Assembly (NCBI GenBank): GCA_041650295.1
Contig: JBAZLM010000005.1
Coordinates: 36,592 to 100,591, forward strand
Direction: 5' to 3'
Length of the DNA stretch: 64,000 nt
DNA from: Candidatus Omnitrophota bacterium
Lineage (GTDB): Bacteria; Omnitrophota; Gorgyraeia; Gygaellales; Profunditerraquicolaceae
In this document: positions 1 to 64,000 of the stretch, piece by piece
Position numbering within the stretch: the first letter of the stretch is position 1
How the letters are laid out: every line of letters begins with the position of its first letter
Program-made: the position numbers and the translations under genes
Notes under the pieces: model-generated
Databases searched by the model: none
What the model saw: the letters and a program-made list of their open reading frames with translations, nothing else
What the model was told of the DNA's origin: nothing

Positions 1-2
1 CT

Positions 3-530
3 TTAGATAATCATATTCCGATCAATGATCCTTTGCAGATCTATAAACTTGCCGAAACCGTAAAAATTGATTTAAAAACTAATGTCGACGGCTCTTTAAA
101 TATTATTTTAGATGGCCAAGATGTTTCTTTGGCTATTCGTAACCCTAGAATTACCCAAGTTGTTTCTGATGTTGCCAAAATTAAAGAAGTTCGGCAAGTA
201 TTAGTTAATCTACAAAGAAAATTAGGGGAACAAGGGGACTGTGTTTTAGACGGCCGAGATATCGGTACGGTAGTTTTTCCCAATGCCCAAAAGAAATTTT
301 TTATTGATGCATCACCACAAGAAAGAGTCAACCGCCGCTTTAAAGAACTAAAGGGGCTAGGACAAGATATTTCAGAAGATTCTGTTTCTAAAGATCTTTC
401 TAATCGCGATAAAATCGATTCTACCCGCGAAACTTCACCGCTACGTAAAGCCAATGATGCAATTTATATTGATACCACGAAATTATCTATTGAAGAAGTA
501 GTCAATAAAATGTTGGAATACATAAAATAA
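3..530 (+). CDS. cmk: cytidylate kinase, C-terminal part (5' end lies before the window)
   Basis: The frame is open from position 3. The translation ...GRDIGTVVFPNAQKKFFIDASPQERVNRRFKEL...RDKIDSTRETSPLRKANDAIYIDTTKLSIEEVV matches the Cmk C-terminal region. The ORF track begins at an internal TTG at 33. Confidence 0.8.
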   Translation, partial: LDNHIPINDPLQIYKLAETVKIDLKTNVDGSLNIILDGQDVSLAIRNPRITQVVSDVAKIKEVRQVLVNLQRKLGEQGDCVLDGRDIGTVVFPNAQKKFFIDASPQERVNRRFKELKGLGQDISEDSVSKDLSNRDKIDSTRETSPLRKANDAIYIDTTKLSIEEVVNKMLEYIK

Positions 531-2330
531 ATGGATAAATCCTTATTAAGAAATTTTTCTATTATTGCCCATATTGACCATGGAAAATCCACTTTGGCCG
601 ATCGGATTCTAGAGCTTACTGGAGCTGTAGATGTTCGTCATAAGGGTGATCAATTGCTAGATGATATGGAATTAGAGAAAGAACGTGGAATTACCATTAA
701 AGCATCAATGGTCAGATTAAATTATTTTTCGAAAAAATTTAATAAAGAATATATTTTAAACTTAATTGATACCCCTGGCCACGTTGATTTTACTTATGAA
801 GTATCTAAGTCACTAGCCGCTTGTGAAGGTGCAGTTCTAGTAGTAGATGCCGGTCAGGGGATCGAGGCTCAAACTGTAGGTAATTATTATTTAGCATTAG
901 ATAATAATTTACACGTAATTCCGGTACTTAACAAAGTAGATTTAATCTCTGCAGATGTAGCCAAAGTTAAATCACAAGTGGAGACTGTTTTAGGTTTTAA
1001 AGATGATGAAGTTATTTTAGCTTCAGCCAAAGAAGGTACTGGGGTCATTGAAATTTTAGATAGAATTATTGAAACAATTCCCGCTCCCGGTGGAGAGATC
1101 AATAATCCACTTAAAGCTTTAATTTTTGATTGTCGTTTTGATGCTTTTAAAGGAGTAGTGGTCTTTGTAAAAGTAATTGATGGGCAGATATTTCCTAAAA
1201 CTCAATTAAAGATGTTTAATGCTGGTAAAATTTATAAGATTGAAGAACTAGGAGTTTTTAAAGATTTAAAATACACCGCTGTCGATTCACTTACTTGTGG
1301 GGAAGTCGGTTATTTTACAGCTAACTTACGCGATCCACGAGAGGTAGTCATTGGCGATACAATTACCGATCCGAAGAATCCTTGTAGCCAGGCTTTACCG
1401 GGATATCGCAAAGTAAAACCCTTGGTTTTCTGTGGAATTTATCCGGTTAATCCAGCTGATTTTCCAGAGTTGCGTGACGCCATGGATAAATTAAAACTTT
1501 CCGATGCTTCATTTGTTTTTGAACCAGAAAATTCTCAGTCATTTGGCACCGGATTTCGCTGCGGTTTTCTTGGACTTTTACATATGGAGATTGTTCAAGA
1601 GAGATTGGAGCGAGAATACAATTTAAATTTAATCCTCACTGTACCCAACGTTGTTTATCGCATTAAAACCAAAGAAGGTGAATTAATAGAAGTAGATACC
1701 CCGGCTAAGCTTTGCCCTTCACAAGATATTGCGGAAGCTTTTGAACCCTACGCTTATCTTTTAATGATCGTGCCAGTTGATTCAATTGAGGCGGTTTGTG
1801 ATTTTACTAAAACTCGCAGGGGAATGTTTGTTTCTAATGAATACCTGGGAGAAGATAGGGTGAAGGTAGTTTTCTCCGTACCACTTTCTGAAATTATTGT
1901 AGATTTTTATGATCGCATGAAATCCATTACCCGGGGTTATGGTTCGATGGATTACGAAGTTAAAGAATATCTACCCACAAAGTTGGTAAAATTAGATATC
2001 ATGCTCAATAGTCAAATCTGTGATGCTTTTTCTTCGTTAATGTGCAAAGAAAAAGCTACTTCTCGAGCACATCTTTTAGTCAGCAAGCTAAGAGAGCTAA
2101 TTCCTCGCCAACTTTTCGAAGTTTCAATTCAAGCAGCGATTGGCAGTCAGATCTTAGCTTCGGAAAAAATTCGTTCAGTTGGTAAAAACGCCACCAGTAA
2201 ATGTTCTGGAGGTGATATCACCCGCAAACGTAAACTTTGGGAAACCCAAAAAAAAGGCAAAAAACGACTAAAACAATTTGGAAAAGTTGAAATACCACAA
2301 GAAGCATTTCTGGAGGTATTAAAGATATGA
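531..2330 (+). CDS. lepA: elongation factor 4 (LepA) translational GTPase
   Basis: 599 aa. G1 motif IIAHIDHGKSTLADR, DTPGHVDF, NKVDL, and C-terminal LepA-specific region. Confidence 0.95.
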   Translation: MDKSLLRNFSIIAHIDHGKSTLADRILELTGAVDVRHKGDQLLDDMELEKERGITIKASMVRLNYFSKKFNKEYILNLIDTPGHVDFTYEVSKSLAACEGAVLVVDAGQGIEAQTVGNYYLALDNNLHVIPVLNKVDLISADVAKVKSQVETVLGFKDDEVILASAKEGTGVIEILDRIIETIPAPGGEINNPLKALIFDCRFDAFKGVVVFVKVIDGQIFPKTQLKMFNAGKIYKIEELGVFKDLKYTAVDSLTCGEVGYFTANLRDPREVVIGDTITDPKNPCSQALPGYRKVKPLVFCGIYPVNPADFPELRDAMDKLKLSDASFVFEPENSQSFGTGFRCGFLGLLHMEIVQERLEREYNLNLILTVPNVVYRIKTKEGELIEVDTPAKLCPSQDIAEAFEPYAYLLMIVPVDSIEAVCDFTKTRRGMFVSNEYLGEDRVKVVFSVPLSEIIVDFYDRMKSITRGYGSMDYEVKEYLPTKLVKLDIMLNSQICDAFSSLMCKEKATSRAHLLVSKLRELIPRQLFEVSIQAAIGSQILASEKIRSVGKNATSKCSGGDITRKRKLWETQKKGKKRLKQFGKVEIPQEAFLEVLKI

Positions 2331-2902
2331 GTTTAAAAAAGAAATCTGTATTACGCGATTGGACGGAATCAATTATTATTGCTTTTCTTTTAGCTATGGT
2401 TATCCGAGCTTTCGTAGTACAAGCTTTTAAAATTCCCACCGGATCCATGCGCATGACTTTAGTGGAAGGCGATTTAATTCTCGTAAATAAATTTATTTAC
2501 GGAGCAAAAGTTCCTTTTACTAAGTATCATTTACCGGCTTTACGCCTGCCTAAGCGAGGAGACGTGATTGTTTTTGTTTATCCGGAAGATAAGAAAAAGG
2601 ATTTTATTAAAAGATTAGTTGGCTTGCCAGGAGAGACCATTGAAATCAAAGGTGGATCGATTTATATTAATGATAAAGCCGCCAGCGAACCGATCTTTAA
2701 CCAGATCTATTATTATAACCGCGGAGAGTTTGCTGCAGAAGGGCAAAAAATTATTGTTCCTAAAGATTGCTATTTTGTTTTAGGAGATAATTCCGTTTCT
2801 TCAAAAGACAGCCGTTACTGGGGCTTTGTTTCTAAGGATGATTTATTAGGGAAGGCCCTGGTTGTTTATTGGCCACCGCAAAGGATTAAATTAATTAAAT
2901 GA
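2327..2902 (+). CDS. lepB: signal peptidase I
   Basis: 191 aa with an N-terminal TM helix. SPase I boxes PTGSMRMTL (Ser), KRLVGLPGETIE (Lys), VLGDNSVSSKDSRYWGFV. 4-nt overlap with lepA. Confidence 0.9.
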   Translation: MSLKKKSVLRDWTESIIIAFLLAMVIRAFVVQAFKIPTGSMRMTLVEGDLILVNKFIYGAKVPFTKYHLPALRLPKRGDVIVFVYPEDKKKDFIKRLVGLPGETIEIKGGSIYINDKAASEPIFNQIYYYNRGEFAAEGQKIIVPKDCYFVLGDNSVSSKDSRYWGFVSKDDLLGKALVVYWPPQRIKLIK

Positions 2903-3462
2903 ATATTGCCAATAAAATTTCTACCTTTCGCATCTTAAGCGTCCCATTTTTTATTGCTTGTCTGTTATTTTATGCGCCAGAGAGAAACTATTTAAAAACA
3001 GCAGCCCTAGTGATTTTTATTTTAGGGGTAATCTCTGATGGCTTAGATGGTTTTATTGCGCGCAAGGGAAAAATGCAATCAAAAGCCGGATTAATTTTGG
3101 ATCCGCTGGGAGATAAATTATTATTAATGAGTGCGTTCATTTTTCTTTCTCCCATGAGTAAAATGGATTTAAGTTTCCCACTTTGGGTAAGCTTTATTAT
3201 TATTTCGCGCGATTTAATTATTATCATGGGAGCAGTGGTTATTTATATGGTTAAACAAACCATTGATGTTTACCCTACTAAATGGGGCAAGCTCACCACA
3301 ATTTTTCAGATGCTTTCGGTAATTTGTATATTACTACAATGGAAGTTGGCCACATTTATTTGGTGGCCAGCAGTAATTTTTACCATTATTTCAGGTTTTG
3401 ATTATGTAAAGAGAGGATTTAAAATTTTATATGCTACTGACAATCGTCGCACTACTGGTTAG
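2899..3462 (+). CDS. pgsA: CDP-alcohol phosphatidyltransferase (PgsA-like)
   Basis: 187 aa, polytopic. CDP-OH transferase motif DGLDGFIARKGKMQSKAGLILDPLGDK (D-G-x2-A-R...G-x3-D-x3-D). Confidence 0.75.
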   Translation: MNIANKISTFRILSVPFFIACLLFYAPERNYLKTAALVIFILGVISDGLDGFIARKGKMQSKAGLILDPLGDKLLLMSAFIFLSPMSKMDLSFPLWVSFIIISRDLIIIMGAVVIYMVKQTIDVYPTKWGKLTTIFQMLSVICILLQWKLATFIWWPAVIFTIISGFDYVKRGFKILYATDNRRTTG

Positions 3463-4051
3463 TTATTTATTAGGCTCTATACCTACGGCTTATCTTTTTG
3501 GTAAGTATTTAAAAGGTATTGATATTCGCAAATCCGGTTCAGGTAATGTGGGTGCCACTAACGCCTTACGGGTATTAGGGAAAAGAGCTGGGATAGTCGT
3601 TTTAATAATTGACATAGCAAAAGGTTTAGTTGTAGTTACCTTACTAGCAGATTTATTTGTCAATAAATCAGGATTATGGCAAGCACAAAACCTACGTATT
3701 ATCATGGGGTTATGTTGTATTTGCGGCCACATTTGGACCGTATTCCTACAGTTTAAGGGAGGCAAGGGGATTGCCACCTCATTTGGCGTTTTACTGGGTT
3801 TAGCCATGAAAATACCCGGTTTAAATATTGTGGTTGGCATTGTTATACTGGTCTGGATAATCGTTTTTATTTGTTTTCGTATGGTTTCACTGGCTTCAGT
3901 TTTAGCAGCACTTGCCTTACCCATTCTTTGCCTTCTCTTTAAGCAACCACTTTTACTTTCTCTAGTAAATTTGTTGCTTAGTGCTTTTGTAATTATGCGT
4001 CATAAAGCAAATCTTATCAGAATCTTTCAAGGTAAAGAATCTCGTCTATAA
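3431..4051 (+). CDS. plsY: glycerol-3-phosphate acyltransferase PlsY
   Basis: 206 aa. GSGNVGATNALR motif and polytopic membrane protein. Overlaps pgsA by 32 nt. Confidence 0.9.
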   Translation: MLLTIVALLVSYLLGSIPTAYLFGKYLKGIDIRKSGSGNVGATNALRVLGKRAGIVVLIIDIAKGLVVVTLLADLFVNKSGLWQAQNLRIIMGLCCICGHIWTVFLQFKGGKGIATSFGVLLGLAMKIPGLNIVVGIVILVWIIVFICFRMVSLASVLAALALPILCLLFKQPLLLSLVNLLLSAFVIMRHKANLIRIFQGKESRL

Positions 4052-4156
4052 CCGCAAGGGAAACGCTTTCTTTTTTAGTCAAAATCACCTTGATTTAACC
4101 TCAAGCCACAAGCATACTTTCTCATACCAAGAATAGGTACAACATATGAGGAAGAT

Positions 4157-4495
4157 ATGCGTGACTTACTTTACAAAAATTTAACTCTTTGTGATCGCGG
4201 ACGCAAAATTATTACTAGCGCCGAAGTCGCCGATAAAGAAGGCGTACACAGTATAGTGCGTCGCCATTTTACTTATTTTATTAAACCAATAGAAAGTGAC
4301 AGCCAGGAAAAACCGACTCCTTATCTTTATGTTTTAAAAGAAAGAAACACTAAAGAAAAAAGAGAGCATTTTTTCTGTAAAATAAAGGGAAGCCTAGTCG
4401 CTAAAAGCAATGGAAAGCTGCTCAACATATCCTTTATCCATACCCTTAGTGTAGAGCTTACTGCCTCACAAAATCAAGTCCAAAATATCGAATAA
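4157..4495 (+). CDS. hypothetical protein (112 aa)
   Basis: ORF only. Lys/Glu-rich with no recognisable motif. Sits alone between plsY and the OMP gene. Confidence 0.35.
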   Translation: MRDLLYKNLTLCDRGRKIITSAEVADKEGVHSIVRRHFTYFIKPIESDSQEKPTPYLYVLKERNTKEKREHFFCKIKGSLVAKSNGKLLNISFIHTLSVELTASQNQVQNIE

Positions 4496-4539
4496 TTTTT
4501 AATTGACATAATCCTTACGTTGTATATAATAATAGCAAT

Positions 4540-7509
4540 ATGAAAAAAACTATTATTAGATACAACGCTATGGCGCTAGTAACTTTGGCGCTTTTATTTT
4601 TAACCATAATTCCGGTTTTTGCCGAAAGTCAAGCTGCGGATTATCTTTGTGAGCTAGGAAAGAGTTTTTATGCTCATGGTAAAACAGATGATGCTTTGGC
4701 TGAATTTAACAAAGCTTTAACGGTTGATCCAGACAATCAAACTGCCAAGTCCTACGTCAATAAAATATTTACTCAACAAAATTCTACTTCTGATCCTGAA
4801 CCTTCAGTTCCTCTTAATACCATAGAAACACCTCTTTCGGAGCTTGTTGAAACTTCGCCTCTAGCTAATCAAGATACTACAATTAATTCTTCTGTTAGTG
4901 CTCCTGTTGTGGATTCTACGGAAAATAAACCTTTAACTAAAGAAACAGCCATGGAAGAAGCAATGTCTATTGCTCAGGAATCCACGGTTGAAATAAAAAG
5001 TGAGATTCCGGCTGTAAATGAAATAACTACTAATGAGCCAGTTAAAAATGAATCTTCCGTAACACCTGCAGTAGATAAAGAAAAACAAAAAAATGCGGTT
5101 GCCGCTTATCTTTATGGTTACCCTGATTTAATGCCCAAAGACGAGCCGGCAGACAGGGGAATACAAGCTGGTCCAATAAAAATAACCGGAGAGATGCAAC
5201 TAAGTTTTGGAGTTACGCCTGATAAATTTATTTGGAAACAGGCTAATTATAATATGAATGAGAAATATTTTAGCTGGCGTACACTTTCTAATTCCGGACT
5301 TAATCGTGGAATGAACACTTTTGACACCAGAGTTTATGATTCTTTAAGTGTTAATGCTGATACAGAGAATAAAGATGGTTTTAATTTTCATACTAATATT
5401 ACAGTTGATCCCTGGAGTTTTACGGGAAAAAGCCGTAAATTTAGCGTTACTGATGTCGGTGGCGATCCTGCTAATTTACAATTATACTATTGGTCTAATA
5501 CTGGATATACAGTAGATAGAGCTGTTTATGGTTCAGTAAATGGAAGTGCTTTTAATGTTCCTGAATTAAAAGTTAAAAATGGCAAAACCAGCCCCGCAAC
5601 TGTAGTAACAAATCCTGCTGAGCCTTGGCTTAATTTTGATTTGACTGAAGAAAAGATTGAACGACAATTTCAACCCGTGCGTGAATTATGGCTAGATTAT
5701 ACAAATGATCAGATTAAGTTTAGAGTTTTCCCGATGGCTTATCAGGATCAAGCTTATTCATCAGATGATCCTATGGGGATTACTAATCGACATGTTTGGT
5801 GGCAAGACAGCCCGTGGTTACGTAGTTATCAACCCGGAGCATATCGATCCGGTATTTCTAGTTTTACCAAAGGCAAATGGGATGATTCACTTTCCTTTAT
5901 ATCTAAAGATAGTACTGGAAAATACCTTACTGCATTAAGAGGTTTTTCATTTTCTTTCTCTCCTTCAGAGCAAACAATTTTTGATACTACCGCAGCTACA
6001 CCTAAAAATCTTTGGCAAGACTATAGTACGGTGGATAATGTAATTTCAGCCAGCCGTTTAAAGCATTTCTTTGCCAATAATTTTATGTTAGGGGGCACGT
6101 TGACATCTCGTACCGGATTTAAAACTGACCCGCAAAAAATTGATAGTGAAAATATAGTGGGGGGAGTAGATTTAAGTTATGAAATCGTAGATGGAATGAA
6201 AGCTCAAGCTGAATTTTTAACCTCTAAATCTTTCTACGATATGTCTAATGATGATTATAAAACTGAATCTAACGGTAATGCTTACTACTTTTCTTTCATT
6301 TCTCGTTATCCTCAAAAAAGTATAATGGATCTAAAGTACGGTTATGATGATATCTCCATGGATAAAGATGAAAATTTCCTTATAAAAAGTAAATTTTATT
6401 TAAGTAGAATTGATAAAAATTTTGATTCATCGCTATCTAATTTTAGTAATACCCGGCAAGACACTGATTGGAGCAGACACATTCATTTTCGTCGACCCAT
6501 GGATTATTATTACCAGGGGTTAACTAAACCAGCAGATGCCAGTGTTTGGGGCCAGCTTAATGCTACCCGTATTGGTGATGGCATTGATAAAGACAGAAGT
6601 GTGCTTGGTTTTCGCTTAGAATCATTCTTAGATGATCGTTTATATAACCTTTTTGATATTCGTAATGTGCATGATAATAAAGGTAATTTTATTGAAAATG
6701 TTGCCCGTGATGAACTTTCCATAAGAGTAACTGATAAATTAACTGCTAAACTTTTAGGAATTTATCAAAAACTTCCTAGGACAACTTATCATGTTGATCC
6801 ATTTGTTTATGATGGTAACACTGGTGATTTTTTCACCAATACCCTTGTTAACGGCGGGGATGATCCATCAATAACTACTGGCTCAATTGGTCTAAATTAT
6901 GACTTCTTTGATTGGTTAAGTATTGACGGTATTTATGAATGTACTAACGACTATACTATAGGTTACGCCAATTTTCCCCGCAATGTCTATAATAATTATA
7001 CTAACTTATGGGGAACTTATTCTCAAAACGACAAACTTTATAATTATACTCAACCATCTCTTTACAATCAGCAATATTTTCCTCAAGCTCCATATGATTT
7101 CTATAATATTTTTAAAATGGGTGCACGAATTTCGCCATTATCTAATATGGATATTTATATCGATTATACCCGCAATGAATTCGAAGCGGCCAGCTTAAAT
7201 TCAGATAACATGAACCATATTGGCTTAGAAATGACCTATATGCCTGCTCCAAAATTCGGCATGTTAATTAAATACATTTATTCCCGCTGTGAAGATGTTG
7301 GCGCTTCAGGATTAGAAAAACTTTCTAGTCATAATAACTTCTACAGTGAATTTAGATATCTACCCACCAAAGATGATGAGATTATTTTGCAATACGGAGA
7401 AGGTAACTCTAGCGCTATCGGTAACTTAAACTTCGATCCTTATGGTGGTAGCATGCTAACTCTAGACACCCAACACATTATCCGCGCTTATTATCGCAGA
7501 AGGTTCTAA
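4540..7509 (+). CDS. putative outer-membrane beta-barrel protein with N-terminal TPR-like region
   Basis: 989 aa. Signal peptide MKKTIIRYNAMALVTLALLFLTIIPVFA. TPR-like segment YAHGKTDDALAEFNKALTVDPDNQ. S/T/E-rich linker. Long Y/N/D/G-rich alternating region ending in ...YYRRRF (C-terminal Phe typical of OM barrels). Confidence 0.55.
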   Translation: MKKTIIRYNAMALVTLALLFLTIIPVFAESQAADYLCELGKSFYAHGKTDDALAEFNKALTVDPDNQTAKSYVNKIFTQQNSTSDPEPSVPLNTIETPLSELVETSPLANQDTTINSSVSAPVVDSTENKPLTKETAMEEAMSIAQESTVEIKSEIPAVNEITTNEPVKNESSVTPAVDKEKQKNAVAAYLYGYPDLMPKDEPADRGIQAGPIKITGEMQLSFGVTPDKFIWKQANYNMNEKYFSWRTLSNSGLNRGMNTFDTRVYDSLSVNADTENKDGFNFHTNITVDPWSFTGKSRKFSVTDVGGDPANLQLYYWSNTGYTVDRAVYGSVNGSAFNVPELKVKNGKTSPATVVTNPAEPWLNFDLTEEKIERQFQPVRELWLDYTNDQIKFRVFPMAYQDQAYSSDDPMGITNRHVWWQDSPWLRSYQPGAYRSGISSFTKGKWDDSLSFISKDSTGKYLTALRGFSFSFSPSEQTIFDTTAATPKNLWQDYSTVDNVISASRLKHFFANNFMLGGTLTSRTGFKTDPQKIDSENIVGGVDLSYEIVDGMKAQAEFLTSKSFYDMSNDDYKTESNGNAYYFSFISRYPQKSIMDLKYGYDDISMDKDENFLIKSKFYLSRIDKNFDSSLSNFSNTRQDTDWSRHIHFRRPMDYYYQGLTKPADASVWGQLNATRIGDGIDKDRSVLGFRLESFLDDRLYNLFDIRNVHDNKGNFIENVARDELSIRVTDKLTAKLLGIYQKLPRTTYHVDPFVYDGNTGDFFTNTLVNGGDDPSITTGSIGLNYDFFDWLSIDGIYECTNDYTIGYANFPRNVYNNYTNLWGTYSQNDKLYNYTQPSLYNQQYFPQAPYDFYNIFKMGARISPLSNMDIYIDYTRNEFEAASLNSDNMNHIGLEMTYMPAPKFGMLIKYIYSRCEDVGASGLEKLSSHNNFYSEFRYLPTKDDEIILQYGEGNSSAIGNLNFDPYGGSMLTLDTQHIIRAYYRRRF

Positions 7510-7524
7510 TCAAACTCTATTAAT

Positions 7525-10500
7525 TTATTCTAAATAAATATCGATTTTGCTAACTTTGCGGGCACGTATATTTTCAGCTATTGCAGATGGTATAATCGTA
7601 GAGTTAATTTCGATTTGTTTGTCATTTTCAAAAATTACTTGTTTTACAATTTTTGCCGCATGTTTGCCAAAAGTATCTTTTTTCTTTTGATTATAATATG
7701 TTACCAGTATACTGCTTAAGAAATTAAAAGAATAAGTGCCTTGTTTAGTAAATAACCATCCTGCCAGATTAGGCTTAAACTCCAACTTTAGCTTCCCTTG
7801 ATTATCTAAAGTAAATGGATTACTACCAGCATTCATAATTAACCAGATGTGTAAAAATTCTGCAGTTGATCCTGAAAGCCTAGCCACAAATCCATTTCCC
7901 TGCAAAGATTGATCGGAAAAAGCGCTACTAGCAATAAAAGAAGAGTTTTCAAGTATACTACGACCATATCTTTTAGGATCTTGGAAAGGAATTAATACAT
8001 GTTTAAACTCTGTATAAAATTCTTCAATTAAACCAGTCTTTAACAACTCTAGAATATATTTATATTCCATATGCAACCAAATCGACTCATTTTCTAGCCA
8101 CCCCGGAGTAAAGACGCGAGTTCTGCCAATCTCTTCAGGCATGCTAAACAAAGAGGCGCAAACTTTATACATTTTCAATTTTTTATCAAAAAGATTGCTT
8201 TGCTTAGTGGCTTGATGTAATTTAATAGCTTGTTGAGAATTTTGAGCTAATCTTAAGCCATGCATTTGACCTTCCAAAAATAAAGGAAGAGGAGTTTGTG
8301 TAAATTTTTTAGGCTTAATCATATGCCCTTTAATTAACTCATAATCAACCACAGTATTAATAAAATATGAATTATATATCCCTGTTTCTTTATTAAAAGC
8401 TTTAGTTAAACCAGCTTCAACTTTTTCTAAACCTGCATCAACAAAATCAAGTAGTTTAGAAACAGAAAGATCATTTAAATTGCCGGAAAAACCCAAACAA
8501 GTTTTATTGCGATAATCTTCTTTTAAATTATTGCTTTTATCCCAGTAATTAAATCCATCATACGAAAACAAAACACTCGTCTGATTAATGAAATCAGCGA
8601 TCTCTTCCGGTACTTGAATTTGATCGACCCCAGAACAATTTAATGCTTTCTTTATAACTTGCAACAAGCGCTTTAATTCAAATGTTTCACAAGTAGATGA
8701 ACCAAAAAGGGCAGGCAGGCCGTTGAGTGAATCATACCAATTGGGTTTATTTGCTTCCATTTCAATACCAACTCCAAACGGATCAAGAGAAGCAAGTTTA
8801 TTTACCGCCAAACACACAAGCTTAACTATTAAAGTTGTATAATAAATTTCTCCGGCTCCATGCTGCATTCTTAAATCATGAGGATAATGCGAACGCTTCG
8901 CGATTAGTTCTTTTTTTCTAGAATCCATAACTACCGAGTGTAGTTGACGGGGCTCTCCATTATAAAGAACGTATTTTTCATTACGGGGTCTAACTATCTC
9001 AGCATTATCATAAAAAGAAAAAACTTTTTTTTCAAAAAAAAGTTCTTTAAATTTTTCAGGATAAATTCCTAGGAAACTATCAATTAAATCTAAGTTATAG
9101 GTCCAGTGATCTGTCCAAAAACCTTCGCCATGTTCGGCATCCTGCAACTTTTGAGCAGAGGAAAGAATCTGGGTAAGAAAATCATCATAAGAACTTTTTA
9201 ACTGAATTTTATTTAATTCAACAAAAAATATTAACTCACCGGGAGTAAAAGGTTTTTTAAAAAATAATTTAAATTTATCAATAATGTCTGGTTCAACTAT
9301 CTCTTTTAATAATTTAATTAGGTCGAAATTATCTTTAAGTAAAAATTTGTCACTTTTAATAACTAGTGGATTAAAGCCATCGCTTTGAATTAAGTTCATA
9401 AAAAAGATAATGTTCTCGTCTTTAATTAAAGGATTAAACCAGAGGTCATTACGCCGATTTTGATTGGCATCACGATAATTACCATTTCCTTGTGAGAGAT
9501 AAGTAGGATCTAATTGAAAACGATTATAATCACGTTCTGGATCACCGTGTTTACGTGCATAAAGATAAAACATTGCTCCAGATTTAAGCACTTCAGGGTA
9601 ACCGCCGCGCATAATATTATCAAGATAACTCTGGCCAGCATATAAATCAAAGGCAGCAGAGCTACTTTTGGTAGAGATTTCATTTTTTAGATCGGCAATT
9701 AATTTTACATTACGCTGGAGCTTATTTTCCAGATAACCAAATTTAGTAATCCTGTCCACTGAGCTATTTAATATTTTTACATTGCGGGCCTGGCCGATTA
9801 CTGAATAAAACTTTTTCTGTTCTTTAGGTTTTAATTTAAATTTTAAAAAAAGGAGAGCAGAAGGAGTCTTGTTGTCAGTTAGTTGACGACGAGGATAAAT
9901 ATAATTATATTTAGCTAAAAATTGGTAAGGATAAGAGAAATCAGTGACTGGGCCAAAAACAACCTGTGGATCAACAATTGGACGGATAATCTCTGAACGG
10001 TTCTTTTTAAAATGATAGTTAAGATAAAAATTTCCGGCATCGATATGCACAACTTCTGGACGATCTGATGGATCAACCGCCAACTTATAAAACGGCACAC
10101 CTTTGTCAAAATTATCTACTTTCATCCAAGCTTCAATAGTCCGGCTCATTTCTTTTAGAAAATATTGATGTTCACCAAAAGGAATGATTTGTGGCAAACC
10201 ATCAATAATCTCTATAGAGCGCAAAGTTTTACCAATATTTTCAACCGTTACCATGCGACTTAATCCAGCAAAATTATCATCAGGAATGTTAAAATATTCC
10301 ACACAAGTTTTAATCCCTAAAGTGAAATTAATTTCTTCAATGGTTAACTTAGCTGAATCCATGCGCATCAAATTGGTTATTCGATATTCTAAATTTGAGC
10401 TACCATTATGGAATGGTTCATAAAAAATAACTTTTTTATTAGATTTAATTTTAATGAAAGTGCGGAAACCATGACTGGTTACTAATTGCCAGGCTTTATT

Positions 10501-10725
10501 GGCAGGGAAAAACTCTAAAATAGCCTGATCTTTATCTTTTGTACCAAAACTAGAAATACATTGACCGCGATTAACATAAAAAACCCACATCGGAATACCA
10601 TATCTTCCGGCGATTCCAGGAAAAAAGTTGACAAAAGGCTTAGCGTAATTATAATTTTCAATGACAAATTCGCCTTGCTGATTAAGGTAGTATTTAATTT
10701 TAATTTGTTTAGTAGAAGAGTTCAT
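7525..10725 (-). CDS. large hypothetical protein, possibly glycoside phosphorylase/hydrolase-like (GH94-like alpha/alpha-barrel family)
   Basis: 1066-aa uninterrupted ORF on the minus strand. N-terminus FVIENYNYAKPFVNFFPGIAGRYGIPMWVFYVNRGQ resembles the N-terminal beta-sandwich of cellobiose/chitobiose phosphorylase-type proteins. GNGNYRDANQNRRND resembles the GxGDWND catalytic region. Assignment is tentative. Confidence 0.5.
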   Translation of the reverse strand: MNSSTKQIKIKYYLNQQGEFVIENYNYAKPFVNFFPGIAGRYGIPMWVFYVNRGQCISSFGTKDKDQAILEFFPANKAWQLVTSHGFRTFIKIKSNKKVIFYEPFHNGSSNLEYRITNLMRMDSAKLTIEEINFTLGIKTCVEYFNIPDDNFAGLSRMVTVENIGKTLRSIEIIDGLPQIIPFGEHQYFLKEMSRTIEAWMKVDNFDKGVPFYKLAVDPSDRPEVVHIDAGNFYLNYHFKKNRSEIIRPIVDPQVVFGPVTDFSYPYQFLAKYNYIYPRRQLTDNKTPSALLFLKFKLKPKEQKKFYSVIGQARNVKILNSSVDRITKFGYLENKLQRNVKLIADLKNEISTKSSSAAFDLYAGQSYLDNIMRGGYPEVLKSGAMFYLYARKHGDPERDYNRFQLDPTYLSQGNGNYRDANQNRRNDLWFNPLIKDENIIFFMNLIQSDGFNPLVIKSDKFLLKDNFDLIKLLKEIVEPDIIDKFKLFFKKPFTPGELIFFVELNKIQLKSSYDDFLTQILSSAQKLQDAEHGEGFWTDHWTYNLDLIDSFLGIYPEKFKELFFEKKVFSFYDNAEIVRPRNEKYVLYNGEPRQLHSVVMDSRKKELIAKRSHYPHDLRMQHGAGEIYYTTLIVKLVCLAVNKLASLDPFGVGIEMEANKPNWYDSLNGLPALFGSSTCETFELKRLLQVIKKALNCSGVDQIQVPEEIADFINQTSVLFSYDGFNYWDKSNNLKEDYRNKTCLGFSGNLNDLSVSKLLDFVDAGLEKVEAGLTKAFNKETGIYNSYFINTVVDYELIKGHMIKPKKFTQTPLPLFLEGQMHGLRLAQNSQQAIKLHQATKQSNLFDKKLKMYKVCASLFSMPEEIGRTRVFTPGWLENESIWLHMEYKYILELLKTGLIEEFYTEFKHVLIPFQDPKRYGRSILENSSFIASSAFSDQSLQGNGFVARLSGSTAEFLHIWLIMNAGSNPFTLDNQGKLKLEFKPNLAGWLFTKQGTYSFNFLSSILVTYYNQKKKDTFGKHAAKIVKQVIFENDKQIEINSTIIPSAIAENIRARKVSKIDIYLE

Positions 10726-10970
10726 TTTTTTATTTAATAATTCATTTTACATATTTTATTTAATTTGTCAATCATCTTAAGATTTATTATTCAGGTTACT
10801 ACATTGTGTAGACATGCACATCTATGTATATTTGCAATATTTTTTTAAATACCCCTTGATTTTTTTATAACAATATGTTACATTCTCAAGAGTTATAAAT
10901 TAGCCCAATGTTTTGTATTTTTATTTTTTTACATAAATAAACAGGCCTTTTTAAAACTATTTAAAAACTC

Positions 10971-13900
10971 ATGTCGAGACACAAGCTGCCAAAAGTATTT
11001 TATCTGCTCATTAGTTTTCTATTAATCTTTGAGCAATCCGGCTTTGCCCAAGTGGCTGCTCAGCTGGATATCTCAGGCAAGCTGGCTGCTTTTGGCAACT
11101 CCATCACTGTAGAGAGGTTTAGGCCGCTACATTTAAGGTATCTACAGTATAACCCCCAAGACAACAACTTCCGCCTGTTAATTGATAAAGGTACCCTTAA
11201 AAACCCTTCAAATACCGATTTAGAACGTACTTCTAAGGAACTACTCAAATACTTCTTTATTGGTCTATCTTTACCTAATGATAAGTTCTGGGTAAACTTA
11301 AGACCAGATGCTGCTGATAGTATTATTGATGATAAACTAGCGCAAACCGATATTGGTCGCATTCTTTTAGAAGCTGATGTCCAGCTTAAAAAGGACACTG
11401 CCAACGCCACATCCCCAGAGACCGCTCAAGGCAAACTCTACTGGGATAAGCTTTATGCTAAAGCTGCAGAGTTATTCGGCTCTCAAAACATCACAATACC
11501 TACACTAACTAGACCCTGGATTGTTCCCGATGAAGTAATCATCCGCGAATCTACTGATTCAGCTTATGTCTACAAAGCATCATTAAAGGTGATGCTAGAG
11601 CAAGACTACCTAAAGAACAGCTCTACCTATAACTTCAAAGACGACCGCCTAAAAGCTTTAAATGAATACTCATCTCAATTAATCCGAGAACTAATTATTC
11701 CTAACCTAACTAAAGAGATCAACACCTCTAAACAATACGCACCACTACGTCAGGTATATTACTCTTTAATCTTGGCTCAATGGTTTAAAGCTCGTAACCA
11801 AACTAAAAACAATCCTTATACTAATTTAATTAACTCTCAGAACCTAACCGGTTTTACCTCTAAAACCCCATACTCTAAAGAAACTTACTTCAACCAATAT
11901 CAAAAATCCTTTAAAGACGGGGAATACAACATCCATACTCCAGTAACTACTCCAACTGGACAAGTAATTAGAAGTTATTTTTCGGGGGGAATGGCGTTTG
12001 GAACAATTTCTCCGATCCGTACTCCTGCCAATAATTCTACTGAAATTGCACAACCTTATGAAGCAAGAATCACGCTTCCTGCTACAGAAGCGCAACAAAA
12101 TGATAATCCGGTTTTTTTCACACCTACGCAAGCTACCGAAAAAATTAACCAGCTAGCAATTACTGGCGATCTACACAAGTTAAAAGCTTATGCCGAAAAA
12201 GCAATAAGGGGAGAGGTTAATCAAGATGAATATCTCCAAGGCTATGCTCAAGAATTAAAAATAATTACCGATATTTTATCTCAAACTCGCCCAGTGGATG
12301 AACTCAATCTTTTAGTTAATCAATTTGACGTAAAAATTAAACAGTTGGATATTTTACGTGCAATCACTGAAATTATTTTACAATTAGAAAATGGAAAAGA
12401 AGGAACAAGTAATCCGCAAAGACTTAAAGAACTACGGGAAGTTTTTATTAAATATCCGGAAATCTCTCAACTTCTTATTAATTATTTTGAAACTAGATTC
12501 AACCCAGAAAAAACTATTGATGCTCGCGGTGAAGAGGCCGGCCAAATTAGGTTAAAAATACTTAAACTAATCGAAGAGCTGGATGGACTTCCAGAACATA
12601 ATATTTTAGCTAAAGCTATCGGCATCTTAATTGCCACAATTAAAACCGACTACTACATTGAAAACAGAACAGAACTTTTCTTAAGAATCGACCCGCGAGC
12701 AATTGTCGCCTACGATGATTCTGGCGCGTTAATCCGCACGCCACCTTATGCACTTATCTGGGTACACGTGCCTTACGGAGCATTTGGGGCACACTCCAGA
12801 TATGCTGATGTGGCTAGAGGAGGCTTGAGAAGTATTCGACCAGAGAGAGTTAATTTATGGAATAAAGTGTTAACCGAATGCGTAGCGCTATCCTTTACGC
12901 AACATAAAAAACATATAGATATTTCAGAAGGCGGATCTAAAGGAGCATTCGTTTATCAAGAAGGCTTAAATTTTGTAGCCTCAGCATTGGCTTACGTTGA
13001 CGGTCTAACTAACTGTATGATTAACGATGAGCGTATTGCCGTTGCTTCAGGAAATATCACCATTGATCCATTAGAACTGGGACCTGATGAAGGAACCGCA
13101 GAATTAGTAGACGTAATTACCGCTTTAGCTTGGTGGAAAAATTTAGACACTTGGAGACTTTTAATCACCGGAAAATCAGCGGTTTTAGGCGGCATATCAC
13201 ATATGAAAAACAATTTAACAACTCCCGCAGTAATGGGCAACCGGGTTACTTCTCAAGGAGTAATGGCACATGCTTTTGAAACAACAAGATACTCACAAGA
13301 AAAAAATATTACCCCAAAAAATAAATTATCGCTCTCAATTACCGGAGGCCTAGATGGGGATGTTGCCAGTGGCCTAGTTGAAATCGCAATCCGTAATTAT
13401 AATGAAGATGTGGCTATACGTAGCTTGGTTGATTTTTCCGGAGTCATGTTTGATCCGGCTGGCCTTGATCACAGCGCTCTATTAGAGATGTATGCGAATG
13501 AATCACAAGCAAAATTATTTCCCAAAGAAAAACTGGGACCCGGAGGTTTTATTGCCGAAGCGCGCAAAGGCTATGCTGAAGAAAACTATACTACCTTAAA
13601 TACAGATTCACTAAAGTATCTAAACACTTATGCTTTAGATCCGCAAGTTTTAGAGAAATTAGGATTGGAAGCAAAATATAAAGAACAAGCCGGACTAAAT
13701 AATGATCAACCATTGATTATGGTTTTAGAAAGAGACAGTCAAAACAGACCATCAAAGATCAAAGTCCACGATGTTTATTTAAGAGACGCAATGTTCTTCT
13801 TAACCAAAGCTGATATGCTCATCACTGGAGGGGGAGTAAAGGACTCCATTAATGACCAAAATTGGGAGCTTTTCTTTGATCAAGAGGGCCGGCCAACTAC

Positions 13901-16900
13901 CCCGGCAATCGTTCATGGCGCAAATGTATTTACCACTAAGAATGCGCTAATTAATCTAGAAAAAAAAGGAATATTTATTGAACCAGATGAAAAAGCTAAT
14001 TCCGTAGGAGTAGAGATCTCCAGCAACGCAGAATTAAATATCAACAGCATTTTTAAACCAGCAGAGATTACTCCAGCAATAATGACTGCATATTTTAAAC
14101 AGGTTTTAGCTAATTCTTTAGAAAACGCTAGATGGAAATTTTTTGCTTTAAGAATAGAAAGCGAAGACAGACCTGAGCAAAGTGCTGCTACCGAAGTTTC
14201 TCCGACCATGTCTATGGAAATAACTGCCCTGGCAGATTTAATTTCAAACATGTTTAGCGACATCCGTAGCGGCTCTAATCCTGAAGCCATAGATCGATTA
14301 AAAAATAACTTTCCGGAATTAGACGCGCTTGATTCAAGCTACCCAACCACATTAGCTCGCCTGCTAGACCGCATGCCTCAAGCCCGGCTACAAGCTACAA
14401 TTTCAAAATTAATTGCCAAAGAGATTGTTTTAAATCTTGGAATGGGAACCGTTGCTCAACTGGCTAAAAATTTAAAAGTCGACCAAAAAGAAATTGTTCG
14501 TCTATATTTAATCGAAGCCGAAAAACTCGATATTTATGAAAAAGTAAAAGCAGTAATCGAAAATCCGCAAAATTTTACTCCTAGTGCTCAAATTAATAAA
14601 TTAAGAGAGTTACGTAAAGAATTAACCAATGCCATTGAACATTCTAAAACCGCGTTAGAAAAAGAGATTAATGATGCCATAGCTCCTTTTGAAAGTGGCT
14701 TAGCCCCAACTGATAAAATACATATCAAAGGTCTATTGAGAAAGTTTTTAATCGAAAAATATTCTGCATTAAAAAATGAACTTATACTCGGAGGTACTTT
14801 TATATCTGCAGCGATGCTCACTAAAAAACAAAGACAAGAACTATTGGGAGCAGAAAACTATGACCAAATTGCCAAAGACACAACTAATGAAGCTGCCGCT
14901 AAAGATACATATGTAATTTTTGACTCAATGGACGGTGGATTAGGTCAAAGCGTAGAACGAAAAAATTACCTTAAAATCAGAGAAGATACTGAAAGTGATT
15001 TTAAAGCTCGTCGTGACGAAAACAACAAAATCGCCTTAGGCGCCAAGGGAACTGACTTAGCTTATGATATCGAACTTAATGGTGAGCATTTTAAAGCCAG
15101 CGTCGCGGAAATTAAACTATTACACATATTGAGCATAACTCAACAATTCGGGAAAGTTACTTTCCAACCATTAGTAAACACCGATTCAGCTCCTTCTTAT
15201 GAAGCTTTACTAAATAGTACTTATCTTTTAGACAAAGCAGACAAAAATAAAACTGACAAAAGAACTTATCGTCAGGTTTTAGCTGAATATGGAATAACCT
15301 TGGACAAAACAAATGAGTTCCTCTACCAAGCTAATCTTCCAATCATTGAATATGATACTAATAAACTAACCAATAAATTTCCCACTCCTGGTGGCCATGG
15401 CCAATGGGGAGTCATGCTTTTAAGTGAGGCTAAAGATATTGAATTGCCTAAAGACGGCAAAACATTAATTCGGGCATTCTACAATGGTGATGGAATCGCT
15501 AATTTTCCAGATGCGGCAATCTTAGGTTGGATGGCTAAAAAGAAGATCGGAATTGTGATGATTTCAACCACAAAAGCCGGTTTAGATAAAAAGGGTGGCC
15601 AAATCGGAATTCAAATATTACCGGATGGCTCAACTCGGGTACAAATGTTAGAATTAGCCCAGGCAAAAAAAATCGGCAAAGCTCATGAACAATTATTTGC
15701 AGCTATCGGTTTACCGGGAGTAGACACAGTCGAAGGTGTTGATGCTCAAGGCAATCCTTATACCTACACCAATGAAGCCGGAGCCCAATACTTTAATACC
15801 AATATTGCTTTAATCAACTATAGTGTTTTATCACCGATTTTTAAGTCTATTTTAGAAATTAAAACTAAAGATATTGATTTCGAGGGTGAAAAGTTAACCG
15901 GAGCAGAGCTATTAGAAAGAATTGTTTCTCCGGATTTAATCGAAAATGTTAAAACCAGGGAAGACGGTAAAAATTATACTCAATTAGAAGGAGCAATTGG
16001 CTCAGCGCTACTTAACTGTAATGCTTTCTTTAGCGCAACTAAAGATCCCCGCATAAAAAAAATCCTTTCTGATGTAATTGGAGATAATAAACTTTTAAGA
16101 ATTGTCAACGTTGATGCTTCTCAAAGAACTAAATTTTTTACCCCAATAAAAAGTGCTTTCGATTACTGGTTCCAAAACTACTCAGACTATTATAAAATGG
16201 ATACTCAAAATTGGACATTAGTTGATGCAAGAGAAGGAGAAGAGCCTCCGCAAGTCGATATTATCTCTTACAAACTAGATAAAGATGGCAAAAAAGTTGA
16301 TGATAAATTTTATAGCGATGTCCAAAACATAATTAACTCTTTTGCTAAAGCATCTACAATTGAATTAAAATCCTTAAATATTGAAGGCCAAATTAAAGCT
16401 GAAAATGCCATTCTTAAGGGAAATATAAAAATTGTTAGTAGTTTCCCAGGAATTATTGATTTAAACAGCGAAGCCAGCCGTAAAGCTTTAAATCAATCCG
16501 GAACCCAACCATTAATCTTAAATAACGTTAGCATCTCTATTGATGATCAAGGCAAAATCACAATGGATGATACATCAGTTAAACCGCCTTCGGTTGGCTC
16601 AACCGGTGAATACGAAATTATGCAAGAAATAATATTAGAAGCCGAAAATGATTATAGTGCTAGCCGAATTGCTCAAGCGGCTCAAAAGATATACGACGGC
16701 TTATTAAGTATGGAAGAAGATGAATTTATTGTTAATCTACCGACTGCCATCAAAATTTTAGAGGCTACATATAATCCTAAATTCGCTCCCATGCTTGAAA
16801 TTCTAAATAATCTAGATAAAAAAGACCATTCAGGCCTAGTAGAAAAATTAAAGAAACTGAATAATGATAGCAGCGCTCGGACTAACGCCGGTGGTATTGA

Positions 16901-17264
16901 TTTCCGCACGCTGCCGATCGTATCCCAAGCCATTAGCAACTTAAGCACTAATATTAATCGCAGCTCAATCAACAGCTTAGCCAAAATTGACTTAAACAAT
17001 GAGTGGCTTGATATTGAAAAGTTAATTAACTCAGGGATTGTTCCTTCAACTAATCGAATCAAAGAATACGTCCAGGCATCTTGTGCTCAAGATAAAACTA
17101 AAAACTGTAAAGATAAGGTTATTAATGGTATCGCTGATATCTTGCGCCAAGAAGAAGATCTCTGTCAGCGCACCAATCCTAAACTTTTAGATATATTAGT
17201 TGTCCTTCAGGCATCTAGAAATAGTAACGAATTGAATCAGGCGTTTCTCGGCAAAGCTATATAA
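10971..17264 (+). CDS. secreted 2097-aa multidomain protein; N-terminal domain paralogous to the giant ORF at 33332; contains large-NAD-GDH-like and UDP-sugar pyrophosphorylase-like domains
   Basis: Signal peptide ending ...SGFAQ. The first ~330 aa align with the start of the 33332 ORF (e.g. FRPLHLRYLQYNP/FRPLELRYFSYNS, WVNLRPDA, EADVQLKKDTA, IPTLTRPWIVPDEVIIRES, VIRSYFSGGM). Downstream domains are described in separate findings. Confidence 0.9.
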   Translation: MSRHKLPKVFYLLISFLLIFEQSGFAQVAAQLDISGKLAAFGNSITVERFRPLHLRYLQYNPQDNNFRLLIDKGTLKNPSNTDLERTSKELLKYFFIGLSLPNDKFWVNLRPDAADSIIDDKLAQTDIGRILLEADVQLKKDTANATSPETAQGKLYWDKLYAKAAELFGSQNITIPTLTRPWIVPDEVIIRESTDSAYVYKASLKVMLEQDYLKNSSTYNFKDDRLKALNEYSSQLIRELIIPNLTKEINTSKQYAPLRQVYYSLILAQWFKARNQTKNNPYTNLINSQNLTGFTSKTPYSKETYFNQYQKSFKDGEYNIHTPVTTPTGQVIRSYFSGGMAFGTISPIRTPANNSTEIAQPYEARITLPATEAQQNDNPVFFTPTQATEKINQLAITGDLHKLKAYAEKAIRGEVNQDEYLQGYAQELKIITDILSQTRPVDELNLLVNQFDVKIKQLDILRAITEIILQLENGKEGTSNPQRLKELREVFIKYPEISQLLINYFETRFNPEKTIDARGEEAGQIRLKILKLIEELDGLPEHNILAKAIGILIATIKTDYYIENRTELFLRIDPRAIVAYDDSGALIRTPPYALIWVHVPYGAFGAHSRYADVARGGLRSIRPERVNLWNKVLTECVALSFTQHKKHIDISEGGSKGAFVYQEGLNFVASALAYVDGLTNCMINDERIAVASGNITIDPLELGPDEGTAELVDVITALAWWKNLDTWRLLITGKSAVLGGISHMKNNLTTPAVMGNRVTSQGVMAHAFETTRYSQEKNITPKNKLSLSITGGLDGDVASGLVEIAIRNYNEDVAIRSLVDFSGVMFDPAGLDHSALLEMYANESQAKLFPKEKLGPGGFIAEARKGYAEENYTTLNTDSLKYLNTYALDPQVLEKLGLEAKYKEQAGLNNDQPLIMVLERDSQNRPSKIKVHDVYLRDAMFFLTKADMLITGGGVKDSINDQNWELFFDQEGRPTTPAIVHGANVFTTKNALINLEKKGIFIEPDEKANSVGVEISSNAELNINSIFKPAEITPAIMTAYFKQVLANSLENARWKFFALRIESEDRPEQSAATEVSPTMSMEITALADLISNMFSDIRSGSNPEAIDRLKNNFPELDALDSSYPTTLARLLDRMPQARLQATISKLIAKEIVLNLGMGTVAQLAKNLKVDQKEIVRLYLIEAEKLDIYEKVKAVIENPQNFTPSAQINKLRELRKELTNAIEHSKTALEKEINDAIAPFESGLAPTDKIHIKGLLRKFLIEKYSALKNELILGGTFISAAMLTKKQRQELLGAENYDQIAKDTTNEAAAKDTYVIFDSMDGGLGQSVERKNYLKIREDTESDFKARRDENNKIALGAKGTDLAYDIELNGEHFKASVAEIKLLHILSITQQFGKVTFQPLVNTDSAPSYEALLNSTYLLDKADKNKTDKRTYRQVLAEYGITLDKTNEFLYQANLPIIEYDTNKLTNKFPTPGGHGQWGVMLLSEAKDIELPKDGKTLIRAFYNGDGIANFPDAAILGWMAKKKIGIVMISTTKAGLDKKGGQIGIQILPDGSTRVQMLELAQAKKIGKAHEQLFAAIGLPGVDTVEGVDAQGNPYTYTNEAGAQYFNTNIALINYSVLSPIFKSILEIKTKDIDFEGEKLTGAELLERIVSPDLIENVKTREDGKNYTQLEGAIGSALLNCNAFFSATKDPRIKKILSDVIGDNKLLRIVNVDASQRTKFFTPIKSAFDYWFQNYSDYYKMDTQNWTLVDAREGEEPPQVDIISYKLDKDGKKVDDKFYSDVQNIINSFAKASTIELKSLNIEGQIKAENAILKGNIKIVSSFPGIIDLNSEASRKALNQSGTQPLILNNVSISIDDQGKITMDDTSVKPPSVGSTGEYEIMQEIILEAENDYSASRIAQAAQKIYDGLLSMEEDEFIVNLPTAIKILEATYNPKFAPMLEILNNLDKKDHSGLVEKLKKLNNDSSARTNAGGIDFRTLPIVSQAISNLSTNINRSSINSLAKIDLNNEWLDIEKLINSGIVPSTNRIKEYVQASCAQDKTKNCKDKVINGIADILRQEEDLCQRTNPKLLDILVVLQASRNSNELNQAFLGKAI
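12480..14100 (+). other. large NAD-specific glutamate dehydrogenase (Bac_GDH)-like domain inside the 2097-aa protein
   Basis: Motifs RFNPEKT, VARGGLRSIRPERV (cf. ARGGLRWSDR), EGGSKGAF (catalytic Lys region, cf. VGAKGGF), ITGGLDGDVASG (dinucleotide-binding GG-DGD-G), HGANVFTTKNALINLEKKGIFIEPDEKANSVGVEISS (GDH C-terminal GANxF...ANxGGV motif). Confidence 0.6.
14900..15850 (+). other. UDPGP-family (UTP-glucose-1-phosphate uridylyltransferase-like) domain inside the 2097-aa protein
   Basis: VIFDSMDGGLGQSVERKNY (cf. LNGGLGTSMG nucleotide-binding loop) and PTPGGHGQWGV (cf. PGHGD) about 160 aa downstream. Confidence 0.5.
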
Positions 17265-17286
17265 CTTAAAAAAATACAACTCTTAA

Positions 17287-17320
17287 CCCGATTTTGATTA
17301 CCCACAAATCGGGTTTTTTG
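17287..17320 (+). terminator. rho-independent terminator after the 2097-aa gene
   Basis: CCCGATTTTG / CAAATCGGG stem followed by a TTTTTT run, 23 nt after the stop codon. Confidence 0.7.
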
Positions 17321-17391
17321 TTAACCAAAACCTAGCCGCTTAATGTTGACTTTTAACAAATGGATGCTAAAATAAAAACAGGAGAATTAGG

Positions 17392-17679
17392 ATGTCGATA
17401 GATAAAGACACTATTAAACATGTTAGTCATTTAGCACGTATCGAACTGCAGCCAGAAGAGTTAGAAAAACTTTCTGGCCAATTGCATGATATATTAGGTT
17501 TTATTGACAAAATCAGTGTTTTAAACATTGAAAATGTCGCACCGGCAAGCCATATTTTACCCATTAGTAATGTTTTGCGAGAGGATAAACCCCAGAGCTC
17601 TTTATCCACCGAAAAAGTTTTAGCGAATGCTCCCAGCAAAAAAGGTAGCTACTTCAGCGTGCCTAAAATCATCGAATAA
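17392..17679 (+). CDS. gatC: Asp/Glu-tRNA(Asn/Gln) amidotransferase subunit C
   Basis: 95 aa. [31 protein letters not shown] is a GatC signature. Immediately upstream of gatA. Confidence 0.9.
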
Positions 17680-17681
17680 CC

Positions 17682-19112
17682 ATGGAATTAAATAAATTAA
17701 CCGCTCATCAATTATTAGACCAACTTGCTAGTAAAAAAACTACACCAGAAGCCATCGAAGAATCACTTCATGCTCAAATTAAAAAAACTGAGCAAAAAGT
17801 TAGAGCTTATGTACGTAGCGATGAGATTAAAAAAATCACAAAATATAATCCTGCTGGTCAACTTCAAGGATTACCCATTACCATTAAAGACAATATTTGT
17901 ACGCAAGGAGCAAAAACTGAATGCTGCTCAAAGATTCTTACCGATTTTTGTCCGCCGTATGATGCCACAGTAATTAGTAAATTAAAAGCCGCAGGGGCAG
18001 AGATATTCTCTTTAAAGGCGAATATGGATGAATTTGCTTTCGGCTCATCTACTGAGAACTCATATTACGGGCCTTCAGCTAATCCTTGGAATTTAGAATG
18101 CGTCCCCGGAGGTTCTTCCGGTGGCTCAGCAGCAGCGGTAGCTAGCGATGAGGCAATCTGGGCACTAGGATCAGATACCGGTGGCTCAATTCGCCAACCA
18201 GCAGCATTCTGCGGTGTAGTCGGATTAAAGCCCACTTACGGTCGAGTTTCCCGTTTTGGTCTCATTGCTTTTGCTTCCAGTTTGGATCAGATCGGACCAA
18301 TTACTAAAGATGTAGAAGATGCGGCAATTTTATCAAAAATTATTTCCGGTTACGATCCTTGCGATTCAACTTCTGTAAATGTCGCCGTTGCGGATTATAC
18401 TAAAAGTTTAACCAAAGATATTAAAGGATTAAAAATTGGTATTCCCAAAGAATATTTTGTGCAAGGCTTAGATCCCGAAGTAAAAACTATTATTGAAGAA
18501 GCGATTCAAAAACTACAATCTTTAGGAGCAACTTCTAAATCGGTTTCTTTGCCACACACAGAATATGCCGTTCCGGTTTACTACATTATTGCTACTGCCG
18601 AGGCCAGCTCAAATTTAGCTAGATTTGACGGAGTGCAATACGGTTACCGCGCTAAATCTGAAAATTTAATGCAGATGTATAAATTAACCCGTGCTCAAGG
18701 CTTTGGTGATGAAGCTAAACGCCGTATTCTTTTAGGGACATTTGCATTATCGCACGGTTATTACGATGCCTATTATTTACGCGCACTTAAAGTGCGTACT
18801 TTAATTAAACAAGACTTTGAACAAGTTTTTAAAGATTTTGATTGTATTGTTTCTCCGGTATCGCCAACCCCGGCATTTAAAATGGGTGAGCGAACCGCCG
18901 ACCCTTTAAAGATGTATCTTTCGGATATTTACACTATCTCAGTAAATCTGGCAGGGATCCCGGCAATTTCTATACCTTGCGGTTTTACTAAAAAAGGATT
19001 GCCTGTAGGACTACAAATTATGGCCAAACACTTCGACGAAGAGATGATCTTTAGAGTTGCGCATACTTTTGAACAAAACACAGAGTGGCACAAGGTTAAA
19101 CCAAAATTATGA
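17682..19112 (+). CDS. gatA: Asp/Glu-tRNA(Asn/Gln) amidotransferase subunit A
   Basis: 476 aa. Amidase signature [49 protein letters not shown]. Confidence 0.95.
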
Positions 19113-20536
19113 TTTATCAGACAGTTATCGGACTAGAAGTACACTTACAATTAAAAACTAAAACCAAGGCATTCTGCAATTGTGCCATTGATTTTGGTCA
19201 AACCGCTAACTCTAGCTGCTGTCCGGTTTGTCTAGGGTTTCCCGGAACGCTACCGGTTTACAATAAAGAGGCCTTAAATTCCGCAATTAAAGTTGCTCTA
19301 GCTTTTAATTGTAAAATTCAAGAGCACACTAAATTTGACCGCAAAAATTATTATTATCCTGATCTGCCCAAAGGTTATCAAATTTCGCAATATGATCTAC
19401 CGCTATCTAAAAACGGATTTCTGGATATTACAGTTGAACAAACGCTTAAGCGCATCGGGATCACTAGGATCCATTTAGAAGAAGATGCCGGTAAACTTAT
19501 TCACGAAGGCGAAGTGAGTCTGGTTGATTTTAATCGCACCGGAATTCCTTTATTAGAAATTGTCAGCGAGCCAGATTTAAACAGTCCCCAAGAAGCCTTT
19601 GATTATTTAACCAGCTTAAAAAGCATCCTTGAATATTTAGATGTCTCTGATTGCGATATGGAAAAGGGATCTTTGCGCTGCGACGCTAACATATCTTTAC
19701 GACCACAAGGGGCTAAAGAACTAGGCGTAAAAGCAGAGTTAAAAAATATGAACTCATTTAAAGGCGTCAAAGATGCACTCGCTTTCGAAGTTAAGCGGCA
19801 AACTGAATTATTAGAATCCGGCCAAATCATGCAACAAGATACCCGGCTTTGGGATGCGCAAAAAGGAATCACTGTATCGATGCGTAGCAAAGAAGGAGCC
19901 AAAGATTACCGTTATTTTCCCGATCCCGACTTAACCGTTTTTATCATTGATCAGCCGATGATTGAGAAAATAAAAACTCAACTGCCAGAGTTACCACAAG
20001 AAAAAATGCAACGCTTGATGCGCGATTACTCATTAGCTGAATATGATGCTAAAATTTTAGTAAGTTCCAAAAAAGATGCTGTTTTTGCAGAGGAATGTAT
20101 TAACAACTATCCCGAAAAAGATAAAAAGAGCATAGTTAACTGGTTAATCGGGCCGTTATTAGCCGAAGCTAATTTAAGAAAGCTAAACTTACATGAGTTG
20201 GGGATTGAACAAAAGGAATTAATTAATTTAATTGGTTTCGTAGATAGAAATGAGATTTCTTTTCTATCGGCAAAAAGTGTATTAACGCAAATAATTGACA
20301 CTAAGAAATCTGCGCAAACCTTAATTACTGAGGGTAACTTGTTGCAGATATCAAATACTTCAGAGCTAGAACAAATTATTCAGATAGTTATTCAAGAAAA
20401 TGAAAAATCAGTGAACGACTTTAAAGCCGGTAAAACTAATGCACTCATGTTTCTAGTCGGTCAAGTCATGAAAAAAAGTGCCGGTAAAGCTAACCCCAAA
20501 GTAGTAGGCGAACTGATTCAACGGAGATTAAATTAA
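19109..20536 (+). CDS. gatB: Asp/Glu-tRNA(Asn/Gln) amidotransferase subunit B
   Basis: 475 aa. N-terminus [24 protein letters not shown]-terminal GatB/YqeY domain. 4-nt overlap with gatA. Confidence 0.95.
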
Positions 20537-21780
20537 TGCGCAATAAACTACTCATTGGATTTCTATTAATCATTATTATTTTTATTGGCACCAGAGCAGC
20601 TCTTTCTGATACCAAGAAAAAAAATAATGATGAACTATATAAACAAGTTGAATTATATTCTGATACGATGGCCATTATTCAAAAAGAATATGTTAATGAA
20701 ACTAAGCCTAAAGATCTAATTTACGGATCATTAAAGGGTATGCTTTCTTCACTAGACCCGCATAGCTCATTCATGAATCCAGACGATTACAATGATTTAA
20801 AAGTGGATACTGAAGGAAAATTTGGTGGCCTAGGAATCGAAATTACCACCAAAAACGACTTATTAACCATTATTACCCCCATTGAAGATACTCCTGCCTG
20901 GAAGGCTGGCCTAAAACCTGGCGATCATATTATTAAAATTAACAATGAATTAACTCGTCAAATGACGCTTACCGATGCCGTTAAAAGGATGCGTGGTAAA
21001 CCCGGAGAAGCAGTTAATCTAACGATTATGCGCAACTCAGAGAATAAATTATTAGAATTTAAAATTATTCGCGACATAATTAAAATTAAAGATATTAAAC
21101 ATGCGCGCATTTTAGAAGATAAGATCGGCTATATCCGCTTGGTAGAATTTCGCAGCAACTCTTTACAGGATTTTAATCATGCTTTAAGTATACTTTCTAA
21201 GCAAGGTATGCAAGGATTAATTATTGACCTGCGTAATAATCCCGGAGGACTTTTAGATGTAGCGGTAAAAATTACCGGTAAATTTATTGCCCCTAATAAA
21301 AAAATTGTTTACACAAAATCCAGAAACAAAGACCAGGATCTGGAATTTTATTCTGATGCCAAGGGCACTTTATTAAGTTTGCCATTGGTAATCTTAATTA
21401 ATGAAGGCTCAGCTTCCGGTAGCGAAATTATGGCTGGGGCCCTACAAGATTACAAAAGAGCCATTATTATCGGAAGCAAATCATTCGGCAAAGGTTCTGT
21501 GCAGACAGTAATCCCGCTTGGTGATGGTTCAGCTCTGCGCTTAACCACTAGTCATTACTTTACTCCTTCCGGAAAAATTATTAATGGCAAAGGGATAGTG
21601 CCGGATATTTTAGTTGAGGAAAGCAAATTACTTGAACCAACAAAAGATCAAGTTGAAAAAACTAAAAAATTACTAACAAATAGCAATGAAACTGAGTTTG
21701 ATTACAAAAACGATGCGACGTTAATCCGGGCAATTAACACTTTAAGAGGAATTGTGATTTATAAACAAGCTGGATCCTAA
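20536..21780 (+). CDS. ctpA: carboxyl-terminal processing protease (S41, PDZ-containing)
   Basis: 414 aa. Signal/TM N-terminus, PDZ region, S41 catalytic motifs NEGSASGSEI and SKSFGKGSVQT. Confidence 0.85.
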   Translation: MRNKLLIGFLLIIIIFIGTRAALSDTKKKNNDELYKQVELYSDTMAIIQKEYVNETKPKDLIYGSLKGMLSSLDPHSSFMNPDDYNDLKVDTEGKFGGLGIEITTKNDLLTIITPIEDTPAWKAGLKPGDHIIKINNELTRQMTLTDAVKRMRGKPGEAVNLTIMRNSENKLLEFKIIRDIIKIKDIKHARILEDKIGYIRLVEFRSNSLQDFNHALSILSKQGMQGLIIDLRNNPGGLLDVAVKITGKFIAPNKKIVYTKSRNKDQDLEFYSDAKGTLLSLPLVILINEGSASGSEIMAGALQDYKRAIIIGSKSFGKGSVQTVIPLGDGSALRLTTSHYFTPSGKIINGKGIVPDILVEESKLLEPTKDQVEKTKKLLTNSNETEFDYKNDATLIRAINTLRGIVIYKQAGS

Positions 21781-21797
21781 CTAGCTATCCTTAGTTA

Positions 21798-22583
21798 ATG
21801 AAAAATAAACCATTTTTAATTATTCTTATAATATTAGTTTTACTTTTATTTACTGCCATTATCTTAACACCCACTTATAAAAAACCTGTGATTAAAAAAA
21901 CTTTGCCTGCTAAAACGCAAGGCACCATCGCTATCGTTATAGATGACTGGGGTTATCACTTAAATAATTTATCTACACTTAAAGAAATTAAAGTCCCTTT
22001 AACCTGTGCTGTATTACCAAACTTAAAATATTCTAACCTTGTTGCTAACAAATTAAACAGTTTAGGTTATGAAATTATTCTGCATCTACCCATGCAACCT
22101 AAAGAAAAATATGCATTAGAAAACAACACAATTACATTAAACATGAATGAAAAACAAGTACAAGCAATTTTCATTAAAGACCTATCCTCAGTAAAATTTG
22201 CTAAAGGCGTCAACAATCATATGGGTTCAGCAATTACGGAAAATATAAAAATGACAACTCTGGTTTTAACCCAAATTAAAAAACATAACTTATATTTCCT
22301 AGATAGCTTTGTTACTGCCAAATCTGTTTGCAAAGAAGTCGCCACTTCACTAAAAATCAAATTTGCTAAACGTGATGTTTTTTTGGACAATTCAGATGAT
22401 CCGCTGTACATCAAAAATCAATTAAAAAAACTGAAAAATTTAGCTAAAAAGAATGGCGTGGCCATTGGTATCGGGCATGACCGCAAAAATACATTATTGG
22501 TCCTAAAACAAATGCTACCTTTAATGAAGGAAGAAGGATACCGCTTTGTTTTTGTTTCTCAAGTTACCGAGGTATCTTTATGA
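21798..22583 (+). CDS. divergent polysaccharide deacetylase family protein (YibQ-like)
   Basis: 261 aa. N-terminal TM, IAIVIDDWGY motif typical of PF04748. Confidence 0.7.
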   Translation: MKNKPFLIILIILVLLLFTAIILTPTYKKPVIKKTLPAKTQGTIAIVIDDWGYHLNNLSTLKEIKVPLTCAVLPNLKYSNLVANKLNSLGYEIILHLPMQPKEKYALENNTITLNMNEKQVQAIFIKDLSSVKFAKGVNNHMGSAITENIKMTTLVLTQIKKHNLYFLDSFVTAKSVCKEVATSLKIKFAKRDVFLDNSDDPLYIKNQLKKLKNLAKKNGVAIGIGHDRKNTLLVLKQMLPLMKEEGYRFVFVSQVTEVSL

Positions 22584-23563
22584 TCGTGCTTGGGGTGGAA
22601 AGTTCTTGTGATGAAACTGGCGTAGCCATAGTTAAAAATGGTAAAACAATTCTATCTAATGTTGTCGCTACTAGTTTAAAAATGCATAGTAAACACGGCG
22701 GAGTAATCCCTGAGATTGCCTCAAGAATGCAATTAGAAAGTATTGCCAGTGTTTACAAAGAAGCTTTAAAAAAAGCTAAGATTAAATCTGAGCAAATCGA
22801 CCTAATTTCAGTTACGAATAACCCGGGTTTGCCAGGATCATTGCTAGTGGGAATTTCTTTTGCTAAAGCATTGGCCTTAGGTTTAAACAAACCAATACTA
22901 GGAATTAATCATATCCATAGTCACATCTATGCGAATTTTCTTTGCCATCATCATATTAAAATGCCATCTGTTGCCTTAATTGTTTCTGGGGGACATACTA
23001 CACTTTTTTATATTAAAGATTTTAGTAAAATTCAAGTCCTGGGAGAAACTCGCGATGATGCCTGCGGTGAAGCTTTTGATAAGGTAGCAAAAATTATGCA
23101 CCTAGGTTATCCCGGAGGACCATTAATTGAGAAATTGGCCAAAGGAGCAAATAAAAATAAAATTAAATTTGCCTGTTCAGGAACCGACCAAGAATTAGAT
23201 TTTAGTTTCAGCGGAATAAAAACAGCAGTTTTATATTATTTAAAAGATAAAAAAAATAGTTTAAAATTACAAAAAGACTTAGCCGCTTCTTTCCAAGAGA
23301 GCGCACTAAATACCTTAATAAAAAAATCAATGTTAGCTTGCAAACGAAAAAAAGCTAAAAATTTCCTAATTGGCGGCGGAGTAGTTGCCAACAGTAGTTT
23401 ACGCCAAAAATTCAGTGCAGAATGTCACAAAAATAAAATTAATTGCTATTACCCTGAAATTAATTTGTGCATGGATAATGCCGCAATGGTGGCTGGCCTG
23501 GCTAACTATCTCTATAAAAAAGGCTATCGTAGTAATTTAAATTTAAACCTAGTATATAATTAA
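22580..23563 (+). CDS. tsaD: tRNA N6-adenosine threonylcarbamoyltransferase
   Basis: 327 aa. MIVLGVESSCDETGVAIV..., HSHIYANF, GGVVANSSLR. Classic Kae1/TsaD. Confidence 0.9.
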   Translation: MIVLGVESSCDETGVAIVKNGKTILSNVVATSLKMHSKHGGVIPEIASRMQLESIASVYKEALKKAKIKSEQIDLISVTNNPGLPGSLLVGISFAKALALGLNKPILGINHIHSHIYANFLCHHHIKMPSVALIVSGGHTTLFYIKDFSKIQVLGETRDDACGEAFDKVAKIMHLGYPGGPLIEKLAKGANKNKIKFACSGTDQELDFSFSGIKTAVLYYLKDKKNSLKLQKDLAASFQESALNTLIKKSMLACKRKKAKNFLIGGGVVANSSLRQKFSAECHKNKINCYYPEINLCMDNAAMVAGLANYLYKKGYRSNLNLNLVYN

Positions 23564-23574
23564 AGGAGGAAAAA

Positions 23575-24009
23575 ATGCCTACAGATTTTCAAATGATTGT
23601 GCGCTTACTATTGACCTTAATCCTGGCTGGATTAATTGGCCTAGAAAGAGAAGCACATCAAAGAGATGCAGGCCTACGCACCCATATTTTAGTAGCTTTA
23701 GGATCTTGCCTTATCATGTTGACATCTATGTATGTTTTTGATATATATAAAGACAAGGTTTCATTAGATCCGGCTAGAATTGCCGCCGGGGTAATTACCG
23801 GTATTGGATTTTTAGGTGCCGGAGCAATTATTCGCGAACCAGAAAGAATTAGAGGACTGACTACCGCTGCCAGTCTCTGGGTAGCTGCGGGAATTGGTTT
23901 AGCAGTAGGAGTAGGTTTTAGTAAAATGGCTATTTATACCACAGTTTTAGTTCTGATTGTTTTACATTTTTTTCGTTTTGTCGAAGGAACGCTTAAAAAA
24001 GGAGGATAA
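23575..24009 (+). CDS. mgtC: MgtC/SapB family membrane protein
   Basis: 144 aa. LLLTLILAGLIGLEREAHQRDAGLRTH is the MgtC N-terminal signature. Strong SD AAAGGAGG 8 nt upstream. Confidence 0.75.
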   Translation: MPTDFQMIVRLLLTLILAGLIGLEREAHQRDAGLRTHILVALGSCLIMLTSMYVFDIYKDKVSLDPARIAAGVITGIGFLGAGAIIREPERIRGLTTAASLWVAAGIGLAVGVGFSKMAIYTTVLVLIVLHFFRFVEGTLKKGG

Positions 24010-24011
24010 AC

Positions 24012-24515
24012 ATGGCCTTTAAAAAGAAAATGGAAGAAAAAACTTTAGACGTCGATGCAGCAATGCAGGGAACCATGACCTTTAAGGATCCAGTAAATTT
24101 ACGAATCAATGGAAAATTTGAGGGAAATCTAGATACGCGTGGCAATCTTACAATTGGAGCCACTGCTATTATTAATGCTGATATTATTGGTGATAATATT
24201 ATCGTGGGTGGAAAAGTTAAAGGTAAAATCACTGCCCGCGAAAGACTAACGCTTTTACCGCAAGCAATTGTAGAAGGTGATATTTATCCGGCAAAACTTA
24301 ATGTTGCCGAAGGTGCGATGCTTCAAGGTAAATGCACTATGCTCCATGATTTTCTTAATTGTGAACAGTTATCAAAATATTTAGAGGTGGAATTAAACTC
24401 TATTATGGAGTGGGCCAACACCGGAAAAATTCCTGGAAATAAAGAAAATGAAGGTTGGAAATTTGAACGTAAAGCCATTGATAGTTGGGTAGCTGCAGGT
24501 AAAATCGGAAAGTAG
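24012..24515 (+). CDS. bactofilin-domain protein fused to excisionase-family HTH (HTH_17) DNA-binding domain
   Basis: 167 aa. Beta-helical bactofilin repeats (GKFEGNLDTRGNLTIGATAIINADIIGDNIIVGGKVKGKITARERLTLLPQAIVEGDIYPAKLNVAEGAML). C-terminal segment LSKYLEVELNSIMEWANTGKIPGNKENEGWKFERKAIDSWVAAG resembles excisionase/MerR-like HTH. Confidence 0.6.
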   Translation: MAFKKKMEEKTLDVDAAMQGTMTFKDPVNLRINGKFEGNLDTRGNLTIGATAIINADIIGDNIIVGGKVKGKITARERLTLLPQAIVEGDIYPAKLNVAEGAMLQGKCTMLHDFLNCEQLSKYLEVELNSIMEWANTGKIPGNKENEGWKFERKAIDSWVAAGKIGK

Positions 24516-24525
24516 GATTATCTAA

Positions 24526-24837
24526 ATGAATGAAGAGAAGCTGTTAACTGTAAGAGACGTGGCCACTTTACTGGGCGTAACCGAGAAAGATGTTTTAGAT
24601 CTTACTGAATCAGGAGTAATTCCGGGATATAAGATCGGTGGCTTGTATTTAAGATTTAAAAAAGAACAAGTTGAGCAATATCAAAAAAATCAACAAACCC
24701 TACATCCAAATAAAAATAAAACAGAATCGCAAGACTCTTCCAGTAAATTTTCTGATTTTCTTTATTTCAATGACTTCTATATCCTGGCAGCAGCTTTAAT
24801 CATTGTCTTTGGATATCTTGTCTATCGAGGCCTATAG
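24526..24837 (+). CDS. excisionase-family HTH protein with C-terminal membrane anchor
   Basis: 103 aa. LLTVRDVATLLGVTEKDVLDLTESGVIPGYKIGGLYLRFKKEQVEQY (HTH_17). C-terminal hydrophobic helix ILAAALIIVFGYLVY. Confidence 0.6.
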   Translation: MNEEKLLTVRDVATLLGVTEKDVLDLTESGVIPGYKIGGLYLRFKKEQVEQYQKNQQTLHPNKNKTESQDSSSKFSDFLYFNDFYILAAALIIVFGYLVYRGL

Positions 24838-24842
24838 CGAGA

Positions 24843-25514
24843 ATGCCTAAAAGTAAAGGATTTTGCGATTTGGGATTTGCCAAGTTAGATACCGATAGAA
24901 AAAAACGCAAAGGATTTGCCGAAGTTATTTATTGCCCAGGTAAAGACCGCGCTCATTTAAAAGCAATTGTCAAAAGAATTATCCAAGCAAAACAAGATCT
25001 GCTTTTAACCAAGTTAGACAAATCTACCTTTGCTTATTTAAAAAAAACTACACCTGCTTTAAAATATAACCCCCTGGCAAAAATTGGTTATCTGCTAGCC
25101 AAGTCTAAAATTATTTCTAAAGGTTATGTCATTGTTGTTTCCGCTGGCACTAGCGATATTCCTGTGGCTGAAGAAGCAGCACAAACCTTAGAAATAATGG
25201 GTGATCGCGTAGAAAGACTTTACGATGTTGGCGTTGCCGGAGTACATCGCCTGATGAATAATATTGAAAAATTAAGAGCTGCCCAAGTAATTGTCGTAGT
25301 CGCTGGGATGGAAGGAGCATTACCCAGTTTAGTCAGCGGATTAGTAAAAGCTCCGATTATTGCTGTTCCTACCAGCTGTGGGTATGGTTCAAGCTTTTCT
25401 GGTCTAGCTGCGTTATTAACCATGCTTAACGGCTGTTCACCGGGAGTAACGGTAGTTAATATTGACAATGGATTTGGTGCTGGTTATTTTGCCAGCTTAA
25501 TTAACAAAAAATAA
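24843..25514 (+). CDS. larB: nickel-pincer cofactor biosynthesis protein LarB (PurE-like carboxylase/hydrolase)
   Basis: 223 aa. N-terminal DLGFAKLDTDRKKRKGFAEVIYCPGK and PurE-like core VVVAGMEGALPSLVSGLVKAPIIAVPTSCGYG. Confidence 0.65.
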   Translation: MPKSKGFCDLGFAKLDTDRKKRKGFAEVIYCPGKDRAHLKAIVKRIIQAKQDLLLTKLDKSTFAYLKKTTPALKYNPLAKIGYLLAKSKIISKGYVIVVSAGTSDIPVAEEAAQTLEIMGDRVERLYDVGVAGVHRLMNNIEKLRAAQVIVVVAGMEGALPSLVSGLVKAPIIAVPTSCGYGSSFSGLAALLTMLNGCSPGVTVVNIDNGFGAGYFASLINKK

Positions 25515-25515
25515 T

Positions 25516-26847
25516 ATGGCTCTATCCGGTTTAGATATTTATAAATTACTACCTAAAACAAATTGCCGACAATGCGGATTTGCCACCTGCCTAGCTTTTG
25601 CTATGCAATTGGCTAAAAAATCTGTAGAGCTAGAAAAATGTCCAACCGTTTCTGCCGAATCTAAAATAATTTTAGACGCTCAGGCTCAGCCACCGATTAA
25701 ATCCATTACGATAGGCAACAATGAATCACATTTTGAAATTGGCAACGAAACTGTCATATTTAGACACGAAGAAAAATTTCGCAACCCTACCGGAATTGGT
25801 TTTATCATTGAAGATAGCCTCACGGATATAAAAATTCAAGAACATTTAGAAAAAATTAATCAATTAAAATTTGACCGTGTAGGACAAATACTTGAAGTTA
25901 ATTTAGTGGCTTTAAAACAAAATCAAGATGCGCAAAGATTCTTAGCCGCAACCAGAATAGTAATTAATAATACCAACTTAGCTTTAATGCTCATGAGCGA
26001 AGACTTAAGCGCATTAAAGCAGGCAGCAGAACTGGCCAAAGAACGCAAACCTTTAATTTATTGTGCTACCAAAAATAATGTTACTCAAATTGCAGCTATC
26101 GCCAAGGAACTGCAATTAACATTGGTAGTTAATGCTACAGACTTTGATAATTTAGCCCTGCTCACTAAAGAGCTTAACGCATCGGGCATAAATAATTTAA
26201 TTTTAGATACTGGAACTAAACCGATTACGGAAAAAATTTGGGATTTGACCCAACTACGTCGTCAAGCATTAAGAAAATCAAATCGCGCGTTAGGATATCC
26301 AACTTTAACGATCATAAATAACCCTGACCCTTATGCGGAAGCAATTGAAGCAAGTGTTTATCTAGCTAAATATTCTAGCCTAGTGTTAATTAAAAATATC
26401 AACACTTGGGAGATCCTTTCAATTTTAACGCTAAGACAAAATATTTTTACTGATCCACAAAAACCATTACAAATGGAAGCCAAACTTTATCCAATAGGCC
26501 AAGTAAATCAAAATTCACCAGTTCTGATTACCACTAATTTCTCTTTAAGTTACTTTACTGTTTTAAGTGAAGTAGAGGCCAGTAAAATACCGGCTTATAT
26601 TCTATGTGTAGATACACAAGGAATGTCTGTACTTACTGCCTGGGCAGCGGAAAAATTTAATGCTGAATGTATTACTAAAGCAATAACTACTCATGGAGTA
26701 ACTACCGCCGTAAAACATAAAAATTTAATTATTCCTGGCTATGTAGCAATGATTAGCGGAGACCTAGCCGAACAATCTGGATTTGAAATTATTGTCGGAC
26801 CTAAAGAAGCCGCCGGAATTCCGGCATTTTTAAAAAACTTGAAATAA
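25516..26847 (+). CDS. acsC: corrinoid iron-sulfur protein large subunit (CODH/ACS gamma subunit)
   Basis: 443 aa. N-terminal Fe-S binding LSGLDIYKLLPKTNCRQCGFATCLAFAMQLA characteristic of AcsC/CdhE, followed by TIM-barrel and corrinoid-binding regions. Confidence 0.8.
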   Translation: MALSGLDIYKLLPKTNCRQCGFATCLAFAMQLAKKSVELEKCPTVSAESKIILDAQAQPPIKSITIGNNESHFEIGNETVIFRHEEKFRNPTGIGFIIEDSLTDIKIQEHLEKINQLKFDRVGQILEVNLVALKQNQDAQRFLAATRIVINNTNLALMLMSEDLSALKQAAELAKERKPLIYCATKNNVTQIAAIAKELQLTLVVNATDFDNLALLTKELNASGINNLILDTGTKPITEKIWDLTQLRRQALRKSNRALGYPTLTIINNPDPYAEAIEASVYLAKYSSLVLIKNINTWEILSILTLRQNIFTDPQKPLQMEAKLYPIGQVNQNSPVLITTNFSLSYFTVLSEVEASKIPAYILCVDTQGMSVLTAWAAEKFNAECITKAITTHGVTTAVKHKNLIIPGYVAMISGDLAEQSGFEIIVGPKEAAGIPAFLKNLK

Positions 26848-26853
26848 ACTTTT

Positions 26854-28776
26854 ATGTTAAAATTTAAAATTACATTTTTACCTGATAATAAAACTATTTC
26901 TGTAGAAAAAGGCACTACTATTCTTTCTGCAGCAATCTCAGCTGGTGTTTACATTAATTCTAACTGCGGCGGTGACGGAATTTGCGGGAGATGTAAAGTT
27001 ATCATTAAAGGTGAGGTTACTAGTCAACCCAATGGAATAATTACACCTATTGAACGCAAAAATAATATTTATTTAGCATGTCTTACTAATGTACAAGGAG
27101 ACTTAGAAGTTTATATTCCGGATAGCTCAAGACTTAATTTCGATAAACTTACTCCTGAGGAGTTAGAAGAGCGACTAAACGGTTTATATTCAAAAGCTGA
27201 GGATATAGCCACGGTCAAAACAAAAACCGAAGATAAATTTTTTAAACATTCACCTTTTGCTACAAAAATTTATTTAGAGTTACCGAAACCAACGCTTAAT
27301 GACAGCATTAGTGATTTAGAAAGACTTTACCGAGCTTTGTCCCAATATCAAGAATTTCCAGCGATACAAACCGGATTATTTAATATTCGACAACTGGGAG
27401 AATTATTACGTGATTATGATTGGAAAGTTACCGTAACTTTGGGCAGACGTAACGATACTGTAGAAATTGTACTGATTGAACCAGGAGATACTAGTGCTAA
27501 AAATTTTGGACTTTGTTTTGATATCGGCACCACCACAATTTCCGGCCAATTAATTGATTTAAATTCAAAGAAAGTTTTGGGAACCAAAGCTACTTATAAT
27601 CAACAAGCGGCTTTTGGTAGTGATGTAATTACTCGCATTGTGCATGCTTCAAAAGCTAAAGGACTAGAACAATTACACAATGCCGTTTGCGATACTATGA
27701 ATCAAATTATTAAAGATTTAGTACTTGAACACCAAGTTGACTTAAACACGGTTAATTGCATTGTTTGCTCAGGAAACACCACGATGATGCATCTGCTTTT
27801 AAATATGGATCCGGCTCACATCCGTAAAGAGCCTTATATCCCAACAGCAAATTTTTTACCCGTAGTACGCGCCAGCGAAGCCGGAATTCGAATTAACCCC
27901 AGAGGATTACTCTATTGTGTACCAGGAGTCTCAAGCTACGTTGGAGGCGATACTACCGCCGGAGTTTTATCTAGTGGAGTATATCAAAAAGATAAACCTT
28001 GCATCTTAATCGACATCGGAACCAACGGAGAGATTGTTTTAGGAAACAAGGAATTTTTAGTCGGTTGTGCCGCTTCTGCCGGACCGGCTTTTGAAGGAAG
28101 CGGAGTAACCAGCGGAATGCGCGCGGCAAGTGGCGCAATTCAAAAAGTACGCATTAATAAAAAAGATTTTAATATTACCTATTCTGTAATTCAAGATAAA
28201 AAACCTAAAGGAATTTGCGGATCCGGATACATTGACTTACTCAGCGAAATGCTAGATGCCGGAGTAATTGATAAAAGCGGAAAAATAAAAATTGAAGGCA
28301 AGCGCATTCGCACAACTGATAATGGGAAAGAATTTATTGTTTGCTTTAAAGAAGAGACTGAAACTGACCGCGATATCGTAATTAACGAAGCTGACATCGA
28401 AAATCTAAAACGCTCCAAAGGAGCAATTTATTCAGCAACTTCAATTTTAGTTAACCACCTGGGGCTAGATTATTCCGCCGTGCATAAATTTTACATCGCC
28501 GGAGGGTTCGGTACTTATCTAGATATCGAAAAAGCCATTAGAATAGGCTTGCTGCCTGATTTAGAGCGTTCTAAATTTATTTTTATCGGTAACAGCTCAC
28601 TAGCTGGTTCAAGAGAGATACTTTTATCCAGTCAAGCCATGGAGATGGCTAATTTACTAGCGACTAAAATTACTTATTTTGAATTATCTAATGAACCAGC
28701 TTATATGGAAGAGTATAGTCAGGCTTTATTTTTTCCACATACGGATTTAACCAAATTTCCAACGGTGAGGTTTTAA
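26854..28776 (+). CDS. reductive activator of corrinoid Fe-S protein (RACo; 2Fe-2S ferredoxin + ASKHA ATPase)
   Basis: 640 aa. N-terminal plant-type ferredoxin cysteines NCGGDGICGRCKV. C-terminal ASKHA-fold ATPase motifs (FDIGTTT, IDIGTNGEI). Confidence 0.75.
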   Translation: MLKFKITFLPDNKTISVEKGTTILSAAISAGVYINSNCGGDGICGRCKVIIKGEVTSQPNGIITPIERKNNIYLACLTNVQGDLEVYIPDSSRLNFDKLTPEELEERLNGLYSKAEDIATVKTKTEDKFFKHSPFATKIYLELPKPTLNDSISDLERLYRALSQYQEFPAIQTGLFNIRQLGELLRDYDWKVTVTLGRRNDTVEIVLIEPGDTSAKNFGLCFDIGTTTISGQLIDLNSKKVLGTKATYNQQAAFGSDVITRIVHASKAKGLEQLHNAVCDTMNQIIKDLVLEHQVDLNTVNCIVCSGNTTMMHLLLNMDPAHIRKEPYIPTANFLPVVRASEAGIRINPRGLLYCVPGVSSYVGGDTTAGVLSSGVYQKDKPCILIDIGTNGEIVLGNKEFLVGCAASAGPAFEGSGVTSGMRAASGAIQKVRINKKDFNITYSVIQDKKPKGICGSGYIDLLSEMLDAGVIDKSGKIKIEGKRIRTTDNGKEFIVCFKEETETDRDIVINEADIENLKRSKGAIYSATSILVNHLGLDYSAVHKFYIAGGFGTYLDIEKAIRIGLLPDLERSKFIFIGNSSLAGSREILLSSQAMEMANLLATKITYFELSNEPAYMEEYSQALFFPHTDLTKFPTVRF

Positions 28777-29529
28777 ATGGGCAAAATTATTGCCATGGCC
28801 GGAAAAGGTGGCACCGGCAAAACGACAACCGCTGCTTTAATTGTGCGCCTAATTAAAGAAAATAAATTAGGTTCAGTTCTAGCCATCGATGCTGATCCCA
28901 ATAGTAATTTAGGTGAAACTTTGGGGATAAAATCTACAGAAAATATTGGAAAAATATTAGACGAGATTGGTGCTAACCCGGATAAAATACCCAACGGGAT
29001 GACTAAAGAGCGTTTTATCCAACACCAGGTGCAATCAGCAGTGCAAGAAGAAGACGGGTTTGATCTTTTGAGCATGGGCAAACCCGAGGGGCCAGGTTGC
29101 TATTGCTACGTAAATAATGTTTTACGGGGAGTAATTACCAAACTAATTAACGACTATGATTACATCATTATTGACAACGAGGCTGGTCTTGAGCATTTAT
29201 CTCGACGCACAACTGGTTTTGCGGATCTGCTTATTGTCGTTTCAGATGCCACCAGTGTTGGACTAAAATCAGCCAAAAGAATTATTGAATTAGTGAAACA
29301 ATTAAAATTCCAAGTTAAGAAAAATTTTCTATTAATTAATCGTTTTAATAAAAATATCGATGCACAATTAGTTAAAGAAACCGGACTGGAAGTATTAGGC
29401 AATTTACCCACTGATACAGATCTTGAAAAAATTAGTCTCGAGGGAAACTCTATTTTTACTTTAAAATCAACTGCTCAAATATTAAAAAGCTTAAATTTAT
29501 GCGGAGATAAAATATGGAAACACAGTTAG
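28777..29529 (+). CDS. cooC: CO dehydrogenase/ACS nickel-insertion accessory ATPase (CooC/AcsF, MinD-like)
   Basis: 250 aa. Deviant Walker A AMAGKGGTGKTTTAAL and CxC motif GPGCYCY. Confidence 0.8.
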   Translation: MGKIIAMAGKGGTGKTTTAALIVRLIKENKLGSVLAIDADPNSNLGETLGIKSTENIGKILDEIGANPDKIPNGMTKERFIQHQVQSAVQEEDGFDLLSMGKPEGPGCYCYVNNVLRGVITKLINDYDYIIIDNEAGLEHLSRRTTGFADLLIVVSDATSVGLKSAKRIIELVKQLKFQVKKNFLLINRFNKNIDAQLVKETGLEVLGNLPTDTDLEKISLEGNSIFTLKSTAQILKSLNLCGDKIWKHS

Positions 29530-30440
29530 TAATTGAAAAGTGGCCAGGAGCCATTTCCACGATAATTATTGGCGCAGATAAATCAACTGGCGGTTCACGC
29601 AATAATCTCATTAAAATCGGCGGACAAAACAGCTTGCCCCTATTAATAAAGGAAGGCGCCATACCTAACAAACCAAAAATCGCCTTTGAGATCTGGGATA
29701 TCCCTACGCAAGATTGGGATAAAGAATTACTTTCTGCTTACGGAAAAGCAATTAACGATCCACTGGAATGGGCGCAGATTTGTGTAAATGAATTTAAAGC
29801 TGAATTACTCTGCGTCAGAATGCAGGGAACGCATCCTGACTTTGGCGATAAAACAGCACCAGATGCAGCTAAGTTTATCACCACATTATTAAATAAAATA
29901 AAAGTGCCCTTAATCATTGTGGGTAGTGGAGATATTAGTAAGGATAATTTAATTATACCTGCAGTTTCAGAGGCAGCTAAAGGAGAGCGTTGCTTAATTG
30001 GTTCGGCAGTGCAAGAAAATTATAAAACTTTAATCGCTAGTGCGCTAGCCGACGGTCACAATATTATCGCCGAAAGTCCTATTGATATTAACATTGCTAA
30101 GCAATTAAATATCTTGATCTCGGATATGGGACTGGGAGTTGAGCGCATTGTAATTGATCCAACTATTGGAGCCTTAGGTTATGGCTTAGAATATGCTTAT
30201 TCTATTATGGAGAGAGCCAGAGTTGCCGCTTTATCAGGAGATAAAACTTTAGCTTGCCCATTTATTTGTTTTGTCGGACAAGAAACTTGGAAAACCAAGG
30301 AAGCTCAAGTGAGTGCAGAGCAGGGAATCATGTGGGAGATGCTAACTGCCAGCAGTCTGATTCAATCCGGGGCGGATCTTTTGGTAATGCGTCATCCTAA
30401 GGCTATTGAAAAAGTAAATAGTTTTATTGAAAAAATTTAA
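29514..30440 (+). CDS. acsD: corrinoid iron-sulfur protein small subunit (CODH/ACS delta subunit)
   Basis: 308 aa. Sits directly after acsC/RACo/cooC in a corrinoid/ACS cluster. TIM-barrel-like composition consistent with AcsD/CdhD. Confidence 0.65.
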   Translation: METQLVIEKWPGAISTIIIGADKSTGGSRNNLIKIGGQNSLPLLIKEGAIPNKPKIAFEIWDIPTQDWDKELLSAYGKAINDPLEWAQICVNEFKAELLCVRMQGTHPDFGDKTAPDAAKFITTLLNKIKVPLIIVGSGDISKDNLIIPAVSEAAKGERCLIGSAVQENYKTLIASALADGHNIIAESPIDINIAKQLNILISDMGLGVERIVIDPTIGALGYGLEYAYSIMERARVAALSGDKTLACPFICFVGQETWKTKEAQVSAEQGIMWEMLTASSLIQSGADLLVMRHPKAIEKVNSFIEKI

Positions 30441-30448
30441 CAAGGCAG

Positions 30449-30476
30449 TTGCGTAAGTTAAAGTTTCTGTTATAAT
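30449..30476 (+). promoter_or_regulatory. sigma70-like promoter upstream of the tRNA locus
   Basis: TTGCGT (30449-30454), 16-nt spacer, TATAAT (30471-30476). Located 30 nt before the tRNA-like element. Confidence 0.55.
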
Positions 30477-30505
30477 TAATTTCCTGAAAATTTTTTACTA
30501 GTTTT

Positions 30506-30580
30506 GACGGCGTAGCTCAGCCTGGTAGAGCAAGCGGCTCCCCTCGAAGCCTACGGCTTCAAGGGCTGCGTCGCGATAAA
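30506..30580 (+). ncRNA. degenerate tRNA-like element (tRNA 5' half + unrelated hairpin)
   Basis: GACGGCGTAGCTCAGCCTGGTAGAGCAAGCGGCT is a canonical acceptor 5' strand + D-arm and matches 28/32 nt of the tRNA-Met 5' half that follows it. I could not fold an anticodon arm, T-arm or acceptor 3' strand. GAAGCC-TAC-GGCTTC forms a 6-bp hairpin. Confidence 0.35.
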
Positions 30581-30644
30581 TTTTGTAAGGCGACTTGATA
30601 CTTAAATCAAGCCGCATGAATACTTGATAAGAGAAATTCGTTTT

Positions 30645-30721
30645 GGCGGAGTAGCTCAGCCTGATAGAGCATGCGGCTCATACCCGCCTGGTCGGTGGTT
30701 TAAATCCACTCTCCGCCACCA
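30645..30721 (+). tRNA. tRNA with CAT anticodon (elongator Met or Ile2-lysidine type), CCA encoded
   Basis: Acceptor GGCGGAG/CTCCGCC. D-arm GCTC-AGCCTGATA-GAGC. Anticodon arm TGCGG-CTCATAC-CCGCC (CAT). Variable loop TGGTC. T-arm GGTGG-TTTAAAT-CCACT. Discriminator A plus CCA. G1-C72 pair argues against initiator. Confidence 0.8.
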
Positions 30722-30802
30722 ATGTCCCGAGAGGCAGTCCTGCGAAGCGACAGCGGAGCAGGGCCACTCTCCGCCACCAATGTCCCGAGAGGCAGTCCTG
30801 CG
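30706..30802. repeat. perfect 39-bp tandem direct repeat (30706-30744 and 30764-30802) spanning the tRNA 3' end; att-like
   Basis: CCACTCTCCGCCACCAATGTCCCGAGAGGCAGTCCTGCG occurs twice, 19 bp apart. Copy 1 contains the last 12 nt of the tRNA, the discriminator/CCA, and 23 nt of flank. Confidence 0.85.
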
Positions 30803-30822
30803 CAAGCAAGATTGTCTCTTTT

Positions 30823-32097
30823 TTATTTTCCTGAGATTTTTTTAGCTAATTTTTCGATAAACAAAGAAGTGACGATGAAGACGGCCGCCTCAGTGAAGAT
30901 AGTAGAGAATGCCGCTCCTACATAAGAAAATTTATTGATCAAAATAAAAATAAGCGGCACACCAATTAACGCAGTGGTCACATGAATCTTGGCATATAAA
31001 TCTTGTTTTCCACAAACTAACAGAAATTGTACTTTAAAATTATTTGCCCCCACAAAAAATACCGCTGCCAATAACATTCTTAAAGCCAAGACTACTTCCT
31101 GATAAACCGCTCCACAAGTAATCTGAATAATCCAAGGGGCTAAAAAATAAGCAATCGGCAAACTCACTACAAATCCTAAAGTTATGCCGTCCTGAATTCT
31201 AAACATAATCGCCACCGCCCGTTGTTTATTTTTGGCATAGACATTACTAATTCTAGGAAAAACCGCCCGAGTGAATGAATCCATGGGGAAAGTCTGAATA
31301 ACATTAGCGATCCTTTCGGCAATTGAATAGTAGCCGGTAATTACGTTATTAGTTAAAAGACCCACGGCAAAAACTCTAGTTGTGGTATAAGTATTTACTG
31401 CTAAAATCGAAATAAAAATATCCCAACCGGTTTTTAGCTCTTGCTTTATTGTGGCGTATTTTTGCAGAATAAATTGAATTTTAAATTTTTTAAATGCAAT
31501 ATAAAGGCCTAATATACCGCTAATAATTGAAAGCAATGAATTTAACAATGGAACTAAAATGAAATCCTGCGGGCCCTTAATAAAAATAAAAACAGATAGT
31601 GCATATAAAATCCCACTAACCACATTAACTATGGCAATGTAGCTCATTTTTTCTTTTCCCTGAAAGAACCAAACCGGAAAAAGAGTACTACCAATTACCG
31701 CTCCAAAACTTAAAATATAAACTAGCCAGTCCTGACCAAATTTTGGTACAAAATATAAAACCATACTAAGAATAATCAAACTTATGATCGCAAAAATTAA
31801 CTTTACCGTCATTACTGAAGAGAAAACCGCGCTATTTTTGGCCTTATGCTCTCCCAACAAAGAAATTGTTTTGGTAGCCGAAAGACTAAAGCCGTAATCA
31901 GTAAGAATCATAAAATACTGCACAAAACTTTGGGCAAAAGCAATTAATCCAAACTTTTCCATACCAATAACTCTAATCAAATAAGGGATAACAATTAACG
32001 GCAAGATGTAACTTATTCCTTGAAGACTGGTAAGGGAGAGGAAGTTTCCTAAAACAATTTTGTGTTCTTTATGCGTAACAATTTTTTTAGACATCAT
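30823..32097 (-). CDS. oligosaccharide/polysaccharide flippase family protein (Wzx-like, MOP superfamily)
   Basis: 424 aa with about 12 predicted TM helices. Composition and length typical of Wzx/polysaccharide biosynthesis export proteins. Confidence 0.6.
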   Translation of the reverse strand: MMSKKIVTHKEHKIVLGNFLSLTSLQGISYILPLIVIPYLIRVIGMEKFGLIAFAQSFVQYFMILTDYGFSLSATKTISLLGEHKAKNSAVFSSVMTVKLIFAIISLIILSMVLYFVPKFGQDWLVYILSFGAVIGSTLFPVWFFQGKEKMSYIAIVNVVSGILYALSVFIFIKGPQDFILVPLLNSLLSIISGILGLYIAFKKFKIQFILQKYATIKQELKTGWDIFISILAVNTYTTTRVFAVGLLTNNVITGYYSIAERIANVIQTFPMDSFTRAVFPRISNVYAKNKQRAVAIMFRIQDGITLGFVVSLPIAYFLAPWIIQITCGAVYQEVVLALRMLLAAVFFVGANNFKVQFLLVCGKQDLYAKIHVTTALIGVPLIFILINKFSYVGAAFSTIFTEAAVFIVTSLFIEKLAKKISGK

Positions 32098-32175
32098 TTA
32101 TAATTTACATGCCATTACTCCTAAAGTCAACTTCTTCTTACTATTAGCAAAAGTTTATGCTAAAATAAATTCACA

Positions 32176-33135
32176 ATGAATAATTTTCAAGAGACAATTA
32201 AAAAATATAACTTAATCCAAAAAAACGACAAGCTTTTAGTGGGAGTCTCCGGTGGCCCAGATTCATTAGCGCTACTTTTTCAACTTAATAATTTAAAAAA
32301 TAAATTGAATTTAACTCTACACATTGCTCATCTTGATCACGGATTAAGAAAAGATTCCCACAGAGATCTGCAATTTGTGCAAAAATTAGCTGATCAACTA
32401 GATATCCCTATTACCATAAAAAAAATAAACCCTAAACTTCTAAAAAACAAAGGCTCGCTAGAAGAGGTGTGTCGAGAAGTCAGGCAGGATTTTTTTATTC
32501 AAACTGCCAAAAAAATTAAGGCTAATAAAATCGCCCTAGGCCATAATCTTAACGACCAGGCGGAAACAGTTTTAATGCGCATTTTACGAGGCACCGGATT
32601 GTCCGGACTTAGCGGAATTTGGCCAAAAAGAGAGATTCGTAATATAATTTTTATTCGACCGCTTATAGAAACTTCCCGCAGTGAAATTGAAAGATATTTA
32701 AAACGAAAAAAAATTAATCCTTGTCTGGACCCAACCAATCATGAGGAGTTATTTTTCCGCAATAAAATTAGGTACCACTTAATTCCTATATTAAAAGAAA
32801 AATACAACCAAAATATTGTAGAAGTTCTAGCCAGCCTGGCAGATAATACTGCTTATGATTACGAATACCTTGATCAGGTCACAAAAAACAACTTAAAAGG
32901 CAATCTCAAACATTTAAATATTAAAAAACTGCTCAAGCTACATCCAGCCATCTTGCGCTTAAAAATTAGGCAGGGGATTAGCAATCTTCAAGGAGACACT
33001 CGCCGCATCGGCTTTGTGCATATTAAAGAGGTCGAAGATTTACTCAAAAATAGACCATGCGGGGCAATTGTTGACTTACCCAAAGGAATTTCTGTGCAAA
33101 AAACCCATTCTGCACTACATTTTTACAAACTCTAA
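32176..33135 (+). CDS. tilS: tRNA(Ile)-lysidine synthetase
   Basis: 319 aa. PP-loop LLVGVSGGPDSLALL, HLDHGLR motif. Confidence 0.85.
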   Translation: MNNFQETIKKYNLIQKNDKLLVGVSGGPDSLALLFQLNNLKNKLNLTLHIAHLDHGLRKDSHRDLQFVQKLADQLDIPITIKKINPKLLKNKGSLEEVCREVRQDFFIQTAKKIKANKIALGHNLNDQAETVLMRILRGTGLSGLSGIWPKREIRNIIFIRPLIETSRSEIERYLKRKKINPCLDPTNHEELFFRNKIRYHLIPILKEKYNQNIVEVLASLADNTAYDYEYLDQVTKNNLKGNLKHLNIKKLLKLHPAILRLKIRQGISNLQGDTRRIGFVHIKEVEDLLKNRPCGAIVDLPKGISVQKTHSALHFYKL

Positions 33136-33160
33136 AATTAAATAAATATTTGTTTTAAGC

Positions 33161-33189
33161 TTGAAAAAAGTCATTTTTTATGTTATATT
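33161..33189 (+). promoter_or_regulatory. candidate sigma70 promoter between tilS and the giant gene
   Basis: TTGAAA (33161-33166), 17 nt, TATATT (33184-33189). Confidence 0.4.
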
Positions 33190-33260
33190 TATACCAAGTT
33201 AAGGCTTTTTTAATAAATAGGCCAAAACAATACACTAATGATGACTAAAATAAGTTATAA

Positions 33261-33294
33261 CCGGAATAAAGCAAAAATTCATTCCGGTTTTTTA
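33261..33294 (+). terminator. hairpin + T-run (terminator/attenuator-like) 37 nt upstream of the giant ORF start
   Basis: CCGGAAT-(13 nt loop)-ATTCCGG perfect 7-bp stem followed by TTTTTTT. A TTGACA hexamer follows immediately at 33295-33300. Confidence 0.55.
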
Positions 33295-33331
33295 TTGACA
33301 GATAATAAAACGATTTAAAAAGGAGTATTGA

Positions 33332-36300
33332 ATGAAAACTAAAAATAGCAAAGCTAAAAGAATCTTATCGTTGGTTTTATGTTTCGGTTTAATTTTACAG
33401 CAAATGGGTTTTGCCCAAATCGCTAGCGAATTAAATATAGCCGGCTATTTGGCTAAGTCTAATGCCAATCTGGTCCAAGCCAAATTTAGACCATTAGAGC
33501 TACGCTATTTCTCCTATAACTCCTCAAATGACAATGTTAAGCTACTTGTAGACAAAGGAGATCAGAAAGAATTAAATAGTCTCCAGGTGCAAGAACAATC
33601 TAAATCCCTATTAAACTACTTCTTAATTGGTATCACTCTACCCAACAATACATTCTGGGTTAACTTAAGGCCAGATTCTGAAAACCAAATTATTGATCAA
33701 TATTTAGAGAAAACTGATATCGGCAAGATTATGTTAGAGGCCGACGTGCAACTCAAAAAAGACACCGCCAGATTTACTTCTCCGGAAACCTCTGAAGGCC
33801 GCGTCTACTGGAATAAGCTTTATAAAAAAGCCGAGCAACTTTATGGAACTCAAAATACCACTATTCCCACATTAACTCGTCCCTGGATTGTTCCTGGCGA
33901 AGTAATCATTAGGGAATCAAATGGTAGTGCTTATGTTTACAAAGCCGTGCTCAAGGTCATGTTGGAACAGGACTATTTAAAAAATTCTACCACTTATAAT
34001 TTTAAAGATGACCGCGCCAAAGCATTAAATGAATATTCTAGTCAATTAATTAAAGAGTTAATTATTCCTAATCTAACTAAAGAGATAAACTCTAGCAAAA
34101 GATACGCCGCATTAAGACAAGTTTTTCATTCGCTAGTTTTAGCACATTGGTTTAAATCACGTTTTACCGGTAAAAGCGGTAGCTACGCCGCCATGATTGA
34201 CACTAAAAATCTTACCAATTTAACTTCACAAACAACCTGGTCAAAAACTACTTATTTTAAACAATACCAAGAATCATTTAATAAAGGTGAGTACAACGTC
34301 CAAGAACCGGTTTATACTCCTAGCGGCCAAGTAATCAGAAGCTATTTCAGCGGTGGTATGCAATTTGGAATGAATATGAAATCTCCTCTTTCCCCAAAAG
34401 GAGAAATTGGGATAATAAGCACCGACAATCCGAATCCACCAATAACACCAGAATCAGTGGTGTTTACAAGTAACGATGGGAAGTCTTTAATCGAATCTAC
34501 AATTAACGAAAACGCCCGTTCTCAGGCACCTCCAGTTGTCCAAGCTCAAACTCCTGAAGAAGCAAAAGCAGTACGTTTAGCCGAGCTAGTTCAGTTTGCT
34601 CTGGATCTACAGACAAAGTATCATGGTAAAGCCACTACCGGTAAATTTACCATCTTCTCCGGTCCTCCAGGCGGTGGTAAGAGCTTAGCTTGGGACGGTT
34701 TTGTAAAGGTAATGTTAGAGGCTCTAGTAGCTAAGGGCCAAATTGTTATCGATCCTAAATTATCCAATGATGATAACCTATTTGCTTCCGGACTATTTGA
34801 TAAATTTATTCTTTTTCATACCCGAGCGATGCGTCCAGGAGAAAAACAGGGAGGAATTAAGGATAGTAGCGGAGTAATTCAATCAGGAAATTATTATTAT
34901 AGAACGCCTGAACATTTAGAAAAATTAAAATCAGAAGGTAAAATTATTATTACTTTAGTTAATAATCAACCTCAAGGTTTAGCCCTCTATGATTTTGAAG
35001 ATACCTATACATTTAACGGAGAAACTAACACTGCATTTGTTAGCGGCCTTGCCTCTAAATTAAAACAAGATAAAATCACTATTCTAGAAGGTGGCTTAGG
35101 ATGGTTTGATGAGTTAAATAATGTATTTAAAGATATCGAAACCGATGAACAGCTAAAAGCTACCTTTGAAGGAGTAGCTAATGACGGTTTAAACAGTATC
35201 TTCATCTGTCCATTTACTGATGAGCGGATTATGGAAATTGAAGATAATGTTCAAGTTGAATATGCTCGCGCAGATAGAGGATCTAAAGAAGGCTTAGCCA
35301 TACATCAAGCCGAATACGAAGAAGCTATTGCTATCAGAGGCAGGCTAAAAGCTAAATTAGAATCTCTCATTGCCCAAGGTTCTGATGCTTTAAAAGCAGC
35401 CCTACCACAACTTCAAACTCAGTTCTTTAATATGGACAAGCAGTTCATGTCAAAGGTAGAAGTTGCTCAAGAAGATGCCTTTGGCTATGTTGCCCCAGAC
35501 AAGATCACTTCAGAAGATGCTTTGAGAAAAGCCAGCTTCCAGGAAACAATTGCTAGAATTCATTCTCGTGAAGTAAAAGAAGCCAAGAGTGTTATTGAAA
35601 CTCTAACAAAATTAATCAATGCCGGTGATCTAGAAAAGATCCAAGAATATCTAAATGATGCCAAAGCAATCAGCAAAATACTATATGCTCCGGTTACAAA
35701 TGACGAGTTAATAAAACGTGCCGATGAAGCAGCCCAACAGGTTATCCGCCGTGTTGATTATCAATACATCCTGAATAATGTTTGGATTGTGGATGAAGCA
35801 GAACGTAATATCTTTCAACGTGATTTAGGTGCAAGATTTGCTGAAGATGCCATCGGACCATTAAAAGGAAGGTTTGCTCCGGGCAAGAGTCCTGCTGATG
35901 CATTACAAGTTATTACACAGTCACAATATTTACAGGGTCTTCTAAAGGAAATAGGCTATTTTACATTAACGGATTATTTAAAGGCTTATGCAGAAGAAGC
36001 TCCAAGCTTAGGATTTGAACCTTTGGCTAAGTATCCTAGAACAACGGCTAAACGTGATTTATATACAACTAAAAATTCATTAGTTAATCAAGGAGTTTTA
36101 AGAATAAAAAATCCAGGAGTTAAAGGAGCGCCTTATGAATTTATACTCACAGAAAAAGGTGCCCAAGCTATTTTAGCTAAAGAAGAACAAAAGACCAAGT
36201 TAATTAGTAATTTTGTTACAGTATTAAATAATTATTTAAATAAACACGATTCTAGTAATCCATTAAGTACAAACAATCCTTTTCAAACAAATAATAATCA

Positions 36301-39300
36301 AGGGCCAATTAATTCTCCAGCGATTCCTCCTGCTCCTGTCTCTGCTGGACCGTTAGGGGCGGTGGTGGGTGGAATGGGTGGCCAAACTGCCAGGGCTAGT
36401 GCTTCTTCTGCGATTCATGAAAGAGAAAATTATTTAGCCAGAGCTGAAGAGATGGCTAAATTGATAGATCAATTAATAATTAGATCAAATAATAAAGTAA
36501 ATCCAATTTATACAGGAACAGATCCTCCTGCCGGTAGCATGGGTAGTTCACTCCCAGACTATATCCATGCGTTAATTATGGGAGAAAAAATGTTTGGTGC
36601 TTTAGTAGCAAATGTTTCAAGTAGTGAAGCAGATGCAGCAAGAAATGCAGTTGGAAACTTAAAATTTATGGCGAGCAGGCCAACAGTGGCTGCTCTCCAT
36701 AAATTCCTAAGCGTTGCCAATAGAGCCAAAGGTGCGGCGAAATTTAGCCAAATCCCAGGTTCTATTCGTGCGTATGGCTTCCGCGCCAAGTTTGTAAATG
36801 CCCTCAAGAAGTTAATCGTTATTCCTCAATTAAAAGATCTGGGTAACTCTGAATGGAATGAATTTAAAGGGAATAATCCTACACTTTTAGGTAGAATTTT
36901 TGGTTTTTGTGCAAATGATTTACGTCATTTATTTGGCAAGAACAAGAAATCATCCGATAAAATTATAATTCCGTCAGATGTCAGTCCGGATACTAGGTTG
37001 ATATTAGAACAGTTGCAAAGGATGAATGATAAAATCAATGATGTAAAAACAATAGCTGAAGCCGCAGCAGAAAAAGCCGAAGCCGCTAAGGATTTAAATG
37101 ATAAGTTAAAACACAGATTTGATGATAAATCAAAGTTGCCTTTTGATGATTGTGTTATCGGGATGTGCTATGATTTACTTTATGAAAAATTCTCACCGAA
37201 AAAAGTAGAAGCGCTGGTAAACGAGATTGATAAAGAATTTCGAAAAATAACTGGCATAAAAACCGGTAGTTATGAGGTCCCTAATTTAAATATTTTAGTT
37301 AATGTATTTAAGAATGTAACTGGCCTTGATTTAAAAATTCATAAAGTGAATAAGAATGCTCTTGTTGATTTAGTTCAAAAATATCCCGCTGAAATTGGTT
37401 TAATTGCTAAGCTTCAAAATGGTAAGCATCATGCTTTCACTGGCATGGGTTTAACTGATAAGGGAAATATTCGAATTATGCAAGAGAACTCTGGAGATTT
37501 TAAAGCGGCTCAAGAGATCTCGATTAATAATTTACCAGAAGAAGTGATAGTTGTTACACTTGCTACTTTAAAAGATCAGCAGCTTATTTTAAGTAAAGAG
37601 CTTACTGAAAAAGAGAGAAAAGAAATTAAGGAGATCGGTGGAATAACAGCTGGAGCAGAGGCTGGTACAGGGTCTAGTACAGCCACAGGGGCAGCTGCTG
37701 GAGTGGGATTAAATGGAGCAGCTAGTTCTAATAAAGGTAATGGTAGAGCTGATGGTGGTCAAATTAATCAATCAGTAGTAGGTCTTAGCGGTTTAAGCAT
37801 GACAGGAAATTTAGCGATAAACGTTCCGCAGGTTTCATTCTTTAATCATTTAGGGGCAAATGGTATTCGCGGATCACCGTCATTAACTACAAATCTGATT
37901 AATTTGTTCCGCACTAATTTTGCTACTATTAAAATAGTTGCTCCTAAACTAACTACAAATTTTGCTAAAATCCAAGCCTCTGTAAAATTAAATTACAATA
38001 AAGGTATTAACGCGGCTAGAACTCATTTCGTTAGATCTAGCGATAAGAATGTACGACTAAATAATCCCATCTCTAATACAGAAAAGAAGGCTAGCGCAAC
38101 TGATAATCAGCCGGCGATGGTTAACGTTAATGGCAAAAAAGTTATTGATGGTGACCTTTCGAATAGAACCATTAATCCTAATGACTTAAATAAAGTTGGA
38201 AAGACAAATGAAGAGATTTCCATAGCTACCTCTTCTGATTTAGCAAATAATAATATTCGTGCTCCTCCGACAGTTGCCGCTAAAATTACAAAAATCATTC
38301 GCTCAGTTATTGTTTTCCTCGCTACGGTTATTTCAATTATCTCTGTTACCACTCTGCCAGTTTTTGCGTTAAATAACAACTCTATTGTTACCGGACTTAA
38401 ATCAGCAAACATAATCATGTTTGTGATTGCTGCTGTGATAATTCCTACAAGGATTATTAAAACGACTATTGCTGAAAATAAAGCGGCAAGATATGGTTTT
38501 AGAACGATAGAATTTGATGCTACGGGTAAAAAGTATCTTAAATCGTTAAAAATTCGCGAAGTTAGAAATAATAATGAAAATGGTCAAGCACCGGTTGGGA
38601 TAGCAGTTGTTTTTGCAGCTATTGCGATTATTGGTGCATTATTCTGGCATTATGCGGCTTTTTCATTAGCCGATTTGATTGGCCTGGCTGGAATAGCAAT
38701 TTTTGGTATTGTAGCTATAGCTGCTTTTATCGGTAGCGTAGCAATGGAAAGTGTAGATAATAAAACTGCCGCAGATTTTGGCCGCAAAGTAATTAAGTTT
38801 GCCACGGTTGGTATTGTATTTTTTGGAGCACTTTATTTATTTGCTACTGCTAAAATTCCTGCTGCAGTAGAAGAGGCTATCCGTAACAGTTCATTACAGA
38901 GAGTATTTGATTTCTTAACTGTAAAAATAGGTGGCGGATTAACTGCACCTTTAGTTTTTGGAGCGGTATGGGGAAATTTAAATAATCAGGATCAGCCTTC
39001 TGCAAAACATCAGCCAAGCAATTCTTTACCGGCACAAAAAATTAATCATCATTATTTCAAAAAGATTATTGCTAAGTTATTTGGTTTAAATCATAAAGTA
39101 GCTCCTGCTAAGAAAATTTTACCTGTTTCCAACACCCAGATAAATAAAAATAAAATTTTAGTAAATGATCAACTAGGTCTTGGGGTAACTAATTTTGCCA
39201 AGGCTCCTCCGGTTAAGAGTCCGATTGTGTATTCAGCAAAAACAATTAACTCAACAGTTAACGGAGGAAAAAATGGTAAACTTACTAAAAATTCAAGAAT

Positions 39301-42300
39301 TCAAAGAAACAATGGCCGAATTAGACAATCAGTACAAAATCAGAAGATTGCAAGAGATGCGACAGGTAGCAGTGCTAGAAATGTTAAATCTGAAAAGCAT
39401 GCTAGCAGAAAAACCAGCAAATTAAATCGTTTTTACGCTTGGTTAAAACAGCCTAAAATAGCCAAGTGGGTTAAACTATTAATCGTAGCTAGTTTAATTG
39501 GAGTGGCAACCTTAGTTTTTGCTACCCCGGAGATGGCGGCCAGGGTAAGTAGTATAAATAATGAAGCCATAAGTAACGCAGCGTACTATTTAAGTCCAAA
39601 GGTATTTGTAAAACACGCTATATTTTTTAGTTTTCTGATCTGGGTCAACCGCAGGGGTTATATATTCTTTCCTACATTCGCTTTCTTGTTCGGGATGAAT
39701 CAAGCCAGTCATTTAAATCTAAGATTAATCGGTACACCTTTCTTTATGAATTGGTTCTATAATTGCCTAGATGTTGCTTTATATGCTAGCTTAATATTAG
39801 CTTTTATTGAGTTTTCTAAGGCTGCTAATAAAATAGAGCATTGGGGTAGAGAAACTATTGGTATTTGGCCGGTAAAGATTAAAACAATTGCCAAGGTTGC
39901 GTCTTTCTTTTTCGTAGCTTTAACCGTGCAAGAATTAATGAGCGCAATGTCGTTTACCCGTTTTATGTTAGAAACTTTTTATACTGCGCAAAAGCTCACC
40001 TTTGATCCTTACGATATCCTTGCGTATTTAGGAGGAGGTGTAGCATTTTTCGTCTTAACTAGCATAATGTCAATTTCTAGGCGCCAAGCATTTATTCGAA
40101 AAAATCAGTTAAAGAAAAACAGTGTTAGAATGCAAAAAGATCAAAATAAGGATAATAAAAATAATTTTTTAACAGAAAAGAGAGCGATTCCTGAAGATAA
40201 TAAAACTACTACTTTACATAGTTATGTGTCGGTAGCGGTAATACCTTCAATTGTATTATCGTTAAGTTTTTTTGACGTGGCAGCTAATATCAGCGCTGCT
40301 TTTGTTGCAGTTACGATTGTTGGTGTTATTGGTTGGGGTATTTATCGGTTGGGTAAACTTATTCATAAAATCCTTATATTAAAAGCTAATTCTAAACAGG
40401 ATTTAAATAATGCTTTTGACGATAAAAATGACCCAGCCCGTCCTTTACCTGGTCAGCCGATGCCTACGAGAGAAGAAGCAAACACCGAAGTAGCTAGACA
40501 TGATTTAACGCAATTTGAAACAATTTCCGAAGATCGAGCGGAAGTAAAATTAGCTATAGAATATTTACGTTCGATTAATGAAAATCAATTAGCTCATTAC
40601 TTAGAATATTTAGCTAAAGCCGGATTAATTCGTGCTGGACCATTAGCCGGCTTCTTAGCTACTACTTATATTTTAGATCAAGATAATGATTTTATTCTCC
40701 TGTCCAATCTCTACCCTGCAGAGAATAGCGTTTCAGATTATGCCGCAAGTTTAGTTCATGAGATCGGTGCCATTTTTAAATTCAATCATCAAGAAAATCA
40801 GACACGAGAAGATAATTTCTATACTTGGTTAGCGGCCAAAGTACTTGAGCCGAATTTTGGCGCTGTAGTAAATACTCGTCTTACAACCGAGGCCGCTTCT
40901 GATAATTTTGTTGCCGATAAGAAAGCGCTTCCTTATAATTTCTTCTTCTCAAAATCGAATCGTTCTCGTGGCAATATTTTACCTGCCACTAAACCTTATC
41001 CTGATGCTAAACAATTACACCGCAATCATTCCCCAAAATATCTTTACAAAGATATCAAAGGCAAAGTTAAAGTGTTCTCTATTAAAGACCAGTCGATTCC
41101 TAAATCACAACACGCAGCGGTTCAAGAGATCAATGAAGAAGAGTTAGTGCAATTAGCATTAACCGGCGGATGGAAGGTAGTCGTAGCTAAAGATTATGAT
41201 CAGATGACTTATGCTTCTTTATATTTAGTGATTAAACTTATGCATCTGGCGCAAAGAGAATTTGCTATGGGGTTGGCTACCGGCGGCACCACAGAGTCAC
41301 TGCGCAAGGCGATGGGGTTACTCGATTATAGCCGCAAGATCTTAGATGGTCTTTCTCTTCCTGGGGATAAGGTAAATAAATGGTCTACCTTAGATAACTA
41401 TTATTGGAATAAGCTTGCCGAGATGATTGATGTATTGCTTTCTAGTTACACTCAGGAGCAGGGGTATATGCTTTTAGGGAATATCTATGGTAAAGATAGA
41501 ATAAACTATGATTATTTTGTTACGCCTTATGATAAAACCGACTTAAGTTTAGAGCAGGTAGCAGAAAATTTCCGCCTGCGCATGCGGGTATTTTTAAATG
41601 AGACTTATAGAATATTGGTGCAGTTGCACGGCATTGGTTCAGACGGCCATGATGGTTTTAACGAGATCTATCCATCAATGCCTCTTTTACGTCCAGATTA
41701 TGATTCTGAGCTTTTAGATATTACCAAAGTTCAGAATATCGGTCATTTCTTACCCAAAGGTTTTCATCCTTTCTTTTTAAGATTTATGGCGGATAATAAA
41801 ATTTTTTATATGTCTAGACTCATCGATGTTTTAAATCGTATGGGTTTTGAAAGAATCGCCGGGTATTATCCAGAGTCTAAATACCAATTTGCTTCAGAAA
41901 AAGAGTATCTAGATGAGGTAAAATATCTATTAAAATATTTTAAACTTACTCCGGCTCAGTCGATTACTCAGGGCTCAGGAGATATTCTTGAAAGGACCAA
42001 TAATCCGGATTCTTTAAATCTCTACATGAGTTCAGGAGCGCATAAAGCTACTCCGACTTATGATGCGGTTGAAAAAGAACCGTCTTTATACAATACTGCT
42101 TCTGCTATGCAGCTACAGGCTAATTCTATACTTATTGTAACGCTAGATGCCGCAGTAAAACTTGATCAAAGTAAATGTTTCTTCTTTGTTCCTCAGGCTT
42201 ATAATCCGCTTTTAGTTAGTGCCAAAGCCATTGAAGAGACTTGGCAAGAGACTGCTGAAGGCAGAAGGATCCATGCATTATTAGAAGAGAAGCATGGCAA

Positions 42301-45300
42301 GCATTCCTATCCGGCCACTATGCCAATAACCAATAAAGCAGATAAAGCTCCTACTCCTAGACAATTTAATAAAATTCTGCAGGCTCTTGGTGGAGAGCAA
42401 GCTTTAGCCAGCAAAGGAATAACTTTAAATATAAATAATGTGGTAATTAGCCCAGCATTAGAGGCTCCGGCGGAAGTCAGAGCAGGAGTATTATACGTTA
42501 ATCCTAATATCTTACGTGGTCCTCCGAAACAATTACGCGTAATCTTTGAAGGACATGAACTACTCCACTTAATTAATCCTACCGCTACTGAACAAAGAGT
42601 ACAGATATCTACAATTAATTACTTAGTAAACCATCATCGTCTTAATGCCCACATTAAATTTTTAAATAAGAATAAATTTGGTTTGAGAGCAGATATTACA
42701 TGGTTAACTACTTTAAATTTAAAATCTAAAGAAACAGCTGCTTCTAAAGATATTAAGTTTGAAAGGCTAGCCAAAGAAGATCTGCGATCTATGGCTAAAT
42801 ATTTAAGTCCTATTCTTGCTTTTGGTATCGTATTGTGTGTTGTGCCAGAAACTATTCTCGGGGCTTTAATGGCAATTCCTTTTATCGGTCTAGCAGTTTG
42901 GCGGTTAGTATTTCCTACTAATTGGCGCTTATGGACAGTAGCTACACTTAATTGCACAGATCGTCATTATCAAATTGCTTATAATAAACTCATTAAAACT
43001 AAAAATAAAAGAACAATTAAAGCATTAATTAAATGTTTAGAGGGAAAAAATTTAAATACTTGTTTAATTGCAATTAATATTCTTGGCAAAATTTATTCTG
43101 TAAAAACAAAAGCTAATAAATTTGATCAATTAGTAGTTTTATCTTTTATTGGCTTGGCACATAAGCTGTTAAATCCAAATGAAGAGATGTTTGCCTATTC
43201 TCGTTTTAGTATCTTTAAAACTATTATAAATACTTTATCTGTTTGGGTAGATACAGAAAAAACAATATTTGAAAAATCTAGTAATGAATATTTAGCAATT
43301 TATGAATTTTTTAGTAAATTCTTAGCTTCTAATGAGACAATACAAAATTCTGGATTTGAATTTTTAGCTTTACGGGAATTCTGTAAAAAATTTCCGGATC
43401 AGACGCCAGCTCATTGTGTTAGTAATTTAGTTAATTACGTTCTCGTTGGCAGTCCAACTGATCGTTCTGCTAATGGCGTCAGTACTGAAGAGGTGGAAAA
43501 GGCCATCGCCAAATTTGGTGGAATAGAAGAAATCTTAAAGCGAGAAATTACTAAATATACTGACTATATTAATATAATTTTTGGAATTAATATAGTAGAG
43601 CAAAAATTAAAGATTTCTTCAGAGATTATAAATTGTTTAATAGCTGCTTGTGGGGTACATTTTGCGCAAGCTCCTCCAGAATGGCATATCGGTGCTGCTA
43701 TTGGAATTTGTAAGCGTGAAGGTAAAGAAGAGCCAGTAATTATTATTACACAAGCAACTTCTGCCGATGCTATTGCTCATGAAATTTGCGCGATCTTAAT
43801 CCCTGGCTTAACACATGAAGAAAATTTAATAGTAAGTAAAAGAGTTAATTGTTCATTAGCTGCTTATGACTCTACCAATGCATTAGACAATTCTTTAAAA
43901 GGACGAGTAGAAAAAGTCTCAGGGGCTTTGGCTAGACTCTATAATCTGGATTCTCGTGAATTGCGCAATGTGCTTAATTTGGCTCCGGCTTGGGAGAAAG
44001 TTTTTAATGAAGAGATTCTTCCGGAGATTATTGATGGATATCTGCAGTATTTATCCTCTCCAAATGATAAAAAGCCTGCAGCGGTAGTTTTAATTACCGG
44101 AGAAGGCGGAATCGGTAAAACTACTGTAGCTTTGTCCTTTGATGAGATTGCGGAAGCGGCTTTAAAAAGAATTCGTGATGAAAAAAAATTATCAAGACAA
44201 TCAAATTTAGTAAGAGAGATTGCTTTCGATGATTATATTTTACAAAAAAACGATCGCCAAATTGATCCGTTAACTGGAGTTGCTACTGAAGATCCTTTTA
44301 AAAAATTCGAGTATGATCGTTTCTTAAAAGATATGCTAGCTTTGAGGCAAGGACAAACTATTTATAAGCCAATTTATGATTTCAATCTGCGTGGTCGACT
44401 TAAATTTGCTCTAAATCAAGAAAATCAGATAGTTTTAATGGTGGGTAATGAAGAAATTTTAGTTGGGGTTAATGTAGAAACCCAAGAGCCGTATTTCTCT
44501 TATCAAAATAAGCAGCAAGATTCATTAATGTTGGGTACTAATGAAATTAAAGTTGAGTTAAAAATATATCGTAATACTGAAAATAATATTGTTATTAATT
44601 TGCGAGACAGCGAGCATGTTTTTCGATTTGATGAAAAAGGTAAAGTTAATGTTAATGTTGGGGATGTTACACAAGTTTTAGAAAAAGGTAATTTAGTTGA
44701 AGCTTTGGAGATGATTGTTCCGCAGGGAAAAGTTTATATCGTTGAAGGTATTTTGGCTTTACAAAGCGATAAATTAAACGCTAAGTGTTTAACGGTTTAT
44801 ATTACAGGAGGTTTTGAGGCACGACTTTTACGTATGCTTAGCCGTTCGATGGGTGAAAGTGGAAGAAAGAACACGATTCAGGAGTTAGTTGAGCAACGTT
44901 TAAGATTAATAAAACTTGAAGAAATGCCTTACATTTGGCCAGTGAAAAAGAAGGCCCGTTGGGTAGTTACTAGTTTTAGTCGTTCAGAAGCTGTTTATAT
45001 GCTTTATATTCGTGGTCAACTAAATTGTCCTAATAAGAGAATAGTGCAAATTTTAAAAAGCTTAGGAGTTGATTGTCATGCACTAGTTGATGCATTGAAG
45101 AATATTTATCAGAATGAGGTGGCGGCTCGCTTAAGCGGTGGGCAGGGAATTCCTAGTGCTATTGAAGGAACAGCCTTTCATGTTTTTATGGATAATTGTG
45201 GTTTAGTTATAAAAGTGCCCCGCGCTGAATTTTTAAAGGAATTTGAAACAAATTTTATTAAGTTTTATAATACAGTGCTTAAAACTAGATTAGGTGGATT

Positions 45301-48300
45301 GATTGTTCCAGGAACAATTATTGATTTAAATAAGCTAGGTGTGGATATTAGCAGAGTAGTTGACGGTGATTTTTATAAATTTGAAAAGGTTCTTATTCAA
45401 AATAAAGTAGTAACGCTTGGTCAAAGATTAAATGATCTCTTAAAGGTTCAAGATATAGAGGGAGTAAAGAAATTAATTGATCAGTATTTTATTTTGCAGC
45501 AAGCGCTTTGGCGAAGGGGTGTTTGGGACAATAAGCCTAAGTTTATGGAGAAATATGGTTTTATTCCTTTAGATGGAGTAGAACAATTAGTGGTGGTTGG
45601 GGTTGATGGCTTAAAAGATAGGATAGAAGAATTTGATCCTACTTTATATATGAATAAAGATTTGCGTCCGCAAAATCTGCCGGCAGAATTAGAAGATTAT
45701 TATGATCTGAAGGTTAAGGAGATGATTTTTAGTAAAAATGACTTTTTAACTTATTTTGCCAGTGGATTGAAAGAGTGTCAAATGGCTCCAGATATTTCGG
45801 ATATTGAAATTGGTCGTAAACAAATGGATCATATTGTCACTACATTAAGGCAAGCGATGTTACAAAAATATCGTAAATTTTTTGGTTGTCTTAATTATAG
45901 TAGGGATAATCCGCTAATTTATTGGATAAAGTTTTATGTGGATACAGTTTATGCTAAAGGGGTAGCGCAGCAAGTTTTGTTAAATGCTTTTTATGAACAA
46001 GTTATTGAAGATCCCCAGATGTTAGATGAAGTCTCTAAAACTACTAGCAAACTTCAGGAAAAACTTAAAGAATTTAATCATAACGGTCTAGTCAGTGATT
46101 CCGGGCTTTTAGTGATGGCTGAAGAAATGCTTTATATTAAGAATGAATTTAATCATCAGAAAACGGATTCAACTGTTGGCGCTTTAGTGGGTGCTCAAAC
46201 TAAGACAACTGAAATTACCAATTATAGTGTTGAATTAGTATCTAAGCCAAAAATTACATCTGAAGAAATTGAAAAAATTCTATCAACTATGCGCGGTATG
46301 GCGGATGCGATGGCAGTTTTATGTACCGGTATTGAAGGATCTACTTATAAAGATGTTCCCGGTTTGCTTATTGATATTCAGAAAATGGAAGAACTTTTTG
46401 GGATTATTGCTGAGCGTGTAAAATCTACGGATAAAAATTTTGCTATTCATCCGGAGCTAGTTAATATTCGCGTGGCGGATGATGCTTTGGAAACTGTTCC
46501 TTCTTTAGAGGCATTAGAGACAGATCTCAAAGTTGGTATTTATCCGATTGCGGCTAATCCGATACATCTATCGCATATATTAGTTGGAATCGAAGCGATT
46601 GCTATTGGCAAGTGTGACGTGGTTTATTTTGATGTTCAATCCGGTGGGTATGTGCTTAAACCGATTTTAACCGCGACTGAAAAATATCGATACGAATTAA
46701 GTATGATACTTTTAGCTTTACTTGCTCCGTTCTTTGGTTTTGCGATAAATATTTCTAAAGACGGCGAAACGGATATTTTTAGAATTCAGAAGCTTAACCT
46801 TAATCAGAAAAGGGTTAAGTATGTTTATATTGTAGGTAGTGATCATTATCATCGGTGGGTAGAAAAAGACGCTTCGGATAATTTAATTCGGGGAACAGAA
46901 GAATATAGGCAGTATGTTTTAGTGCACAACGGCAAAGAGCCGACTCCGGATACAATTCAGAAGATGGAAGATAAATTAGTTGAATTTGGGGTGGATGCTT
47001 CGGAACTGGCCATATTATTTGTGGAGCGCATCGGTGAAGAAGCGCAAGAAACAATTGCTAGTTTATTAGATATCAGCATGCTTCCTCCGGTCGGGATGGC
47101 TTCTTCTACGGCGATTCGTAATGCTTTCAAGGCAATTGAAAGAATGACTAAGGATGAAGGCAATTTAAGCGCAGTGGAATTAGCAGAATTGCAAAAAGAT
47201 TTATTGAAAGGGTTAATTTATCTGCCGTATGTTAGCTACCAGTATATTATCGACCATTTGGATTATTTAGATATGCTGGTGCATCCTGAGGAATATGATG
47301 GGAGCAAGCCGGCTGATCGTGCGGCTAATGGCGCAAGTGCTAAAAGAGTTGATGCGGCTATTAATGATTTTGGTGGAATAAATGAAATTTTAAAGAATGA
47401 AATTAAGGATATTCTTTATGATAGAAATATTATGTTAGGTATTAATAAGGCGGCCTATAGCATGGATCAGGATCCTACGGCAATATATAGCGCGTTGATT
47501 GCGCGAGGAGTACATTTTGCTCAGGCACCTCCGAATTGGAAAATTGGCTCAGCCATTGGTATCTTAGATAAAGATGGAAAAATAGAATTGGTAGTTATCC
47601 TCTCTAAAGATGCAAATCCTGAAGAAGTTGCCCATGAAATCCGCGCTGTATTAATTTCAAGCTTAACTCACCAAGAAAATCAGTTATTAAGATCTAGTGA
47701 CAAAGTAGTTAAGAATATGTTTACTCATTCGATTGCTTTTCGTGGCTTGTTAACTCCCGAAGAAGACGCTGCCGTTGAATATTTTGATGACCCGATTAGC
47801 CCAGCTAAAAAAGGAGCAGTTCCCCTAAGCACACTTAAAGAGTATTCAGCAGCTGAAGAAATTATTTTTAACATCAAAGATATTGAATTAAAGAATCATG
47901 GTGCGCTGATACTTAATGAAGATTACCTGAAAAAATTTCATATTTATTTCTATCAGACTACTAGTAGTCCATCGCCTAATGCCAGCGTTGATTTTCAATA
48001 TATGAATATTTTTGTTTTTGCTAAATCTGCAGAAGAACTCAACGCACAGATTATTGCTAAAATATTAGTGCATGAATTAGTTGAATATGTTTTGGTTGAA
48101 CATTACTTAACAAATAATCAGTCAGCTAATTTTTCTGTAGCGCATCAGCAAGCCCTAGCAACAGTTAAGGATCTTGATGCCTTTATTTTAGCGAATAAGA
48201 AAACGAATAATTCTAGTGAAGCGCAATCACTATCTGATAAATTGATAGGTCAAAATAATGGCGCGGTAGTAAATACCTGTGGTAAAGATTTTCCTGTGAT

Positions 48301-51300
48301 TGCTAAATATTTTGCGGATGATCCGAGAAAAACATATTTGGCCTTGCGTAATTGGCAGAAAGAATTTAAGCAGCTTTTAGGGCAGGATAAAACATTAGAG
48401 CAGCTCACTACTTTTAAAGACGATCAGCATCCGGCCGGCACAGAGTACTTCTTATTAACTGATGAGCAAGGCAAATTTTTAAAGGACATTCAGGGTAATT
48501 ATATCATCCGTCCGCGCGATCTTTGCCATCAGGACGGGTCCTATCATCGCAGCGTTTTGATCGCCGCTATTGATTATCAGGGTAAATTTTTAAGGCAACA
48601 GCGTTCACAAACCAAGAGAATGTTTAAGCATTATTATGATCTTTCAGCCTGCGGGCATACTGCTTTGGATGCGGATTTGACAGGGGCGGCCCAAAGAGAG
48701 CTGGAAGAGGAGATATTCAATGATGAACATAAGATTGATTTAGCACGCTTAATTCAAATTACCCCGGATGCTTCGGTGCAGCATGATTTTATTTATACTG
48801 ATGAAAATGGTAGAAAATATATTGATAATGAGCGGTCGACGCTTTTTGTTTATTTTATGACCGAGGAAGAAAAGTTAAAGATTAAGTATCAGGTATCGGA
48901 GGTTGATCCTAAGGGCTGTAAATGGCTATGGTTTAAAAAAGAGGCGAATCGATATCGGGCTCATCCGGATAAATATGCAGCTGGCTTTAAAAGAGTGGTA
49001 GATAACCAGGATTTATATATAAAATTAACTAGTGTTGCAACGAGTGTTTATGGTGAAAATTATGCAGCAATTGCTGAAAAATTTGATGCCGAAACTTTTA
49101 AAGCTTTATATAAATTGACACATGAAGATCTCGACAATAAGGCCATGCAAGAAATTATGAATATAATTATAAGTAATTATCAGGAGCAAGGAATGATAGA
49201 CCGACTTTTTGGGATTGATTTATTAAATCCAGTAATGCAGCCGCTCGATTTTAATGATTTTAAGCGCCAGGAAGAAAACACTAGGTTTGTAGCTGACCGA
49301 GTGTTTCAGCTCACGGATTCTCATGATAAGTTATCAGTATTTAGTAGAGATAGATTACTTGATATGATTTGGGATGCCTTAAGGATAATTTATCTTTGGA
49401 TGCCCTTGTCTATATTTAAAAGATTTTATAACAATCAAGCGGTAGTGTCTGGACATGCTATCATGCATACTTTGGATGTTTTGGATGAGTGTTTTAGAAT
49501 TCAGAATGAACAGAAATATTTTTTATGGGAAGAAGATATCAAAAATTTAATTTTTGCCTCCTTGACTCATGATTTAAGTTATCTTATATATCAAGAAGGA
49601 CACTATCATTTTTCTTCAATTTGGGCAAGTGCTATTCTGGAGAAGAATAAAAAATATAATAAACATGCAGGAGACTGGACTTTTGGGACGCATAATAATA
49701 GATATGATGAAATTAAAGTGGGGGATATTATTAAGTTACATGATAAGGCAAAAGAGTACAATCTATACGATAATAATCAAGCAGCGGCGATTCTTCGGGA
49801 TGCTGATAAGTTAACTGCTGATTTAGATCCGCAGAGAATATATGATGCTAAGTGGTCAAATATATTGGAAAAGAACGGTTATACGCTAGAAAGGCCGGTA
49901 CCTTTTACAGAAATATTTTTTAATCCTCAAGAAGATCTTGATCATCGGGTAAAGGTGATAATCGATAATCTTCCGTATGATAGAAGTGATGCGGTTACAG
50001 ATCTTTTCCGTAAGATTATATACGATCGCAAGCAAGGTGGTGGATATTTGACCCGAGGGGGATCAGATATAATAAGCACTGCGGCTAATGATTTAAGTGT
50101 ATTGGTTGATTTTATTATAGATAAAGCGCAGGATTTGGAAGAAAAATATGGGTTTGGATTAGAAAGAATAGAACAAATTAAAGGAATTTTTTATGAACTT
50201 TATCATGTTATTTTTAATCAATGTTTTACTGAATCCCTGATTAATATAAATACAACTCGGGAAAATGAAATTTATTCACAAGAATTTAATTTGTTTAAAA
50301 GCAATCTAATCAACCGTATTTTAGAATTTAATCGAAGAATGCAAGAACCGTTGTTCTATGATAATGATGAAGATATTAATATGATTTTTTACGTATGGGA
50401 GTCTCAAGAGAGTCTTAACGCCGTTAAGTTTCTTGGGTCAATGGCAAAGGAAGGTTATTTAAACCGTGGCGAGATTGAATTAATTAAGGAGAATATAAAA
50501 ATTGCTTATGGACCAAACAAGCAAGTTCCTTCTGATTTTTTCCCGCTATACGATCAAATTTTTGATTTGTTTACTGTTGATTATGATACTGTTTTAGGTT
50601 ATTTTAACGATGTTGAACAAAATTTAGATACTACTTCAGGCCTTCGTAGTCAATTACAGGATTATTTAAATATTTCAGGGCAAGATAATAATCCTTTAGA
50701 CCGCTCAGCTAGAGGTAAGAGTAAAAGAAAAGTTAATGCGGCTATTAATGAATTTGGCGGGATAGAAAAAATACTGCAAGAGGGGACGTTGGATGTTGGC
50801 CTTTTCCAAAAGATTAATTCAGGTATTGATTGTACAGCAAAAAGTTTGGGAAAGACCGGTGAAGAGATTGAAAGATTATTGATGTCTAGGGGTGTGCATT
50901 TTGCGCAGGCGCCTCCGGGATGGGAAATCGGTCCAGCGATTGGTATTTTGAATCGCGATGAGAAAAAAGAGCTGGTAATTATTGTCCCCAAAGATGTGGA
51001 CATCGAAGATCTTGCCCATGAAATCCGCGCGGCAATTCTCCCCGGTTTAACCCATCAAGAAAATTTAAATATACAGGCAGTTAAAGAAATCCAACTCGAG
51101 CCGGTTTTTATTTCAGCAAATAAGCAAGCGCTTTCTTCTGAAGTAGCTTCAAATAAAGATTTTTTTGTACTGGTATTTAATTGCGGCAGCTCTTCAATTA
51201 AATACCAGTTTATTAATATGCAGGATGAATCAGTGGTGAAAAAAGGGACGATTAATATGATTGGCGAAAGCGATGGCCCGGCGAATTATTTAGAAGTAAT

Positions 51301-54300
51301 TAAGAATATTTTGGCGGATTTGTCTAGCTCCGGGTTGACTCCTTCGGCGATCGGTCATCGTGTAGTGCATGGTGGGGATAAATTTGAGGCATCAGTTTTA
51401 ATTAATGCCGATGTTAAGGCGGCGATTAAGGATTGTTTTAAGCTTGCCCCGCTGCATAATCCTGCGCATCTTATGGGCATCGAGGCTTGTGAAGAGCTGC
51501 TCCCGGGCATTCCGCAGGTTGCAGTTTTTGATACCGCTTTTCATAGCACTTTGCCTGCAGAAGCTTATTTATATGCTCTTCCTAAAGAGTATTACACTAA
51601 GTTTGGTATTAGGAAATATGGTTTTCATGGCACCAGCTATCGGTATGTCGCTAGTGCTGCGGCCAAACAATTAGGCATTCAGCCGGAAGATTTGAATGCG
51701 GTGATCTGCCATTTGGGTAATGGATGTTCAGTGGCAAAAATAAAAGCGGGAAAATCCGTGGATACGAGCATGGGGCTTACTCCTTTAGAGGGATTAGCCA
51801 TGGGCACGCGCTCCGGGGATATTGATGCCTCTGTGTTGGAGTTTATCGCTAATGAAACCGGAAAGAATATCGAAGAGCTGATGGCAATGTTAAATAAGGA
51901 TAGCGGATTATTAGGCATTTCCGGAGTAAGTAATAATATGATTAAATTACATGAAGCATTGGGAATAATTTCTCCGCGCCGGCCAAAGGAGATTAAAGAT
52001 GGAATTTCTAAAGTTGAGTTTTGGGCGGCGCAAGATGAAGATTTAATCAAAAAATATACTGCTTTAGCGCTTAAGGTTTTTACTTATCGCGTCGCCGGTT
52101 ATATCGGCAAGTATTATTGCGGCTTGCCGGCGGAGAGCGCTAAAATTATCTTTACGGCGGGCATTGGTGAGAATGCCGGTATGATTCGGCAAATGATTTT
52201 AGATCAGCTTCCGGGAATTGCGAATTTAGAGCAGCGGGTAATGGTGATTCCTACGGATGAGGAGCTGATGATTGCTCGAGATACGCAGGAGATTATTGAA
52301 AATATCCGGAATAATTCTATTTTGGCGCACAAGGGTTTTTTTGTTAAAGAGCAAGTTGGAGCACTGGTTAAAGTTTTAGGTTCTAGTACAACAAATGATA
52401 GTCAATTGGATGTAGATAATTTTATTATGAATATTTCGCAGTATGGCGCAATGACTACGGGTAAATGGTTAGGTCACCGGGAAAAAGTCGCGCAGGTAGT
52501 CAATGGTGAATTTTATAATGTTGTTCCGGTTACTATGCAGTTAGCACCTACTACAATTTGCCAATATAATTGTCCTACTTGTAGTTACGGTCGATCAAAA
52601 GAGGAGATCAGGAGTGCACTAAAATCAAAGACTGCCAATAAAAAAGATTTTTTTATGAGCATGGAAGATATGAAATTATATTTGGATCGCATTAAAGAAG
52701 CAGGAATAAAAGGTGTTATCTTCACTGGAGGTGGCGAACCGTTATTGAATCCTTACACGATAGATGGACTGGAGTATGCTAAGTCTTTAGGTTTACAGGT
52801 AGCCATGTTTACGGATGGCTACTTACTTACTCCGGAAACTGCTCAACGGATTATGAAAATTGGTTTAGTATTTTTACGCATTAGTTTTAACGCAGGAACG
52901 CCGGTTACCTATAAGCATTTTCACGGCACGACGGAAGATGCTTTTTATCGTGCAATTAAAAATATAGAGAATATAGCTGTGGCTAAAGAAATAACAAAGA
53001 GCCAAACCTCATTTGGGATTGGCGTTATCATTACTCCGTTAAATATTAAGGATCTTTTACATATTGCCAAGATTGTTAAGTCAATTGAAGAGCGCCATCC
53101 GGGAATGATTGAATTTATAGCTTATCGGCCGACCGTTCGTTATGAGCGTGGCTGTCAAAGAACCTTATTTACAAAGCAGGCGGTTGAATATATGCGCCAG
53201 ACTCCGGAATTAAGCCGTTATTATCAGGCGTATTATGATTTTATTTACAATGGAAAACAGTTCCCGGCTTCATTATTTCAAGAAGCGGTTACGATATTAG
53301 ATAACGAAGTTAAGCCATATTTGGAAAGTGGAGAATATCCGGTTAAGCTATTAACACCAAAAGGACGTATTGAAGGAGTTTACCAGACCGAAAAGCCTTT
53401 TTCGAAATGCTTAGCTTGTCCTTGGTGTAGTTTTATCGGACCGGAAGGCAATGTCTATCATTGTGTCGAGTTAGCGGTTGATTCTAGAACGATTTATGGC
53501 AACCTTAAAAAACAAACATTTAAAGAAATATGGGAAAGTCAGCAGAGAAAAGATGTCATTGAGCGGGTTAATGTTGAAGGGATGAAGTCTTTCTGTCCTC
53601 CAGTATGTTTATTATTTGAATATAATAAAATATTTGAAGATATTCAGCAGGGGTTAACTAATCCGGTGGTTCGGGAAAGATTGATTAAGGAAATTGAACG
53701 ATTTAGAGTTAGATTTGAACAGGAAGATTTGCCCATAGTCGGTAAAGGAGTAGATTTTATGTACCCGGCGAGGATGCCAGTAGCTAATGAGGAAGATCGG
53801 GAGCCGAGTAAGGCGGAATTAAGAATAATCCGCCGAGCCTTTGGCGGCAAGAGATATTATGAGAAAATTACTGGTAAAAAATTCAAGGATTTGGTAATTG
53901 TCCTTTATGCAGATTCAGATGTGGTGACCGAAGTTACTCCATCCGGAGCATTGTTAATTAACCCGAATCTTTTGCGCGGCCCGCCGAAACAGTTAAAAAT
54001 AATCTTCCAAAATCATGAATTATTTCATTTGCAGAATCCGAATATTGCTGAAGAGTTAGCCCACGCTTATACTATTCAATATTTATTAAAAAAAGGTTTA
54101 TTACAACGCCACCTATCCTTCTTAAAAAATAATAAAATTGGTTTAAAGCCGAATCGAGATTGGTTGTTAGAGTTAGAATTAGAAGATGTATTAATAAAAG
54201 TGATATCTTCTAAAGCTTCTCCTGCGCAGCAGGTAGCGATGATTGTTGAAAGAGCAGTTAATTTATTTAATCCAGATATAGTTTTTCAATGTATAGATGC

Positions 54301-57300
54301 CAGCCGTTGGATTAATTCTGGTTTGGATAAATTAGGTATCGTAAATTCACGCCGGGTAATTCATCTTAGCAAGGACATTACTCGAGAGCCGAAGATTGGC
54401 GAAAAAACCGAATATCACGATATTATTGAAGCGGTTTTTGAGGGCCAAATCTGGGTCATTGATACCCAAGCAAGACAATTTACGCAACAAACTAATAGTA
54501 GAATTCATGGTTTGTCTTTGGAGTTTGCTAATAAGTATATTTACAGCGCCAAAGATTATTATTCTATGCTTAAAGCGTTCTGGCTTGCTATGTCGGTTTT
54601 CCAAATTTCAGAAGCTTTGATTGATTCCACTGCTACCTCCCAAGGAATTGCGCCAGATTTAAAGAAAGCTTACTCAATTAAAAGTTCACGCATAAATTTT
54701 AAAAATTTATTAAGATTTTTAAGGGGAGCTGTTCAGCATAAAATAGGCCAAGGTATTATTTTGCATAACTTTGTGCCGTTTCCGATATTAGCTTTGGCAG
54801 TTTGGCCGGCAATAGCCGATTTTGTTGCAGCGCATCCGATATTAATGGGAGTAGGTATTTTATTAACTGGTGTTTGTTTAGCTTTGGTTTTATGGCGTAA
54901 ATTATTTCCGGTGAATTGGTATTCGCGAAGATTGAAAAGTTCGTTGGCTGAAGTTCGTGTTGAGGCAGCTATTGCTTTAGGAAAAACTAAAAATCATAAA
55001 GCCGTTAAGCCACTATTGGTGACGATCTATGATCATCATCTTTTAGTGCGCGACGCGGCGGTTGGCGCTTTGGGTCAGCTTAAAGATAGTCAAGCCATTG
55101 AGCCATTAATTGAATTATTTAGGATTTCAGATGATTATCGTAAAACGCTTATCATTAAAGCTCTTAGTGAAATAAGCGGTGAAAAAGTGTCAGTGGATAG
55201 CCTTGGCGCGGTGGTGGGTAGTAAGTTCGGTGAGCAGGAAGCAATTAAGATGAGTCAGGCGCTGCCTCTAGAACCAGTCGCTTCACCGCTTAGATTTGGC
55301 ACCAGTGGCTGGCGCAGTAGTAGATATACAGATTTTGTCATGCCCAATGTTCGACGTATATTAGAAGGAATTGCTTTGTATCACGATAGGGTGCTTAAGA
55401 AAGGAACATTTTTAATTGGTTATGATCCTAGAGCCGAAAATCAAAGTTTTGCTAAAGAAGCAGCGAGTATCTTTGCGGCACATGGTATTAAAACGCAAAT
55501 TATAATTAGTGATCCAACTCCTACTCCGGTTTTAGGATACTTAGCTGGTTCTAATGATGAGATTGCTGGAATTATCATTTTTTCCGCTAGCCATAACCCT
55601 GCCGAATATAATGGTATAAAATTTTATCAATATCACGGCGGTTCGGCGGATGTTGAAACTACGGATGTTATTTCAGAATTAGCCAATGCCGCCATAACCT
55701 ATAGGATAATGGATTATCAACAAGCTAAAGTAGAAGGCTTAATTACTGAAATTACTTTAGGTCAAGTAATTCAAAAATATGTTTTTGAATATATTATTCC
55801 TAGAGTTAAAGAAATCGGCGCTTGGAATGATATCGTAAATTATATCAAAAATAATCCGGAATTTGTGTTGGTGGTTGATCCGATGCAGGGTGCGGCGGTA
55901 GAATACTTAAAAGCAATTTATTTGCAGCTAGCCAAAGAAGCCGGTCGGGACTTCTTTATATTAATTCATACCAATAATCATGATCCAGAATTTTTAGAAG
56001 TAAATAGCGCGCCTAATCCGACATTGCCAGAAAATATAACTGAACTAATTAGTAAGGTATCCTTCGGCAAACAGGTTTTTGGTTTAGCGGTAGACGGGGA
56101 TGCGGATAGATTTAGAGTGATTGATTTTGGTGGCAAAGTTATTGAGGCTTCAGATGTAATTGCTATTTTAGCGCATTTTTTAAATACAGAGATTGGCTTG
56201 ACTGGTGTGATTGGAAAAAGTGTAGCCACATCTAATTTTGTCAATGCTATTGCTAAATATTTAAAATTAGATTTAGTGGAAGTTGGGGTAGGGTTTAAGA
56301 ATTTTGTGAATCAAGTAGTTAAAAATAAGGTTAATTTCTTAGTGGGCGGAGAAGAATCGGCCCATGTTTGTTTAGGGCTGTTGAATCAGTCTTGGGACGA
56401 TGGCATTGCTATAGGGCTATTGTGTTTTTGGGTAGTTGCGCGTACCGGCAAAACTATTTCTGGGTATAAAACTAGAATTGAAAAAGAAGTGGGGAAACAT
56501 TTTGACTCTGAAGTAATTACAATTTATGGCCAAGACGATTCGATTAAGGATGTAATTACTAATTTAATTCAAAAGACTGCAGAGGAACTAGAATCCGGAG
56601 TTCCGGCTTTAAAGACGACAATTGTAAAACAGGTCAGCAAGTTACAAAATAAGAAGGTAAAGGAATTAATTACTTTAGATGGCTTAAAAATTGTTTTTGC
56701 ATCCGACGATTGGATCCTTTTGCGACCTTCGGGAACTGAGCCAGCAGTTAGGCTTTATGTAGAAGTCACAGATTCATCTAAATTTGCTAGCTTGGTTAAG
56801 CTAGGTAGGGCTTTATTGGGAGTAGAAGAAGAGATTAGTCAAAATTTAAACCCGATTGCTTACCGCGGTTCTTTAACAGATGAAGAAAATTTGATTGCCC
56901 AAAGGTTAGCTAAAACAGCCGATCCTCTGACAGAAGGAGCAAGAGTGGCAGGGAGCTTAAGAGGGTATAAATCTGCAACTAGCATAATTTGCAATAATAT
57001 TAAAAATATTCATCTAGATGCTTATGGTAAGTTAGAATTAGAAGCTATTTTGAATAAATTTTCAATTTATTTTTATCAAACTGCTAATCGTTCGCCACCT
57101 AATGCGGTAACCGATGCTTTCAACCATCGTATTATCATTTTTGCTAATACAGAAGAGGAGCTCACCCATAAACTTTTGGTAAAAATTTTAATTCATGAAC
57201 TTGTCGAATATGAAATTCTCAATGACCCTCAGGTAACCACCGCTATTGCCCATCATCAAGCAGAGTTAGTTATAGATAGCTTAGATGATGTGGCGATTTT

Positions 57301-60300
57301 ATTCAACGATGAAGAATCGATATATTTTTCTAAAACAATCATTGATGCATTAAATAAGCTATTTTTAGAGCAAGATTTCTTAGATTATTATAATTTAATT
57401 TATCCGCAGAAGTTAGCTATCACTGGAGTAGATCATCAGCCCGGAAGAGATTTAGTAGATATTTTAATTGATACTACTTCTGGACAGCGTGAATTCAAGG
57501 TAGCTTTATATAAATCTGGCTATTCATTAGATAATAACATAGAAAATAGATATTTAAGGATAGCTAGTAGAATTGTCGGATTATATCAAAATTTTCTTTT
57601 GCAAAGAATAGATAATGAATTAGATGCTGTTGGGATTAAAACCGCAGATGTAATTGAACAAATTGAAGATTCATTTCGTCAAACTGTTTACGATCAAGAA
57701 TGGGAATCTTTAAGTGAGGGCTCAGATGCCAAAGTATATAAAAATCAGGATTCTTCATTAGTAATTAAGGCAGTAAAAGAAAGAAGTCTTAGTTATGATT
57801 ATTCTTATAATGTTAATCCTTTTATAAATTATCAATTAGCAAAACAATATTTAGGGCATTTAGCTGTACGTTTTTTAATCTTGGATAATTTGAAAATTAG
57901 ACTCCCAGATAAAGATGGGAATATTGAAGAAGTAATTATTGAAAGAGCGGTTGTGCAGAAATTTGTTAAAGTATTTTTTAAATTAGGAGTACATGACTAT
58001 ACAAAATATGAACATTGTACTGGTATTTTAGCCGATTTGATTAAAGAAGGAAAAATTGAAACGGCAAAATTTATAATTGGTGAATTTTTAAAAGGCGTGC
58101 GAGCAATTTTAGCCCGTGGATTATTTGATTGGGATATCAAAGCAGAGAATTATGGATATGATCCTTCGGTGGGTAAAGTAGCAACATTGGATATGGGTAA
58201 ATTATTGTTATATGATCAGGTTGTGCTTACTTCAGCAAAGGTATTTGTAAGAAATTTAAAAATTACCAGCGATGATATCTATGAATGGACTAAATTTGTT
58301 ATTAATCAAGAAGCGGCTCTTGAATTAAAGAATTATTTTGATACTTCAGTAAAAAAGGTTTTTTGGTTGGCCTATGATGAGGTGGGATTAGATATTACTA
58401 AAGATCTGAATGTTTTAGATAAAGAACATATGTTAGAAGACAGTGTGCGATATGATTTATGTTATGACAATTCAATAGGAAAGCCGGTTAATTATGCCGG
58501 TACTAGAGAAACTAGAGAAAGGGCTGCGCGGTTAATTTCTAAATATTTAAAAGACAATAATATAGATATTGATGCGGTGGAGATGGTTTTTGCTAAATTT
58601 GGTTTTGCCCAGCTTTGCCAAGAAACAGAAGTTTCTAAAATGTTATCCGATGGTTTTGTTTCTGATAATATTTTCTGTCTTGCTTTAGATGAAAATAGCA
58701 ATCCTTATTGCGGTATTAAAGCCAGAGAGCCCAAGAATTTTCCTACTGTTCAATATGTATTATATAACGATGAATATAAAGGCCAGCTTACTACTCGTCA
58801 AGACTCTGTTAATATTAAAAAAGCAGTAGTTAAAACATTGCTTCGATATTATGACTATCGTCAAGAAGTATATGATACTTTAGCAAAAAAATTTGCATTG
58901 GATAAAACTTTAAAAATTTGGAATTCTATGAACTTGAGGGAAGAATTTGAAAAAATAAAATACAATAATTTAAACGTTGATCAGAAGGATACCTTGAATT
59001 TATTATTAGGTATTTGTAAAGATGGTGATTTAGCTGGAAGGATGATCTTGGCTTTCGATGAGTTGGCAGAGACCAGAAGATATCCTTTTGGCATAGATTT
59101 GAATAAGATGTATTTGATTAAGTCCGAGAATGATTTTGCCGTTGAGGTCTTTGGGATGGGTACCTTTACTCGGAAAACCCAGGAAAAAGAGGTGCTCTTG
59201 CATATGCATCAAAATCTTAGCTTTTCTTACGAGGATATTTTGGAGGCGATTGTAGAAAGTAAAGATGAGATGGGTGCAACTATTTTTATTAGTAAGGTTT
59301 ATTTTCAGTGTAGTGCAATGGATAGCGAGCTTAAAGAAGTATTAATGAAAAAATTAAACCAGCTTCGTTCCTCTGATTATACTGGCGTATTTGATAGTGT
59401 TGTAAATGGTTTACCTAAGAATCATTTGCTTTGCTCAGCGAACAATTTAACTGATCAAAATAATGCCTATCCTTTACCGGTGCCGGAAGCGGTTCGCTCT
59501 GATATAAATAAAACATTTATTAATTCCACGGTAAATAATTTAGAAATACAGACTTCTCATATTCCGGTGAATGCTTATTTTGAGTCGCTGCAAAATATTT
59601 TAAGCGTTTTTAAAAAATGTTTTGGTCGCGCTCCCCCGAGATTAGGTCTCTGGCAATTGCTTGTTTCCACGGATTTAAGCTTAACGCGAGGCAAGGTTGC
59701 CGCCTGCGATATTAAATCCCGAACTGTTTATCTGCACACTTATTTTTTTCAACTTTCCCAAGCTAAACAATTAGAAATTCTTTATCATGAGCTCATTAGC
59801 CATATGCAAAAGGGTATCGCCGATGAAAATATTGCTCTGCGTGATACGAATGCTTTCTTTTGGCTACAACCCAATGCTCCCCAACTAGTCGGGAAAACGT
59901 TGATGACTTTATCGATGGAAGGTAATATTCCGGAATTTGCCGGATATCCGGATGCGCAGAATGCTTGTACTCGGGGTGGATTAGGTGCATATTTTGGCGA
60001 TAAGTTGGAAGGGTTGTTTGCGATTGGCTTGACTGCCTGGGGCGTTGAGCCGGCTTATGCTTATACTACTAGAGATGGAAAAGATATCGCCGTGGATTAT
60101 GCGCCATTATTTAATCAGGGCGTGATTAGTAAAGTTTTAGATAAAAATGGTGCTCCTTTAGTGTTACAAGTTTATGCTTGGGATGATCAATGCAAAAGTT
60201 CACTTTATAAGGATAAATCCATCGCGGTGGAAGTTTGGCTGGTTAACCGCGGAGGCACGCCGCTATATCTTTTATACTCACAGGAAGTATTTAATAATCT

Positions 60301-63300
60301 TTATACGGATAATCGTGCACATCGTTTTACTCAGGAGATAGTTTTTGGTAAAGCGGTTTATTGTTTAATGAAGACACTTAAAATTGTTCCGGATATTATG
60401 CATTTAAATGAGGCGCATACCGTAGTGGCTGCCGCGCAGGCTAGAGCGGACAATGATTTTAACAAAATGGTTATTGTTTATACCAATCACACATTAGTTC
60501 CGGCTGGACTGGAAATTTTTCATGCTTCCAATTTGGGCGTAGACTCTAACCGGATGATGTATCAAATTGGCGTGCCGGCGGAAGAAGAGTGCAAGTTTCG
60601 TTCATATTTTTTACGTGCGAACGGAATGGTAGATTTTTGTTCTGCAGCAGTGCATTTAGCCGATGTCATTAATGCGGTGAGCTTAGAGCATGCGGCGGCA
60701 ACACAGAGACTTTTCCGTTCGATGTATGGTGATGAATTCAAGACTAAAGTTGTGGGTGTACTTAATGGTTCAGGTAAAACTTGGATGAATGATTCATTAA
60801 GGGTAATTCAAGATCGTGGTCTAATGGCTAATCAGGAAGAGTTAAACTTAATTCATCAAAAGGGTAAAATAGAGGCTTTTGCAGAGATTGAAGCCAGAAC
60901 CCAGGTGCAATTAGATTTAAGCAAACCAACGATTTGGATGGTGCGTCGGATTGTAGATTATAAGAGCCAGTATCCGATGTTACGATTTTTATTACATATT
61001 TTGTGTGCTGATCGCAATATTAGCTATACGCGCGATCAACTGCAAACAGCTTGGTTTAGAGATATTCCGGATTTATTAACACAAGAGAATCGTAATTTAT
61101 CGCAAGAGGTGTTGAATTATATTTTTGCCCAAAAAGAAAGGGTTTTCGGTTTAGGATTTCAGGTAGTGGTGGGCGGTCCGGAGTATATGTCATTTTGGAT
61201 TGCTGAATTTAAACGTTGGTCGCTACTTCCTGAATTTAGAGGAAAATTTATTTATGTGCCAAATTCGGATGCCCGCTTGCTTAAGATGCAAGCCATTGGG
61301 GCGGATATTTGTATTAATATCCCTCGACCGTTAGAAGAGGCTTGCGGAACTTCTGATCAAAGAACTGGATTAAACGGTGGGGTTAATGTGGCTATCCGTG
61401 GCGCTGGTCCGGTAGAGTGGATCACCGATTATAATGAACAGAGTAAAGCGGGAAGTGGATTTTTATTAGAGTCATATACTAATACTGTAGATAATGAAGT
61501 TACTGCAGATAATTATTTATTTTATCGTAAGGCACCGGCCGATATTCTTTCTAAGTTAGAAGTAGCGCGTGGATTGTTTGATCTGCAAGATAAGTCTGCT
61601 TGGAAAAAATTGATGCACGATGCTTACCTTGACGCTAACGCTAAAGTGAGCGCTAAAGCGATGGAACAGCGTTATGCTTTAAATGTTTACCAACCTAAGG
61701 CGACAGATGAATTAAGAAAAAAAATAGCGCAAGCTAATGATTTCCCGCTTTCTGCGATGGAGATGATGGATGTGTTAGAGCTGGGAATTTGCCAGCAGGA
61801 TAAGCAATTGCTTTTTGATTTATTAGCCAGGGTAAAATCCACAATTTTTCCTGCCGCCACCGGGCGGATTATGAAAACGATGATGAAGATTTGCGACCGG
61901 TATGGGTATGAGATTACTCAAGCGCAGGCAGATATTTTGCTAAGTTTTGCGGATAATTTATATTTCCCGGAAGAAATCTGCGAATTTTTTACTAAAACAC
62001 AATGGCGTGGCTACGCTTTTAATTATTTAAATGAAAAATTCCAAAAAATTCATCCGGATGCAAGCATTAGTTACGCTCCGACGCGGCGAAGAAACTTGTT
62101 GTCAAGTTTAAGTATTTTAGCTAAAGACGCTGGCTTACTACAAGAAACTTTAGACCAAATATGGTTTAATTCAGCGGTTAGGTTTAGCCGAAGATATATT
62201 ACTTACGAACTTAGAGAAGGTAGAATTAGTGAAGTTAAAGATGAGGCGATAATTTTTATTTATCATAAAAATCCTAACGGCAAAATAAGTTATGAATCGA
62301 TTTATGCGCATGGAAAAGTTAGGCCTGATCATCGGACCTTGTCGCCAGGTCAGAAATATATGGGTAAAGTGTTTAAAGTCGGAGAAATTTATGAGGGGAT
62401 GCCGGCATTTGATTTCAATGGAGAAGAAATATTAAAAGATTGCGATGAGAATATCCTTTCTTTACGGGGGACATACACTGAGCTGGAAAGTGTAGTAGGG
62501 GGATTTGTAAGATTGGATCTGCCCAGACTTCCGGTAGAACAATTATTAAATGTTACCGGTGAAAAAGATCTAGATGCTTATATTTTTAGACAAATTGTGT
62601 CGGCAGCGAAATTTATGGCAGCCATTGTTAACCCGCAGAAAGAATTAGTCTTAGAAGCGTTGATCAAAGAGAGCTTAGAAAAAAGATTTAATCGCTCATT
62701 GCCTTTACGTTTTTCGATCGAAGATTTTAATCGTTGGGTAGCCGGGGAGCAAGTTTTAGGAATTCAGAATCAGCAAAAAATAGTTATTCCAAATTGCGCT
62801 GAACTTGAGTCGGTTTGTGTTTCTGACTCAGATGGAATACATCCTAGATTTGCATTAGCTTTAAGAGATATGCTTGATGAAAAATTTCCGGGGGTACAAG
62901 TAGTTTTAGAAAAAGCTGATGGAAGAATGGCTTTTGCCAGTGATGATCAGGAAATTACCAAGTTGGCTTGTACGCAGGGTGAAGTAATCTATGTATTTGC
63001 TTGGGGTGATAGTCATCGCCATGCTGCTGCGGCCTTGGATAGAGTTATTTCGTTAATTAATCCTAATGGACGTACTATTGGTCTTACTTTTGGTCACGGT
63101 CGAGGTCTGGTGATGAGAGCCGATGAAGTTTTAGCTGTGCAGCAAAGCGGAAAGACTATCCATCATCCTTTTCTGTTGGCGGGAAAAAATCCAGCTGATT
63201 TGGAGAATGTAATTTTGGAAATTTCTTCTTGGGGCGCATTACAGGGGGTGATGACGGTTAGCGGCGGTGAGTTTAACCATGTTGCGGTAAATTTTAGAGA

Positions 63301-64000
63301 TAATTATGTGTCGAACATTCCCTGGTTAAGCGGAGTGGATGCGGATTATATGCAAGGTCTTTTTGGCAAAGAAATAGAGTTAATCGTGGATAAAACTAAG
63401 CTGCCGATAATTAGAGTGGTTAGCGCGCAGGAAGATAATCGTTGGGTAAATTGTACGCTCAAAGCCCCTAACACCGATGACTTAATGCATCGATTTAATT
63501 GCGACATTACCTACATTGAGCAGGTAATTAAAAATGCTGAAGAGACCGCGGTGCCGGAAAGTTTCATTAATACGATTACCGATCAAGGATTCGACGATTT
63601 AATTAAAGCTATTCTGGGCCAACGCTCTCCGCATATTCGCTTGTTTGTGGTAAAAGCGCCTGCAATTGCTAATTTATTCGGTATTCCTCGTTACCAGAAT
63701 GCAGTTTTAGCACGCGACACGATTCCAGTTTATACTGTACCGGATAATGCTGGCAATCTTTGTTGTTACGTTACGCAGAATTTTTATGATTCGCTTTTGG
63801 TTGACCCGTGGTTATTTTGTTTTGCTCTAGATCATGAATTTTATGAAAAAGGTACGGTTCCTCACCGTGTGCATAAACAGGCCTGGCAAGATCGGGGAAG
63901 CTTAGAATGCTTTGCTGATCCGGCGACCGGAATTAATAAGTTCATAAAGCTTTATATTGATCGCTTATTTGCTGAAGGCGATATTGAAGGGTTAGACCGA
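33332..64000 (+). CDS. giant multidomain secreted/membrane protein, 5' complete and 3' end beyond the window (>=10,223 codons, >=30.7 kb)
   Basis: ATG at 33332 is preceded by in-frame TGA and by AAAGGAG 8 nt upstream. My hand translation of every codon to 64000 found no in-frame stop. Frame consistency (codon starts = 2 mod 3) was verified at embedded motifs: acetate kinase 51185, radical SAM 52559, PGM 55298, phosphorylase 61334. It is absent from the ORF track because no stop lies within the window. Signal peptide [29 protein letters not shown]. Confidence 0.85.
   Translation, partial: [10223 protein letters not shown]
49400..49850 (+). other. HD-domain phosphohydrolase-like region embedded in the giant ORF
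   Basis: [12 protein letters not shown] ... [13 protein letters not shown] ... HYHFSS ... [12 protein letters not shown]. The H...HD...H...D pattern defines the HD superfamily. Confidence 0.6.
51160..52310 (+). other. acetate/propionate kinase (AckA)-like domain embedded in the giant ORF
   Basis: [77 protein letters not shown], ...[12 protein letters not shown]. All acetate kinase signature segments are in order. An ~45-aa insertion precedes the C-terminal subdomain. Confidence 0.8.
52500..53650 (+). other. radical SAM domain with C-terminal SPASM-like cysteine cluster, embedded in the giant ORF
   Basis: CQYNCPTC (CX3CX2C), [11 protein letters not shown] glycine-rich SAM motif. Downstream CLACPWCSF...HCVEL...CPPVC resembles SPASM/twitch auxiliary-cluster cysteines. 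Confidence 0.7.
55280..56830 (+). other. alpha-D-phosphohexomutase (phosphoglucomutase/phosphomannomutase) domain embedded in the giant ORF
   Basis: RFGTSGWRS, active-site loop [13 protein letters not shown], metal loop AVDGDADRF, sugar-binding GGEESAH, phosphate-binding [15 protein letters not shown]. All four PGM/PMM loops are in canonical order. Confidence 0.8.
59880..61560 (+). other. GT35 alpha-glucan (glycogen/maltodextrin) phosphorylase-like domain embedded in the giant ORF
   Basis: [11 protein letters not shown] (cf. YSGGLGVLAGD), PLYLL, [20 protein letters not shown] (cf. HLNEGHAAF), [11 protein letters not shown] (cf. TTHTPVPAG), [28 protein letters not shown] (cf. EASGTSGMKAALNG...LDGWW). 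Confidence 0.7.

Follow-up and report, generated by a model that had tools for sequence, protein, structure and literature searches.

Introduction

Can a complete acetate kinase (AckA) fold in the middle of a protein of more than 10,000 residues be a genuine enzyme module, and what would it do there? This question is raised by a 64,000-nt stretch of DNA from a Candidatus Omnitrophota bacterium (GCA_041650295.1 JBAZLM010000005.1:36592-100591; hereafter the window), in which eight AckA motifs were recognized within one very long reading frame. AckA acts as a homodimer. Pta-Ack acetogenesis is predicted to be part of the core metabolism of Gorgyraia/Velamenicoccia (PMC10066038). Giant Omnitrophota proteins have been described as "Archaeovorin" or "multi-enzyme metabolic cluster" (West-Roberts et al. 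2023, bioRxiv 10.1101/2023.11.21.568195; Nielsen & Lui 2026, bioRxiv 10.64898/2026.06.07.730766), and the cytosolic-type enzymes reported in them comprise GT5, PGM/PMM, NUDIX, radical SAM, TIM, PGI, FBPase, aldolase and PPDK. Neither the text of these papers nor one supplement lists acetate kinase among the domains embedded in the giants.

Results

Host and giant reading frame

The LepA encoded in the window is 100% identical to NCBI MFA5092965.1 ("Candidatus Omnitrophota bacterium"), and the next ~120 matches (78-96% identity) are, where named, all Omnitrophota/Omnitrophica, except one labelled only "bacterium". The host is thus an Omnitrophota MAG. CODH/ACS genes are present in the same window. 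The giant frame (Table 1) is free of stops over 10,223 codons; the other two frames contain 854 and 1,240. A profile search along it revealed the enzyme families PRK, NUDIX, AckA, Radical_SAM with SPASM, HEAT_2, PGM_PMM I-IV and Glyco_transf_5, and no Pta domain in the 10,223 residues within the window. No close orthologue of the giant protein was found in any collection searched.

Table 1 Features of the giant reading frame (window coordinates; aa, residues of the giant protein)
Feature	Position	Strand	Evidence and remarks
Giant ORF	33332..64000	+	At least 10,223 aa; ATG at 33332; extends beyond the window's 3' boundary
Signal peptide or signal anchor, aa 1-29	33332..33418	+	MKTKNSKAKR plus hydrophobic core, MKTKNSKAKRILSLVLCFGLILQQMGFAQ; hydropathy and charge only
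PRK/uridine-kinase-like P-loop domain, aa 3586-3702	44087..44437	+	PF00485, E=4.9e-7
Last TM-like hydrophobic segment ahead of the AckA stretch, aa 4456-4474	46697..46753	+	Hydropathy; flanking charges uninformative
NUDIX hydrolase domain, aa 5071-5206	48542..48949	+	PF00293, E=2.3e-5
Possible HD phosphohydrolase domain	49463..49822	+	H...HD...H...D motifs by eye; PF01966, E=0.16, sub-threshold, over full profile length
~65-aa repeated module RGVHFAQAPP...AHEIRA...LTHQEN, third copy	50888..51085	+	Ends 28 aa ahead of the AckA domain
Acetate/propionate kinase domain, aa 5946-6325	51167..52306	+	Pfam, TIGRFAM, structure
PHOSPHATE1 motif FNCGSSSIKYQ	51176..51208	+	Alignment; Asn7, Ser10, Ser12, Lys14 (M. 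thermophila numbering)
HRVVHGG	51356	+	
LHNPA	51452	+	
DTAFH	51530	+	
HLGNGCS	51710	+	
DTSMG	51761	+	
GTRSGDID	51803	+	
LOOP4, SNNMIKL	51929..51949	+	Alignment; Asp283->Asn, Arg285->Ile
26-aa insertion GIISPRRPKEIKDGISKVEFWAAQDE	51962..52039	+	Within domain II, directly after LOOP4; predicted largely disordered
ADENOSINE motif FTAGIGEN	52151..52174	+	Alignment; Gly331, Ile332, Asn335 kept
C-terminal IPTDEELMIA	52247..52276	+	Alignment; Glu384 kept
Radical SAM + SPASM module	52433..53560	+	Profile search, BLASTP; ~40 aa downstream of AckA
TM hairpin, aa 7145-7190	54764..54901	+	Hydropathy and charge; Lys/Arg at both outer flanks
HEAT repeats	54932..55165	+	Profile search
Phosphoglucomutase/phosphomannomutase domains I-IV	55292..56794	+	Profile search
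GT5 starch/glycogen-synthase catalytic domain	60221..60709	+	Profile search

Identity and fold of the embedded domain

The segment is a genuine member of the acetate/propionate kinase family within the ASKHA superfamily. It matched PF00871 (Acetate_kinase) with E=8.8e-114 (380.6 bits, cut-off 22) and Methanosarcina thermophila AckA (1g99) with E=2.8e-95, values that exclude chance, and scored 381.9 bits against TIGR00016 (cut-off 293.4). The equivalog-level models (NF009045 etc.) gave scores below their cut-offs, as they did for a stand-alone Omnitrophota AckA (P0008). The AlphaFold2 model of the domain (pLDDT 89.3, pTM 0.87) retrieved acetate/propionate kinases as all of its top 38 Foldseek matches (TM 0.69-0.86), the two best being 1g99 (TM 0.81) and 2iir, at TM 0.81-0.84. 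The original prediction of a complete AckA fold is therefore borne out: the sequence profile, the curated NCBIfam cut-off, the predicted structure and the catalytic residues all agree with it, and all eight motifs on which it was based occur in order in a single frame. The domain is embedded in frame, with neither a start nor a stop codon of its own, and no ATG, GTG, TTG or Shine-Dalgarno sequence was found in front of it.

Active site

Alignment to M. thermophila AckA, the biochemical reference of the family, showed that all residues for catalysis and for acetate and Mg binding are kept. Asn7, Arg91, His123, Asp148, His180, Asn211, Arg241 and Glu384 are identical, as is the acetate pocket (Val93/Leu122/Phe179/Pro232), and S10, S12, K14, G212, G239, G331 and N335 are also present. 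In the core (residues 86-291) identity is ~60%, counted by eye from the alignment. The only active-site element lost is the adenine-stacking pair of LOOP4, by the replacements D283N and R285I on either side of Met284. Asp283 and Arg285 are invariant in the 19 comparison sequences, including 11 of 11 stand-alone ones, and their replacement is unique to this copy among the sequences compared. Further near-invariant positions are altered as well (P247A, H184Y, Q153S). Judging from these substitutions, the domain may bind nucleotides less strongly or in a different way. In M. thermophila, the pair lies at the adenine pocket and is important but not essential, substitutions of R285 causing only a ~7-9-fold loss of kcat in variants that are still active (PMC4390882).

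Deletions, insertions and descent

Compared with the classical 400-aa AckA, two stretches are missing from the domain, one of ~25 aa within the N-domain and one of ~20 aa close to the C-terminus. The stand-alone Omnitrophota AckAs (350-357 aa; e.g. MEW5758232.1, MFA5144402.1) show the same two deletions, and they also have the same catalytic residues and Met284. These short forms are common in the phylum and are the best stand-alone matches, at 48-52% identity (48-55% depending on the alignment), which suggests that the embedded domain arose from the short-form ackA native to the phylum. It differs from them in its position at residue 5946 of a larger protein, in two insertions, of 26 aa and 4 aa (GLTP), and in the loss of Asp283/Arg285. 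Where a single insertion before the C-terminal subdomain had been predicted, there are thus two insertions and two deletions, and the 26-aa insertion lies in domain II after LOOP4 rather than ahead of that subdomain.

Acetate kinases in other long proteins

At least seven other long proteins (1,000-5,900 aa) were found to carry an AckA domain (P0127, P0129/P0393, P0130, P0131, P0142, P0132 and P0178). Among the sequences aligned, the insertion after LOOP4 was seen only in copies embedded in long proteins; it occurs at the same site in P0127, P0129 (MBW2045211.1), P0130 (MDD5583773.1) and P0131, and the motif LGI...AAQD.D..KK that it shares with the window copy is clearest in P0127 and P0130. 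AckA modules of long multi-domain proteins thus appear from the alignment to form a set marked by an extra loop of 26-35 aa after LOOP4. The embedded copies have long branches, and P0127 and the window copy are sisters in 77% of neighbour-joining bootstraps. Like the window copy, those of P0127, P0129, P0130 and P0131 are set among enzymes of sugar or central metabolism, but the flanking modules are wholly different (GDH, epimerase, Pta+RpiB+HAD), these proteins are not collinear with that of the window, and Asp283/Arg285 are kept. In P0130, an Omnitrophota protein, a Pta domain directly precedes the AckA domain, which carries N211A and G239A. In natural Pta-AckA or AckA-Pta fusions (e.g. P0169, 1,155 aa), AckA is likewise covalently joined to other enzymes. 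These are, however, two-domain soluble pathway partners, whereas the window AckA is one of many modules. NCBI and JGI already label fragments of such giant proteins "acetate kinase".

Flanking modules and topology

The radical SAM/SPASM module that follows AckA is shared with other long Omnitrophota proteins at 46-48% identity (BLASTP). The ~65-aa module that precedes AckA has further copies at aa ~3440 and ~4725, ~75 aa upstream of PRK and ~280 aa upstream of NUDIX, and a distant variant at aa ~8766, ~125 aa ahead of GT5. It contains His/Glu motifs, and in a profile search it matched no Pfam family and no known peptidase family.

The description of the host protein as a signal-peptide/TM protein of more than 10,000 aa holds for its length; the signal-like N-terminus and ~12-15 TM-like segments were recognized by hydropathy and charge analysis only. 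Simple hydropathy counting leaves the TM parity of the AckA stretch ambiguous, a naive count of the strong hydrophobic segments ahead of it giving an even number. No TM segment separates AckA from the radical SAM/SPASM module. This contiguity and the positive-inside rule, applied to the hairpin at aa 7145-7190, place the AckA stretch most likely on the cytoplasmic side, in which case the apparent paradox of a secreted protein with a cytosolic fold would largely disappear.

Discussion

The window protein belongs to the Archaeovorin/multi-enzyme metabolic cluster class, with which it shares one uninterrupted ORF exceeding 10,000 residues, an Omnitrophota host and the domain set GT5, PGM/PMM, NUDIX, radical SAM and HEAT; the signal-like N-terminus and TM-like segments suggested by hydropathy and charge would fit the signal peptide and TM helices of the class. 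The embedded AckA accordingly adds a detail to a peculiarity already known from this phylum. It had been regarded as highly unexpected, a judgement that we do not share, given that giants stringing together cytosolic-type enzymes are already described, that other long proteins embed AckA and that the stretch is likely cytoplasmic.

We consider it probable that the segment is a genuine acetate/propionate kinase module, made as one inner portion of a giant multi-enzyme Omnitrophota protein that is anchored in the membrane. Most likely it is active and faces the cytoplasm, serving a membrane-tethered array of enzymes as its acetyl-phosphate/ATP module; activity, location, direction of the reaction and coupling to the neighbouring modules are inferred. 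The domain would interconvert acetyl-phosphate and ADP with acetate and ATP, in a stretch shared with the NUDIX, HD-like and radical-SAM modules, the phosphoglucomutase and glycogen-synthase-like modules lying beyond the TM hairpin. Where Omnitrophota cells live by acetogenesis or fermentation, AckA would be the ATP-yielding step, giving the tethered array a local ATP/acetyl-phosphate exchange of its own. An extension of this reading, which we put forward only tentatively, is that the embedded AckAs are a distinct module lineage, recognizable by the insertion after LOOP4 and shuffled among giants as an on-board unit that turns acetyl-phosphate into ATP for the tethered nucleotide-dependent modules or makes acetyl-phosphate locally. 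If so, the giant protein would be a self-powered, membrane-anchored metabolon rather than a surface adhesin or a degradative coat.

It is unlikely that the fold has been kept without turnover, as a structural spacer or a sensor binding acetate, acetyl-phosphate or nucleotide. Such a pseudo-enzyme could explain why the adenine-stacking pair and other near-invariant residues were lost in this copy alone, why a probably disordered insertion adjoins the nucleotide pocket, why the P0130 domain is substituted at two positions where changes in M. thermophila greatly cut catalysis, and why the embedded copies have long branches. However, the residues for phosphoryl transfer, acetate and Mg are all intact despite only ~50% identity to any relative, the M. 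thermophila R285 variants retain activity, and the P0130 module follows Pta, the canonical catalytic partner. Since the catalytic set is intact, the sensor and the structural mimic offered by the original prediction are disfavoured, and its third suggestion, a phosphotransfer module, is favoured.

It also seems rather improbable that the giant ORF is a polyprotein, cut at inter-module punctuation elements to free AckA as the working acetate kinase of the organism. The placement of the ~65-aa module shortly upstream of PRK and AckA, with a further copy or variant ahead of NUDIX and GT5, would suit such elements, as would the protein-specific inter-module motifs noted by eye in other giant fragments, (S/P)LDNGG in P0130 and RSEAR in P0178/P0132; moreover, Omnitrophota giants often contain a Peptidase C39 domain. 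Against this, the repeated module resembles no known peptidase family, the papers on these giants consulted here report no cleavage, and the phylum commonly possesses stand-alone short AckAs.

We regard it as very unlikely that the stretch is exported behind the signal sequence to act on or within a host or prey cell, for instance to drain acetyl-phosphate/ATP or to process acetate where the cells meet. The signal-like N-terminus and the even number of preceding hydrophobic segments are compatible with it, and the glycolytic-type domains of Archaeovorin have been predicted to be extracellular, with a predatory role proposed (West-Roberts et al., 10.1101/2023.11.21.568195); the same authors, however, caution that their predictions could have been inverted by TM helices that went undetected. 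The hairpin at aa 7145-7190 points to the cytoplasm, AckA requires nucleotides, and it is contiguous with a module that depends on Fe-S clusters, SAM and reductant. Assembly of a radical-SAM/SPASM module after Sec export is implausible.

Finally, a chimeric assembly or lost stop codon joining an ordinary ackA to adjacent ORFs is hardly credible: GC3 of the segment is well above the ORF mean (0.42 versus 0.29), and two independent short-read contigs end ~1.2 kb into the giant gene, so that the ORF past ~34.55 kb is uncorroborated by them and is not reproduced by any sequence in the searched collections, but both AckA junctions are in frame, the domain lacks start and stop codons, the module just upstream occurs twice more in the same ORF, GC3 islands are also found at other conserved domains, and AckA has the embedded-type insertion, with unrelated contigs showing the same kind of embedding.

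With the probable kinase module described here, the ATP-yielding enzyme of acetogenic fermentation can be counted among those that Omnitrophota giants contain. Its embedding is recurrent, in one case with Pta and AckA in tandem, which supports the view that the enzyme-rich stretches of these giants are cytoplasmic metabolic arrays rather than tools of extracellular predation. When the metabolism of Omnitrophota MAGs is reconstructed from KO or Pfam assignments, a module within a giant ORF may be enough for acetate kinase to be scored as present. Its small size (390 aa), good model and ease of expression make the isolated domain a tractable first biochemical test of module activity in a giant protein.

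Identity and active site of the embedded acetate kinase

The acetate kinase (AckA) module of the giant protein is real and correctly identified. The original prediction of a complete acetate kinase fold in the middle of this protein proved accurate in its coordinates, which lie in a single open forward frame, and in its eight quoted motifs, all of which occur in order between 51176 and 52276. Four independent measures confirm the observation and exclude chance. A profile search recovered Pfam Acetate_kinase (PF00871, E=8.8e-114), NCBIfam TIGR00016 'acetate/propionate family kinase' gave 381.9 bits vs a curated cut-off of 293.4, and the Methanosarcina thermophila enzyme (1g99) matched at E=2.8e-95. 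The AlphaFold2 model built on 121 homologues (mean pLDDT 89.3, pTM 0.87), which supersedes an earlier model from a 10-sequence alignment (pLDDT 69), has acetate and propionate kinases as its best PDB matches, with 1g99 and 2iir first (TM 0.81-0.84).

Comparison with M. thermophila AckA, whose numbering is used here, showed that the catalytic residues Arg91, His123, Asp148, His180, Asn211, Gly212, Gly239 and Arg241 are identical. The same holds for the PHOSPHATE1 residues (Asn7, Ser10, Ser12, Lys14), the ADENOSINE residues (Gly331, Ile332, Asn335), Glu384 and the acetate pocket (Val93, Leu122, Phe179, Pro232). In contrast to classical enzymes of 400 aa, the module has lost ~25 aa from its N-domain and ~20 aa close to its C-terminus, and has gained 4 aa (GLTP). 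Directly after LOOP4 it carries a 26-aa insertion, GIISPRRPKEIKDGISKVEFWAAQDE (nt 51962-52039), which is absent from classical enzymes and is the sole long low-confidence stretch in the structural model.

LOOP4 itself reads SNNMIKL where relatives have SNDMRKL or SSDFRDL, so that Asp283 is replaced by Asn and Arg285 by Ile. The window copy alone, among all sequences examined, has this combination. [quoted passage not shown] As these variants are mildly impaired, the two substitutions would argue for altered or weakened nucleotide handling and not for a dead enzyme. A pseudo-enzyme or a sensor is the main alternative; the substitutions bear in its favour, the retained catalytic residues against it.

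Origin of the module and its occurrence in other long proteins

Among 5.8 billion proteins, the best stand-alone homologues were Omnitrophota MAG acetate kinases of 350-357 aa (48-52% identity). They share both deletions with the window module, which indicates its descent from the short ackA form native to this phylum. None of the Omnitrophota AckA accession numbers lies within the MAG range of the window LepA.

When 1.84 billion representatives were scanned in full by HMMER with a 1,171-aa query comprising AckA and the downstream module, AckA turned out to be embedded repeatedly in long multi-domain proteins, of which several come from Omnitrophota MAGs (see table; P numbers are handles for database proteins). 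P0130 is MDD5583773.1, 'ribose 5-phosphate isomerase B, partial [Candidatus Omnitrophica bacterium]', and P0129 is MBW2045211.1, 'acetate/propionate family kinase, partial', labelled 'Deltaproteobacteria bacterium'; the JGI entries carry just the name 'acetate kinase'. The domain beside AckA is glutamate dehydrogenase in P0127, an NAD-dependent epimerase in P0129/P0393, HEAT repeats in P0142, GH2 in P0132 and, by eye from the sequence, phosphoglucomutase in P0178. P0130 has PTA_PTB immediately upstream of AckA, with RpiB and HAD downstream. This Pta-AckA tandem supports a canonical catalytic role for the embedded copies, in all of which the catalytic set is kept, save for N211A and G239A in P0130 alone. 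These proteins resemble the window protein only in AckA or the radical-SAM module, and BLAST of the whole giant protein against the long HMMER matches gave no collinear flanks.

Location of the features discussed. Positions in the protein refer to the giant protein unless a P handle is given.
Feature	Window (nt)	Protein (aa)	Strand	Remark
CODH/ACS (Wood-Ljungdahl) cluster	25516-30440		+	3 kb upstream of giant gene
~65-aa repeat	43650-43850	~3440-3510	+	~75 aa upstream of PRK
PRK/uridine kinase		3586-3702	+	Pfam search
~65-aa repeat	47504-47700	4725-4790	+	~280 aa before NUDIX
NUDIX		5071-5206	+	Pfam search
~65-aa repeat	50888-51085	5853-5918	+	28 aa upstream of AckA
AckA	51167-52306	5946-6325	+	Pfam search
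Radical_SAM + SPASM		6406-6743	+	Pfam search
HEAT		7201-7278	+	Pfam search
PGM_PMM I-IV		7321-7821	+	Pfam search
~65-aa repeat, distant variant	~59630-59850	~8766-8840	+	~125 aa before GT5
Glyco_transf_5 (GT5)		8964-9126	+	Pfam search
AckA in P0127		1142-1562		protein of 1,569 aa
AckA in P0129		328-714		protein of 4,099 aa
AckA in P0130		2227-2605		protein of 4,704 aa
AckA in P0131		2-418		protein of 1,000 aa
AckA in P0142		1688-2075		protein of 2,440 aa
AckA in P0132		1780-2037		protein of 2,269 aa
AckA in P0178		4031-4387		protein of 5,896 aa

Only embedded copies (window AckA, P0127, P0129, P0130 and P0131) were found to have 26-35 aa inserted at precisely the site used in window AckA, and the shared insertion motif 'LGI...AAQD.D..KK' is clearest in window AckA, P0127 and P0130. 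In an NJ tree of core columns, window AckA and P0127 paired in 77% of bootstraps, and P0132 and P0178 formed a separate embedded clade (100%), which means that embedding occurred at least twice. Monophyly of the five insertion-bearing copies reached just 37% on the same columns, so the unity of the window-AckA group rests mainly on the shared insertion. The embedded AckAs comprise at least two lineages, one marked by the post-LOOP4 insertion.

Architecture of the giant protein

The giant ORF runs on the forward strand from an ATG at 33332 beyond 64000, with 10,223 codons and no stops in a frame scan; the two alternative frames contain 854 and 1,240 stops. Between 51000 and 52500, one forward frame is open throughout. 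The domain set of the giant ORF gives it the architecture of the Archaeovorins of West-Roberts et al. (2023), which carry glycosyltransferases including glycogen-synthase-like GT5, methyltransferases, NUDIX, HEAT_2 and Radical_SAM, and more rarely triosephosphate isomerase, glucose-phosphate isomerase, FBPase, PGM/PMM, aldolase and PPDK. Nielsen & Lui (2026) call the same class 'multi-enzyme metabolic clusters', describe a sugar-metabolism module of starch synthase, GT1, PGM, radical SAM and ROK kinase, and report a signal peptide combined with TM helices in 39% of 916 giant proteins. The window ORF resembles this class in NUDIX, radical SAM, HEAT, PGM and GT5. The AckA-bearing ORF adds an example to a class already on record and does not represent a kind of its own. 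Acetate kinase is not named as an embedded domain in the consulted text of the two papers and one supplement; what is added to the class is the recurrence of AckA, its occurrence in at least two lineages, one Pta tandem, and a window copy without Asp283 and Arg285.

Between NUDIX and AckA, Pfam gave a sub-threshold HD domain match and nothing significant for this HD-like region. The intervening 736 aa (48959-51166; giant aa 5210-5945) had no homologues at E<=1e-3 in a word-seeded search of 5.8 billion proteins, which leaves the sub-threshold HD match as its sole signal. The ~65-aa repeat, 'RGVHFAQAPPxWxIGxAIG...AHEIxAxL...LTHxEN', had no significant Pfam matches; possible roles are punctuation or docking between modules, or a peptidase-like function. 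Bits resembling 'xAPP...HExxH' also occur in the database proteins P0121, P0125 and P0128. By eye, '(S/P)LDNGG' appears at least nine times between the enzyme modules of P0130, also right after AckA, and 'RSEAR/RSEVR' appears many times in P0178/P0132, flanking AckA on both sides. These protein-specific motifs look like linker or cleavage signatures.

No ATG, GTG or TTG and no Shine-Dalgarno-like sequence precedes the AckA domain, and no stop follows it. AckA can therefore be made solely as part of the giant ORF; its release by proteolytic processing of the giant protein is a second alternative to a tethered enzyme.

Probable membrane side and proposed role

In the hydropathy profile, the N-terminus looks like a signal sequence. 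It is followed by a densely packed TM cluster (aa 1659-2340), a pair of segments at 3153-3193, a single segment at 4456-4474 and a hairpin at 7145-7190. The TM-free stretch of aa 4475-7140 holds NUDIX, the HD-like region, AckA and radical-SAM/SPASM, which starts ~40 aa past the end of AckA. A naive TM count is ambiguous for this stretch, because its parity hangs on one weak segment. The outer flanks of the hairpin contain 2 and 3 Lys/Arg and no acidic residues, which by the positive-inside rule places both sides in the cytoplasm. Radical-SAM/SPASM enzymes require Fe-S clusters, SAM and a reductant, and AckA, NUDIX, PGM and GT5 require nucleotides or sugar phosphates. Requirements of this kind are, by established biochemistry, those of cytoplasmic enzymes. 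Taken together, flank charges and module biochemistry suggest that the AckA stretch is cytoplasmic. The original prediction regarded a cytosolic enzyme in a signal-peptide protein as highly unexpected; the signal-like N-terminus was found, but the surprise largely falls away for a probably cytoplasmic stretch in a documented class. A third alternative, an exported effector, would accord with that N-terminus and conflict with this sidedness.

Tethered among modules that use nucleotides and sugar phosphates, AckA may exchange acetyl-phosphate and ADP for acetate and ATP, and this exchange would be sited at a membrane-anchored enzyme array. Its activity, the direction of the reaction and coupling to neighbouring modules are all inferred.

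Codon composition and assembly continuity

GC3 islands (0.40-0.48) stand out against the giant ORF mean of 0.29 and the neighbouring housekeeping genes (0.25-0.33), for example at giant aa 40-230, 2561-2788, 4970-5160, 5941-6363, 8522-8680, 9017-9140, 9410-9592 and 9919-10124. Several overlap recognisable domains, and AckA is the longest. Possible causes are modules imported from donors of higher GC content and selection on codons at conserved positions. The high GC and GC3 of AckA were considered as a sign of chimeric or foreign origin and rejected as specific evidence for one, since similar islands coincide with other conserved domains of the ORF.

An exact-protein look-up found ENA contig ERZ27247363 k141_1439332 (153,246 bp) and Logan contigs (SRR8542065) to be 100% identical to the window. 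By record coordinates, the ENA contig appears to cover just the first ~1.25 kb of the giant gene, and the Logan contig that extends into this gene stops after 1.2 kb, with a break at window ~34531-34584. No repeat within the window explains this break, for which strain-level variability of the giant gene is possible. Beyond ~34.5 kb, no second copy of the ORF was found in the searched protein, GTDB and metagenome collections; for the AckA region, the only matches among GTDB representatives and metagenome contigs were stand-alone AckAs at ~45% identity, chiefly those of gut and other Bacillota. That an assembly artefact joined AckA into the ORF is the weakest alternative: both independent 100%-matching short-read contigs stop at ~34.53-34.58 kb, but AckA joins the ORF in frame at both ends, two further copies of the 65-aa module immediately before AckA occur elsewhere in the ORF, the insertion is of the embedded type, and other conserved domains have islands of GC3 as high as that of AckA (0.42).

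Host and neighbouring genes

The window LepA is 100% identical to MFA5092965.1 ('Candidatus Omnitrophota bacterium' MAG), and the named ones among the next ~120 matches, to 78% identity, are all Omnitrophota/Omnitrophica, except one labelled only 'bacterium'. Other genes encode GatA/GatB, a CtpA-type protease, TsaD and the CODH/ACS cluster, whose members are CdhD with an Fe-S protein, a RACo-type corrinoid activase, a CooC/ParA-like ATPase and a second CdhD. This cluster is in keeping with acetogenesis by the host, where acetate kinase would be the ATP-yielding step.

A 2,097-aa ORF (10971-17264, +) combines GDH_HM3, Bac_GDH_CD and ELFV_dehydrog with a UDP-glucose pyrophosphorylase domain and is a second multi-enzyme fusion in the window; P0127 also joins GDH, there with an embedded AckA. 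Two ORFs of ~1,000 aa have either no recognisable domains (7528-10746, -) or a single TPR as the sole one (4507-7506, +). The intergenic region 30440-30823 holds a ~39-nt exact direct repeat (30706-30802; two copies, spacing 58 nt), and the window has no other exact 21-mer repeat.

What the first reader, a model, noticed from the sequence alone, without database searches (positions are those of the whole stretch)
52500..53650. Radical SAM/SPASM module within the giant protein
A CX3CX2C motif (CQYNCPTC) followed by GGGEPLLNP, and later multiple conserved cysteines (CLACPWCSF, HCVEL, CPPVC), indicate a radical-SAM core with an auxiliary cluster domain. This is the type used for peptide/protein modification. 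Oxygen-sensitive Fe-S chemistry inside a protein with a signal peptide raises a question: is it cytoplasm-facing, given the topology implied by the TM blocks, or vestigial?
Basis: partly seen in the sequence, partly recalled or inferred. Interest (0 to 1): 0.65.

Follow-up and report, generated by a model that had tools for sequence, protein, structure and literature searches.

The report
Radical SAM enzyme inside giant protein
A complete, apparently working radical-SAM enzyme with one extra iron-sulfur cluster is fused in frame into a protein of more than 10,000 residues in an anaerobic Omnitrophota bacterium; it most likely sits on the cytoplasmic side and acts on a small molecule, not a peptide, and such domains in these giant proteins have already been catalogued.

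Summary
Window 52409-53761 encodes a full-length radical SAM enzyme. Pfam gives PF04055 67 bits and PF13186 33 bits, both above cut-off, and the AlphaFold2 model has pLDDT 94. The enzyme lies in frame inside an ORF that starts at 33332 and is still open at 64000 (at least 10,223 aa), between an acetate-kinase module and an HExxH domain followed by a transmembrane hairpin.

Across relatives, only four C-terminal cysteines are conserved (five in the giant-embedded copies). That fits a one-cluster Twitch domain, not a two-cluster SPASM domain. No RiPP recognition element was found. The best solved-structure matches are DesII and BlsE, which act on nucleoside-linked sugars. Relatives sit in nucleotide-sugar operons or are fused to TIR, SIR2, CHAT or PNP effector domains.

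The module is not vestigial. All seven other embedded copies aligned here (30-55% identity, neighbours largely different) keep every catalytic motif.

Cytoplasmic facing is the likely topology. It rests on the positive-inside rule at both bounding hairpins and on the cofactor needs of the neighbouring modules.

The host is an Omnitrophota MAG that carries Wood-Ljungdahl genes. A 2026 preprint already lists PF04055 in 90 long Omnitrophota proteins, so this is a new member of a known kind. The substrate is unknown.

The parts
33332..64000 (+). Giant ORF: ATG at 33332, no stop before the window end, at least 10,223 aa. It carries all the modules listed below.
   Evidence: open frame and translation. 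Searches give the modules: NagB-like, uridine kinase, NaMN adenylyltransferase-like, NUDIX, acetate kinase, radical SAM, HEAT, PGM, alpha-glucan phosphorylase-like.
33332..33418 (+). N-terminal signal-peptide-like segment (MKTKNSKAKR + hydrophobic ILSLVLCFGLILQQMGFAQ).
   Evidence: No dedicated signal-peptide predictor was available.
42800..42916 (+). Transmembrane hairpin C (aa 3157-3195), the N-terminal boundary of the 3,950-aa stretch that holds the rSAM module. That stretch has no predicted TM helix; one hydrophobic helix at aa 4454-4475, inside the nucleotidyltransferase-like module, is read as buried.
   Evidence: The 40 residues after it hold 9 K/R and 1 D/E.
51167..52294 (+). Acetate kinase module, directly upstream. 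About 40 residues (aa 6322-6359) separate it from the rSAM module.
   Evidence: PF00871, 382 bits, E 2.7e-114.
52409..53761 (+). Complete radical SAM / Twitch enzyme module (giant aa 6360-6810).
   Evidence: This is the span shared with stand-alone homologues (P0001, 467 aa, 46-47% identity) and with copies in other giant ORFs. AlphaFold2 model pLDDT 94.3, pTM 0.91.
52547..52981 (+). Radical_SAM (PF04055) core match.
   Evidence: 67 bits, residues 67-211 of window:52349-53821.
52559..52582 (+). CX3CX2C triad (C6410, C6414, C6417), the ligands of the SAM-binding [4Fe-4S] cluster.
   Evidence: Conserved in all 15 sequences.
52757..52783 (+). GGGEPLLNP, the 'GGE' SAM-binding motif.
   Evidence: G89, E90 and P91 are invariant in alignment A1.
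53156..53266 (+). Insertion of about 37 aa specific to this subfamily (QRTLFTKQAVEYMRQTPELSRYYQAYYDFIYNGKQFP), between the core barrel and the auxiliary domain.
   Evidence: present in P0001-P0007 and P0012, absent from more distant relatives. Helical in the model.
53408..53608 (+). Twitch-type (truncated SPASM) auxiliary-cluster domain. Conserved cysteines: C6693 (53408-53410), C6711 (53462-53464), C6755 (53594-53596), C6759 (53606-53608). C6696 is conserved only in the giant-embedded copies and P0006.
   Evidence: PF13186, 33.2 bits, profile positions 3-52 of 67. (conservation).
53762..54163 (+). R1 domain with invariant HExxH (HELFH at 54014-54028). A second copy is at aa 2993-3128.
   Evidence: internal repeat. 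R1 also follows the rSAM in L008, L025, P0055 and P0069. (invariant H, E, H); weak fold match to the minigluzincins selecase and abylysin. No Pfam hit.
54767..54901 (+). Transmembrane hairpin D (aa 7146-7190), the C-terminal boundary of the rSAM-bearing stretch.
   Evidence: The 40 residues before it hold 8 K/R and 1 D/E; the 40 after it hold 8 K/R.
54932..55165 (+). HEAT repeats.
   Evidence: PF13646, 48.8 bits.
55292..56794 (+). Phosphoglucomutase/phosphomannomutase module (domains I-IV).

Best explanation
The segment is a complete, catalytically competent radical SAM enzyme of the Twitch type, with one SAM-binding [4Fe-4S] cluster and one auxiliary [4Fe-4S] cluster. It has been fused in frame, as one module among many, into a membrane-anchored multi-enzyme giant protein of an anaerobic Omnitrophota bacterium.

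Shown here:
- The motifs, the fold, and equivalence in length and content to a free-standing enzyme.
- Recurrence of the module, with all motifs conserved, in other giant proteins.

Inferred:
1. The module lies on the cytoplasmic face. It sits in a 3,950-residue stretch with no predicted TM helix, tethered by two helical hairpins. There it can receive Fe-S clusters, SAM and low-potential electrons.
2. It cleaves SAM reductively to a 5'-deoxyadenosyl radical and abstracts a hydrogen from a small molecule. The most likely substrate is a nucleoside-linked sugar or a sugar phosphate supplied by neighbouring modules. The auxiliary cluster would act as electron acceptor or substrate anchor, as in BtrN or MoaA.
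3. It does not mature a peptide.
For: Motifs and profiles.

Fold: AlphaFold2 pLDDT 94.3.

One auxiliary cluster: only C6693, C6711, C6755 and C6759 are conserved, plus C6696 in the embedded copies and P0006.

Full-length equivalence to stand-alone proteins of 447-467 aa.

Not vestigial and not an assembly artefact:
- Seven other copies were aligned: five in giant ORFs open at both locus ends (L007, L008, L009, L017, L025; more than 3,280 to more than 7,091 aa) and two in contig-end fragments (L010, L013). They are 30-55% identical to the window module, have largely different neighbours, and all keep the motifs.
- The five best of 1.84 billion representative proteins are all 1,508-3,469 aa long.

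Small-molecule, sugar or nucleotide leaning:
- The best PDB sequence hits are BlsE and DesII, and the best fold hits are DesII (E 5e-14) and BlsE.
- Stand-alone relatives lie next to UDPGP, NAD-epimerase/dehydratase, aldo-keto reductase, DegT aminotransferase and GT2 genes.
- In other giant proteins the module is preceded by UDPGP (L025) or NAGPA (L008, L009).
- In the window it is followed by PGM and an alpha-glucan phosphorylase-like module.
- A preprint places PF04055 in a 'sugar metabolism' co-occurrence module of long Omnitrophota proteins (10.64898/2026.06.07.730766).

Cytoplasmic side:
- K/R counts of 9/40 and 8/40 on the flanks that face the segment, against 4.6 expected; the hairpin loops carry no K/R.
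- The same segment carries ATP- or nucleotide-dependent modules: uridine kinase, adenylyltransferase-like, NUDIX and acetate kinase.

Anaerobic host: CdhD and RACo are encoded in the window. LepA is 100% identical to that of an Omnitrophota MAG.
Against: - No curated family is matched. Every NCBIfam equivalog is far below its cut-off (best 76 bits against 380; DesII 43 against 450; BlsE 34.5 against 400).
- The resemblance to DesII and BlsE is distant (TM-score about 0.5-0.57, 14-17% identity). It is partly a consequence of which enzymes have solved structures. Sactipeptide and RiPP maturases follow closely (E 1e-10).
- The closest stand-alone relative (P0001) and the sister clade are in TIR/SIR2/CHAT/PNP contexts, not sugar operons.
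- Topology rests on a hand-made hydropathy scan and the positive-inside rule. The N-terminal signal-like peptide and the uncertain helix count in aa 1650-2340 leave the global topology unresolved. Published predictors disagree on such proteins.
- Cluster binding and activity are untested.
Confidence: 0.55

Rival explanations
1. Nucleotide-directed 'conflict' enzyme. The module belongs to an rSAM clade used in biological conflict. It would convert a nucleotide or NAD-related metabolite into a signal or poison, with chemistry like viperin or MoaA, and the giant protein would deploy it during predation or defence.
For: - The nearest stand-alone relative, P0001 (47% identity), directly follows two ThsB-like TIR genes.
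- The sister clade (bootstrap 94% for the clade itself, 68% for the sister relation) consists of 850-1,306 aa proteins. They have interchangeable N-terminal TIR, SIR2, CHAT or PNP_UDP_1 domains, a conserved unannotated middle region, and this rSAM at the C-terminus.
- A conserved cassette of rSAM, a PNP-like protein and a second rSAM occurs in a Holophagales MAG and three DPANN archaea.
- pVip models hit the core at 38-55 bits.
- Uridine kinase, adenylyltransferase-like, NUDIX and HD-like modules lie in the same cytoplasmic segment. A cytidylate-kinase-like module precedes the rSAM in L009.
Against: - The pVip hits cover only the generic core (profile positions 7-155 of 257). The NCBIfam viperin model scores 39 bits against a cut-off of 180.
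- Viperins have no auxiliary-cluster domain (my own knowledge).
- The A/B sister relation has only moderate support.
- No TIR, SIR2 or CHAT module was found in the Pfam-scanned parts of the window's giant protein or of the others.
Confidence: 0.2
2. Peptide- or protein-modifying SPASM maturase. The module would install a cross-link or other modification on a peptide, or on the giant protein itself.
For: - The PF13186 hit is above threshold.
- Foldseek also matches CteB, SkfB, SuiB and PqqE at E 1e-10 to 1e-8.
- Weak NCBIfam hits to sactipeptide and other RiPP maturases.
- A cis substrate within 10,000 residues cannot be excluded.
Against: - Only 4-5 conserved auxiliary cysteines, against the 7-8 of SPASM (PMC9477430).
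- No PqqD/RRE domain, and too few residues before the core to hold one.
- No small precursor-like gene was noted beside the stand-alone relatives inspected. ORFs under 100 aa were not searched systematically.
- All RiPP equivalogs are at least ten times below their cut-offs.
Confidence: 0.1
3. Exported module. The signal peptide takes the polypeptide across the membrane, so the rSAM module sits in the periplasm, on the surface or in prey. There it would be inactive, or would act only after delivery.
For: - The N-terminus looks like a Sec signal peptide.
- Published predictions place many enzyme domains of Omnitrophota giant proteins outside the cell. The 2026 preprint classes SP+TM giants as secreted and anchored.
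Against: - The positive-inside rule at both bounding hairpins points to the cytoplasm.
- Fe-S insertion, SAM, ATP and reduced ferredoxin or flavodoxin are cytoplasmic, and Sec exports unfolded chains (established knowledge).
- All motifs are conserved, which implies activity.
- The authors of the giant-gene preprint themselves call the TM predictions unreliable.
Confidence: 0.07
4. Vestigial or decaying domain kept only as a spacer.
For: The giant proteins evolve fast, and their domains score far below family cut-offs.
Against: - The triad, the GGE motif and the four auxiliary cysteines are intact in all seven other embedded copies aligned, at 30-55% identity.
- The fold prediction is highly confident.
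Confidence: 0.03

Closest known systems
Twitch-domain radical SAM enzymes (BtrN, MoaA)
   Same: CX3CX2C core followed by a truncated SPASM domain. Three or four conserved cysteines for one auxiliary [4Fe-4S] cluster. Small-molecule substrates (a carbocyclic aminosugar for BtrN, GTP for MoaA). PMC9012708, PMC9477430.
   Different: - Only distant fold similarity (BtrN E 8e-8, TMq 0.38; MoaA E 3e-8).
- About 470 aa, with a 37-aa insertion and a C-terminal helical extension.
- Embedded in a protein of more than 10,000 aa.
- Substrate unknown.
DesII (TDP-4-amino-4,6-dideoxyglucose deaminase) and BlsE (cytosylglucuronate decarboxylase)
   Same: Best solved-structure matches by both sequence and fold. 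Similar length. Some relatives lie beside DegT aminotransferase, epimerase or UDPGP genes, which recalls the DesI/DesII arrangement (my own knowledge).
   Different: - 14-17% identity, TM-score 0.5-0.57.
- The NCBIfam models for both are missed by a factor of ten.
- Whether their C-terminal domains bind a cluster was not checked here.
Multi-enzyme 'metabolic' giant proteins of Omnitrophota (West-Roberts et al. 2023, 10.1101/2023.11.21.568195; 2026 preprint 10.64898/2026.06.07.730766)
   Same: - The host is an Omnitrophota MAG.
- Signal-like N-terminus plus transmembrane helices.
- Divergent PGM, starch-synthase-like (PF08323), NUDIX, kinase and HEAT modules.
- PF04055 is reported in 90 such proteins, in a sugar-metabolism co-occurrence module.
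   Different: Those surveys stop at the Pfam label. They do not give the cluster count, the subfamily, the relation to stand-alone enzymes or the flanking HExxH domain.
SPASM-domain RiPP maturases (AlbA, SkfB, CteB, SuiB, PqqE, anSME)
   Same: The Pfam SPASM model hits. Shared overall fold.
   Different: Those that carry the full SPASM domain have two auxiliary clusters with 7-8 cysteines, and many have an RRE. Here there are 4-5 cysteines and no RRE.
Prokaryotic viperins (pVip)
   Same: Partial match of the rSAM core. Relatives of the module occur in immunity-like contexts.
   Different: Viperins have no auxiliary-cluster domain (my own knowledge). NF038283 scores 39 bits against a cut-off of 180.

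Membership tests
Radical SAM superfamily (PF04055) | CX3CX2C motif that ligates the SAM-binding [4Fe-4S] cluster | tested here: met
   C6410, C6414, C6417. Conserved in all aligned relatives.
Radical SAM superfamily (PF04055) | Profile score above Pfam's gathering threshold, and a GGE SAM-binding motif | tested here: met
   67 bits against 29.5. GGGEP is invariant.
Radical SAM superfamily (PF04055) | Partial (beta/alpha)6 TIM-barrel fold | tested here: met
   AlphaFold2 pLDDT 94.3 with alternating strands and helices. 85 PDB matches at E<=1e-3; all 50 listed are radical SAM enzymes, among them one DUF512 entry read as radical SAM from my own knowledge.
Radical SAM superfamily (PF04055) | Reductive cleavage of SAM to the 5'-deoxyadenosyl radical | not testable with these tools
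   Needs anaerobic biochemistry.
SPASM domain (two auxiliary clusters) | PF13186 profile above threshold | tested here: met
   33.2 bits against 21.5, but only profile positions 3-52 of 67 are matched.
SPASM domain (two auxiliary clusters) | Seven or eight conserved cysteines that bind two extra [4Fe-4S] clusters (PMC9477430) | tested here: not met
   Only C6693, C6711, C6755 and C6759 are conserved family-wide. C6696 is kept only in the embedded copies and P0006. C6699 and C6608 are variable.
Twitch domain (one auxiliary cluster) | Truncated SPASM domain with three or four conserved cysteines, C-terminal to the barrel (PMC9477430, PMC9012708) | tested here: met
   Four conserved cysteines spaced C-x17-C-x43-C-x3-C. 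The spacing is close to that of BtrN as I recall it (not verified here).
Twitch domain (one auxiliary cluster) | Actual binding of a second [4Fe-4S] cluster | not testable with these tools
Needs Fe/S analysis, EPR or Moessbauer spectroscopy.
RiPP-maturase radical SAM enzymes | RiPP recognition element (PqqD-like) or an adjacent precursor peptide | tested here: not met
   No PqqD or other Pfam hit in aa 6340-6830 at E<=0.1. Only about 50 residues lie between the module's start (aa 6360) and the CX3CX2C motif. No precursor-like gene was noted in the neighbourhoods inspected; ORFs under 100 aa were not searched systematically.
DesII / BlsE sugar-nucleoside radical SAM enzymes | Score above the NCBIfam equivalog cut-off (TIGR04426, TIGR04466) | tested here: not met
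   43 bits against 450, and 34.5 bits against 400. They are nevertheless the top PDB matches.
Viperin / pVip | Score above the NF038283 cut-off; full-length match to pVip models | tested here: not met
   39 bits against 180. The PADLOC pVip match covers only profile positions 7-155 of 257.
Omnitrophota multi-enzyme giant proteins | Omnitrophota host; ORF above 10,000 aa; transmembrane helices or signal peptide; many distinct divergent enzyme Pfams, including PGM, PF08323 and PF04055 | tested here: met
   Definition.

The most novel reading that the evidence does not exclude
The module belongs to an undescribed conflict-associated radical SAM clade. Its sister group carries swappable TIR, SIR2, CHAT or PNP effector domains. 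In Omnitrophota giant proteins the module would make a modified nucleotide or nucleotide-sugar used against prey or phage. The HExxH minigluzincin-like domains that follow it (R1, and the related HE-motif linkers R2 and R3) would cut the giant chain, so the protein would work as a bacterial polyprotein that releases, or activates, individual enzymes at the membrane.
Probability: 0.12. Interest if true: 0.8.

Novelty: new member of a known kind. Interest (0 to 1): 0.45.

Why it matters
Giant Omnitrophota proteins are among the longest predicted polypeptides, and nobody knows how they work. An Fe-S, SAM-dependent and oxygen-sensitive enzyme inside one gives three things:

- It is a built-in topology marker. 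Wherever this module sits must be the cytoplasm of an anaerobe, which constrains models that place most enzyme modules outside the cell.
- It shows that whole free-standing enzymes are captured intact and shuffled between giant proteins.
- The module is small enough (about 470 aa, confidently folded) to express on its own. That makes it one of the few experimentally tractable entry points into these proteins.

The side observation that its nearest relatives are fused to immune-type effector domains could define a new rSAM-containing conflict system.

Tried and rejected
- NCBIfam scan for an equivalog: 45 weak hits, none near its cut-off, so no family name can be given.
- PADLOC scans of the module, its closest relatives and their neighbours: only generic pVip-core hits, plus hits to the TIR, SIR2, PNP and CHAT domains. 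The conserved middle region and the rSAM itself are not in PADLOC.
- Pfam at E<=1 on nine linker segments (R1, R2, R3 and others): nothing.
- BLAST of the window's acetate kinase, PGM and phosphorylase modules against the 86 related loci: no hits. The window's neighbours are therefore not conserved partners of the rSAM.
- A first self-BLAST of the giant protein returned nothing useful. It was redone with 200-aa chunks.
- A first bootstrap tree timed out. It was redone with a numpy distance routine.
- Literature searches found no paper describing TIR/SIR2/CHAT-rSAM fusions, and no open-access DesII structure paper.
- Considered and rejected: a glycyl-radical-enzyme activase. One JGI record (P0007) carries that name, but activases lack the Twitch domain (my own knowledge) and no glycyl radical enzyme module was seen.
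- Considered and rejected: a gene on the opposite strand. Only short ORFs of 123 aa or fewer lie opposite this part of the giant ORF.
- The full length and C-terminus of the giant ORF could not be obtained, because it runs off the window.
Full report
**1. The observation**

The window has one reading frame (+2) that opens with an ATG at 33332 and stays open to the last base, 10,223 codons in all. The DNA is about 36% G+C, where stop codons are frequent in any unselected frame, so this is a real gene that runs off the window.

- CQYNCPTC at aa 6410-6417 (nt 52559-52582).
- GGGEPLLNP at aa 6476-6484.
- CLACPWCSF at aa 6693-6701.
- HCVEL, with C6711.
- CPPVC at aa 6755-6759.

Pfam gives Radical_SAM PF04055 at 67 bits (cut-off 29.5, E 3e-18) and SPASM PF13186 at 33.2 bits (cut-off 21.5).

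It spans aa 6360-6810 (nt 52409-53761), the stretch that aligns end to end with stand-alone proteins and with copies in other giant ORFs.

**2. What surrounds it**

The module directly follows a strongly scoring acetate-kinase module (382 bits), after about 40 linking residues (aa 6322-6359). After it come:
- a 134-residue domain with an HExxH motif (called R1 here);
- a two-helix hydrophobic hairpin (aa 7146-7190);
- HEAT repeats;
- a four-domain phosphoglucomutase;
- an alpha-glucan-phosphorylase / starch-synthase-like module.

Upstream in the same polypeptide lie NagB-like, uridine-kinase, NaMN-adenylyltransferase-like and NUDIX modules and, by eye in the translation, an HD-like stretch. 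All score far below the family cut-offs.

The rest of the window encodes LepA, GatA/GatB, an S41 protease, and CdhD plus RACo of the Wood-Ljungdahl pathway. LepA is 100% identical to that of a 'Candidatus Omnitrophota bacterium' MAG on a 153-kb contig. The host is therefore an anaerobic member of Omnitrophota, the phylum known for giant genes.

**3. What kind of radical SAM enzyme it is**

Family assignment:
- No NCBIfam equivalog comes near its cut-off. The best is the tungsten-cofactor maturase model at 76 bits against 380.
- A word-indexed search of 5.8 billion proteins found 45 relatives. The best are stand-alone proteins of 447-467 aa at 38-46% identity.

Cysteine conservation:
- In the 17-sequence alignment and a second alignment that adds the giant-embedded copies, the CX3CX2C triad and GGGEP are conserved.
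- Exactly four C-terminal cysteines are conserved: C6693, C6711, C6755 and C6759, spaced C-x17-C-x43-C-x3-C.
- C6696 is kept only in the embedded copies and P0006. It is Ser or His in the other stand-alone proteins aligned.
- C6699 and C6608 are not conserved.
- By the published definitions, SPASM domains have seven or eight conserved cysteines for two clusters, and Twitch domains have three or four for one (PMC9477430; PMC9012708). This is a Twitch-type domain.
- In keeping with this, the SPASM profile is matched only over positions 3-52 of 67.

Against a RiPP role: no PqqD/RRE domain is detected, and only about 50 residues lie between the module's start and the first cluster cysteine.

Structure:
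- AlphaFold2 on the alignment gives a very confident model (pLDDT 94.3, pTM 0.91).
- Foldseek against the PDB ranks DesII first (E 5e-14, TM 0.56), then BlsE, then CteB, SkfB, SuiB, PqqE, MoaA and BtrN.
- phmmer against PDB sequences also returns only BlsE and DesII.
- Both act on nucleoside-linked sugars. The similarity is remote, however, and the ranking partly reflects which enzymes have been crystallised.

**4. Is it alive, and is the fusion real?**

A scan of one genome per GTDB species found 141 relatives. The window module's closest relatives there are L008 (55%), L007 (50%) and L017 (48%), with L025 (36%) and L009 (34%) further off. All five lie in ORFs that run off both ends of the fetched DNA, at more than 3,280 to more than 7,091 aa. 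They come from Omnitrophota MAGs or MAGs labelled Planctomycetales.

Their other modules differ: NAGPA, UDPGP, APH, a SAM methyltransferase and a cytidylate-kinase-like module. The rSAM is therefore a mobile, self-contained module.

An exhaustive HMMER search of 1.84 billion representatives gives 118 hits at E<=1e-30. The five best are all 1,508-3,469 aa long, and 24 of the best 150 are at least 700 aa.

Every embedded copy aligned keeps the triad, the GGE motif and the four auxiliary cysteines. A vestigial domain or an assembly chimera is thus very unlikely.

**5. Which side of the membrane?**

No dedicated predictor was available, so I used a Kyte-Doolittle scan and the positive-inside rule.
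- The module lies in a 3,950-residue stretch (aa 3196-7145) with no predicted TM helix, bounded by two hairpins. One hydrophobic helix inside the nucleotidyltransferase-like module is read as buried.
- The 40 residues that face this stretch hold 9 and 8 Lys+Arg (4.6 expected) and 1 acidic residue each.
- The outer flanks of both hairpins are also basic, and the loops within the hairpins carry no Lys or Arg.
- The simplest reading is two re-entrant anchors with both ends, and everything between them, in the cytoplasm.

This agrees with the ATP-, nucleotide- and SAM-dependence of the modules in the stretch. It also agrees with the established fact that Fe-S clusters are inserted in the cytoplasm.

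The global topology stays open. The N-terminus looks like a Sec signal peptide, and the helix count in aa 1650-2340 is ambiguous. The literature also warns that TM predictions for these proteins are unreliable.

**6. What it probably does**

*Shown:* a complete Twitch-type rSAM enzyme, conserved, fused in frame and recurrent in giant proteins.

*Inferred:* it makes a 5'-deoxyadenosyl radical and attacks a small molecule.

Evidence leaning to a sugar or nucleotide-sugar substrate:
- The DesII and BlsE matches.
- Stand-alone relatives flanked by two NAD-epimerase/dehydratases, an aldo-keto reductase and UDPGP (Saganbacteria).
- Relatives flanked by GT2 and a DegT aminotransferase (L011), by UDPGP-like, GT2 and epimerase genes (L073), and by epimerases immediately downstream (L044, L072).
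- UDPGP or NAGPA modules before the rSAM in other giant proteins.
- PGM and a glucan-phosphorylase-like module after it here.
- The reported co-occurrence of PF04055 with PGM, PF08323, GT1 and ROK in long Omnitrophota proteins.

Evidence pulling the other way:
- The closest stand-alone relative follows two ThsB-like TIR genes.
- In an NJ tree with 200 bootstraps, the window's clade (78%) is sister (68%) to a well-supported clade (94%) of 850-1,306 aa proteins. These combine a swappable N-terminal TIR, SIR2, CHAT or PNP domain, a conserved unannotated middle region of about 450 aa, and this rSAM.
- That architecture is typical of conflict systems, so a nucleotide-directed role is a serious rival.

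I therefore commit to 'cytoplasmic, small-molecule, Twitch-type rSAM'. I rank a nucleotide-linked sugar or sugar phosphate as the most likely substrate class, with modest confidence.

**7. The domain behind it**

R1 follows the rSAM in the window, L008, L025, P0055 and P0069, and weakly in P0051. It has invariant H-E-x-x-H. It recurs once more in the window protein (aa 2993-3128), again just before a transmembrane hairpin.

A moderate AlphaFold2 model (pLDDT 72) finds selecase and abylysin as its best PDB matches. These are minimal gluzincin metallopeptidases. The statistics are weak: E 0.04-0.6, target-normalised TM-score 0.59-0.65.

Two other repeated linkers, R2 (three copies) and R3 (two copies), carry HE-containing helices. 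None of the three has a Pfam match.

This hints that the giant chain may be cut at these domains, or that they are membrane-proximal metalloprotease-like units. It is a lead, not a result.

**8. Comparison with what is known, and novelty**

The superfamily and the Twitch architecture are textbook. The occurrence of radical SAM domains in Omnitrophota giant proteins is already recorded at the Pfam level: 90 proteins, placed in a sugar-metabolism co-occurrence module and judged compatible with a cytoplasmic face (10.64898/2026.06.07.730766). The 2023 giant-gene preprint does not mention radical SAM.

What this analysis adds:
- There is one auxiliary cluster rather than two.
- It is not a RiPP maturase.
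- It is a whole captured enzyme.
- Its subfamily has no characterised member.
- Its relatives split between nucleotide-sugar operons and immunity-like fusions.
- It is habitually followed by an HExxH domain.

I rate it a new member of a known kind, of moderate interest. Its main value is as an experimentally tractable handle and a topology marker for giant proteins.

Noticed in passing
P0056, P0057, P0059, P0061, P0063, P0066, P0074 (proteins); L002:327-2881: A clade of 850-1,306 aa proteins combines a swappable N-terminal TIR, SIR2, CHAT or PNP_UDP_1 domain, a conserved middle region of about 450 aa (no Pfam or PADLOC hit, no Walker A motif) and a C-terminal rSAM/Twitch domain of this family. 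The closest stand-alone relative, P0001, follows two ThsB-like TIR genes. This looks like an uncatalogued conflict or immunity system.
   Followed up: partly
window 42308-42715 and 53762-54163 (R1); 43403-43831, 47297-47689 and 50630-51067 (R2); 47657-48178 and 56786-57286 (R3): Three families of internal repeats punctuate the giant protein between enzyme modules. Each has an HE-containing helix: R1 has strict HExxH, R2 has AHEIxAxL..LTHxEN, R3 has HELVEY. None has a Pfam match. R1 models weakly as a minigluzincin-like metallopeptidase and both copies precede a transmembrane hairpin. They may be processing proteases.
   Followed up: partly
window 10971-17264 (+): A second, smaller multi-enzyme fusion ORF of 2,097 aa combines glutamate-dehydrogenase domains with a UDPGP (UTP-glucose-1-phosphate uridylyltransferase) domain.
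   Followed up: no
window 25516-28776 (+): CdhD (CO dehydrogenase / acetyl-CoA synthase delta subunit) and RACo (reductive activator of the corrinoid protein) mark the host as an anaerobe with Wood-Ljungdahl components.
   Followed up: no
L005/L018 (Holophagales), L020, L021, L023 (DPANN archaea): A conserved cassette of an rSAM of this family, a PNP_UDP_1-like protein of about 770 aa and a second 620-aa rSAM is shared between a bacterium and three DPANN archaea (25-31% identity for the partner genes). This suggests a horizontally moving system of unknown function.
   Followed up: partly
L001, L006, L058: A conserved three-gene arrangement accompanies the P0002-P0005 group of stand-alone relatives: a GerE/LuxR-type regulator, the rSAM, and a 765-aa protein with no Pfam or PADLOC hit.
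   Followed up: partly
window 44001-64000: Strong, sustained positive GC skew (0.15-0.32) runs along the distal two thirds of the giant ORF, far above the rest of the window. It presumably reflects a coding-strand purine bias of this gene.
   Followed up: no
L004:1-4133: In the Saganbacteria/WOR-1 contig that carries the stand-alone relative P0008, a 4,847-aa gene with a SecA_DEAD domain lies about 4 kb upstream. It resembles the SecA-bearing giant genes described for Omnitrophota.
   Followed up: no
window 34661-34684 (giant aa 444-451): A P-loop motif (GPPGGGKS) lies in the N-terminal 1,650 residues, which follow the signal-like peptide and have no Pfam or NCBIfam hit. An NTPase there would sit oddly with export of this region.
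   Followed up: no

Follow-up and report, generated by a model that had tools for sequence, protein, structure and literature searches.

The 64,000-nucleotide stretch of Candidatus Omnitrophota DNA analyzed here (the window) carries at 55280-56830, on the forward strand, a complete and probably active alpha-D-phosphohexomutase of the phosphoglucomutase/phosphomannomutase (PGM/PMM) type, which spans residues 7317-7833 of a giant, multi-enzyme and putatively membrane-tethered protein. This protein is a well-supported further example of the enzyme-studded giant proteins, and both the phenomenon and this kind of system have been described before. What is new is the mutase lineage, a distinct PGM clade that spans 35 GTDB species, is mostly embedded in huge open reading frames (ORFs) and has conserved catalytic loops. 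The enzyme-like domains of Omnitrophota giants have so far been catalogued only by Pfam name.

A mutase module within a giant reading frame

The features that place the PGM module in its protein are as follows.

33332..64000, + strand: giant ORF of more than 10,223 aa, ATG at 33332, stop-free to the window end
54755..54913, + strand: hydrophobic hairpin (hydropathy, charge), aa 7142-7194, about 120 aa upstream of the PGM module
54932..55165, + strand: HEAT repeats between hairpin and PGM module, aa 7201-7278 (HEAT_2 46-48 bits, HEAT_PBS 33 bits)
55292..55693, + strand: PGM/PMM domain I (Pfam), with GTSGWR at 55298-55315 and the phosphoserine loop SASHNP at 55583-55600
55844..56125, + strand: PGM/PMM domain II (Pfam), with the Mg2+ loop DGDADR at its end, 56093-56110
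56156..56467, + strand: PGM/PMM domain III (Pfam), with the sugar-binding loop GGEESAH at 56345-56365, aa 7672-7678
56609..56794, + strand: PGM/PMM domain IV (Pfam), with the phosphate-binding loop RPSGTEP at 56723-56743, aa 7798-7804

The giant ORF runs for 30.7 kb with zero in-frame stops and exits the window, so that its length is a lower bound. Because the PGM segment lies in this single stop-free frame, the initial annotation was correct in locating it inside a giant protein. The flanking genes are exact matches to proteins MFA5092965-MFA5092988 of a Candidatus Omnitrophota metagenome-assembled genome (MAG); MFA5092988.1 is TilS, and the giant gene follows it directly. Near-identical contigs are present in SRR8542065, and a 48-mer taken at the window end had no exact match in the GTDB genome or JGI metagenome collections. 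The Pfam content of the protein comprises PRK, NUDIX, acetate kinase, radical SAM with SPASM, HEAT, PGM I-IV and Glyco_transf_5 domains; the acetate kinase module is near-canonical, and two uncatalogued protein-kinase-like cassettes are also carried. In relaxed Pfam scans, neither repA nor the N-terminal module could be assigned credibly to a family. Hydropathy revealed a signal-peptide-like N-terminus and, together with charge counts, about 15 hydrophobic segments along the chain.

Domains, fold and catalytic loops

The potentially functional phosphohexomutase proposed in the initial annotation is well supported by domains, loops, structural model, fold matches and the conservation seen in relatives. 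All five motifs that it had listed (GTSGWR, SASHNP, DGDADR, GGEESAH and RPSGTEP) are present in the translation of the segment, and the profile search that it had suggested (PF02878, PF02879, PF02880 and PF00408) returned all four domains in order, with 95.5 (E 2.8e-27), 46.2, 60.6 and 38.7 bits against Pfam gathering cut-offs of 22.5, 29.3, 20.7 and 23.1 bits. As each of these matches exceeded its gathering score and covered nearly the whole profile, the PGM/PMM identity is far beyond chance. Domains I-IV and the phosphoserine, Mg2+, sugar and phosphate loops are sequence features of the alpha-D-phosphohexomutase superfamily. In matches to PDB sequences (1tuo, 9du5, 1wqa and 2z0f) all loops of the module were aligned, and SASHNP (aa 7418-7423, with the putative catalytic Ser at aa 7420) aligned to TASHNP of 1tuo, 9du5 and 1wqa.

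The AlphaFold2 model of the module had a mean pLDDT of 94.4 and a pTM of 0.92. By Foldseek it matched 1tuo over the full length (E 2e-32, TM 0.78/0.91) and Salmonella PGM 3olp with TM 0.81/0.78; the matches to 1tuo, 3olp, 9du5, 1wqa and 1k35, at E 1e-24 to 2e-32, identify the heart-shaped four-domain fold. From the Pfam order and this full-length agreement with solved phosphohexomutases it follows that the motifs are ordered and spaced as the four-domain architecture demands, and no incompatibility of the kind that would have contradicted the initial proposal was found.

By the established chemistry of the family, phospho-Ser7420 would phosphorylate a hexose 1- or 6-phosphate, after which the bisphosphate intermediate would turn within the cleft and return a phosphate to Ser7420. 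The Mg2+ ligands would be D7588, D7590 and D7592 of the DGDADR loop (aa 7588-7593, closing with R7593), domain III would recognize the sugar ring through its GEESAH loop, and in domain IV R7798, S7800 and T7802 would bind the phosphate of the substrate.

A clade of embedded relatives

The module is a member of a distinct PGM clade that reaches no named NCBIfam equivalog cut-off. Amongst the five named models, none of whose cut-offs was reached, the best was archaeal GlmM TIGR03990 (181.4 against 439 bits), and the others were GlmM TIGR01455 (126.6 against 447.6), pgm TIGR01132 (115.5 against 778), PMM/PGM NF007088 (100.2 against 618) and PgmG NF046027 (82.6 against 600). A protein-database search had indicated stand-alone proteins of about 526 aa as the nearest relatives. 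This was overturned by the GTDB scan, which located the clade mostly within ORFs that range from 1,300 to more than 7,000 aa.

Across 33 clade copies, the S-H of TASH[NS] and the motifs DxDxDR, GEESAH and RxSGT are near-invariant, whereas overall identity of the embedded copies is only 42-55%. This pattern is the one expected under selection for catalysis.

The relatives also provide information about the surroundings of the module. A cupin-type glucose-6-phosphate isomerase module lies about 150 aa downstream of the PGM in one locus (L010) and a UDP-glucose pyrophosphorylase-like (UDPGP-like) module lies downstream in another (L009), both within about 150-280 residues after the PGM, and a GT-B module stands just upstream in a third (L018). 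Genes for GT4/GT5 and a debranching enzyme, or for a glycoamylase, adjoin the separately encoded clade members. Neither the tail of P0036 nor the unannotated genes beside stand-alone relatives (L005, 472 aa; L006, 558 aa; L002, upstream) had any similarity to the giant protein or to each other.

Substrate preference

The NCBIfam scores assign no substrate to the PGM module, for which a glucose phosphate is a candidate. That the module is active with another specificity, as a GlmM-like phosphoglucosamine mutase or a phosphopentomutase serving cell-wall or nucleotide metabolism, is unlikely. Archaeal GlmM is indeed the top NCBIfam model (181 bits), and the sequence and structural matches include solved phosphoglucosamine mutases as well as a Thermococcus phosphopentomutase, but the scores of GlmM-type and similar models all fall far under their cut-offs. 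Additionally, the sugar loop of GlmM is GEQSGH, whereas GGEESAH is of the GEES type of PGM and PMM/PGM enzymes. The modules near the PGM in relatives (glucose-6-phosphate isomerase, UDPGP-like and GT-B) and the GT4/GT5, debranching-enzyme and glycoamylase neighbors of separate members all use glucose-derived substrates, which further argues against such a specificity.

Membrane topology

Hydropathy combined with the positive-inside rule gave no consistent inside/outside topology for the full protein, because a lone hydrophobic segment, aa 4456-4474, is ambiguous. With this segment and the signal-peptide-like N-terminus, helix counting can yield either a cytoplasmic or an extracytoplasmic PGM module. 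Closer to the module, the hairpin at aa 7142-7194 has a loop of 5 uncharged residues and is rich in K/R on its two outer flanks, so that by the positive-inside rule both of its ends would be cytoplasmic. The hairpin is part of a repeated unit of an HExxH module and a hairpin, with aa 6811-7250 resembling aa 2993-3254. The inter-membrane segment just upstream of it contains the acetate kinase, which is ATP-dependent, and the radical SAM/SPASM domains, which are Fe-S- and SAM-dependent.

These observations bear on the possibility that the module is active outside the cytoplasm, where it would pre-process sugar phosphates of prey or host before uptake. Pre-uptake processing was suggested for glycolytic-type domains in Archaeovorins by West-Roberts et al. 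(10.1101/2023.11.21.568195), who predicted such domains to be extracellular, and a topology of signal peptide plus transmembrane helix was reported in 39% of long proteins (10.64898/2026.06.07.730766). The signal-peptide-like N-terminus of the present protein and the dependence of the outcome on an odd or even helix count point in the same direction. We nonetheless consider an extracytoplasmic mutase quite unlikely. Glucose-1,6-bisphosphate, which mutase turnover requires, is a cytoplasmic metabolite. The flanks of the hairpin argue for cytoplasmic ends, and on this reading the acetate kinase and radical SAM/SPASM modules, both cytoplasmic chemistries, share the side of the PGM. The authors of the 2023 preprint also concede that a transmembrane helix may have been missed. 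A cytoplasmic location of the PGM module is the reading that we favor.

Catalytic competence and integrity of the frame

Of 74 near-invariant columns, 7 deviate from the consensus in the module (range in relatives, 0-7), the changes being N7416I, T7418S, S7432Y, G7595R, N7607S, T7651V and R7728V, and the divergence of the module from ordinary PGM/PMM proteins equals that of its relatives (34% in both). A pseudoenzyme that has kept the fold and lost catalysis, acting in sugar-phosphate sensing or binding or as a structural scaffold element, could account for these seven substitutions at positions near-invariant in 118 relatives and for the failure to reach any equivalog cut-off. The N-terminal loop is degenerate in at least one embedded relative (L012) and, within the giant protein itself, the protein-kinase-like copy PKL1 is without the catalytic-loop motifs of its paralogue PKL2, so that non-catalytic copies may occur in such proteins. 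Such a loss of function is, however, improbable for the PGM module: the residues known to be needed for catalysis are all present, the catalytic loops are almost invariant in the 33 embedded copies despite their low overall identity, and the deviation count does not exceed that of the most divergent other clade members, including the separately encoded P0001 (6).

More broadly, the retention of catalytic loops in this module and in more than 30 embedded relatives at 42-55% identity, together with the closeness of the PGM in other giants to enzymes of adjacent pathway steps, argues that domains of Omnitrophota giant proteins may work as enzymes and not persist as relics.

It is scarcely credible that faulty assembly or annotation has produced the giant ORF around an ordinary stand-alone PGM gene. 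Stand-alone clade members of about 526 aa are known (P0001, P0011), and look-ups of neighboring genes gave only short Logan contigs, but no in-frame stop occurs over the 30.7 kb, the ORF is uniform throughout in composition and GC skew, its start is reproduced in an independent Logan assembly, the same clade lies within very long frames in more than 20 independently assembled genomes, and a search around the module for signs of separate expression (in-frame starts with a ribosome-binding site, promoter- or terminator-like sites) found none above expectation.

Neighboring modules and the pathway theme

Downstream of the mutase, the following features were delimited.

56786..57286, + strand: 'HELVEY' connector module, aa 7819-7985, paralogous to aa 4776-4949 (37-40% identity)
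57602..58366, + strand: protein-kinase-like module PKL2, aa 8091-8345, with motifs GSDAKVY, LVIKAVK, DIKAEN and LDMG
58445..59431, + strand: partner domain of about 300 aa, which follows PKL2 also in other large proteins with the pair
59453..59869, + strand: recurrent connector of about 135 aa, aa 8708-8846, with several copies in other giants
59951..61630, + strand: GT-B glucan-enzyme-like module, GT5/GT35-related (Pfam, PDB), with EACGTSDQR at 61337-61363

The HELVEY connector had no curated family match, and relaxed Pfam scans of the region after the PGM and of the connector modules gave no credible family. The recurrent connector type directly follows the PGM in two relatives (L013 and L018).

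The kinase-like module that the initial annotation placed directly after the mutase is real, although it begins about 260 residues downstream, behind the connector of about 170 aa. Its four motifs are kept in 9 relatives, and its model (pLDDT 86) gave top-50 Foldseek matches that are all protein-kinase-like, with AceK first. The bilobal fold, glycine-rich loop, beta3 Lys, D-x-K-x-x-N motif and DFG-type Asp of the kinase superfamily are all present, and the fold is that of protein kinases and not of classical sugar kinases. PKL2 had no Pfam, NCBIfam or PDB sequence match, and a word-indexed protein search was also empty; its relatives were recovered by exhaustive profile search. The module type occurs almost only inside very large proteins and stands beside a PGM in none of the 47 proteins that carry it, so that it is not a conserved PGM neighbor. 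PKL1, the paralogue considered above, lies at aa 3902-4133.

The module described initially as GT35 phosphorylase-like is related to alpha-glucan phosphorylases, with homology to PDB 9l6i across both halves (E 6e-19) and Glyco_transf_5 and weak Phosphorylase matches in Pfam, but it scored 123.3 bits with TIGR02094, below the cut-off of 191.7. Where GT35 enzymes have the PLP-binding Lys of E-A-S-G-T-x-x-x-K, seen as EASGTSGEK in 9l6i and in the true GT35 relatives P0208 and P0209, the module has the Arg of EACGTSDQR, which is conserved throughout its own family of about 70 proteins. Near the window end, an HPr-like match was rejected, being below threshold and without PDB support.

The glucan/hexose-phosphate theme suggested for this part of the protein is upheld in part. 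It agrees with the GT-B, glucose-6-phosphate isomerase and UDPGP-like neighbors of the relatives, but elsewhere the protein carries unrelated enzymes, namely acetate kinase, radical SAM and NUDIX. The immediate neighbors of the PGM are uncharacterized connectors and a protein-kinase-like module; the pathway link therefore rests on the relatives. The PGM module may be one interchangeable enzyme cargo amongst enzyme modules, connector modules and hydrophobic hairpins. In a bolder scheme, which we regard as a long shot, the protein would be a single-chain membrane-tethered assembly in which the PGM passes glucose 1-phosphate between a PLP-independent GT-B enzyme and central metabolism, AceK-like kinases regulate the enzyme modules in cis, for example by phosphorylation (even priming the PGM Ser), and the clade is a dedicated giant-protein mutase lineage shuffled amongst Omnitrophota, Elusimicrobiota and archaea with glucose-6-phosphate isomerase and UDP-glucose pyrophosphorylase.

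At about 530 aa, the PGM module is a small, expressible object for asking whether giant proteins serve as single-chain metabolic assemblies. Additionally, the analysis flags two uncharacterized partner families that recur in giants, namely the AceK-like kinase cassette and the GT-B family without the PLP lysine.

Comparison with known systems

The four-domain fold and all four loops are shared with solved PGM/PMM enzymes (Thermus thermophilus 1tuo/2z0f, Pyrococcus horikoshii 1wqa, Thermococcus kodakarensis 9du5). TM-scores to solved enzymes, including Salmonella PGM 2fuv/3olp and Pseudomonas aeruginosa PMM/PGM 1k35, are 0.72-0.91, whereas identity in the structural alignments is only 19-24%. 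The module is some 50-60 residues longer than those solved enzymes that have about 455 aa, and additional helices occur both between domains I and II and within domain IV. It is built into a giant polypeptide, whereas the solved enzymes are free.

Closer are the members of its own clade of about 526 aa (P0001-P0018; loci L007-L041), alignable over the full length at 42-55% identity and with GEESAH in common, as well as W and D residues that are conserved beyond the sugar loop. Some are stand-alone genes (L002, L006) and most lie in other large proteins with different neighboring modules; in Bathyarchaeia/Thermoproteota MAGs, the PGM frame runs about 430-490 aa past the module (L017, L019, L023, L024). 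The window copy has SASHNPAEYNG, like the ordinary family, whereas many clade members have TASHN[KR]xxD.

PKL2 shares the protein-kinase-like fold with AceK (isocitrate dehydrogenase kinase/phosphatase), PRPK/Bud32 and RIO2 (Foldseek E 1e-7, probability 1.0), as well as D-x-K-x-x-N, a DFG-like Asp, a glycine-rich loop and a beta3-type Lys, but TM-scores to AceK and the minimal kinases reach only about 0.45, at an identity of about 12%. The GT-B module shares GT-B-type homology with GT35 phosphorylases (TIGR02094; 9l6i) and GT5 glycogen synthases, and differs from GT35 in its sub-cut-off score (123 against 191.7) and in the replacement of the PLP-binding Lys by Arg.

PGM/PMM, GT5, radical-SAM, NUDIX and HEAT domains are known in Omnitrophota giant proteins (10.1101/2023.11.21.568195; 10.64898/2026.06.07.730766), which both preprints describe at the level of Pfam domains only, with active sites not examined. 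The first class of the 2026 preprint, the 'multi-enzyme metabolic cluster', is defined by at least 10,000 aa in one ORF of an Omnitrophota genome, and the protein in the window has this length, frame and taxon along with many enzyme Pfam domains, none of them dominant, and HEAT-type scaffolding. With the 'Archaeovorins' of 2023 and the 2026 class it shares the Omnitrophota origin, one ORF that exceeds 10,000 aa, varied enzyme Pfam domains with no dominant repeat, HEAT scaffolding, the NUDIX, radical SAM, GT5 (PF08323) and PGM/PMM domains, and hydrophobic segments along the chain. It is absent from the examples named in the two preprints, and to the published giants it adds the near-canonical acetate kinase and the two uncatalogued protein-kinase-like cassettes.

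Sequence and structure of the phosphohexomutase module

The phosphoglucomutase/phosphomannomutase (PGM) module, at 55280-56830 of the forward strand of the window (aa 7317-7833 of the giant protein), probably acts as an active alpha-D-phosphohexomutase, as judged from its sequence and its structure model. Its translation was free of stop codons. The initial annotation of a PGM/PMM domain with all five active-site loops, in order, was borne out by translation and by Pfam, far beyond chance, with the motifs located as follows:

55298-55315, + strand, GTSGWR, first translated motif in order
55583-55600, + strand, SASHNP, second
56093-56110, + strand, DGDADR, third
56345-56365, + strand, GGEESAH, fourth
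56723-56743, + strand, RPSGTEP, fifth

The Pfam domains PGM_PMM_I, II, III and IV were found in order, all above their gathering scores and with profiles almost fully covered, and a tiled Pfam scan of the whole giant protein returned the same four. The location inside a giant protein also held, as the frame runs from an ATG at 33332 to base 64000 without a stop (>10,223 codons). A ribosome-binding site ahead of the module was absent, promoter- and terminator-like sites were not in excess, and nothing in the sequence suggests that the module would be expressed separately.

A phmmer search of PDB sequences matched 52 phosphohexomutases, the best being T. thermophilus 1tuo (7e-31), T. kodakarensis 9du5, P. 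horikoshii 1wqa and T. thermophilus 2z0f. In the residue-level alignments, the loops for phosphoserine, metal, sugar and phosphate line up with the corresponding loops of these enzymes. An AlphaFold2 model built from 46 sequences (mean pLDDT 94.4, pTM 0.92) was matched over its full length by Foldseek to 1tuo (E 2e-32, TM 0.78/0.91) and to Salmonella PGM 3olp (TM 0.81/0.78), with further full-length matches to 9du5, 1wqa, 2z0f, human PGM1 and P. aeruginosa PMM/PGM.

Among 118 relatives, 74 alignment columns were at least 95% conserved, and the module deviated at seven of these (N7416I, T7418S, S7432Y, G7595R, N7607S, T7651V and R7728V), none within the set of residues performing the chemistry. 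Other members of the PGM clade showed 0-7 deviations at such columns. Identity to ordinary PGM/PMM proteins of ~472 aa was 34%, with the relatives of the module equally distant, and no sign of accelerated decay was seen in these alignments. None of the NCBIfam equivalog cut-offs was reached (best, archaeal GlmM, 181 bits vs 439), and by these profiles the module is placed as a superfamily member outside every named subfamily. The lack of an equivalog assignment would be in keeping with a different sugar specificity, which we consider unlikely; the substrates are probably phosphates of glucose or mannose, and the module probably works on the cytoplasmic side, both proposals being made with less confidence than that of mutase activity.

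Mosaic organization and membrane topology of the giant protein

Hydropathy analysis of the giant protein indicated a signal-peptide-like N-terminus and hydrophobic clusters at aa ~1650-1850, 2047-2340, 3153-3193, 4456-4474 and 7142-7194. The last of these is a hairpin ~120 residues ahead of the PGM module, with HEAT repeats (aa 7201-7278) in between. Its outer flanks contain 5 and 4 K/R and its loop consists of 5 uncharged residues; based on these K/R-rich flanks and the positive-inside rule, both hairpin ends are predicted to be cytoplasmic. Ambiguity of the isolated segment at aa 4456-4474 prevents a complete inside/outside map. This ambiguity would allow an extracytoplasmic enzyme, a question raised for Archaeovorin domains by West-Roberts et al. 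in their 2023 preprint (bioRxiv 10.1101/2023.11.21.568195). We consider such a location quite unlikely for the PGM module and infer a cytoplasmic one from the charge pattern of the hairpin and from the segment before it, whose modules depend on ATP, SAM and Fe-S.

Self-comparison resolved the giant protein into a mosaic, with the following units present more than once:

aa 2993-3254 and 6811-7250, HExxH module plus hairpin
aa 3357-3499, 4660-4783 and 5766-5912, 'repA'
aa 4776-4949 and 7819-7985, 'HELVEY' connector, the second copy directly after PGM
aa 3902-4133 and 8091-8345, kinase-like module

Connectors are found repeatedly between the enzyme modules of this protein (window 56786-57286, 47657-48181 and 59453-59869) and of other giants. 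They include 'HELVEY' and a ~135-aa unit with YHELISH, the latter directly 3' of PGM in two other loci (L013 and L018); none of the connectors of the giant protein matched a curated family. The HExxH module, also ~135 aa (HELLH and HELFH), is followed by its hydrophobic hairpin at window 42308-43111 and 53762-55096; the copies share 39% and 30% identity and lack a Pfam match. The module could conceivably be a zincin-like protease with a role in polyprotein processing.

Several other modules were also recognized. A near-canonical acetate kinase (window 51164-52306) matched Methanosarcina AckA 1g99 (E 3e-95) and scored 379.8 against the NCBIfam ackA subfamily cut-off of 293.4; an insertion of ~30 aa is present, and the alignment shows the usual signature stretches. 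Between it and the HExxH/hairpin unit sits a radical SAM module (window 52547-53560) with CxxxCxxC at aa 6410-6417 and a SPASM domain with more cysteines, for which no equivalog pointed to a substrate. At window ~62810-63050, a weak PTS-HPr-like match (17 bits, cut-off 23; without PDB support) includes GIHPRFA, similar to the G-L-H-A-R-P-A of the HPr active site.

Relatives of the module and their neighbours

Searches of the protein database returned 18 clusters at 42-52% identity to the PGM module, followed by a sharp fall to about 35%. Some of these clusters are labelled Omnitrophica and most are ~526 aa long; their alignment to the giant is confined to aa ~7305-7837. These features at first suggested a stand-alone ancestry, a picture that changed with a GTDB scan using the clade alignment, in which most of the 35 species recovered had a very long open frame around the match. 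The species belong to Omnitrophota, Elusimicrobiota, Sumerlaeota, Bathyarchaeia/Thermoproteota, MAGs labelled Planctomycetia/Planctomycetales and one Methanosarcinales MAG. Several frames exceed both ends of the ±10-kb locus, corresponding to 7,000 aa or more, and the five best matches (52-55% identity) all lie in very long frames. Stand-alone clade genes were found at two loci (L002 and L006), and complete proteins of 1,351-2,406 aa combine PGM with the N-terminal 'N1' module of the giant. One locus (L008:584-5080) carries two tandem PGM modules. The same arrangement in >20 independent genomes leaves almost no chance that the giant ORF is an assembly artefact.

In 33 embedded copies, the serine-loop S-H, DxDxDR, GEESAH and RxSGT are almost invariant, with one clear exception in the N-terminal loop of L012. 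This conservation contradicts the idea of a pseudoenzyme, which is highly unlikely. Additionally, when five other giants were scanned with Pfam over the 1,000 aa before and after PGM, the domains identified were a cupin-type glucose-6-phosphate isomerase ~150 aa downstream (102 bits; L010:11442-14441), a UDP-glucose pyrophosphorylase-like domain downstream (L009:11543-14542), HAD phosphatases upstream (L015 and L034), and GGDEF and HEAT (L016). In L018, the GT-B module described below lies immediately upstream of PGM. One Bathyarchaeota copy adjoins GT4/GT5 glycosyltransferase and glycogen-debranching genes, and a stand-alone clade member (P0001) adjoins a glycoamylase gene. The neighbouring reactions are G1P<->G6P<->F6P, G1P->UDP-Glc and those of glucan enzymes. 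Catalytic loops kept across deep divergence, together with repeated adjacency to enzymes of neighbouring reactions, are the strongest available argument for a working hexose-phosphate mutase. Such an enzyme would be one cargo of a membrane-tethered Omnitrophota giant multi-enzyme protein.

Other forms of the clade were also observed. One contig of the MAG labelled Methanosarcinales archaeon (L015:2-21529) is occupied by a single open frame (at least 7,175 aa) that includes a PGM module of this clade. The contig may be mis-binned and belong to an Omnitrophota-like episymbiont, or the archaeon may have acquired the sequence by transfer. In Bathyarchaeia/Thermoproteota MAGs (L017, L019, L023 and L024), the PGM frame is ~970-1,040 aa long and runs ~430-490 aa past the module, an extension without a matching part in the giant. 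A frameshifted long-read contig (L005/L039) has a separate gene downstream.

Kinase-like and GT-B modules downstream of PGM

Searches of aa 7834-8833 against Pfam, NCBIfam and PDB sequences gave no match, and a word-indexed protein search was also empty. The stretch nevertheless contains GSDAKVY, LVIKAVK, DIKAEN and LDMG, motifs kept in nine relatives of this module (PKL2); its upstream paralog in the same protein (PKL1) is without D-x-K-x-x-N and DFG-like motifs. The PKL2 model (pLDDT 86, pTM 0.82) gave only protein-kinase-like folds among its top 50 structural matches, the first being E. coli AceK (E 1e-7), then PRPK/Bud32, CK2, RIO2 and PknB. AceK regulates a metabolic enzyme in its role as kinase/phosphatase. 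The proposed kinase-like character was therefore supported by fold and motifs, but the module starts ~260 residues after PGM rather than directly behind it. An exhaustive profile search with both internal copies found 47 representatives, nearly all within proteins of 700-5,800 aa and none adjacent to PGM; on these sequences the module is not a conserved partner of PGM. It recurs in two uncatalogued cassettes:

window 57602-59431, PKL2 followed by a ~300-aa partner domain
window 44087-45730, P-loop PRK-like domain followed by PKL1, preceded by repA in the recurring form

The region at aa ~8874-9433 (window 59951-61630) matched the alpha-glucan family phosphorylase 9l6i (6e-19), TIGR02094 (123 bits, under the cut-off of 191.7) and Glyco_transf_5 in Pfam. 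The GT35-phosphorylase-like label is thus correct as to relatedness, but the defining PLP-binding Lys is missing. True GT35 enzymes have EASGTSGEK with this Lys, whereas the 74 proteins of the module's own family have Arg at the last position in every member having the region. The motif is EACGTSDQR (window 61337-61363), or EACGTSGMR in the most divergent members (P0204-P0206). Many family members come from Sedimentisphaerales, Omnitrophota and Elusimicrobiota. Annotation is inconsistent, with 'glycogen/starch synthase' for some and 'glucan phosphorylase' for others; the closest members are 634 aa long and stand alone (55-56% identity), and one Omnitrophica fragment is fused to phosphofructokinase. 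The family looks both conserved and functional, but PLP chemistry of the classical kind is not available to it.

Genomic setting and comparison with published giant proteins

Ten ordinary genes in the window encode proteins identical to entries within MFA5092965-MFA5092988, which are encoded on a 153,246-bp contig of a Candidatus Omnitrophota MAG, with TilS (MFA5092988.1) just upstream of the giant ORF. Their Pfam content is housekeeping (LepA, GatA/GatB, a CtpA-like protease and CODH/ACS subunits). A 2,097-aa protein (window 10971-17264) joins NAD-glutamate-dehydrogenase-like domains to a UTP-glucose-1-phosphate uridylyltransferase (UDPGP) domain, a further unusual fusion nearby with a glucose-1-phosphate-using enzyme. 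On the reverse strand (window 7525-10725), a 1,066-aa protein is named 'cellobiose phosphorylase' in its NCBI record and had no Pfam match at E <= 0.001. GC skew is strongly positive (0.15-0.32) over window 44000-64000, the last two thirds of the giant ORF; the first 10 kb of this ORF have about 0 to 0.13, and the genes ahead of it about -0.16 to +0.10.

Omnitrophota are known for giant genes (bioRxiv 10.1101/2023.11.21.568195; 10.64898/2026.06.07.730766), and PGM/PMM domains in these giants are already on record. 'Archaeovorins' contain HEAT, GT5, NUDIX and radical SAM domains and, less commonly, phosphoglucomutase/phosphomannomutase (West-Roberts et al., bioRxiv 10.1101/2023.11.21.568195). 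The 2026 preprint (10.64898/2026.06.07.730766) reports PF02878, PF02879 and PF02880 in 88, 65 and 64 long proteins, and a 'sugar metabolism' co-occurrence module of these families with PF08323, GT1, radical SAM and ROK kinases. The text of both preprints is silent on active sites and on catalytic residues. The present analysis adds residue- and structure-level evidence for an intact PGM active site, a distinct PGM clade mainly housed in giant proteins from several phyla, evidence from comparison that neighbours follow pathway order, and the characterization of two partner modules, an AceK-like kinase cassette and a Lys-less GT-B family. With its Pfam cargo of PRK-like P-loop, NUDIX, acetate kinase, radical SAM and SPASM, HEAT, PGM and GT5/GT35-like domains, the giant protein fits, by its enzyme domains, the class of 'multi-enzyme metabolic clusters' defined in the 2026 preprint (10.64898/2026.06.07.730766).

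What the first reader, a model, noticed from the sequence alone, without database searches (positions are those of the whole stretch)
59880..61560. GT35 alpha-glucan phosphorylase-like module in the giant protein
The string of motifs GGLGAYFGD, PLYLL, HLNEAHTV, YTNHTLVPAG and EACGTSDQRTGLNGGVNVAIRGAGPVEW follows the GlgP/MalP short-form phosphorylase family. The PLP-Lys region (normally ...TSGMK...) reads TSDQRT, so the lysine that forms the Schiff base with PLP appears replaced. This would mean a catalytically dead, glucan-binding derivative.
Basis: partly seen in the sequence, partly recalled or inferred. Interest (0 to 1): 0.6.

Follow-up and report, generated by a model that had tools for sequence, protein, structure and literature searches.

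The report
Glycogen phosphorylase-like module lacking cofactor lysine
One segment of a giant (over 10,000 amino acids) Omnitrophota protein is a well-preserved glycogen-phosphorylase-type enzyme fold whose vitamin-B6-binding lysine is replaced by arginine; the same change defines a large uncharacterised bacterial clade, so it is more likely an altered enzyme than a dead one.

Summary
All five motifs sit in one + strand ORF of more than 10,223 aa (33332 to beyond 64000). The module (aa 8844-9455, nt 59861-61696) matches alpha-glucan family phosphorylases: TIGR02094 E 3e-37, AlphaFold pLDDT 94.8, and all top Foldseek hits are glycogen phosphorylases. Alignments to solved S. copri and E. coli enzymes place Arg9344 where the PLP lysine sits.

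The "dead derivative" reading is not supported. Lys->Arg defines a whole clade in Omnitrophota, Sedimentisphaerales, Elusimicrobiota and others. In an exhaustive profile search, 88 of the top 110 cluster representatives carry Arg and 1 carries Lys. Both Arg codon families are used (CGN 49, AGR 30).

The glucosyl- and phosphate-binding residues are kept in 26/26 giant-embedded copies. The residues around the cofactor site change in a conserved, coordinated way. Clade members are fused to debranching enzyme and GH13 domains, and sit beside phosphoglucomutase and true GlgA-type modules.

My best reading is a selected alpha-glucan enzyme that works without covalent PLP, probably a phosphorylase, tethered in a multi-enzyme chain. 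Activity is untested. Public annotation disagrees ("glycogen synthase" versus "glucan phosphorylase"). I found no description of a GT35 without the PLP lysine.

The parts
33332..64000 (+). Giant ORF of at least 10,223 aa that runs off the window end. It has an N-terminal signal or anchor-like segment, several predicted TM clusters, and a chain of enzyme modules: PRK/uridine kinase, NUDIX, acetate kinase, radical SAM+SPASM, HEAT, phosphoglucomutase, and the GT35-like module.
   Evidence: Stop-free frame; N-terminus; Pfam hits; hydropathy scan; LepA in the window is 100% identical to a Candidatus Omnitrophota MAG protein.
59861..61696 (+). GT35-like alpha-glucan phosphorylase-type module (aa 8844-9455): a complete GT-B fold of the Lys->Arg clade.
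   Evidence: TIGR02094 E 3.3e-37 over the whole profile; boundaries from tblastn to 20 other giant loci; AF2 pLDDT 94.8; Foldseek top hits are glycogen phosphorylases.
59975..59986 (+). GGLG glycine loop (aa 8882-8885), the phosphate-contacting loop of GT35/GT5. It is preceded by Arg8881, a basic residue typical of the clade (K/R in 53 of 62 members; A/S in Lys-type enzymes).
60401..60418 (+). HLNEAH (aa 9024-9029), equivalent to the LNDTH glucan-binding motif of glycogen phosphorylase. N, E and H are conserved in both clades.
   Evidence: The mapping to rabbit GP Asn338/Asp339/His341 is from my own knowledge of the family.
60479..60493 (+). YTNHT (aa 9050-9054). His9053 is the equivalent of S. 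copri GP His316 and rabbit GP His377.
   Evidence: Alignment; catalytic residues named in PMC12912991; His kept in 26/26 embedded, 22/22 stand-alone and 23/23 fused copies.
60944..60964 (+). RRIVDYK (aa 9205-9211), the substrate-phosphate-binding Arg-Arg...Tyr-Lys. It equals S. copri GP R507/R508/K513 and rabbit GP K568/R569/Y573/K574.
   Evidence: invariant in all 71 copies.
61265..61267 (+). Ser9312, at the position of the Tyr that is invariant in Lys-type phosphorylases (41/41) and that I equate with rabbit GP Tyr648. In the Arg clade this position is a small, variable residue (S/A/C/G).
   Evidence: (Ser aligned to Tyr of the PNYSVSLA stretch of 9uoe_A).
61337..61363 (+). EACGTSDQR (aa 9336-9344). 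Glu9336 and Thr9340 are kept. Arg9344 (AGA, nt 61361-61363) replaces the PLP Schiff-base Lys. Asp9342 and Gln9343 replace Gly and Met.
59459..59863 (+). Adapter domain of about 135 aa (aa 8710-8844) directly N-terminal to the module. It has a conserved H..F..Q..IL.HE...H signature and recurs in Omnitrophota giant proteins. No known family.
   Evidence: no Pfam hit.
55292..56794 (+). Phosphoglucomutase module (aa 7321-7821) with intact SASHNP, DGDADR, GGEES and RPSGTEP motifs. It is the likely metabolic partner (G1P <-> G6P).
   Evidence: Pfam PGM_PMM I-IV; motifs. PGM directly follows the GT35-like module in L014 and lies close after it in L026.

Best explanation
The segment is a complete, selectively maintained member of a previously uncharacterised sister clade of the short-form (TIGR02094-type, GT35) alpha-glucan phosphorylases. 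In this clade the PLP Schiff-base lysine is always arginine and the cofactor pocket has been remodelled, while the glucosyl site and the substrate-phosphate site are intact.

It most likely still acts catalytically on alpha-1,4-glucan (glycogen or maltodextrin) without covalently bound PLP. The most probable activity is a PLP-independent phosphorylase that releases glucose-1-phosphate.

In this Omnitrophota giant protein it is one cassette in a membrane-tethered chain of enzymes that probably faces the cytoplasm. It would work with the phosphoglucomutase module in the same chain (G1P <-> G6P).

What is shown:
- fold, family placement and Lys->Arg;
- clade-wide conservation;
- retention of the catalytic residues;
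- fusions with other glucan enzymes.

What is inferred:
- that it is catalytically active;
- the direction of the reaction (phosphorolysis);
- that Arg9344, together with the clade-specific basic residue before the GGLG loop (Arg8881), holds a free anion (a second phosphate) or otherwise replaces the PLP 5'-phosphate as acid/base helper;
- the cytoplasmic location.
For: Family and fold:
- TIGR02094 E 3.3e-37 over the full profile.
- A profile built only from Arg-clade sequences hits S. copri GP at 7.8e-51 and other glycogen phosphorylases (the 9v16/9ukq E. coli group) at about 1e-22, but glycogen synthases only at 1e-3.
- AF2 pLDDT 94.8. All listed Foldseek hits are phosphorylases.

Lys->Arg is clade-defining and under selection:
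- EACGTS..R in 72/72 close homologs, against ..K in 41/41 canonical ones.
- In the exhaustive HMMER search of 1.84 billion representatives, the top 110 hold 88 Arg, 1 Lys, 9 other residues and 12 fragments.
- Arg codons across 79 loci: CGN 49, AGR 30.
- Seven loci retrieved by a pattern that does not include this motif still carry Arg.

The active site is retained. Y135, R142, N170, E171, H197, N289, G290, R349, R350, Y354, K355, E480 and T484 (module numbering) are invariant in 26/26 giant-embedded, 22/22 stand-alone and 23/23 fused copies. These include the residues PMC12912991 names as contacting substrate or product in S. copri GP: H316, R507, R508 and K513.

The pattern of change fits altered function rather than decay. 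Of the positions at least 90% conserved in Lys-type enzymes, 54 are unchanged and 12 are conserved but different. The 12 include T->L, H->G, A->L, W->C, G->D, M->Q, K->R and W->G, most of them in the motifs flanking the cofactor lysine. Only 10 have become variable, including the Tyr648 equivalent. A further 25 positions are conserved only in the Arg clade.

Functional links to glycogen breakdown:
- Sedimentisphaerales proteins of about 1,550 aa combine the Arg-type module with GDE_C amylo-1,6-glucosidase (E 9e-94) and a GH13 domain.
- Arg-type module followed by GH13 in P0123, P0131, P0143, L022, L027 and L036.
- True GlgA-type modules (GT5+GT1, or GT5 N-domain hits) occur elsewhere in the same polypeptides: P0131, P0143, L022, L026. 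The Arg-type module is therefore not simply the synthase.
- PGM lies next to the module in L014 and L026, and about 1,000 aa upstream here.

Other modules of this giant protein look intact. PGM has all four signature motifs and acetate kinase scores E 4e-110.

Precedent for PLP-free phosphorolysis on a GT-B fold: the GT4 retaining trehalose phosphorylases (listed in PMC8950772; that they lack PLP is my own knowledge).

Possible rationale: the PLP biosynthesis module M00124 is reported missing or incomplete across Omnitrophota (PMC10066038).
Against: - Every characterised GT35 enzyme needs PLP, whose 5'-phosphate is the acid/base catalyst (PMC11046441). Arginine cannot form the Schiff base, and no new conserved lysine appears in the clade.
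- No biochemical data exist for any clade member.
- The Asp of TSDQR, a candidate replacement proton relay, is relaxed in giant-embedded copies (D in 16/26, otherwise G/V/C/H/S/T) against 43/45 elsewhere. Some embedded copies may therefore be less constrained.
- More distant non-Lys subfamilies of about 520 aa do show degraded catalytic residues, so pseudoenzymes occur in the wider radiation.
- Stand-alone homologs sit in uninformative, monocistronic contexts with no glycogen operon.
- I could not inspect model coordinates, so the position of Arg9344 relative to the phosphate site is not verified.
- The TIGR02094 and PF00343 scores are below their curated cut-offs.
Confidence: 0.5

Rival explanations
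1. Pseudoenzyme. The module has lost catalysis with the PLP lysine and serves as a glycogen- or maltodextrin-binding or scaffolding domain. It would hold the giant protein and its neighbouring enzymes on glucan particles.
For: PLP is essential in all characterised GT35 enzymes (PMC11046441). In this clade Lys->Arg, the Tyr648 equivalent is lost and DGW becomes SGG. The Asp of TSDQR is relaxed in embedded copies. Related non-Lys subfamilies show degraded catalytic residues. S. copri GP wraps around glycogen particles, so the fold can act as a glycogen binder (PMC12912991).
Against: A pure binder has no need to keep the substrate-phosphate residues (Arg-Arg...Tyr-Lys, the GGLG loop, Thr of EACGT) invariant in 71/71 copies. 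It would not need to fix Arg through both codon families, nor to evolve 12 conserved-but-different and 25 new conserved positions. Stand-alone single-domain members are widespread in free-living Sedimentisphaerales, often as two paralogs per MAG. Fusion to GDE_C and GH13 is the architecture of a working degradation machine.
Confidence: 0.25
2. Nucleotide-sugar-dependent (or otherwise donor-switched) glucan synthase or transferase. With PLP gone, the emptied pocket binds the nucleoside monophosphate part of ADP- or UDP-glucose, so the enzyme works like a Leloir glycogen synthase. It would be either a reversion or a relic of the proposed 'proto-GT35'. This is what the NCBI name 'glycogen/starch synthase' implies.
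For: The N-terminal half hits Pfam Glyco_transf_5 above threshold (E 1e-11), whereas Lys-type relatives do not list PF08323. Bulky pocket residues are replaced by small ones (Tyr->Ser/Ala, Trp->Gly, Trp->Cys), which would enlarge the cavity. A basic residue is gained next to GGLG, reminiscent of the KxGGL motif of GT5. PMC11046441 proposes that PLP replaced an NMP in an ancestral NDP-sugar enzyme. A UDPGP domain is encoded in the neighbouring 2,099-aa ORF.
Against: The Arg-clade profile is about 48 orders of magnitude closer to phosphorylases than to synthases, and all listed fold hits are phosphorylases. TIGR02095 glgA scores 46 bits against a cut-off of 328, and there is no Glycos_transf_1 hit. 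Genuine GT5+GT1 synthase modules coexist in the same polypeptides. The clade is fused to the catabolic debranching enzyme. The Tyr that stacks PLP, and by my reading corresponds to the adenine-stacking Tyr of GlgA, is lost rather than kept. Basal clade members still carry the phosphorylase-type GTSGM motif (GTSGMR), which suggests descent from a PLP enzyme.
Confidence: 0.15
3. Conventional phosphorylase chemistry with non-covalently bound PLP (or another B6 vitamer or phospho-cofactor) held by the arginine instead of a Schiff base.
For: Thr9340, the GGLG loop and Arg9205, which correspond to the contacts of the PLP 5'-phosphate in GP (my knowledge), are all retained. Arg could pair with a phosphate or a phenolate.
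Against: The ring-stacking Tyr and two Trp residues that are invariant in Lys-type enzymes are replaced. A negatively charged Asp is introduced two residues before the Arg. The Omnitrophota PLP synthesis module M00124 is reported incomplete.
Confidence: 0.08

Closest known systems
Short-form / 'clade 2'-type alpha-glucan family phosphorylases (NCBIfam TIGR02094; e.g. Segatella copri glycogen phosphorylase, PDB 9L6I, PMC12912991)
   Same: Closest by sequence (E 2.6e-19 for the single sequence, 7.8e-51 for the clade profile) and by fold (Foldseek E 1e-29, TM 0.72). Shares the GGLG loop, H.NE.H, TNHT, NG...W, RR..YK and EACGTS motifs, including the S. copri GP residues H316, R507, R508 and K513.
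   Different: The PLP lysine (S. copri GP Lys609) is Arg. GM->DQ. The invariant Tyr of (E/P)(D/N)YD becomes a small residue. DGW->SGG. YKR->YKS. TNGIH->LNGSG. The module lacks the N-terminal DUF3417 domain and the C-terminal beta-sheet domain of the 850-aa forms. The score is below the TIGR02094 trusted cut-off.
Classical GT35 glycogen/maltodextrin phosphorylases (rabbit muscle GP, E. coli GlgP and MalP)
   Same: Same GT-B fold and the same catalytic constellation: equivalents of His377, Asn484, Arg569, Lys574, Glu672 and Thr676 (rabbit numbering is from my own knowledge).
   Different: No equivalent of Lys680 or Tyr648. About 200 residues shorter, with no tower helix or regulatory N-terminus. 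It is embedded in a protein of more than 10,000 aa.
GT5 bacterial glycogen/starch synthase (GlgA), which is the name NCBI gives to clade members
   Same: GT-B fold. The N-terminal half passes the PF08323 threshold. GGLG loop preceded by a basic residue. The Arg...Lys phosphate pair is shared by both families.
   Different: The glgA models score far below cut-off (46 against 328 bits). No Glycos_transf_1 C-domain hit. The clade profile matches synthase structures only at E 1e-3. True GlgA-type modules occur separately in the same giant proteins.
GT4 retaining trehalose phosphorylases (fungal TreP)
   Same: The only known GT-B-fold glycoside phosphorylases outside GT35 (PMC8950772). They show that an SNi-like phosphorolysis on this fold does not need PLP (absence of PLP is my own knowledge). 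This is a model for how the module could work.
   Different: A different family and a different substrate (trehalose). No detectable specific sequence relationship here.
Omnitrophota giant multi-enzyme proteins ('Archaeovorins', bioRxiv 10.1101/2023.11.21.568195; giant-protein classes in bioRxiv 10.64898/2026.06.07.730766)
   Same: A giant ORF in an Omnitrophota genome with TM segments, repeats and sugar-metabolism modules. Those papers report 'GT5 / starch synthase catalytic (PF08323)' domains as among the commonest, co-occurring with PGM and radical SAM. That is the Pfam signature this module gives.
   Different: In the passages my term searches returned from those papers, the domain is treated as glycogen-synthase-like. 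Here it is shown to be GT35-type with the PLP lysine replaced. The module order is not collinear between species.

Membership tests
GT35 alpha-glucan phosphorylase (TIGR02094 / PF00343) | GT-B two-Rossmann fold with phosphorylase topology | tested here: met
   AF2 pLDDT 94.8, pTM 0.93. The 50 listed Foldseek PDB hits are all glycogen, maltodextrin or alpha-glucan phosphorylases, best E 1.3e-29.
GT35 alpha-glucan phosphorylase (TIGR02094 / PF00343) | Profile score at the curated family threshold | tested here: not met
   TIGR02094 scores 128.5 bits against a cut-off of 191.7, although E is 3.3e-37 with full-length coverage. PF00343 scores 15.4 bits against 27.
GT35 alpha-glucan phosphorylase (TIGR02094 / PF00343) | Glucosyl- and phosphate-binding catalytic residues (His377, Asn484, Arg569, Lys574, Glu672, Thr676, GGLG loop; S. 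copri GP H316/R507/R508/K513) | tested here: met
   His9053, Asn9145, Arg9205/9206, Lys9211, Glu9336, Thr9340 and GGLG 8882-8885 are present here and invariant in 71 clade copies.
GT35 alpha-glucan phosphorylase (TIGR02094 / PF00343) | Lysine forming the Schiff base with PLP (rabbit Lys680, S. copri GP Lys609) | tested here: not met
   Arg9344 is aligned to that lysine in two solved phosphorylases. Arg is found in 72/72 close homologs. No compensating conserved Lys appears.
GT35 alpha-glucan phosphorylase (TIGR02094 / PF00343) | Conserved aromatic residues of the PLP pocket (the Tyr I equate with rabbit Tyr648; the Trp of DGW in short forms) | tested here: not met
   Tyr (41/41 in Lys-type) becomes Ser9312 (S/A/C/G across the clade). 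Trp (41/41) becomes Gly9359.
GT35 alpha-glucan phosphorylase (TIGR02094 / PF00343) | Phosphorolysis of alpha-1,4-glucan to glucose-1-phosphate | not testable with these tools
   Needs an enzyme assay. The only indirect support is the fusions with GDE_C and GH13 and the adjacency to PGM.
GT5 glycogen/starch synthase (GlgA) | Full GlgA architecture: Glyco_transf_5 N-domain plus Glycos_transf_1 C-domain, at the glgA model threshold | tested here: not met
   Only PF08323 positions 69-226 of 239 match (45.5 bits). There is no PF00534 hit. TIGR02095 scores 46.2 bits against 328. The clade profile matches synthase structures at E 1e-3, against 8e-51 for phosphorylase.
GT5 glycogen/starch synthase (GlgA) | KxGGL motif lysine that binds the NDP-sugar | tested here: inconclusive
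   The clade has K/R immediately before GGLG (53/62 members; Arg8881 here). This is offset by one residue from the GT5 pattern (the GT5 motif is from my own knowledge).
Omnitrophota giant multi-enzyme proteins ('Archaeovorin'-like) | ORF over 20 kb in an Omnitrophota genome, with TM segments and many enzyme or repeat modules including PF08323 and PGM | tested here: met
   ORF of at least 30.7 kb. LepA is 100% identical to an Omnitrophota MAG protein. Modules. TM scan. Papers. I did not test the specific criteria of the named 'Archaeovorin' class.

The most novel reading that the evidence does not exclude
The Lys->Arg clade, including this module, consists of the first alpha-glucan phosphorylases of the GT35 lineage that work without pyridoxal phosphate. 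Protein side chains (Arg9344, the basic residue before GGLG, Asp9342) and/or a second free phosphate would replace the cofactor's 5'-phosphate. This could be an adaptation of anaerobic, B6-poor lineages such as Omnitrophota. Alternatively, the clade has switched back to nucleotide-sugar donors, giving a living model of the proposed PLP-for-nucleotide exchange at the origin of GT35.
Probability: 0.45. Interest if true: 0.8.

Novelty: new variant of a known kind. Interest (0 to 1): 0.62.

Why it matters
Dependence on covalently bound PLP is treated as a defining property of glycogen, starch and maltodextrin phosphorylases (GT35).

A large, conserved clade keeps the whole substrate site but replaces the cofactor lysine with arginine. 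If active, it would show a second chemical solution for alpha-glucan phosphorolysis on this fold. That bears on the long-standing question of how PLP entered a family whose GT-B relatives use nucleotide sugars. It would also offer cofactor-free phosphorylases for glucan or G1P synthesis.

There are practical consequences as well. These proteins are currently named 'glycogen/starch synthase' by NCBI and 'glucan phosphorylase' by JGI. They have been counted as GT5 domains in surveys of Omnitrophota giant proteins. Metabolic reconstructions of Omnitrophota, Sedimentisphaerales and Elusimicrobiota may therefore misassign glycogen synthesis and degradation.

For the giant proteins themselves, intact catalytic modules next to one another (PGM, acetate kinase, this module) support the idea of a membrane-tethered multi-enzyme assembly rather than a string of relics.

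Tried and rejected
- **Gene neighbourhood of stand-alone homologs (P0001, P0023, P0049).** They are monocistronic with unrelated housekeeping neighbours and no glycogen operon, so this was uninformative.
- **Collinearity with other giant genes.** Rejected. Only the module and the adapter are shared; flanking modules differ between species. The region downstream of the module (aa 9456-10223) is conserved only in L011, and not next to the module there.
- **Private decay or sequencing error at the AGA codon.** Rejected on clade-wide invariance and codon usage.
- **A compensating lysine elsewhere.** None is gained among the clade-specific conserved positions.
- **Adapter and internal repeats A/B/C against Pfam.** No hits. 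A protein database search with the adapter found a single fragment.
- **HPr-like stretch downstream.** Only sub-threshold support (Pfam E 0.0028; PDB HPr hits E about 0.5). A PEP-utilizer-like motif seen by eye (SGGEFNHVAVNFRD) got no profile support.
- **Literature searches for a PLP-independent or lysine-less GT35.** Nothing found in the searchable library. This is absence in that library, not proof of absence.
- **Caveats on my own analyses.** The NJ tree is a rough BLOSUM62-distance tree without support values, and I use it only for the qualitative branching of the GTSGMR forms. The genome scan used patterns that include EACGTS[DG][QM]R, so its Arg counts are partly circular. The pattern-free searches (and 69-72) are the unbiased evidence.

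Full report
**What is there.** The window carries one stop-free + strand frame from nt 33332 to the window end, at least 10,223 aa. It begins with a signal- or anchor-like N-terminus. No ORF of 80 aa or more lies on the opposite strand under them. LepA, encoded at the start of the window, is 100% identical to a protein of a 'Candidatus Omnitrophota bacterium' MAG, and its next 100 or more relatives that carry a name are nearly all labelled Omnitrophota/Omnitrophica. The window is therefore Omnitrophota chromosome. Other genes present are GatA/B, CtpA, TsaD, CdhD and RACo.

**Family placement.**
- The 900-aa stretch around the finding matches NCBIfam TIGR02094 ('alpha-glucan family phosphorylase') at E 3.3e-37 over profile positions 19-600 of 600. 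The score of 128.5 bits is below the curated cut-off of 191.7.
- Pfam gives Glyco_transf_5 (PF08323) for part of the N-terminal half at E 1e-11. Its GT35 model PF00343 reaches only a sub-threshold E of 0.0057.
- The best solved relative is Segatella copri glycogen phosphorylase 9L6I (E 2.6e-19).
- An AlphaFold2 model built on 55 homologs is confident (pLDDT 94.8, pTM 0.93). The 50 Foldseek PDB hits listed are all phosphorylases: S. copri GP at E 1e-29, then E. coli GlgP, MalP, and plant and mammalian enzymes.
- A profile built only from the module's own clade hits phosphorylase structures at 7.8e-51 to 1e-8 and glycogen synthases at 1e-3.

The module is thus GT35-type, not GT5-type. Alignments to 20 other giant loci and the TIGR02094 match put its limits at aa 8844-9455, nt 59861-61696.

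**The lysine.** In the HMMER alignment with S. copri GP...EASGTSGEKAEMNG pairs with ...EACGTSDQRTGLNG. Counting residues in that alignment gives Lys609 opposite Arg9344 and reproduces Arg583. Both are named in the structural paper, Lys609 as the PLP site (PMC12912991). The alignment with 9uoe_A, which I take to be E. coli GlgP (EASGTSNMK), gives the same answer and places Ser9312 opposite the Tyr of PNYSVSLA. The codon is AGA at nt 61361-61363.

**It is not a private defect.**
- A search of 5.8 billion proteins found a distinct group of 78 clusters (E 1e-224 to 1e-35), well separated from canonical short-form phosphorylases (E about 1e-17).
- Every one of the 72 members that contain the motif reads EACGTS..R, mostly EACGTSDQR. 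All 41 canonical relatives read EACGTSGMK or GQK.
- Most are stand-alone proteins of 610-800 aa from Sedimentisphaerales/Planctomycetota, Omnitrophota and Elusimicrobiota. NCBI names them 'glycogen/starch synthase' and JGI names them 'glucan/starch/glycogen phosphorylase'.
- An exhaustive hmmsearch of 1.84 billion cluster representatives with the clade profile gave 607 hits at E<=1e-30. Among the best 110 representatives the residue at this position is Arg in 88, Lys in 1 and another residue in 9; 12 are fragments without the motif. Among the best 150 it is Arg 98, Lys 24, other 14, fragments 14. Twenty of the 150 proteins are 2,000-7,858 aa long.
- A scan of GTDB species genomes returned 113 relatives, of which the best 80 loci were kept. 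In 26 Omnitrophota loci the module lies in a frame that runs through the whole fetched locus, that is, in a giant gene. 22 are stand-alone and 23 are mid-size fusions.
- That scan used the motif as one of its patterns, so its Arg counts are partly circular. Even so, seven loci recovered only through the second pattern (YK.Q...) also have Arg.
- Across 79 loci the Arg is encoded by CGN 49 times and AGR 30 times, which indicates long-term selection for arginine.

**State of the active site.**
- In 26 embedded, 22 stand-alone and 23 fused copies the following are invariant (module numbering): Tyr135, Arg142, Asn170, Glu171, His197, Asn289, Gly290, Arg349, Arg350, Tyr354, Lys355, Glu480 and Thr484.
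- These include the equivalents of S. copri GP His316, Arg507, Arg508 and Lys513, the residues the structural paper reports as contacting substrate or product.
- I compared 62 full-length clade members with 41 Lys-type enzymes at the positions at least 90% conserved in the Lys-type. Of these, 54 are unchanged and 12 are conserved but different: A->D, W->F, T->L, H->G, G->W, A->L, W->C, G->D, M->Q, K->R, W->G and F->V. Only 10 have become variable, among them the invariant Tyr that I equate with rabbit Tyr648. A further 25 positions are conserved only in the Arg clade.
- The clade also gains a basic residue directly before the GGLG loop (K 35, R 18 of 62; Arg8881 here), where Lys-type enzymes have Ala or Ser.
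- No new conserved lysine appears.

This is the signature of a remodelled, still constrained site. It is not the scattershot loss expected of a pseudoenzyme. There are two caveats. The Asp of TSDQR is less constrained in embedded copies (D in 16/26) than elsewhere (43/45). More distant non-Lys subfamilies of about 520 aa do show eroded catalytic residues.

**Functional context.**
- Stand-alone homologs have uninformative neighbourhoods.
- The fusions are informative. Sedimentisphaerales proteins of about 1,550 aa join the Arg-type module to GDE_C amylo-alpha-1,6-glucosidase (E 9e-94) and a GH13 domain (E 3e-14).
- Omnitrophota and other multidomain proteins place GH13 after the module: L027, L036, L022, P0123, P0131 and P0143.
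- In P0131, P0143, L022 and L026 a genuine GlgA-type module (GT5+GT1 in the two proteins, GT5 N-domain hits in the two loci) occurs elsewhere in the same polypeptide. The Arg-type module is therefore not simply 'the synthase'.
- PGM follows the module directly in L014 and closely in L026. In the window protein it lies about 1,000 aa upstream and has all four PGM signature motifs.
- The other modules in this protein are PRK/uridine kinase, NUDIX, acetate kinase (E 4e-110), radical SAM+SPASM and HEAT.
- A crude hydropathy scan finds TM clusters up to aa 7190. The radical SAM module, and the fact that the last TM element is a two-helix hairpin, lead me to infer that the PGM and GT35-like modules face the cytoplasm. 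This is inference.
- Giant genes of other species are not collinear. The module behaves as a cassette, often preceded by a 135-aa adapter with a conserved HE...H signature.

**Evolution.** In a rough neighbour-joining tree the Arg clade is monophyletic with respect to Lys-type short forms. Members that still read GTSGMR branch near its base. Most embedded Omnitrophota modules form one group with a stand-alone sequence (L018) nested inside, and a second, GTSGMR-type pair of embedded modules lies elsewhere. This suggests the order GMK -> GMR -> DQR and at least two captures into giant genes. The tree has no support values.

**Mechanism.** In GT35 the PLP 5'-phosphate is the acid/base that activates the substrate phosphate (PMC11046441). 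Without the Schiff-base lysine, and with the stacking Tyr gone, covalent PLP is excluded and non-covalent PLP is unlikely. Because the glucosyl and phosphate sites are intact and fixed, I favour a PLP-independent glucosyl transfer.
- Phosphorolysis is the most likely reaction, given the debranching-enzyme fusions, the co-occurring true synthase modules and the PGM partnership. Arg9344 plus Arg/Lys8881 could position a second anion or otherwise take over the role of the cofactor phosphate. This step is inference.
- GT4 trehalose phosphorylases show that GT-B phosphorolysis without PLP is chemically feasible (absence of PLP is my own knowledge).
- A switch to nucleotide-sugar donors is the main active-enzyme alternative. 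It connects to the proposal that PLP replaced a nucleoside monophosphate in a proto-GT35.
- The pseudoenzyme reading remains possible, at about 0.25.
- A possible selective rationale is that the PLP biosynthesis module M00124 is reported missing or incomplete across Omnitrophota (PMC10066038).

**Comparison with the literature.** Two preprints on Omnitrophota giant proteins list 'GT5 / starch synthase catalytic (PF08323)' domains among the commonest, together with PGM and radical SAM. That is the Pfam signature of this module. Some of those domains are therefore probably this GT35-type, lysine-less module. Reviews of alpha-glucan enzymes and of glycoside phosphorylases describe GT35 as PLP-dependent and mention no exception. 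My searches for a PLP-independent or lysine-less GT35 found nothing, within the limits of the searchable library.

**Verdict.** The module is a new member of an uncharacterised variant of a known family, and that variant challenges the assumed universality of PLP in GT35. Whether it is active is the open question, and it can be tested directly.

Noticed in passing
window 59459-59863 (+), aa 8710-8844 of the giant protein: Adapter domain of about 135 aa directly upstream of the GT35-like module, with a conserved H..F..Q..IL.HE...H signature. It recurs 21 times in the fetched Omnitrophota giant loci, often right before the module. It has no Pfam family. It could be a metal-binding or processing domain, in line with the proposed self-cleavage of giant proteins.
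   Followed up: partly
window 42308-42703 and 53762-54163 (+), aa 2993-3124 and 6811-6944: Internal repeat 'A' (37-39% identical) carrying a classical HExxH motif (HELLH / HELFH). Each copy is followed downstream by a predicted two-helix TM hairpin: aa 3153-3195 (about 30 aa after the first copy) and aa 7147-7190 (about 200 aa after the second).
   Followed up: partly
window 43451-43834, 47309-47689, 50690-51067 (repeat B); 47657-48178 and 56786-57286 (repeat C): Two further families of internal repeats (45-51% and 37-40% identity) that lie between enzyme modules like spacers. No Pfam match.
   Followed up: partly
window 62810-63049 (+), aa 9827-9906: HPr-like stretch ('DGIHPRFALAL...') about 370 aa after the phosphorylase-like module. 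Pfam PTS-HPr gives E 0.0028 (below cut-off) and three PDB HPr chains match at E about 0.5-0.7. E. coli glycogen phosphorylase is regulated by HPr (PDB 9s8k), but this adjacency is not conserved in other giant genes.
   Followed up: partly
window 10965-17261 (+): A 2,099-aa ORF that combines glutamate dehydrogenase domains with a UTP-glucose-1-phosphate uridylyltransferase (UDPGP) hit. This is another unusual multi-enzyme fusion, upstream of the giant gene.
   Followed up: no
window 44087-56794 (+): The giant protein strings together PRK/uridine kinase, NUDIX, acetate kinase (E 4e-110), radical SAM+SPASM, HEAT repeats and a phosphoglucomutase with all four catalytic signature motifs intact. The first 3,500 aa have no Pfam hit at all.
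   Followed up: partly
window about 44000 (inside the giant ORF): GC skew jumps from about 0.06 to 0.2-0.32 and stays high to the window end. This roughly coincides with the change from the TM-rich, domain-less N-terminal third to the enzyme-module part of the same ORF.
   Followed up: no
L047:9932-14575 (also L052, L053, L054, L057, L059): Sedimentisphaerales encode proteins of about 1,550 aa that fuse the Lys->Arg phosphorylase-like domain to GDE_C amylo-1,6-glucosidase and a GH13 domain. Several MAGs carry both a stand-alone copy and a fused copy.
   Followed up: partly
P0170, P0171, P0173, P0176, P0182, P0196, P0215, P0226: More distant phosphorylase-like subfamilies, many about 520 aa long, have neither Lys nor Arg at the cofactor position (D, G, C, L, I, M). 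They also show eroded catalytic motifs and are candidate true pseudoenzymes.
   Followed up: partly
window 25501-28773 (+): CO dehydrogenase/acetyl-CoA synthase delta subunit (CdhD) and the RACo corrinoid activase lie next to each other, indicating Wood-Ljungdahl pathway genes in this Omnitrophota genome.
   Followed up: no
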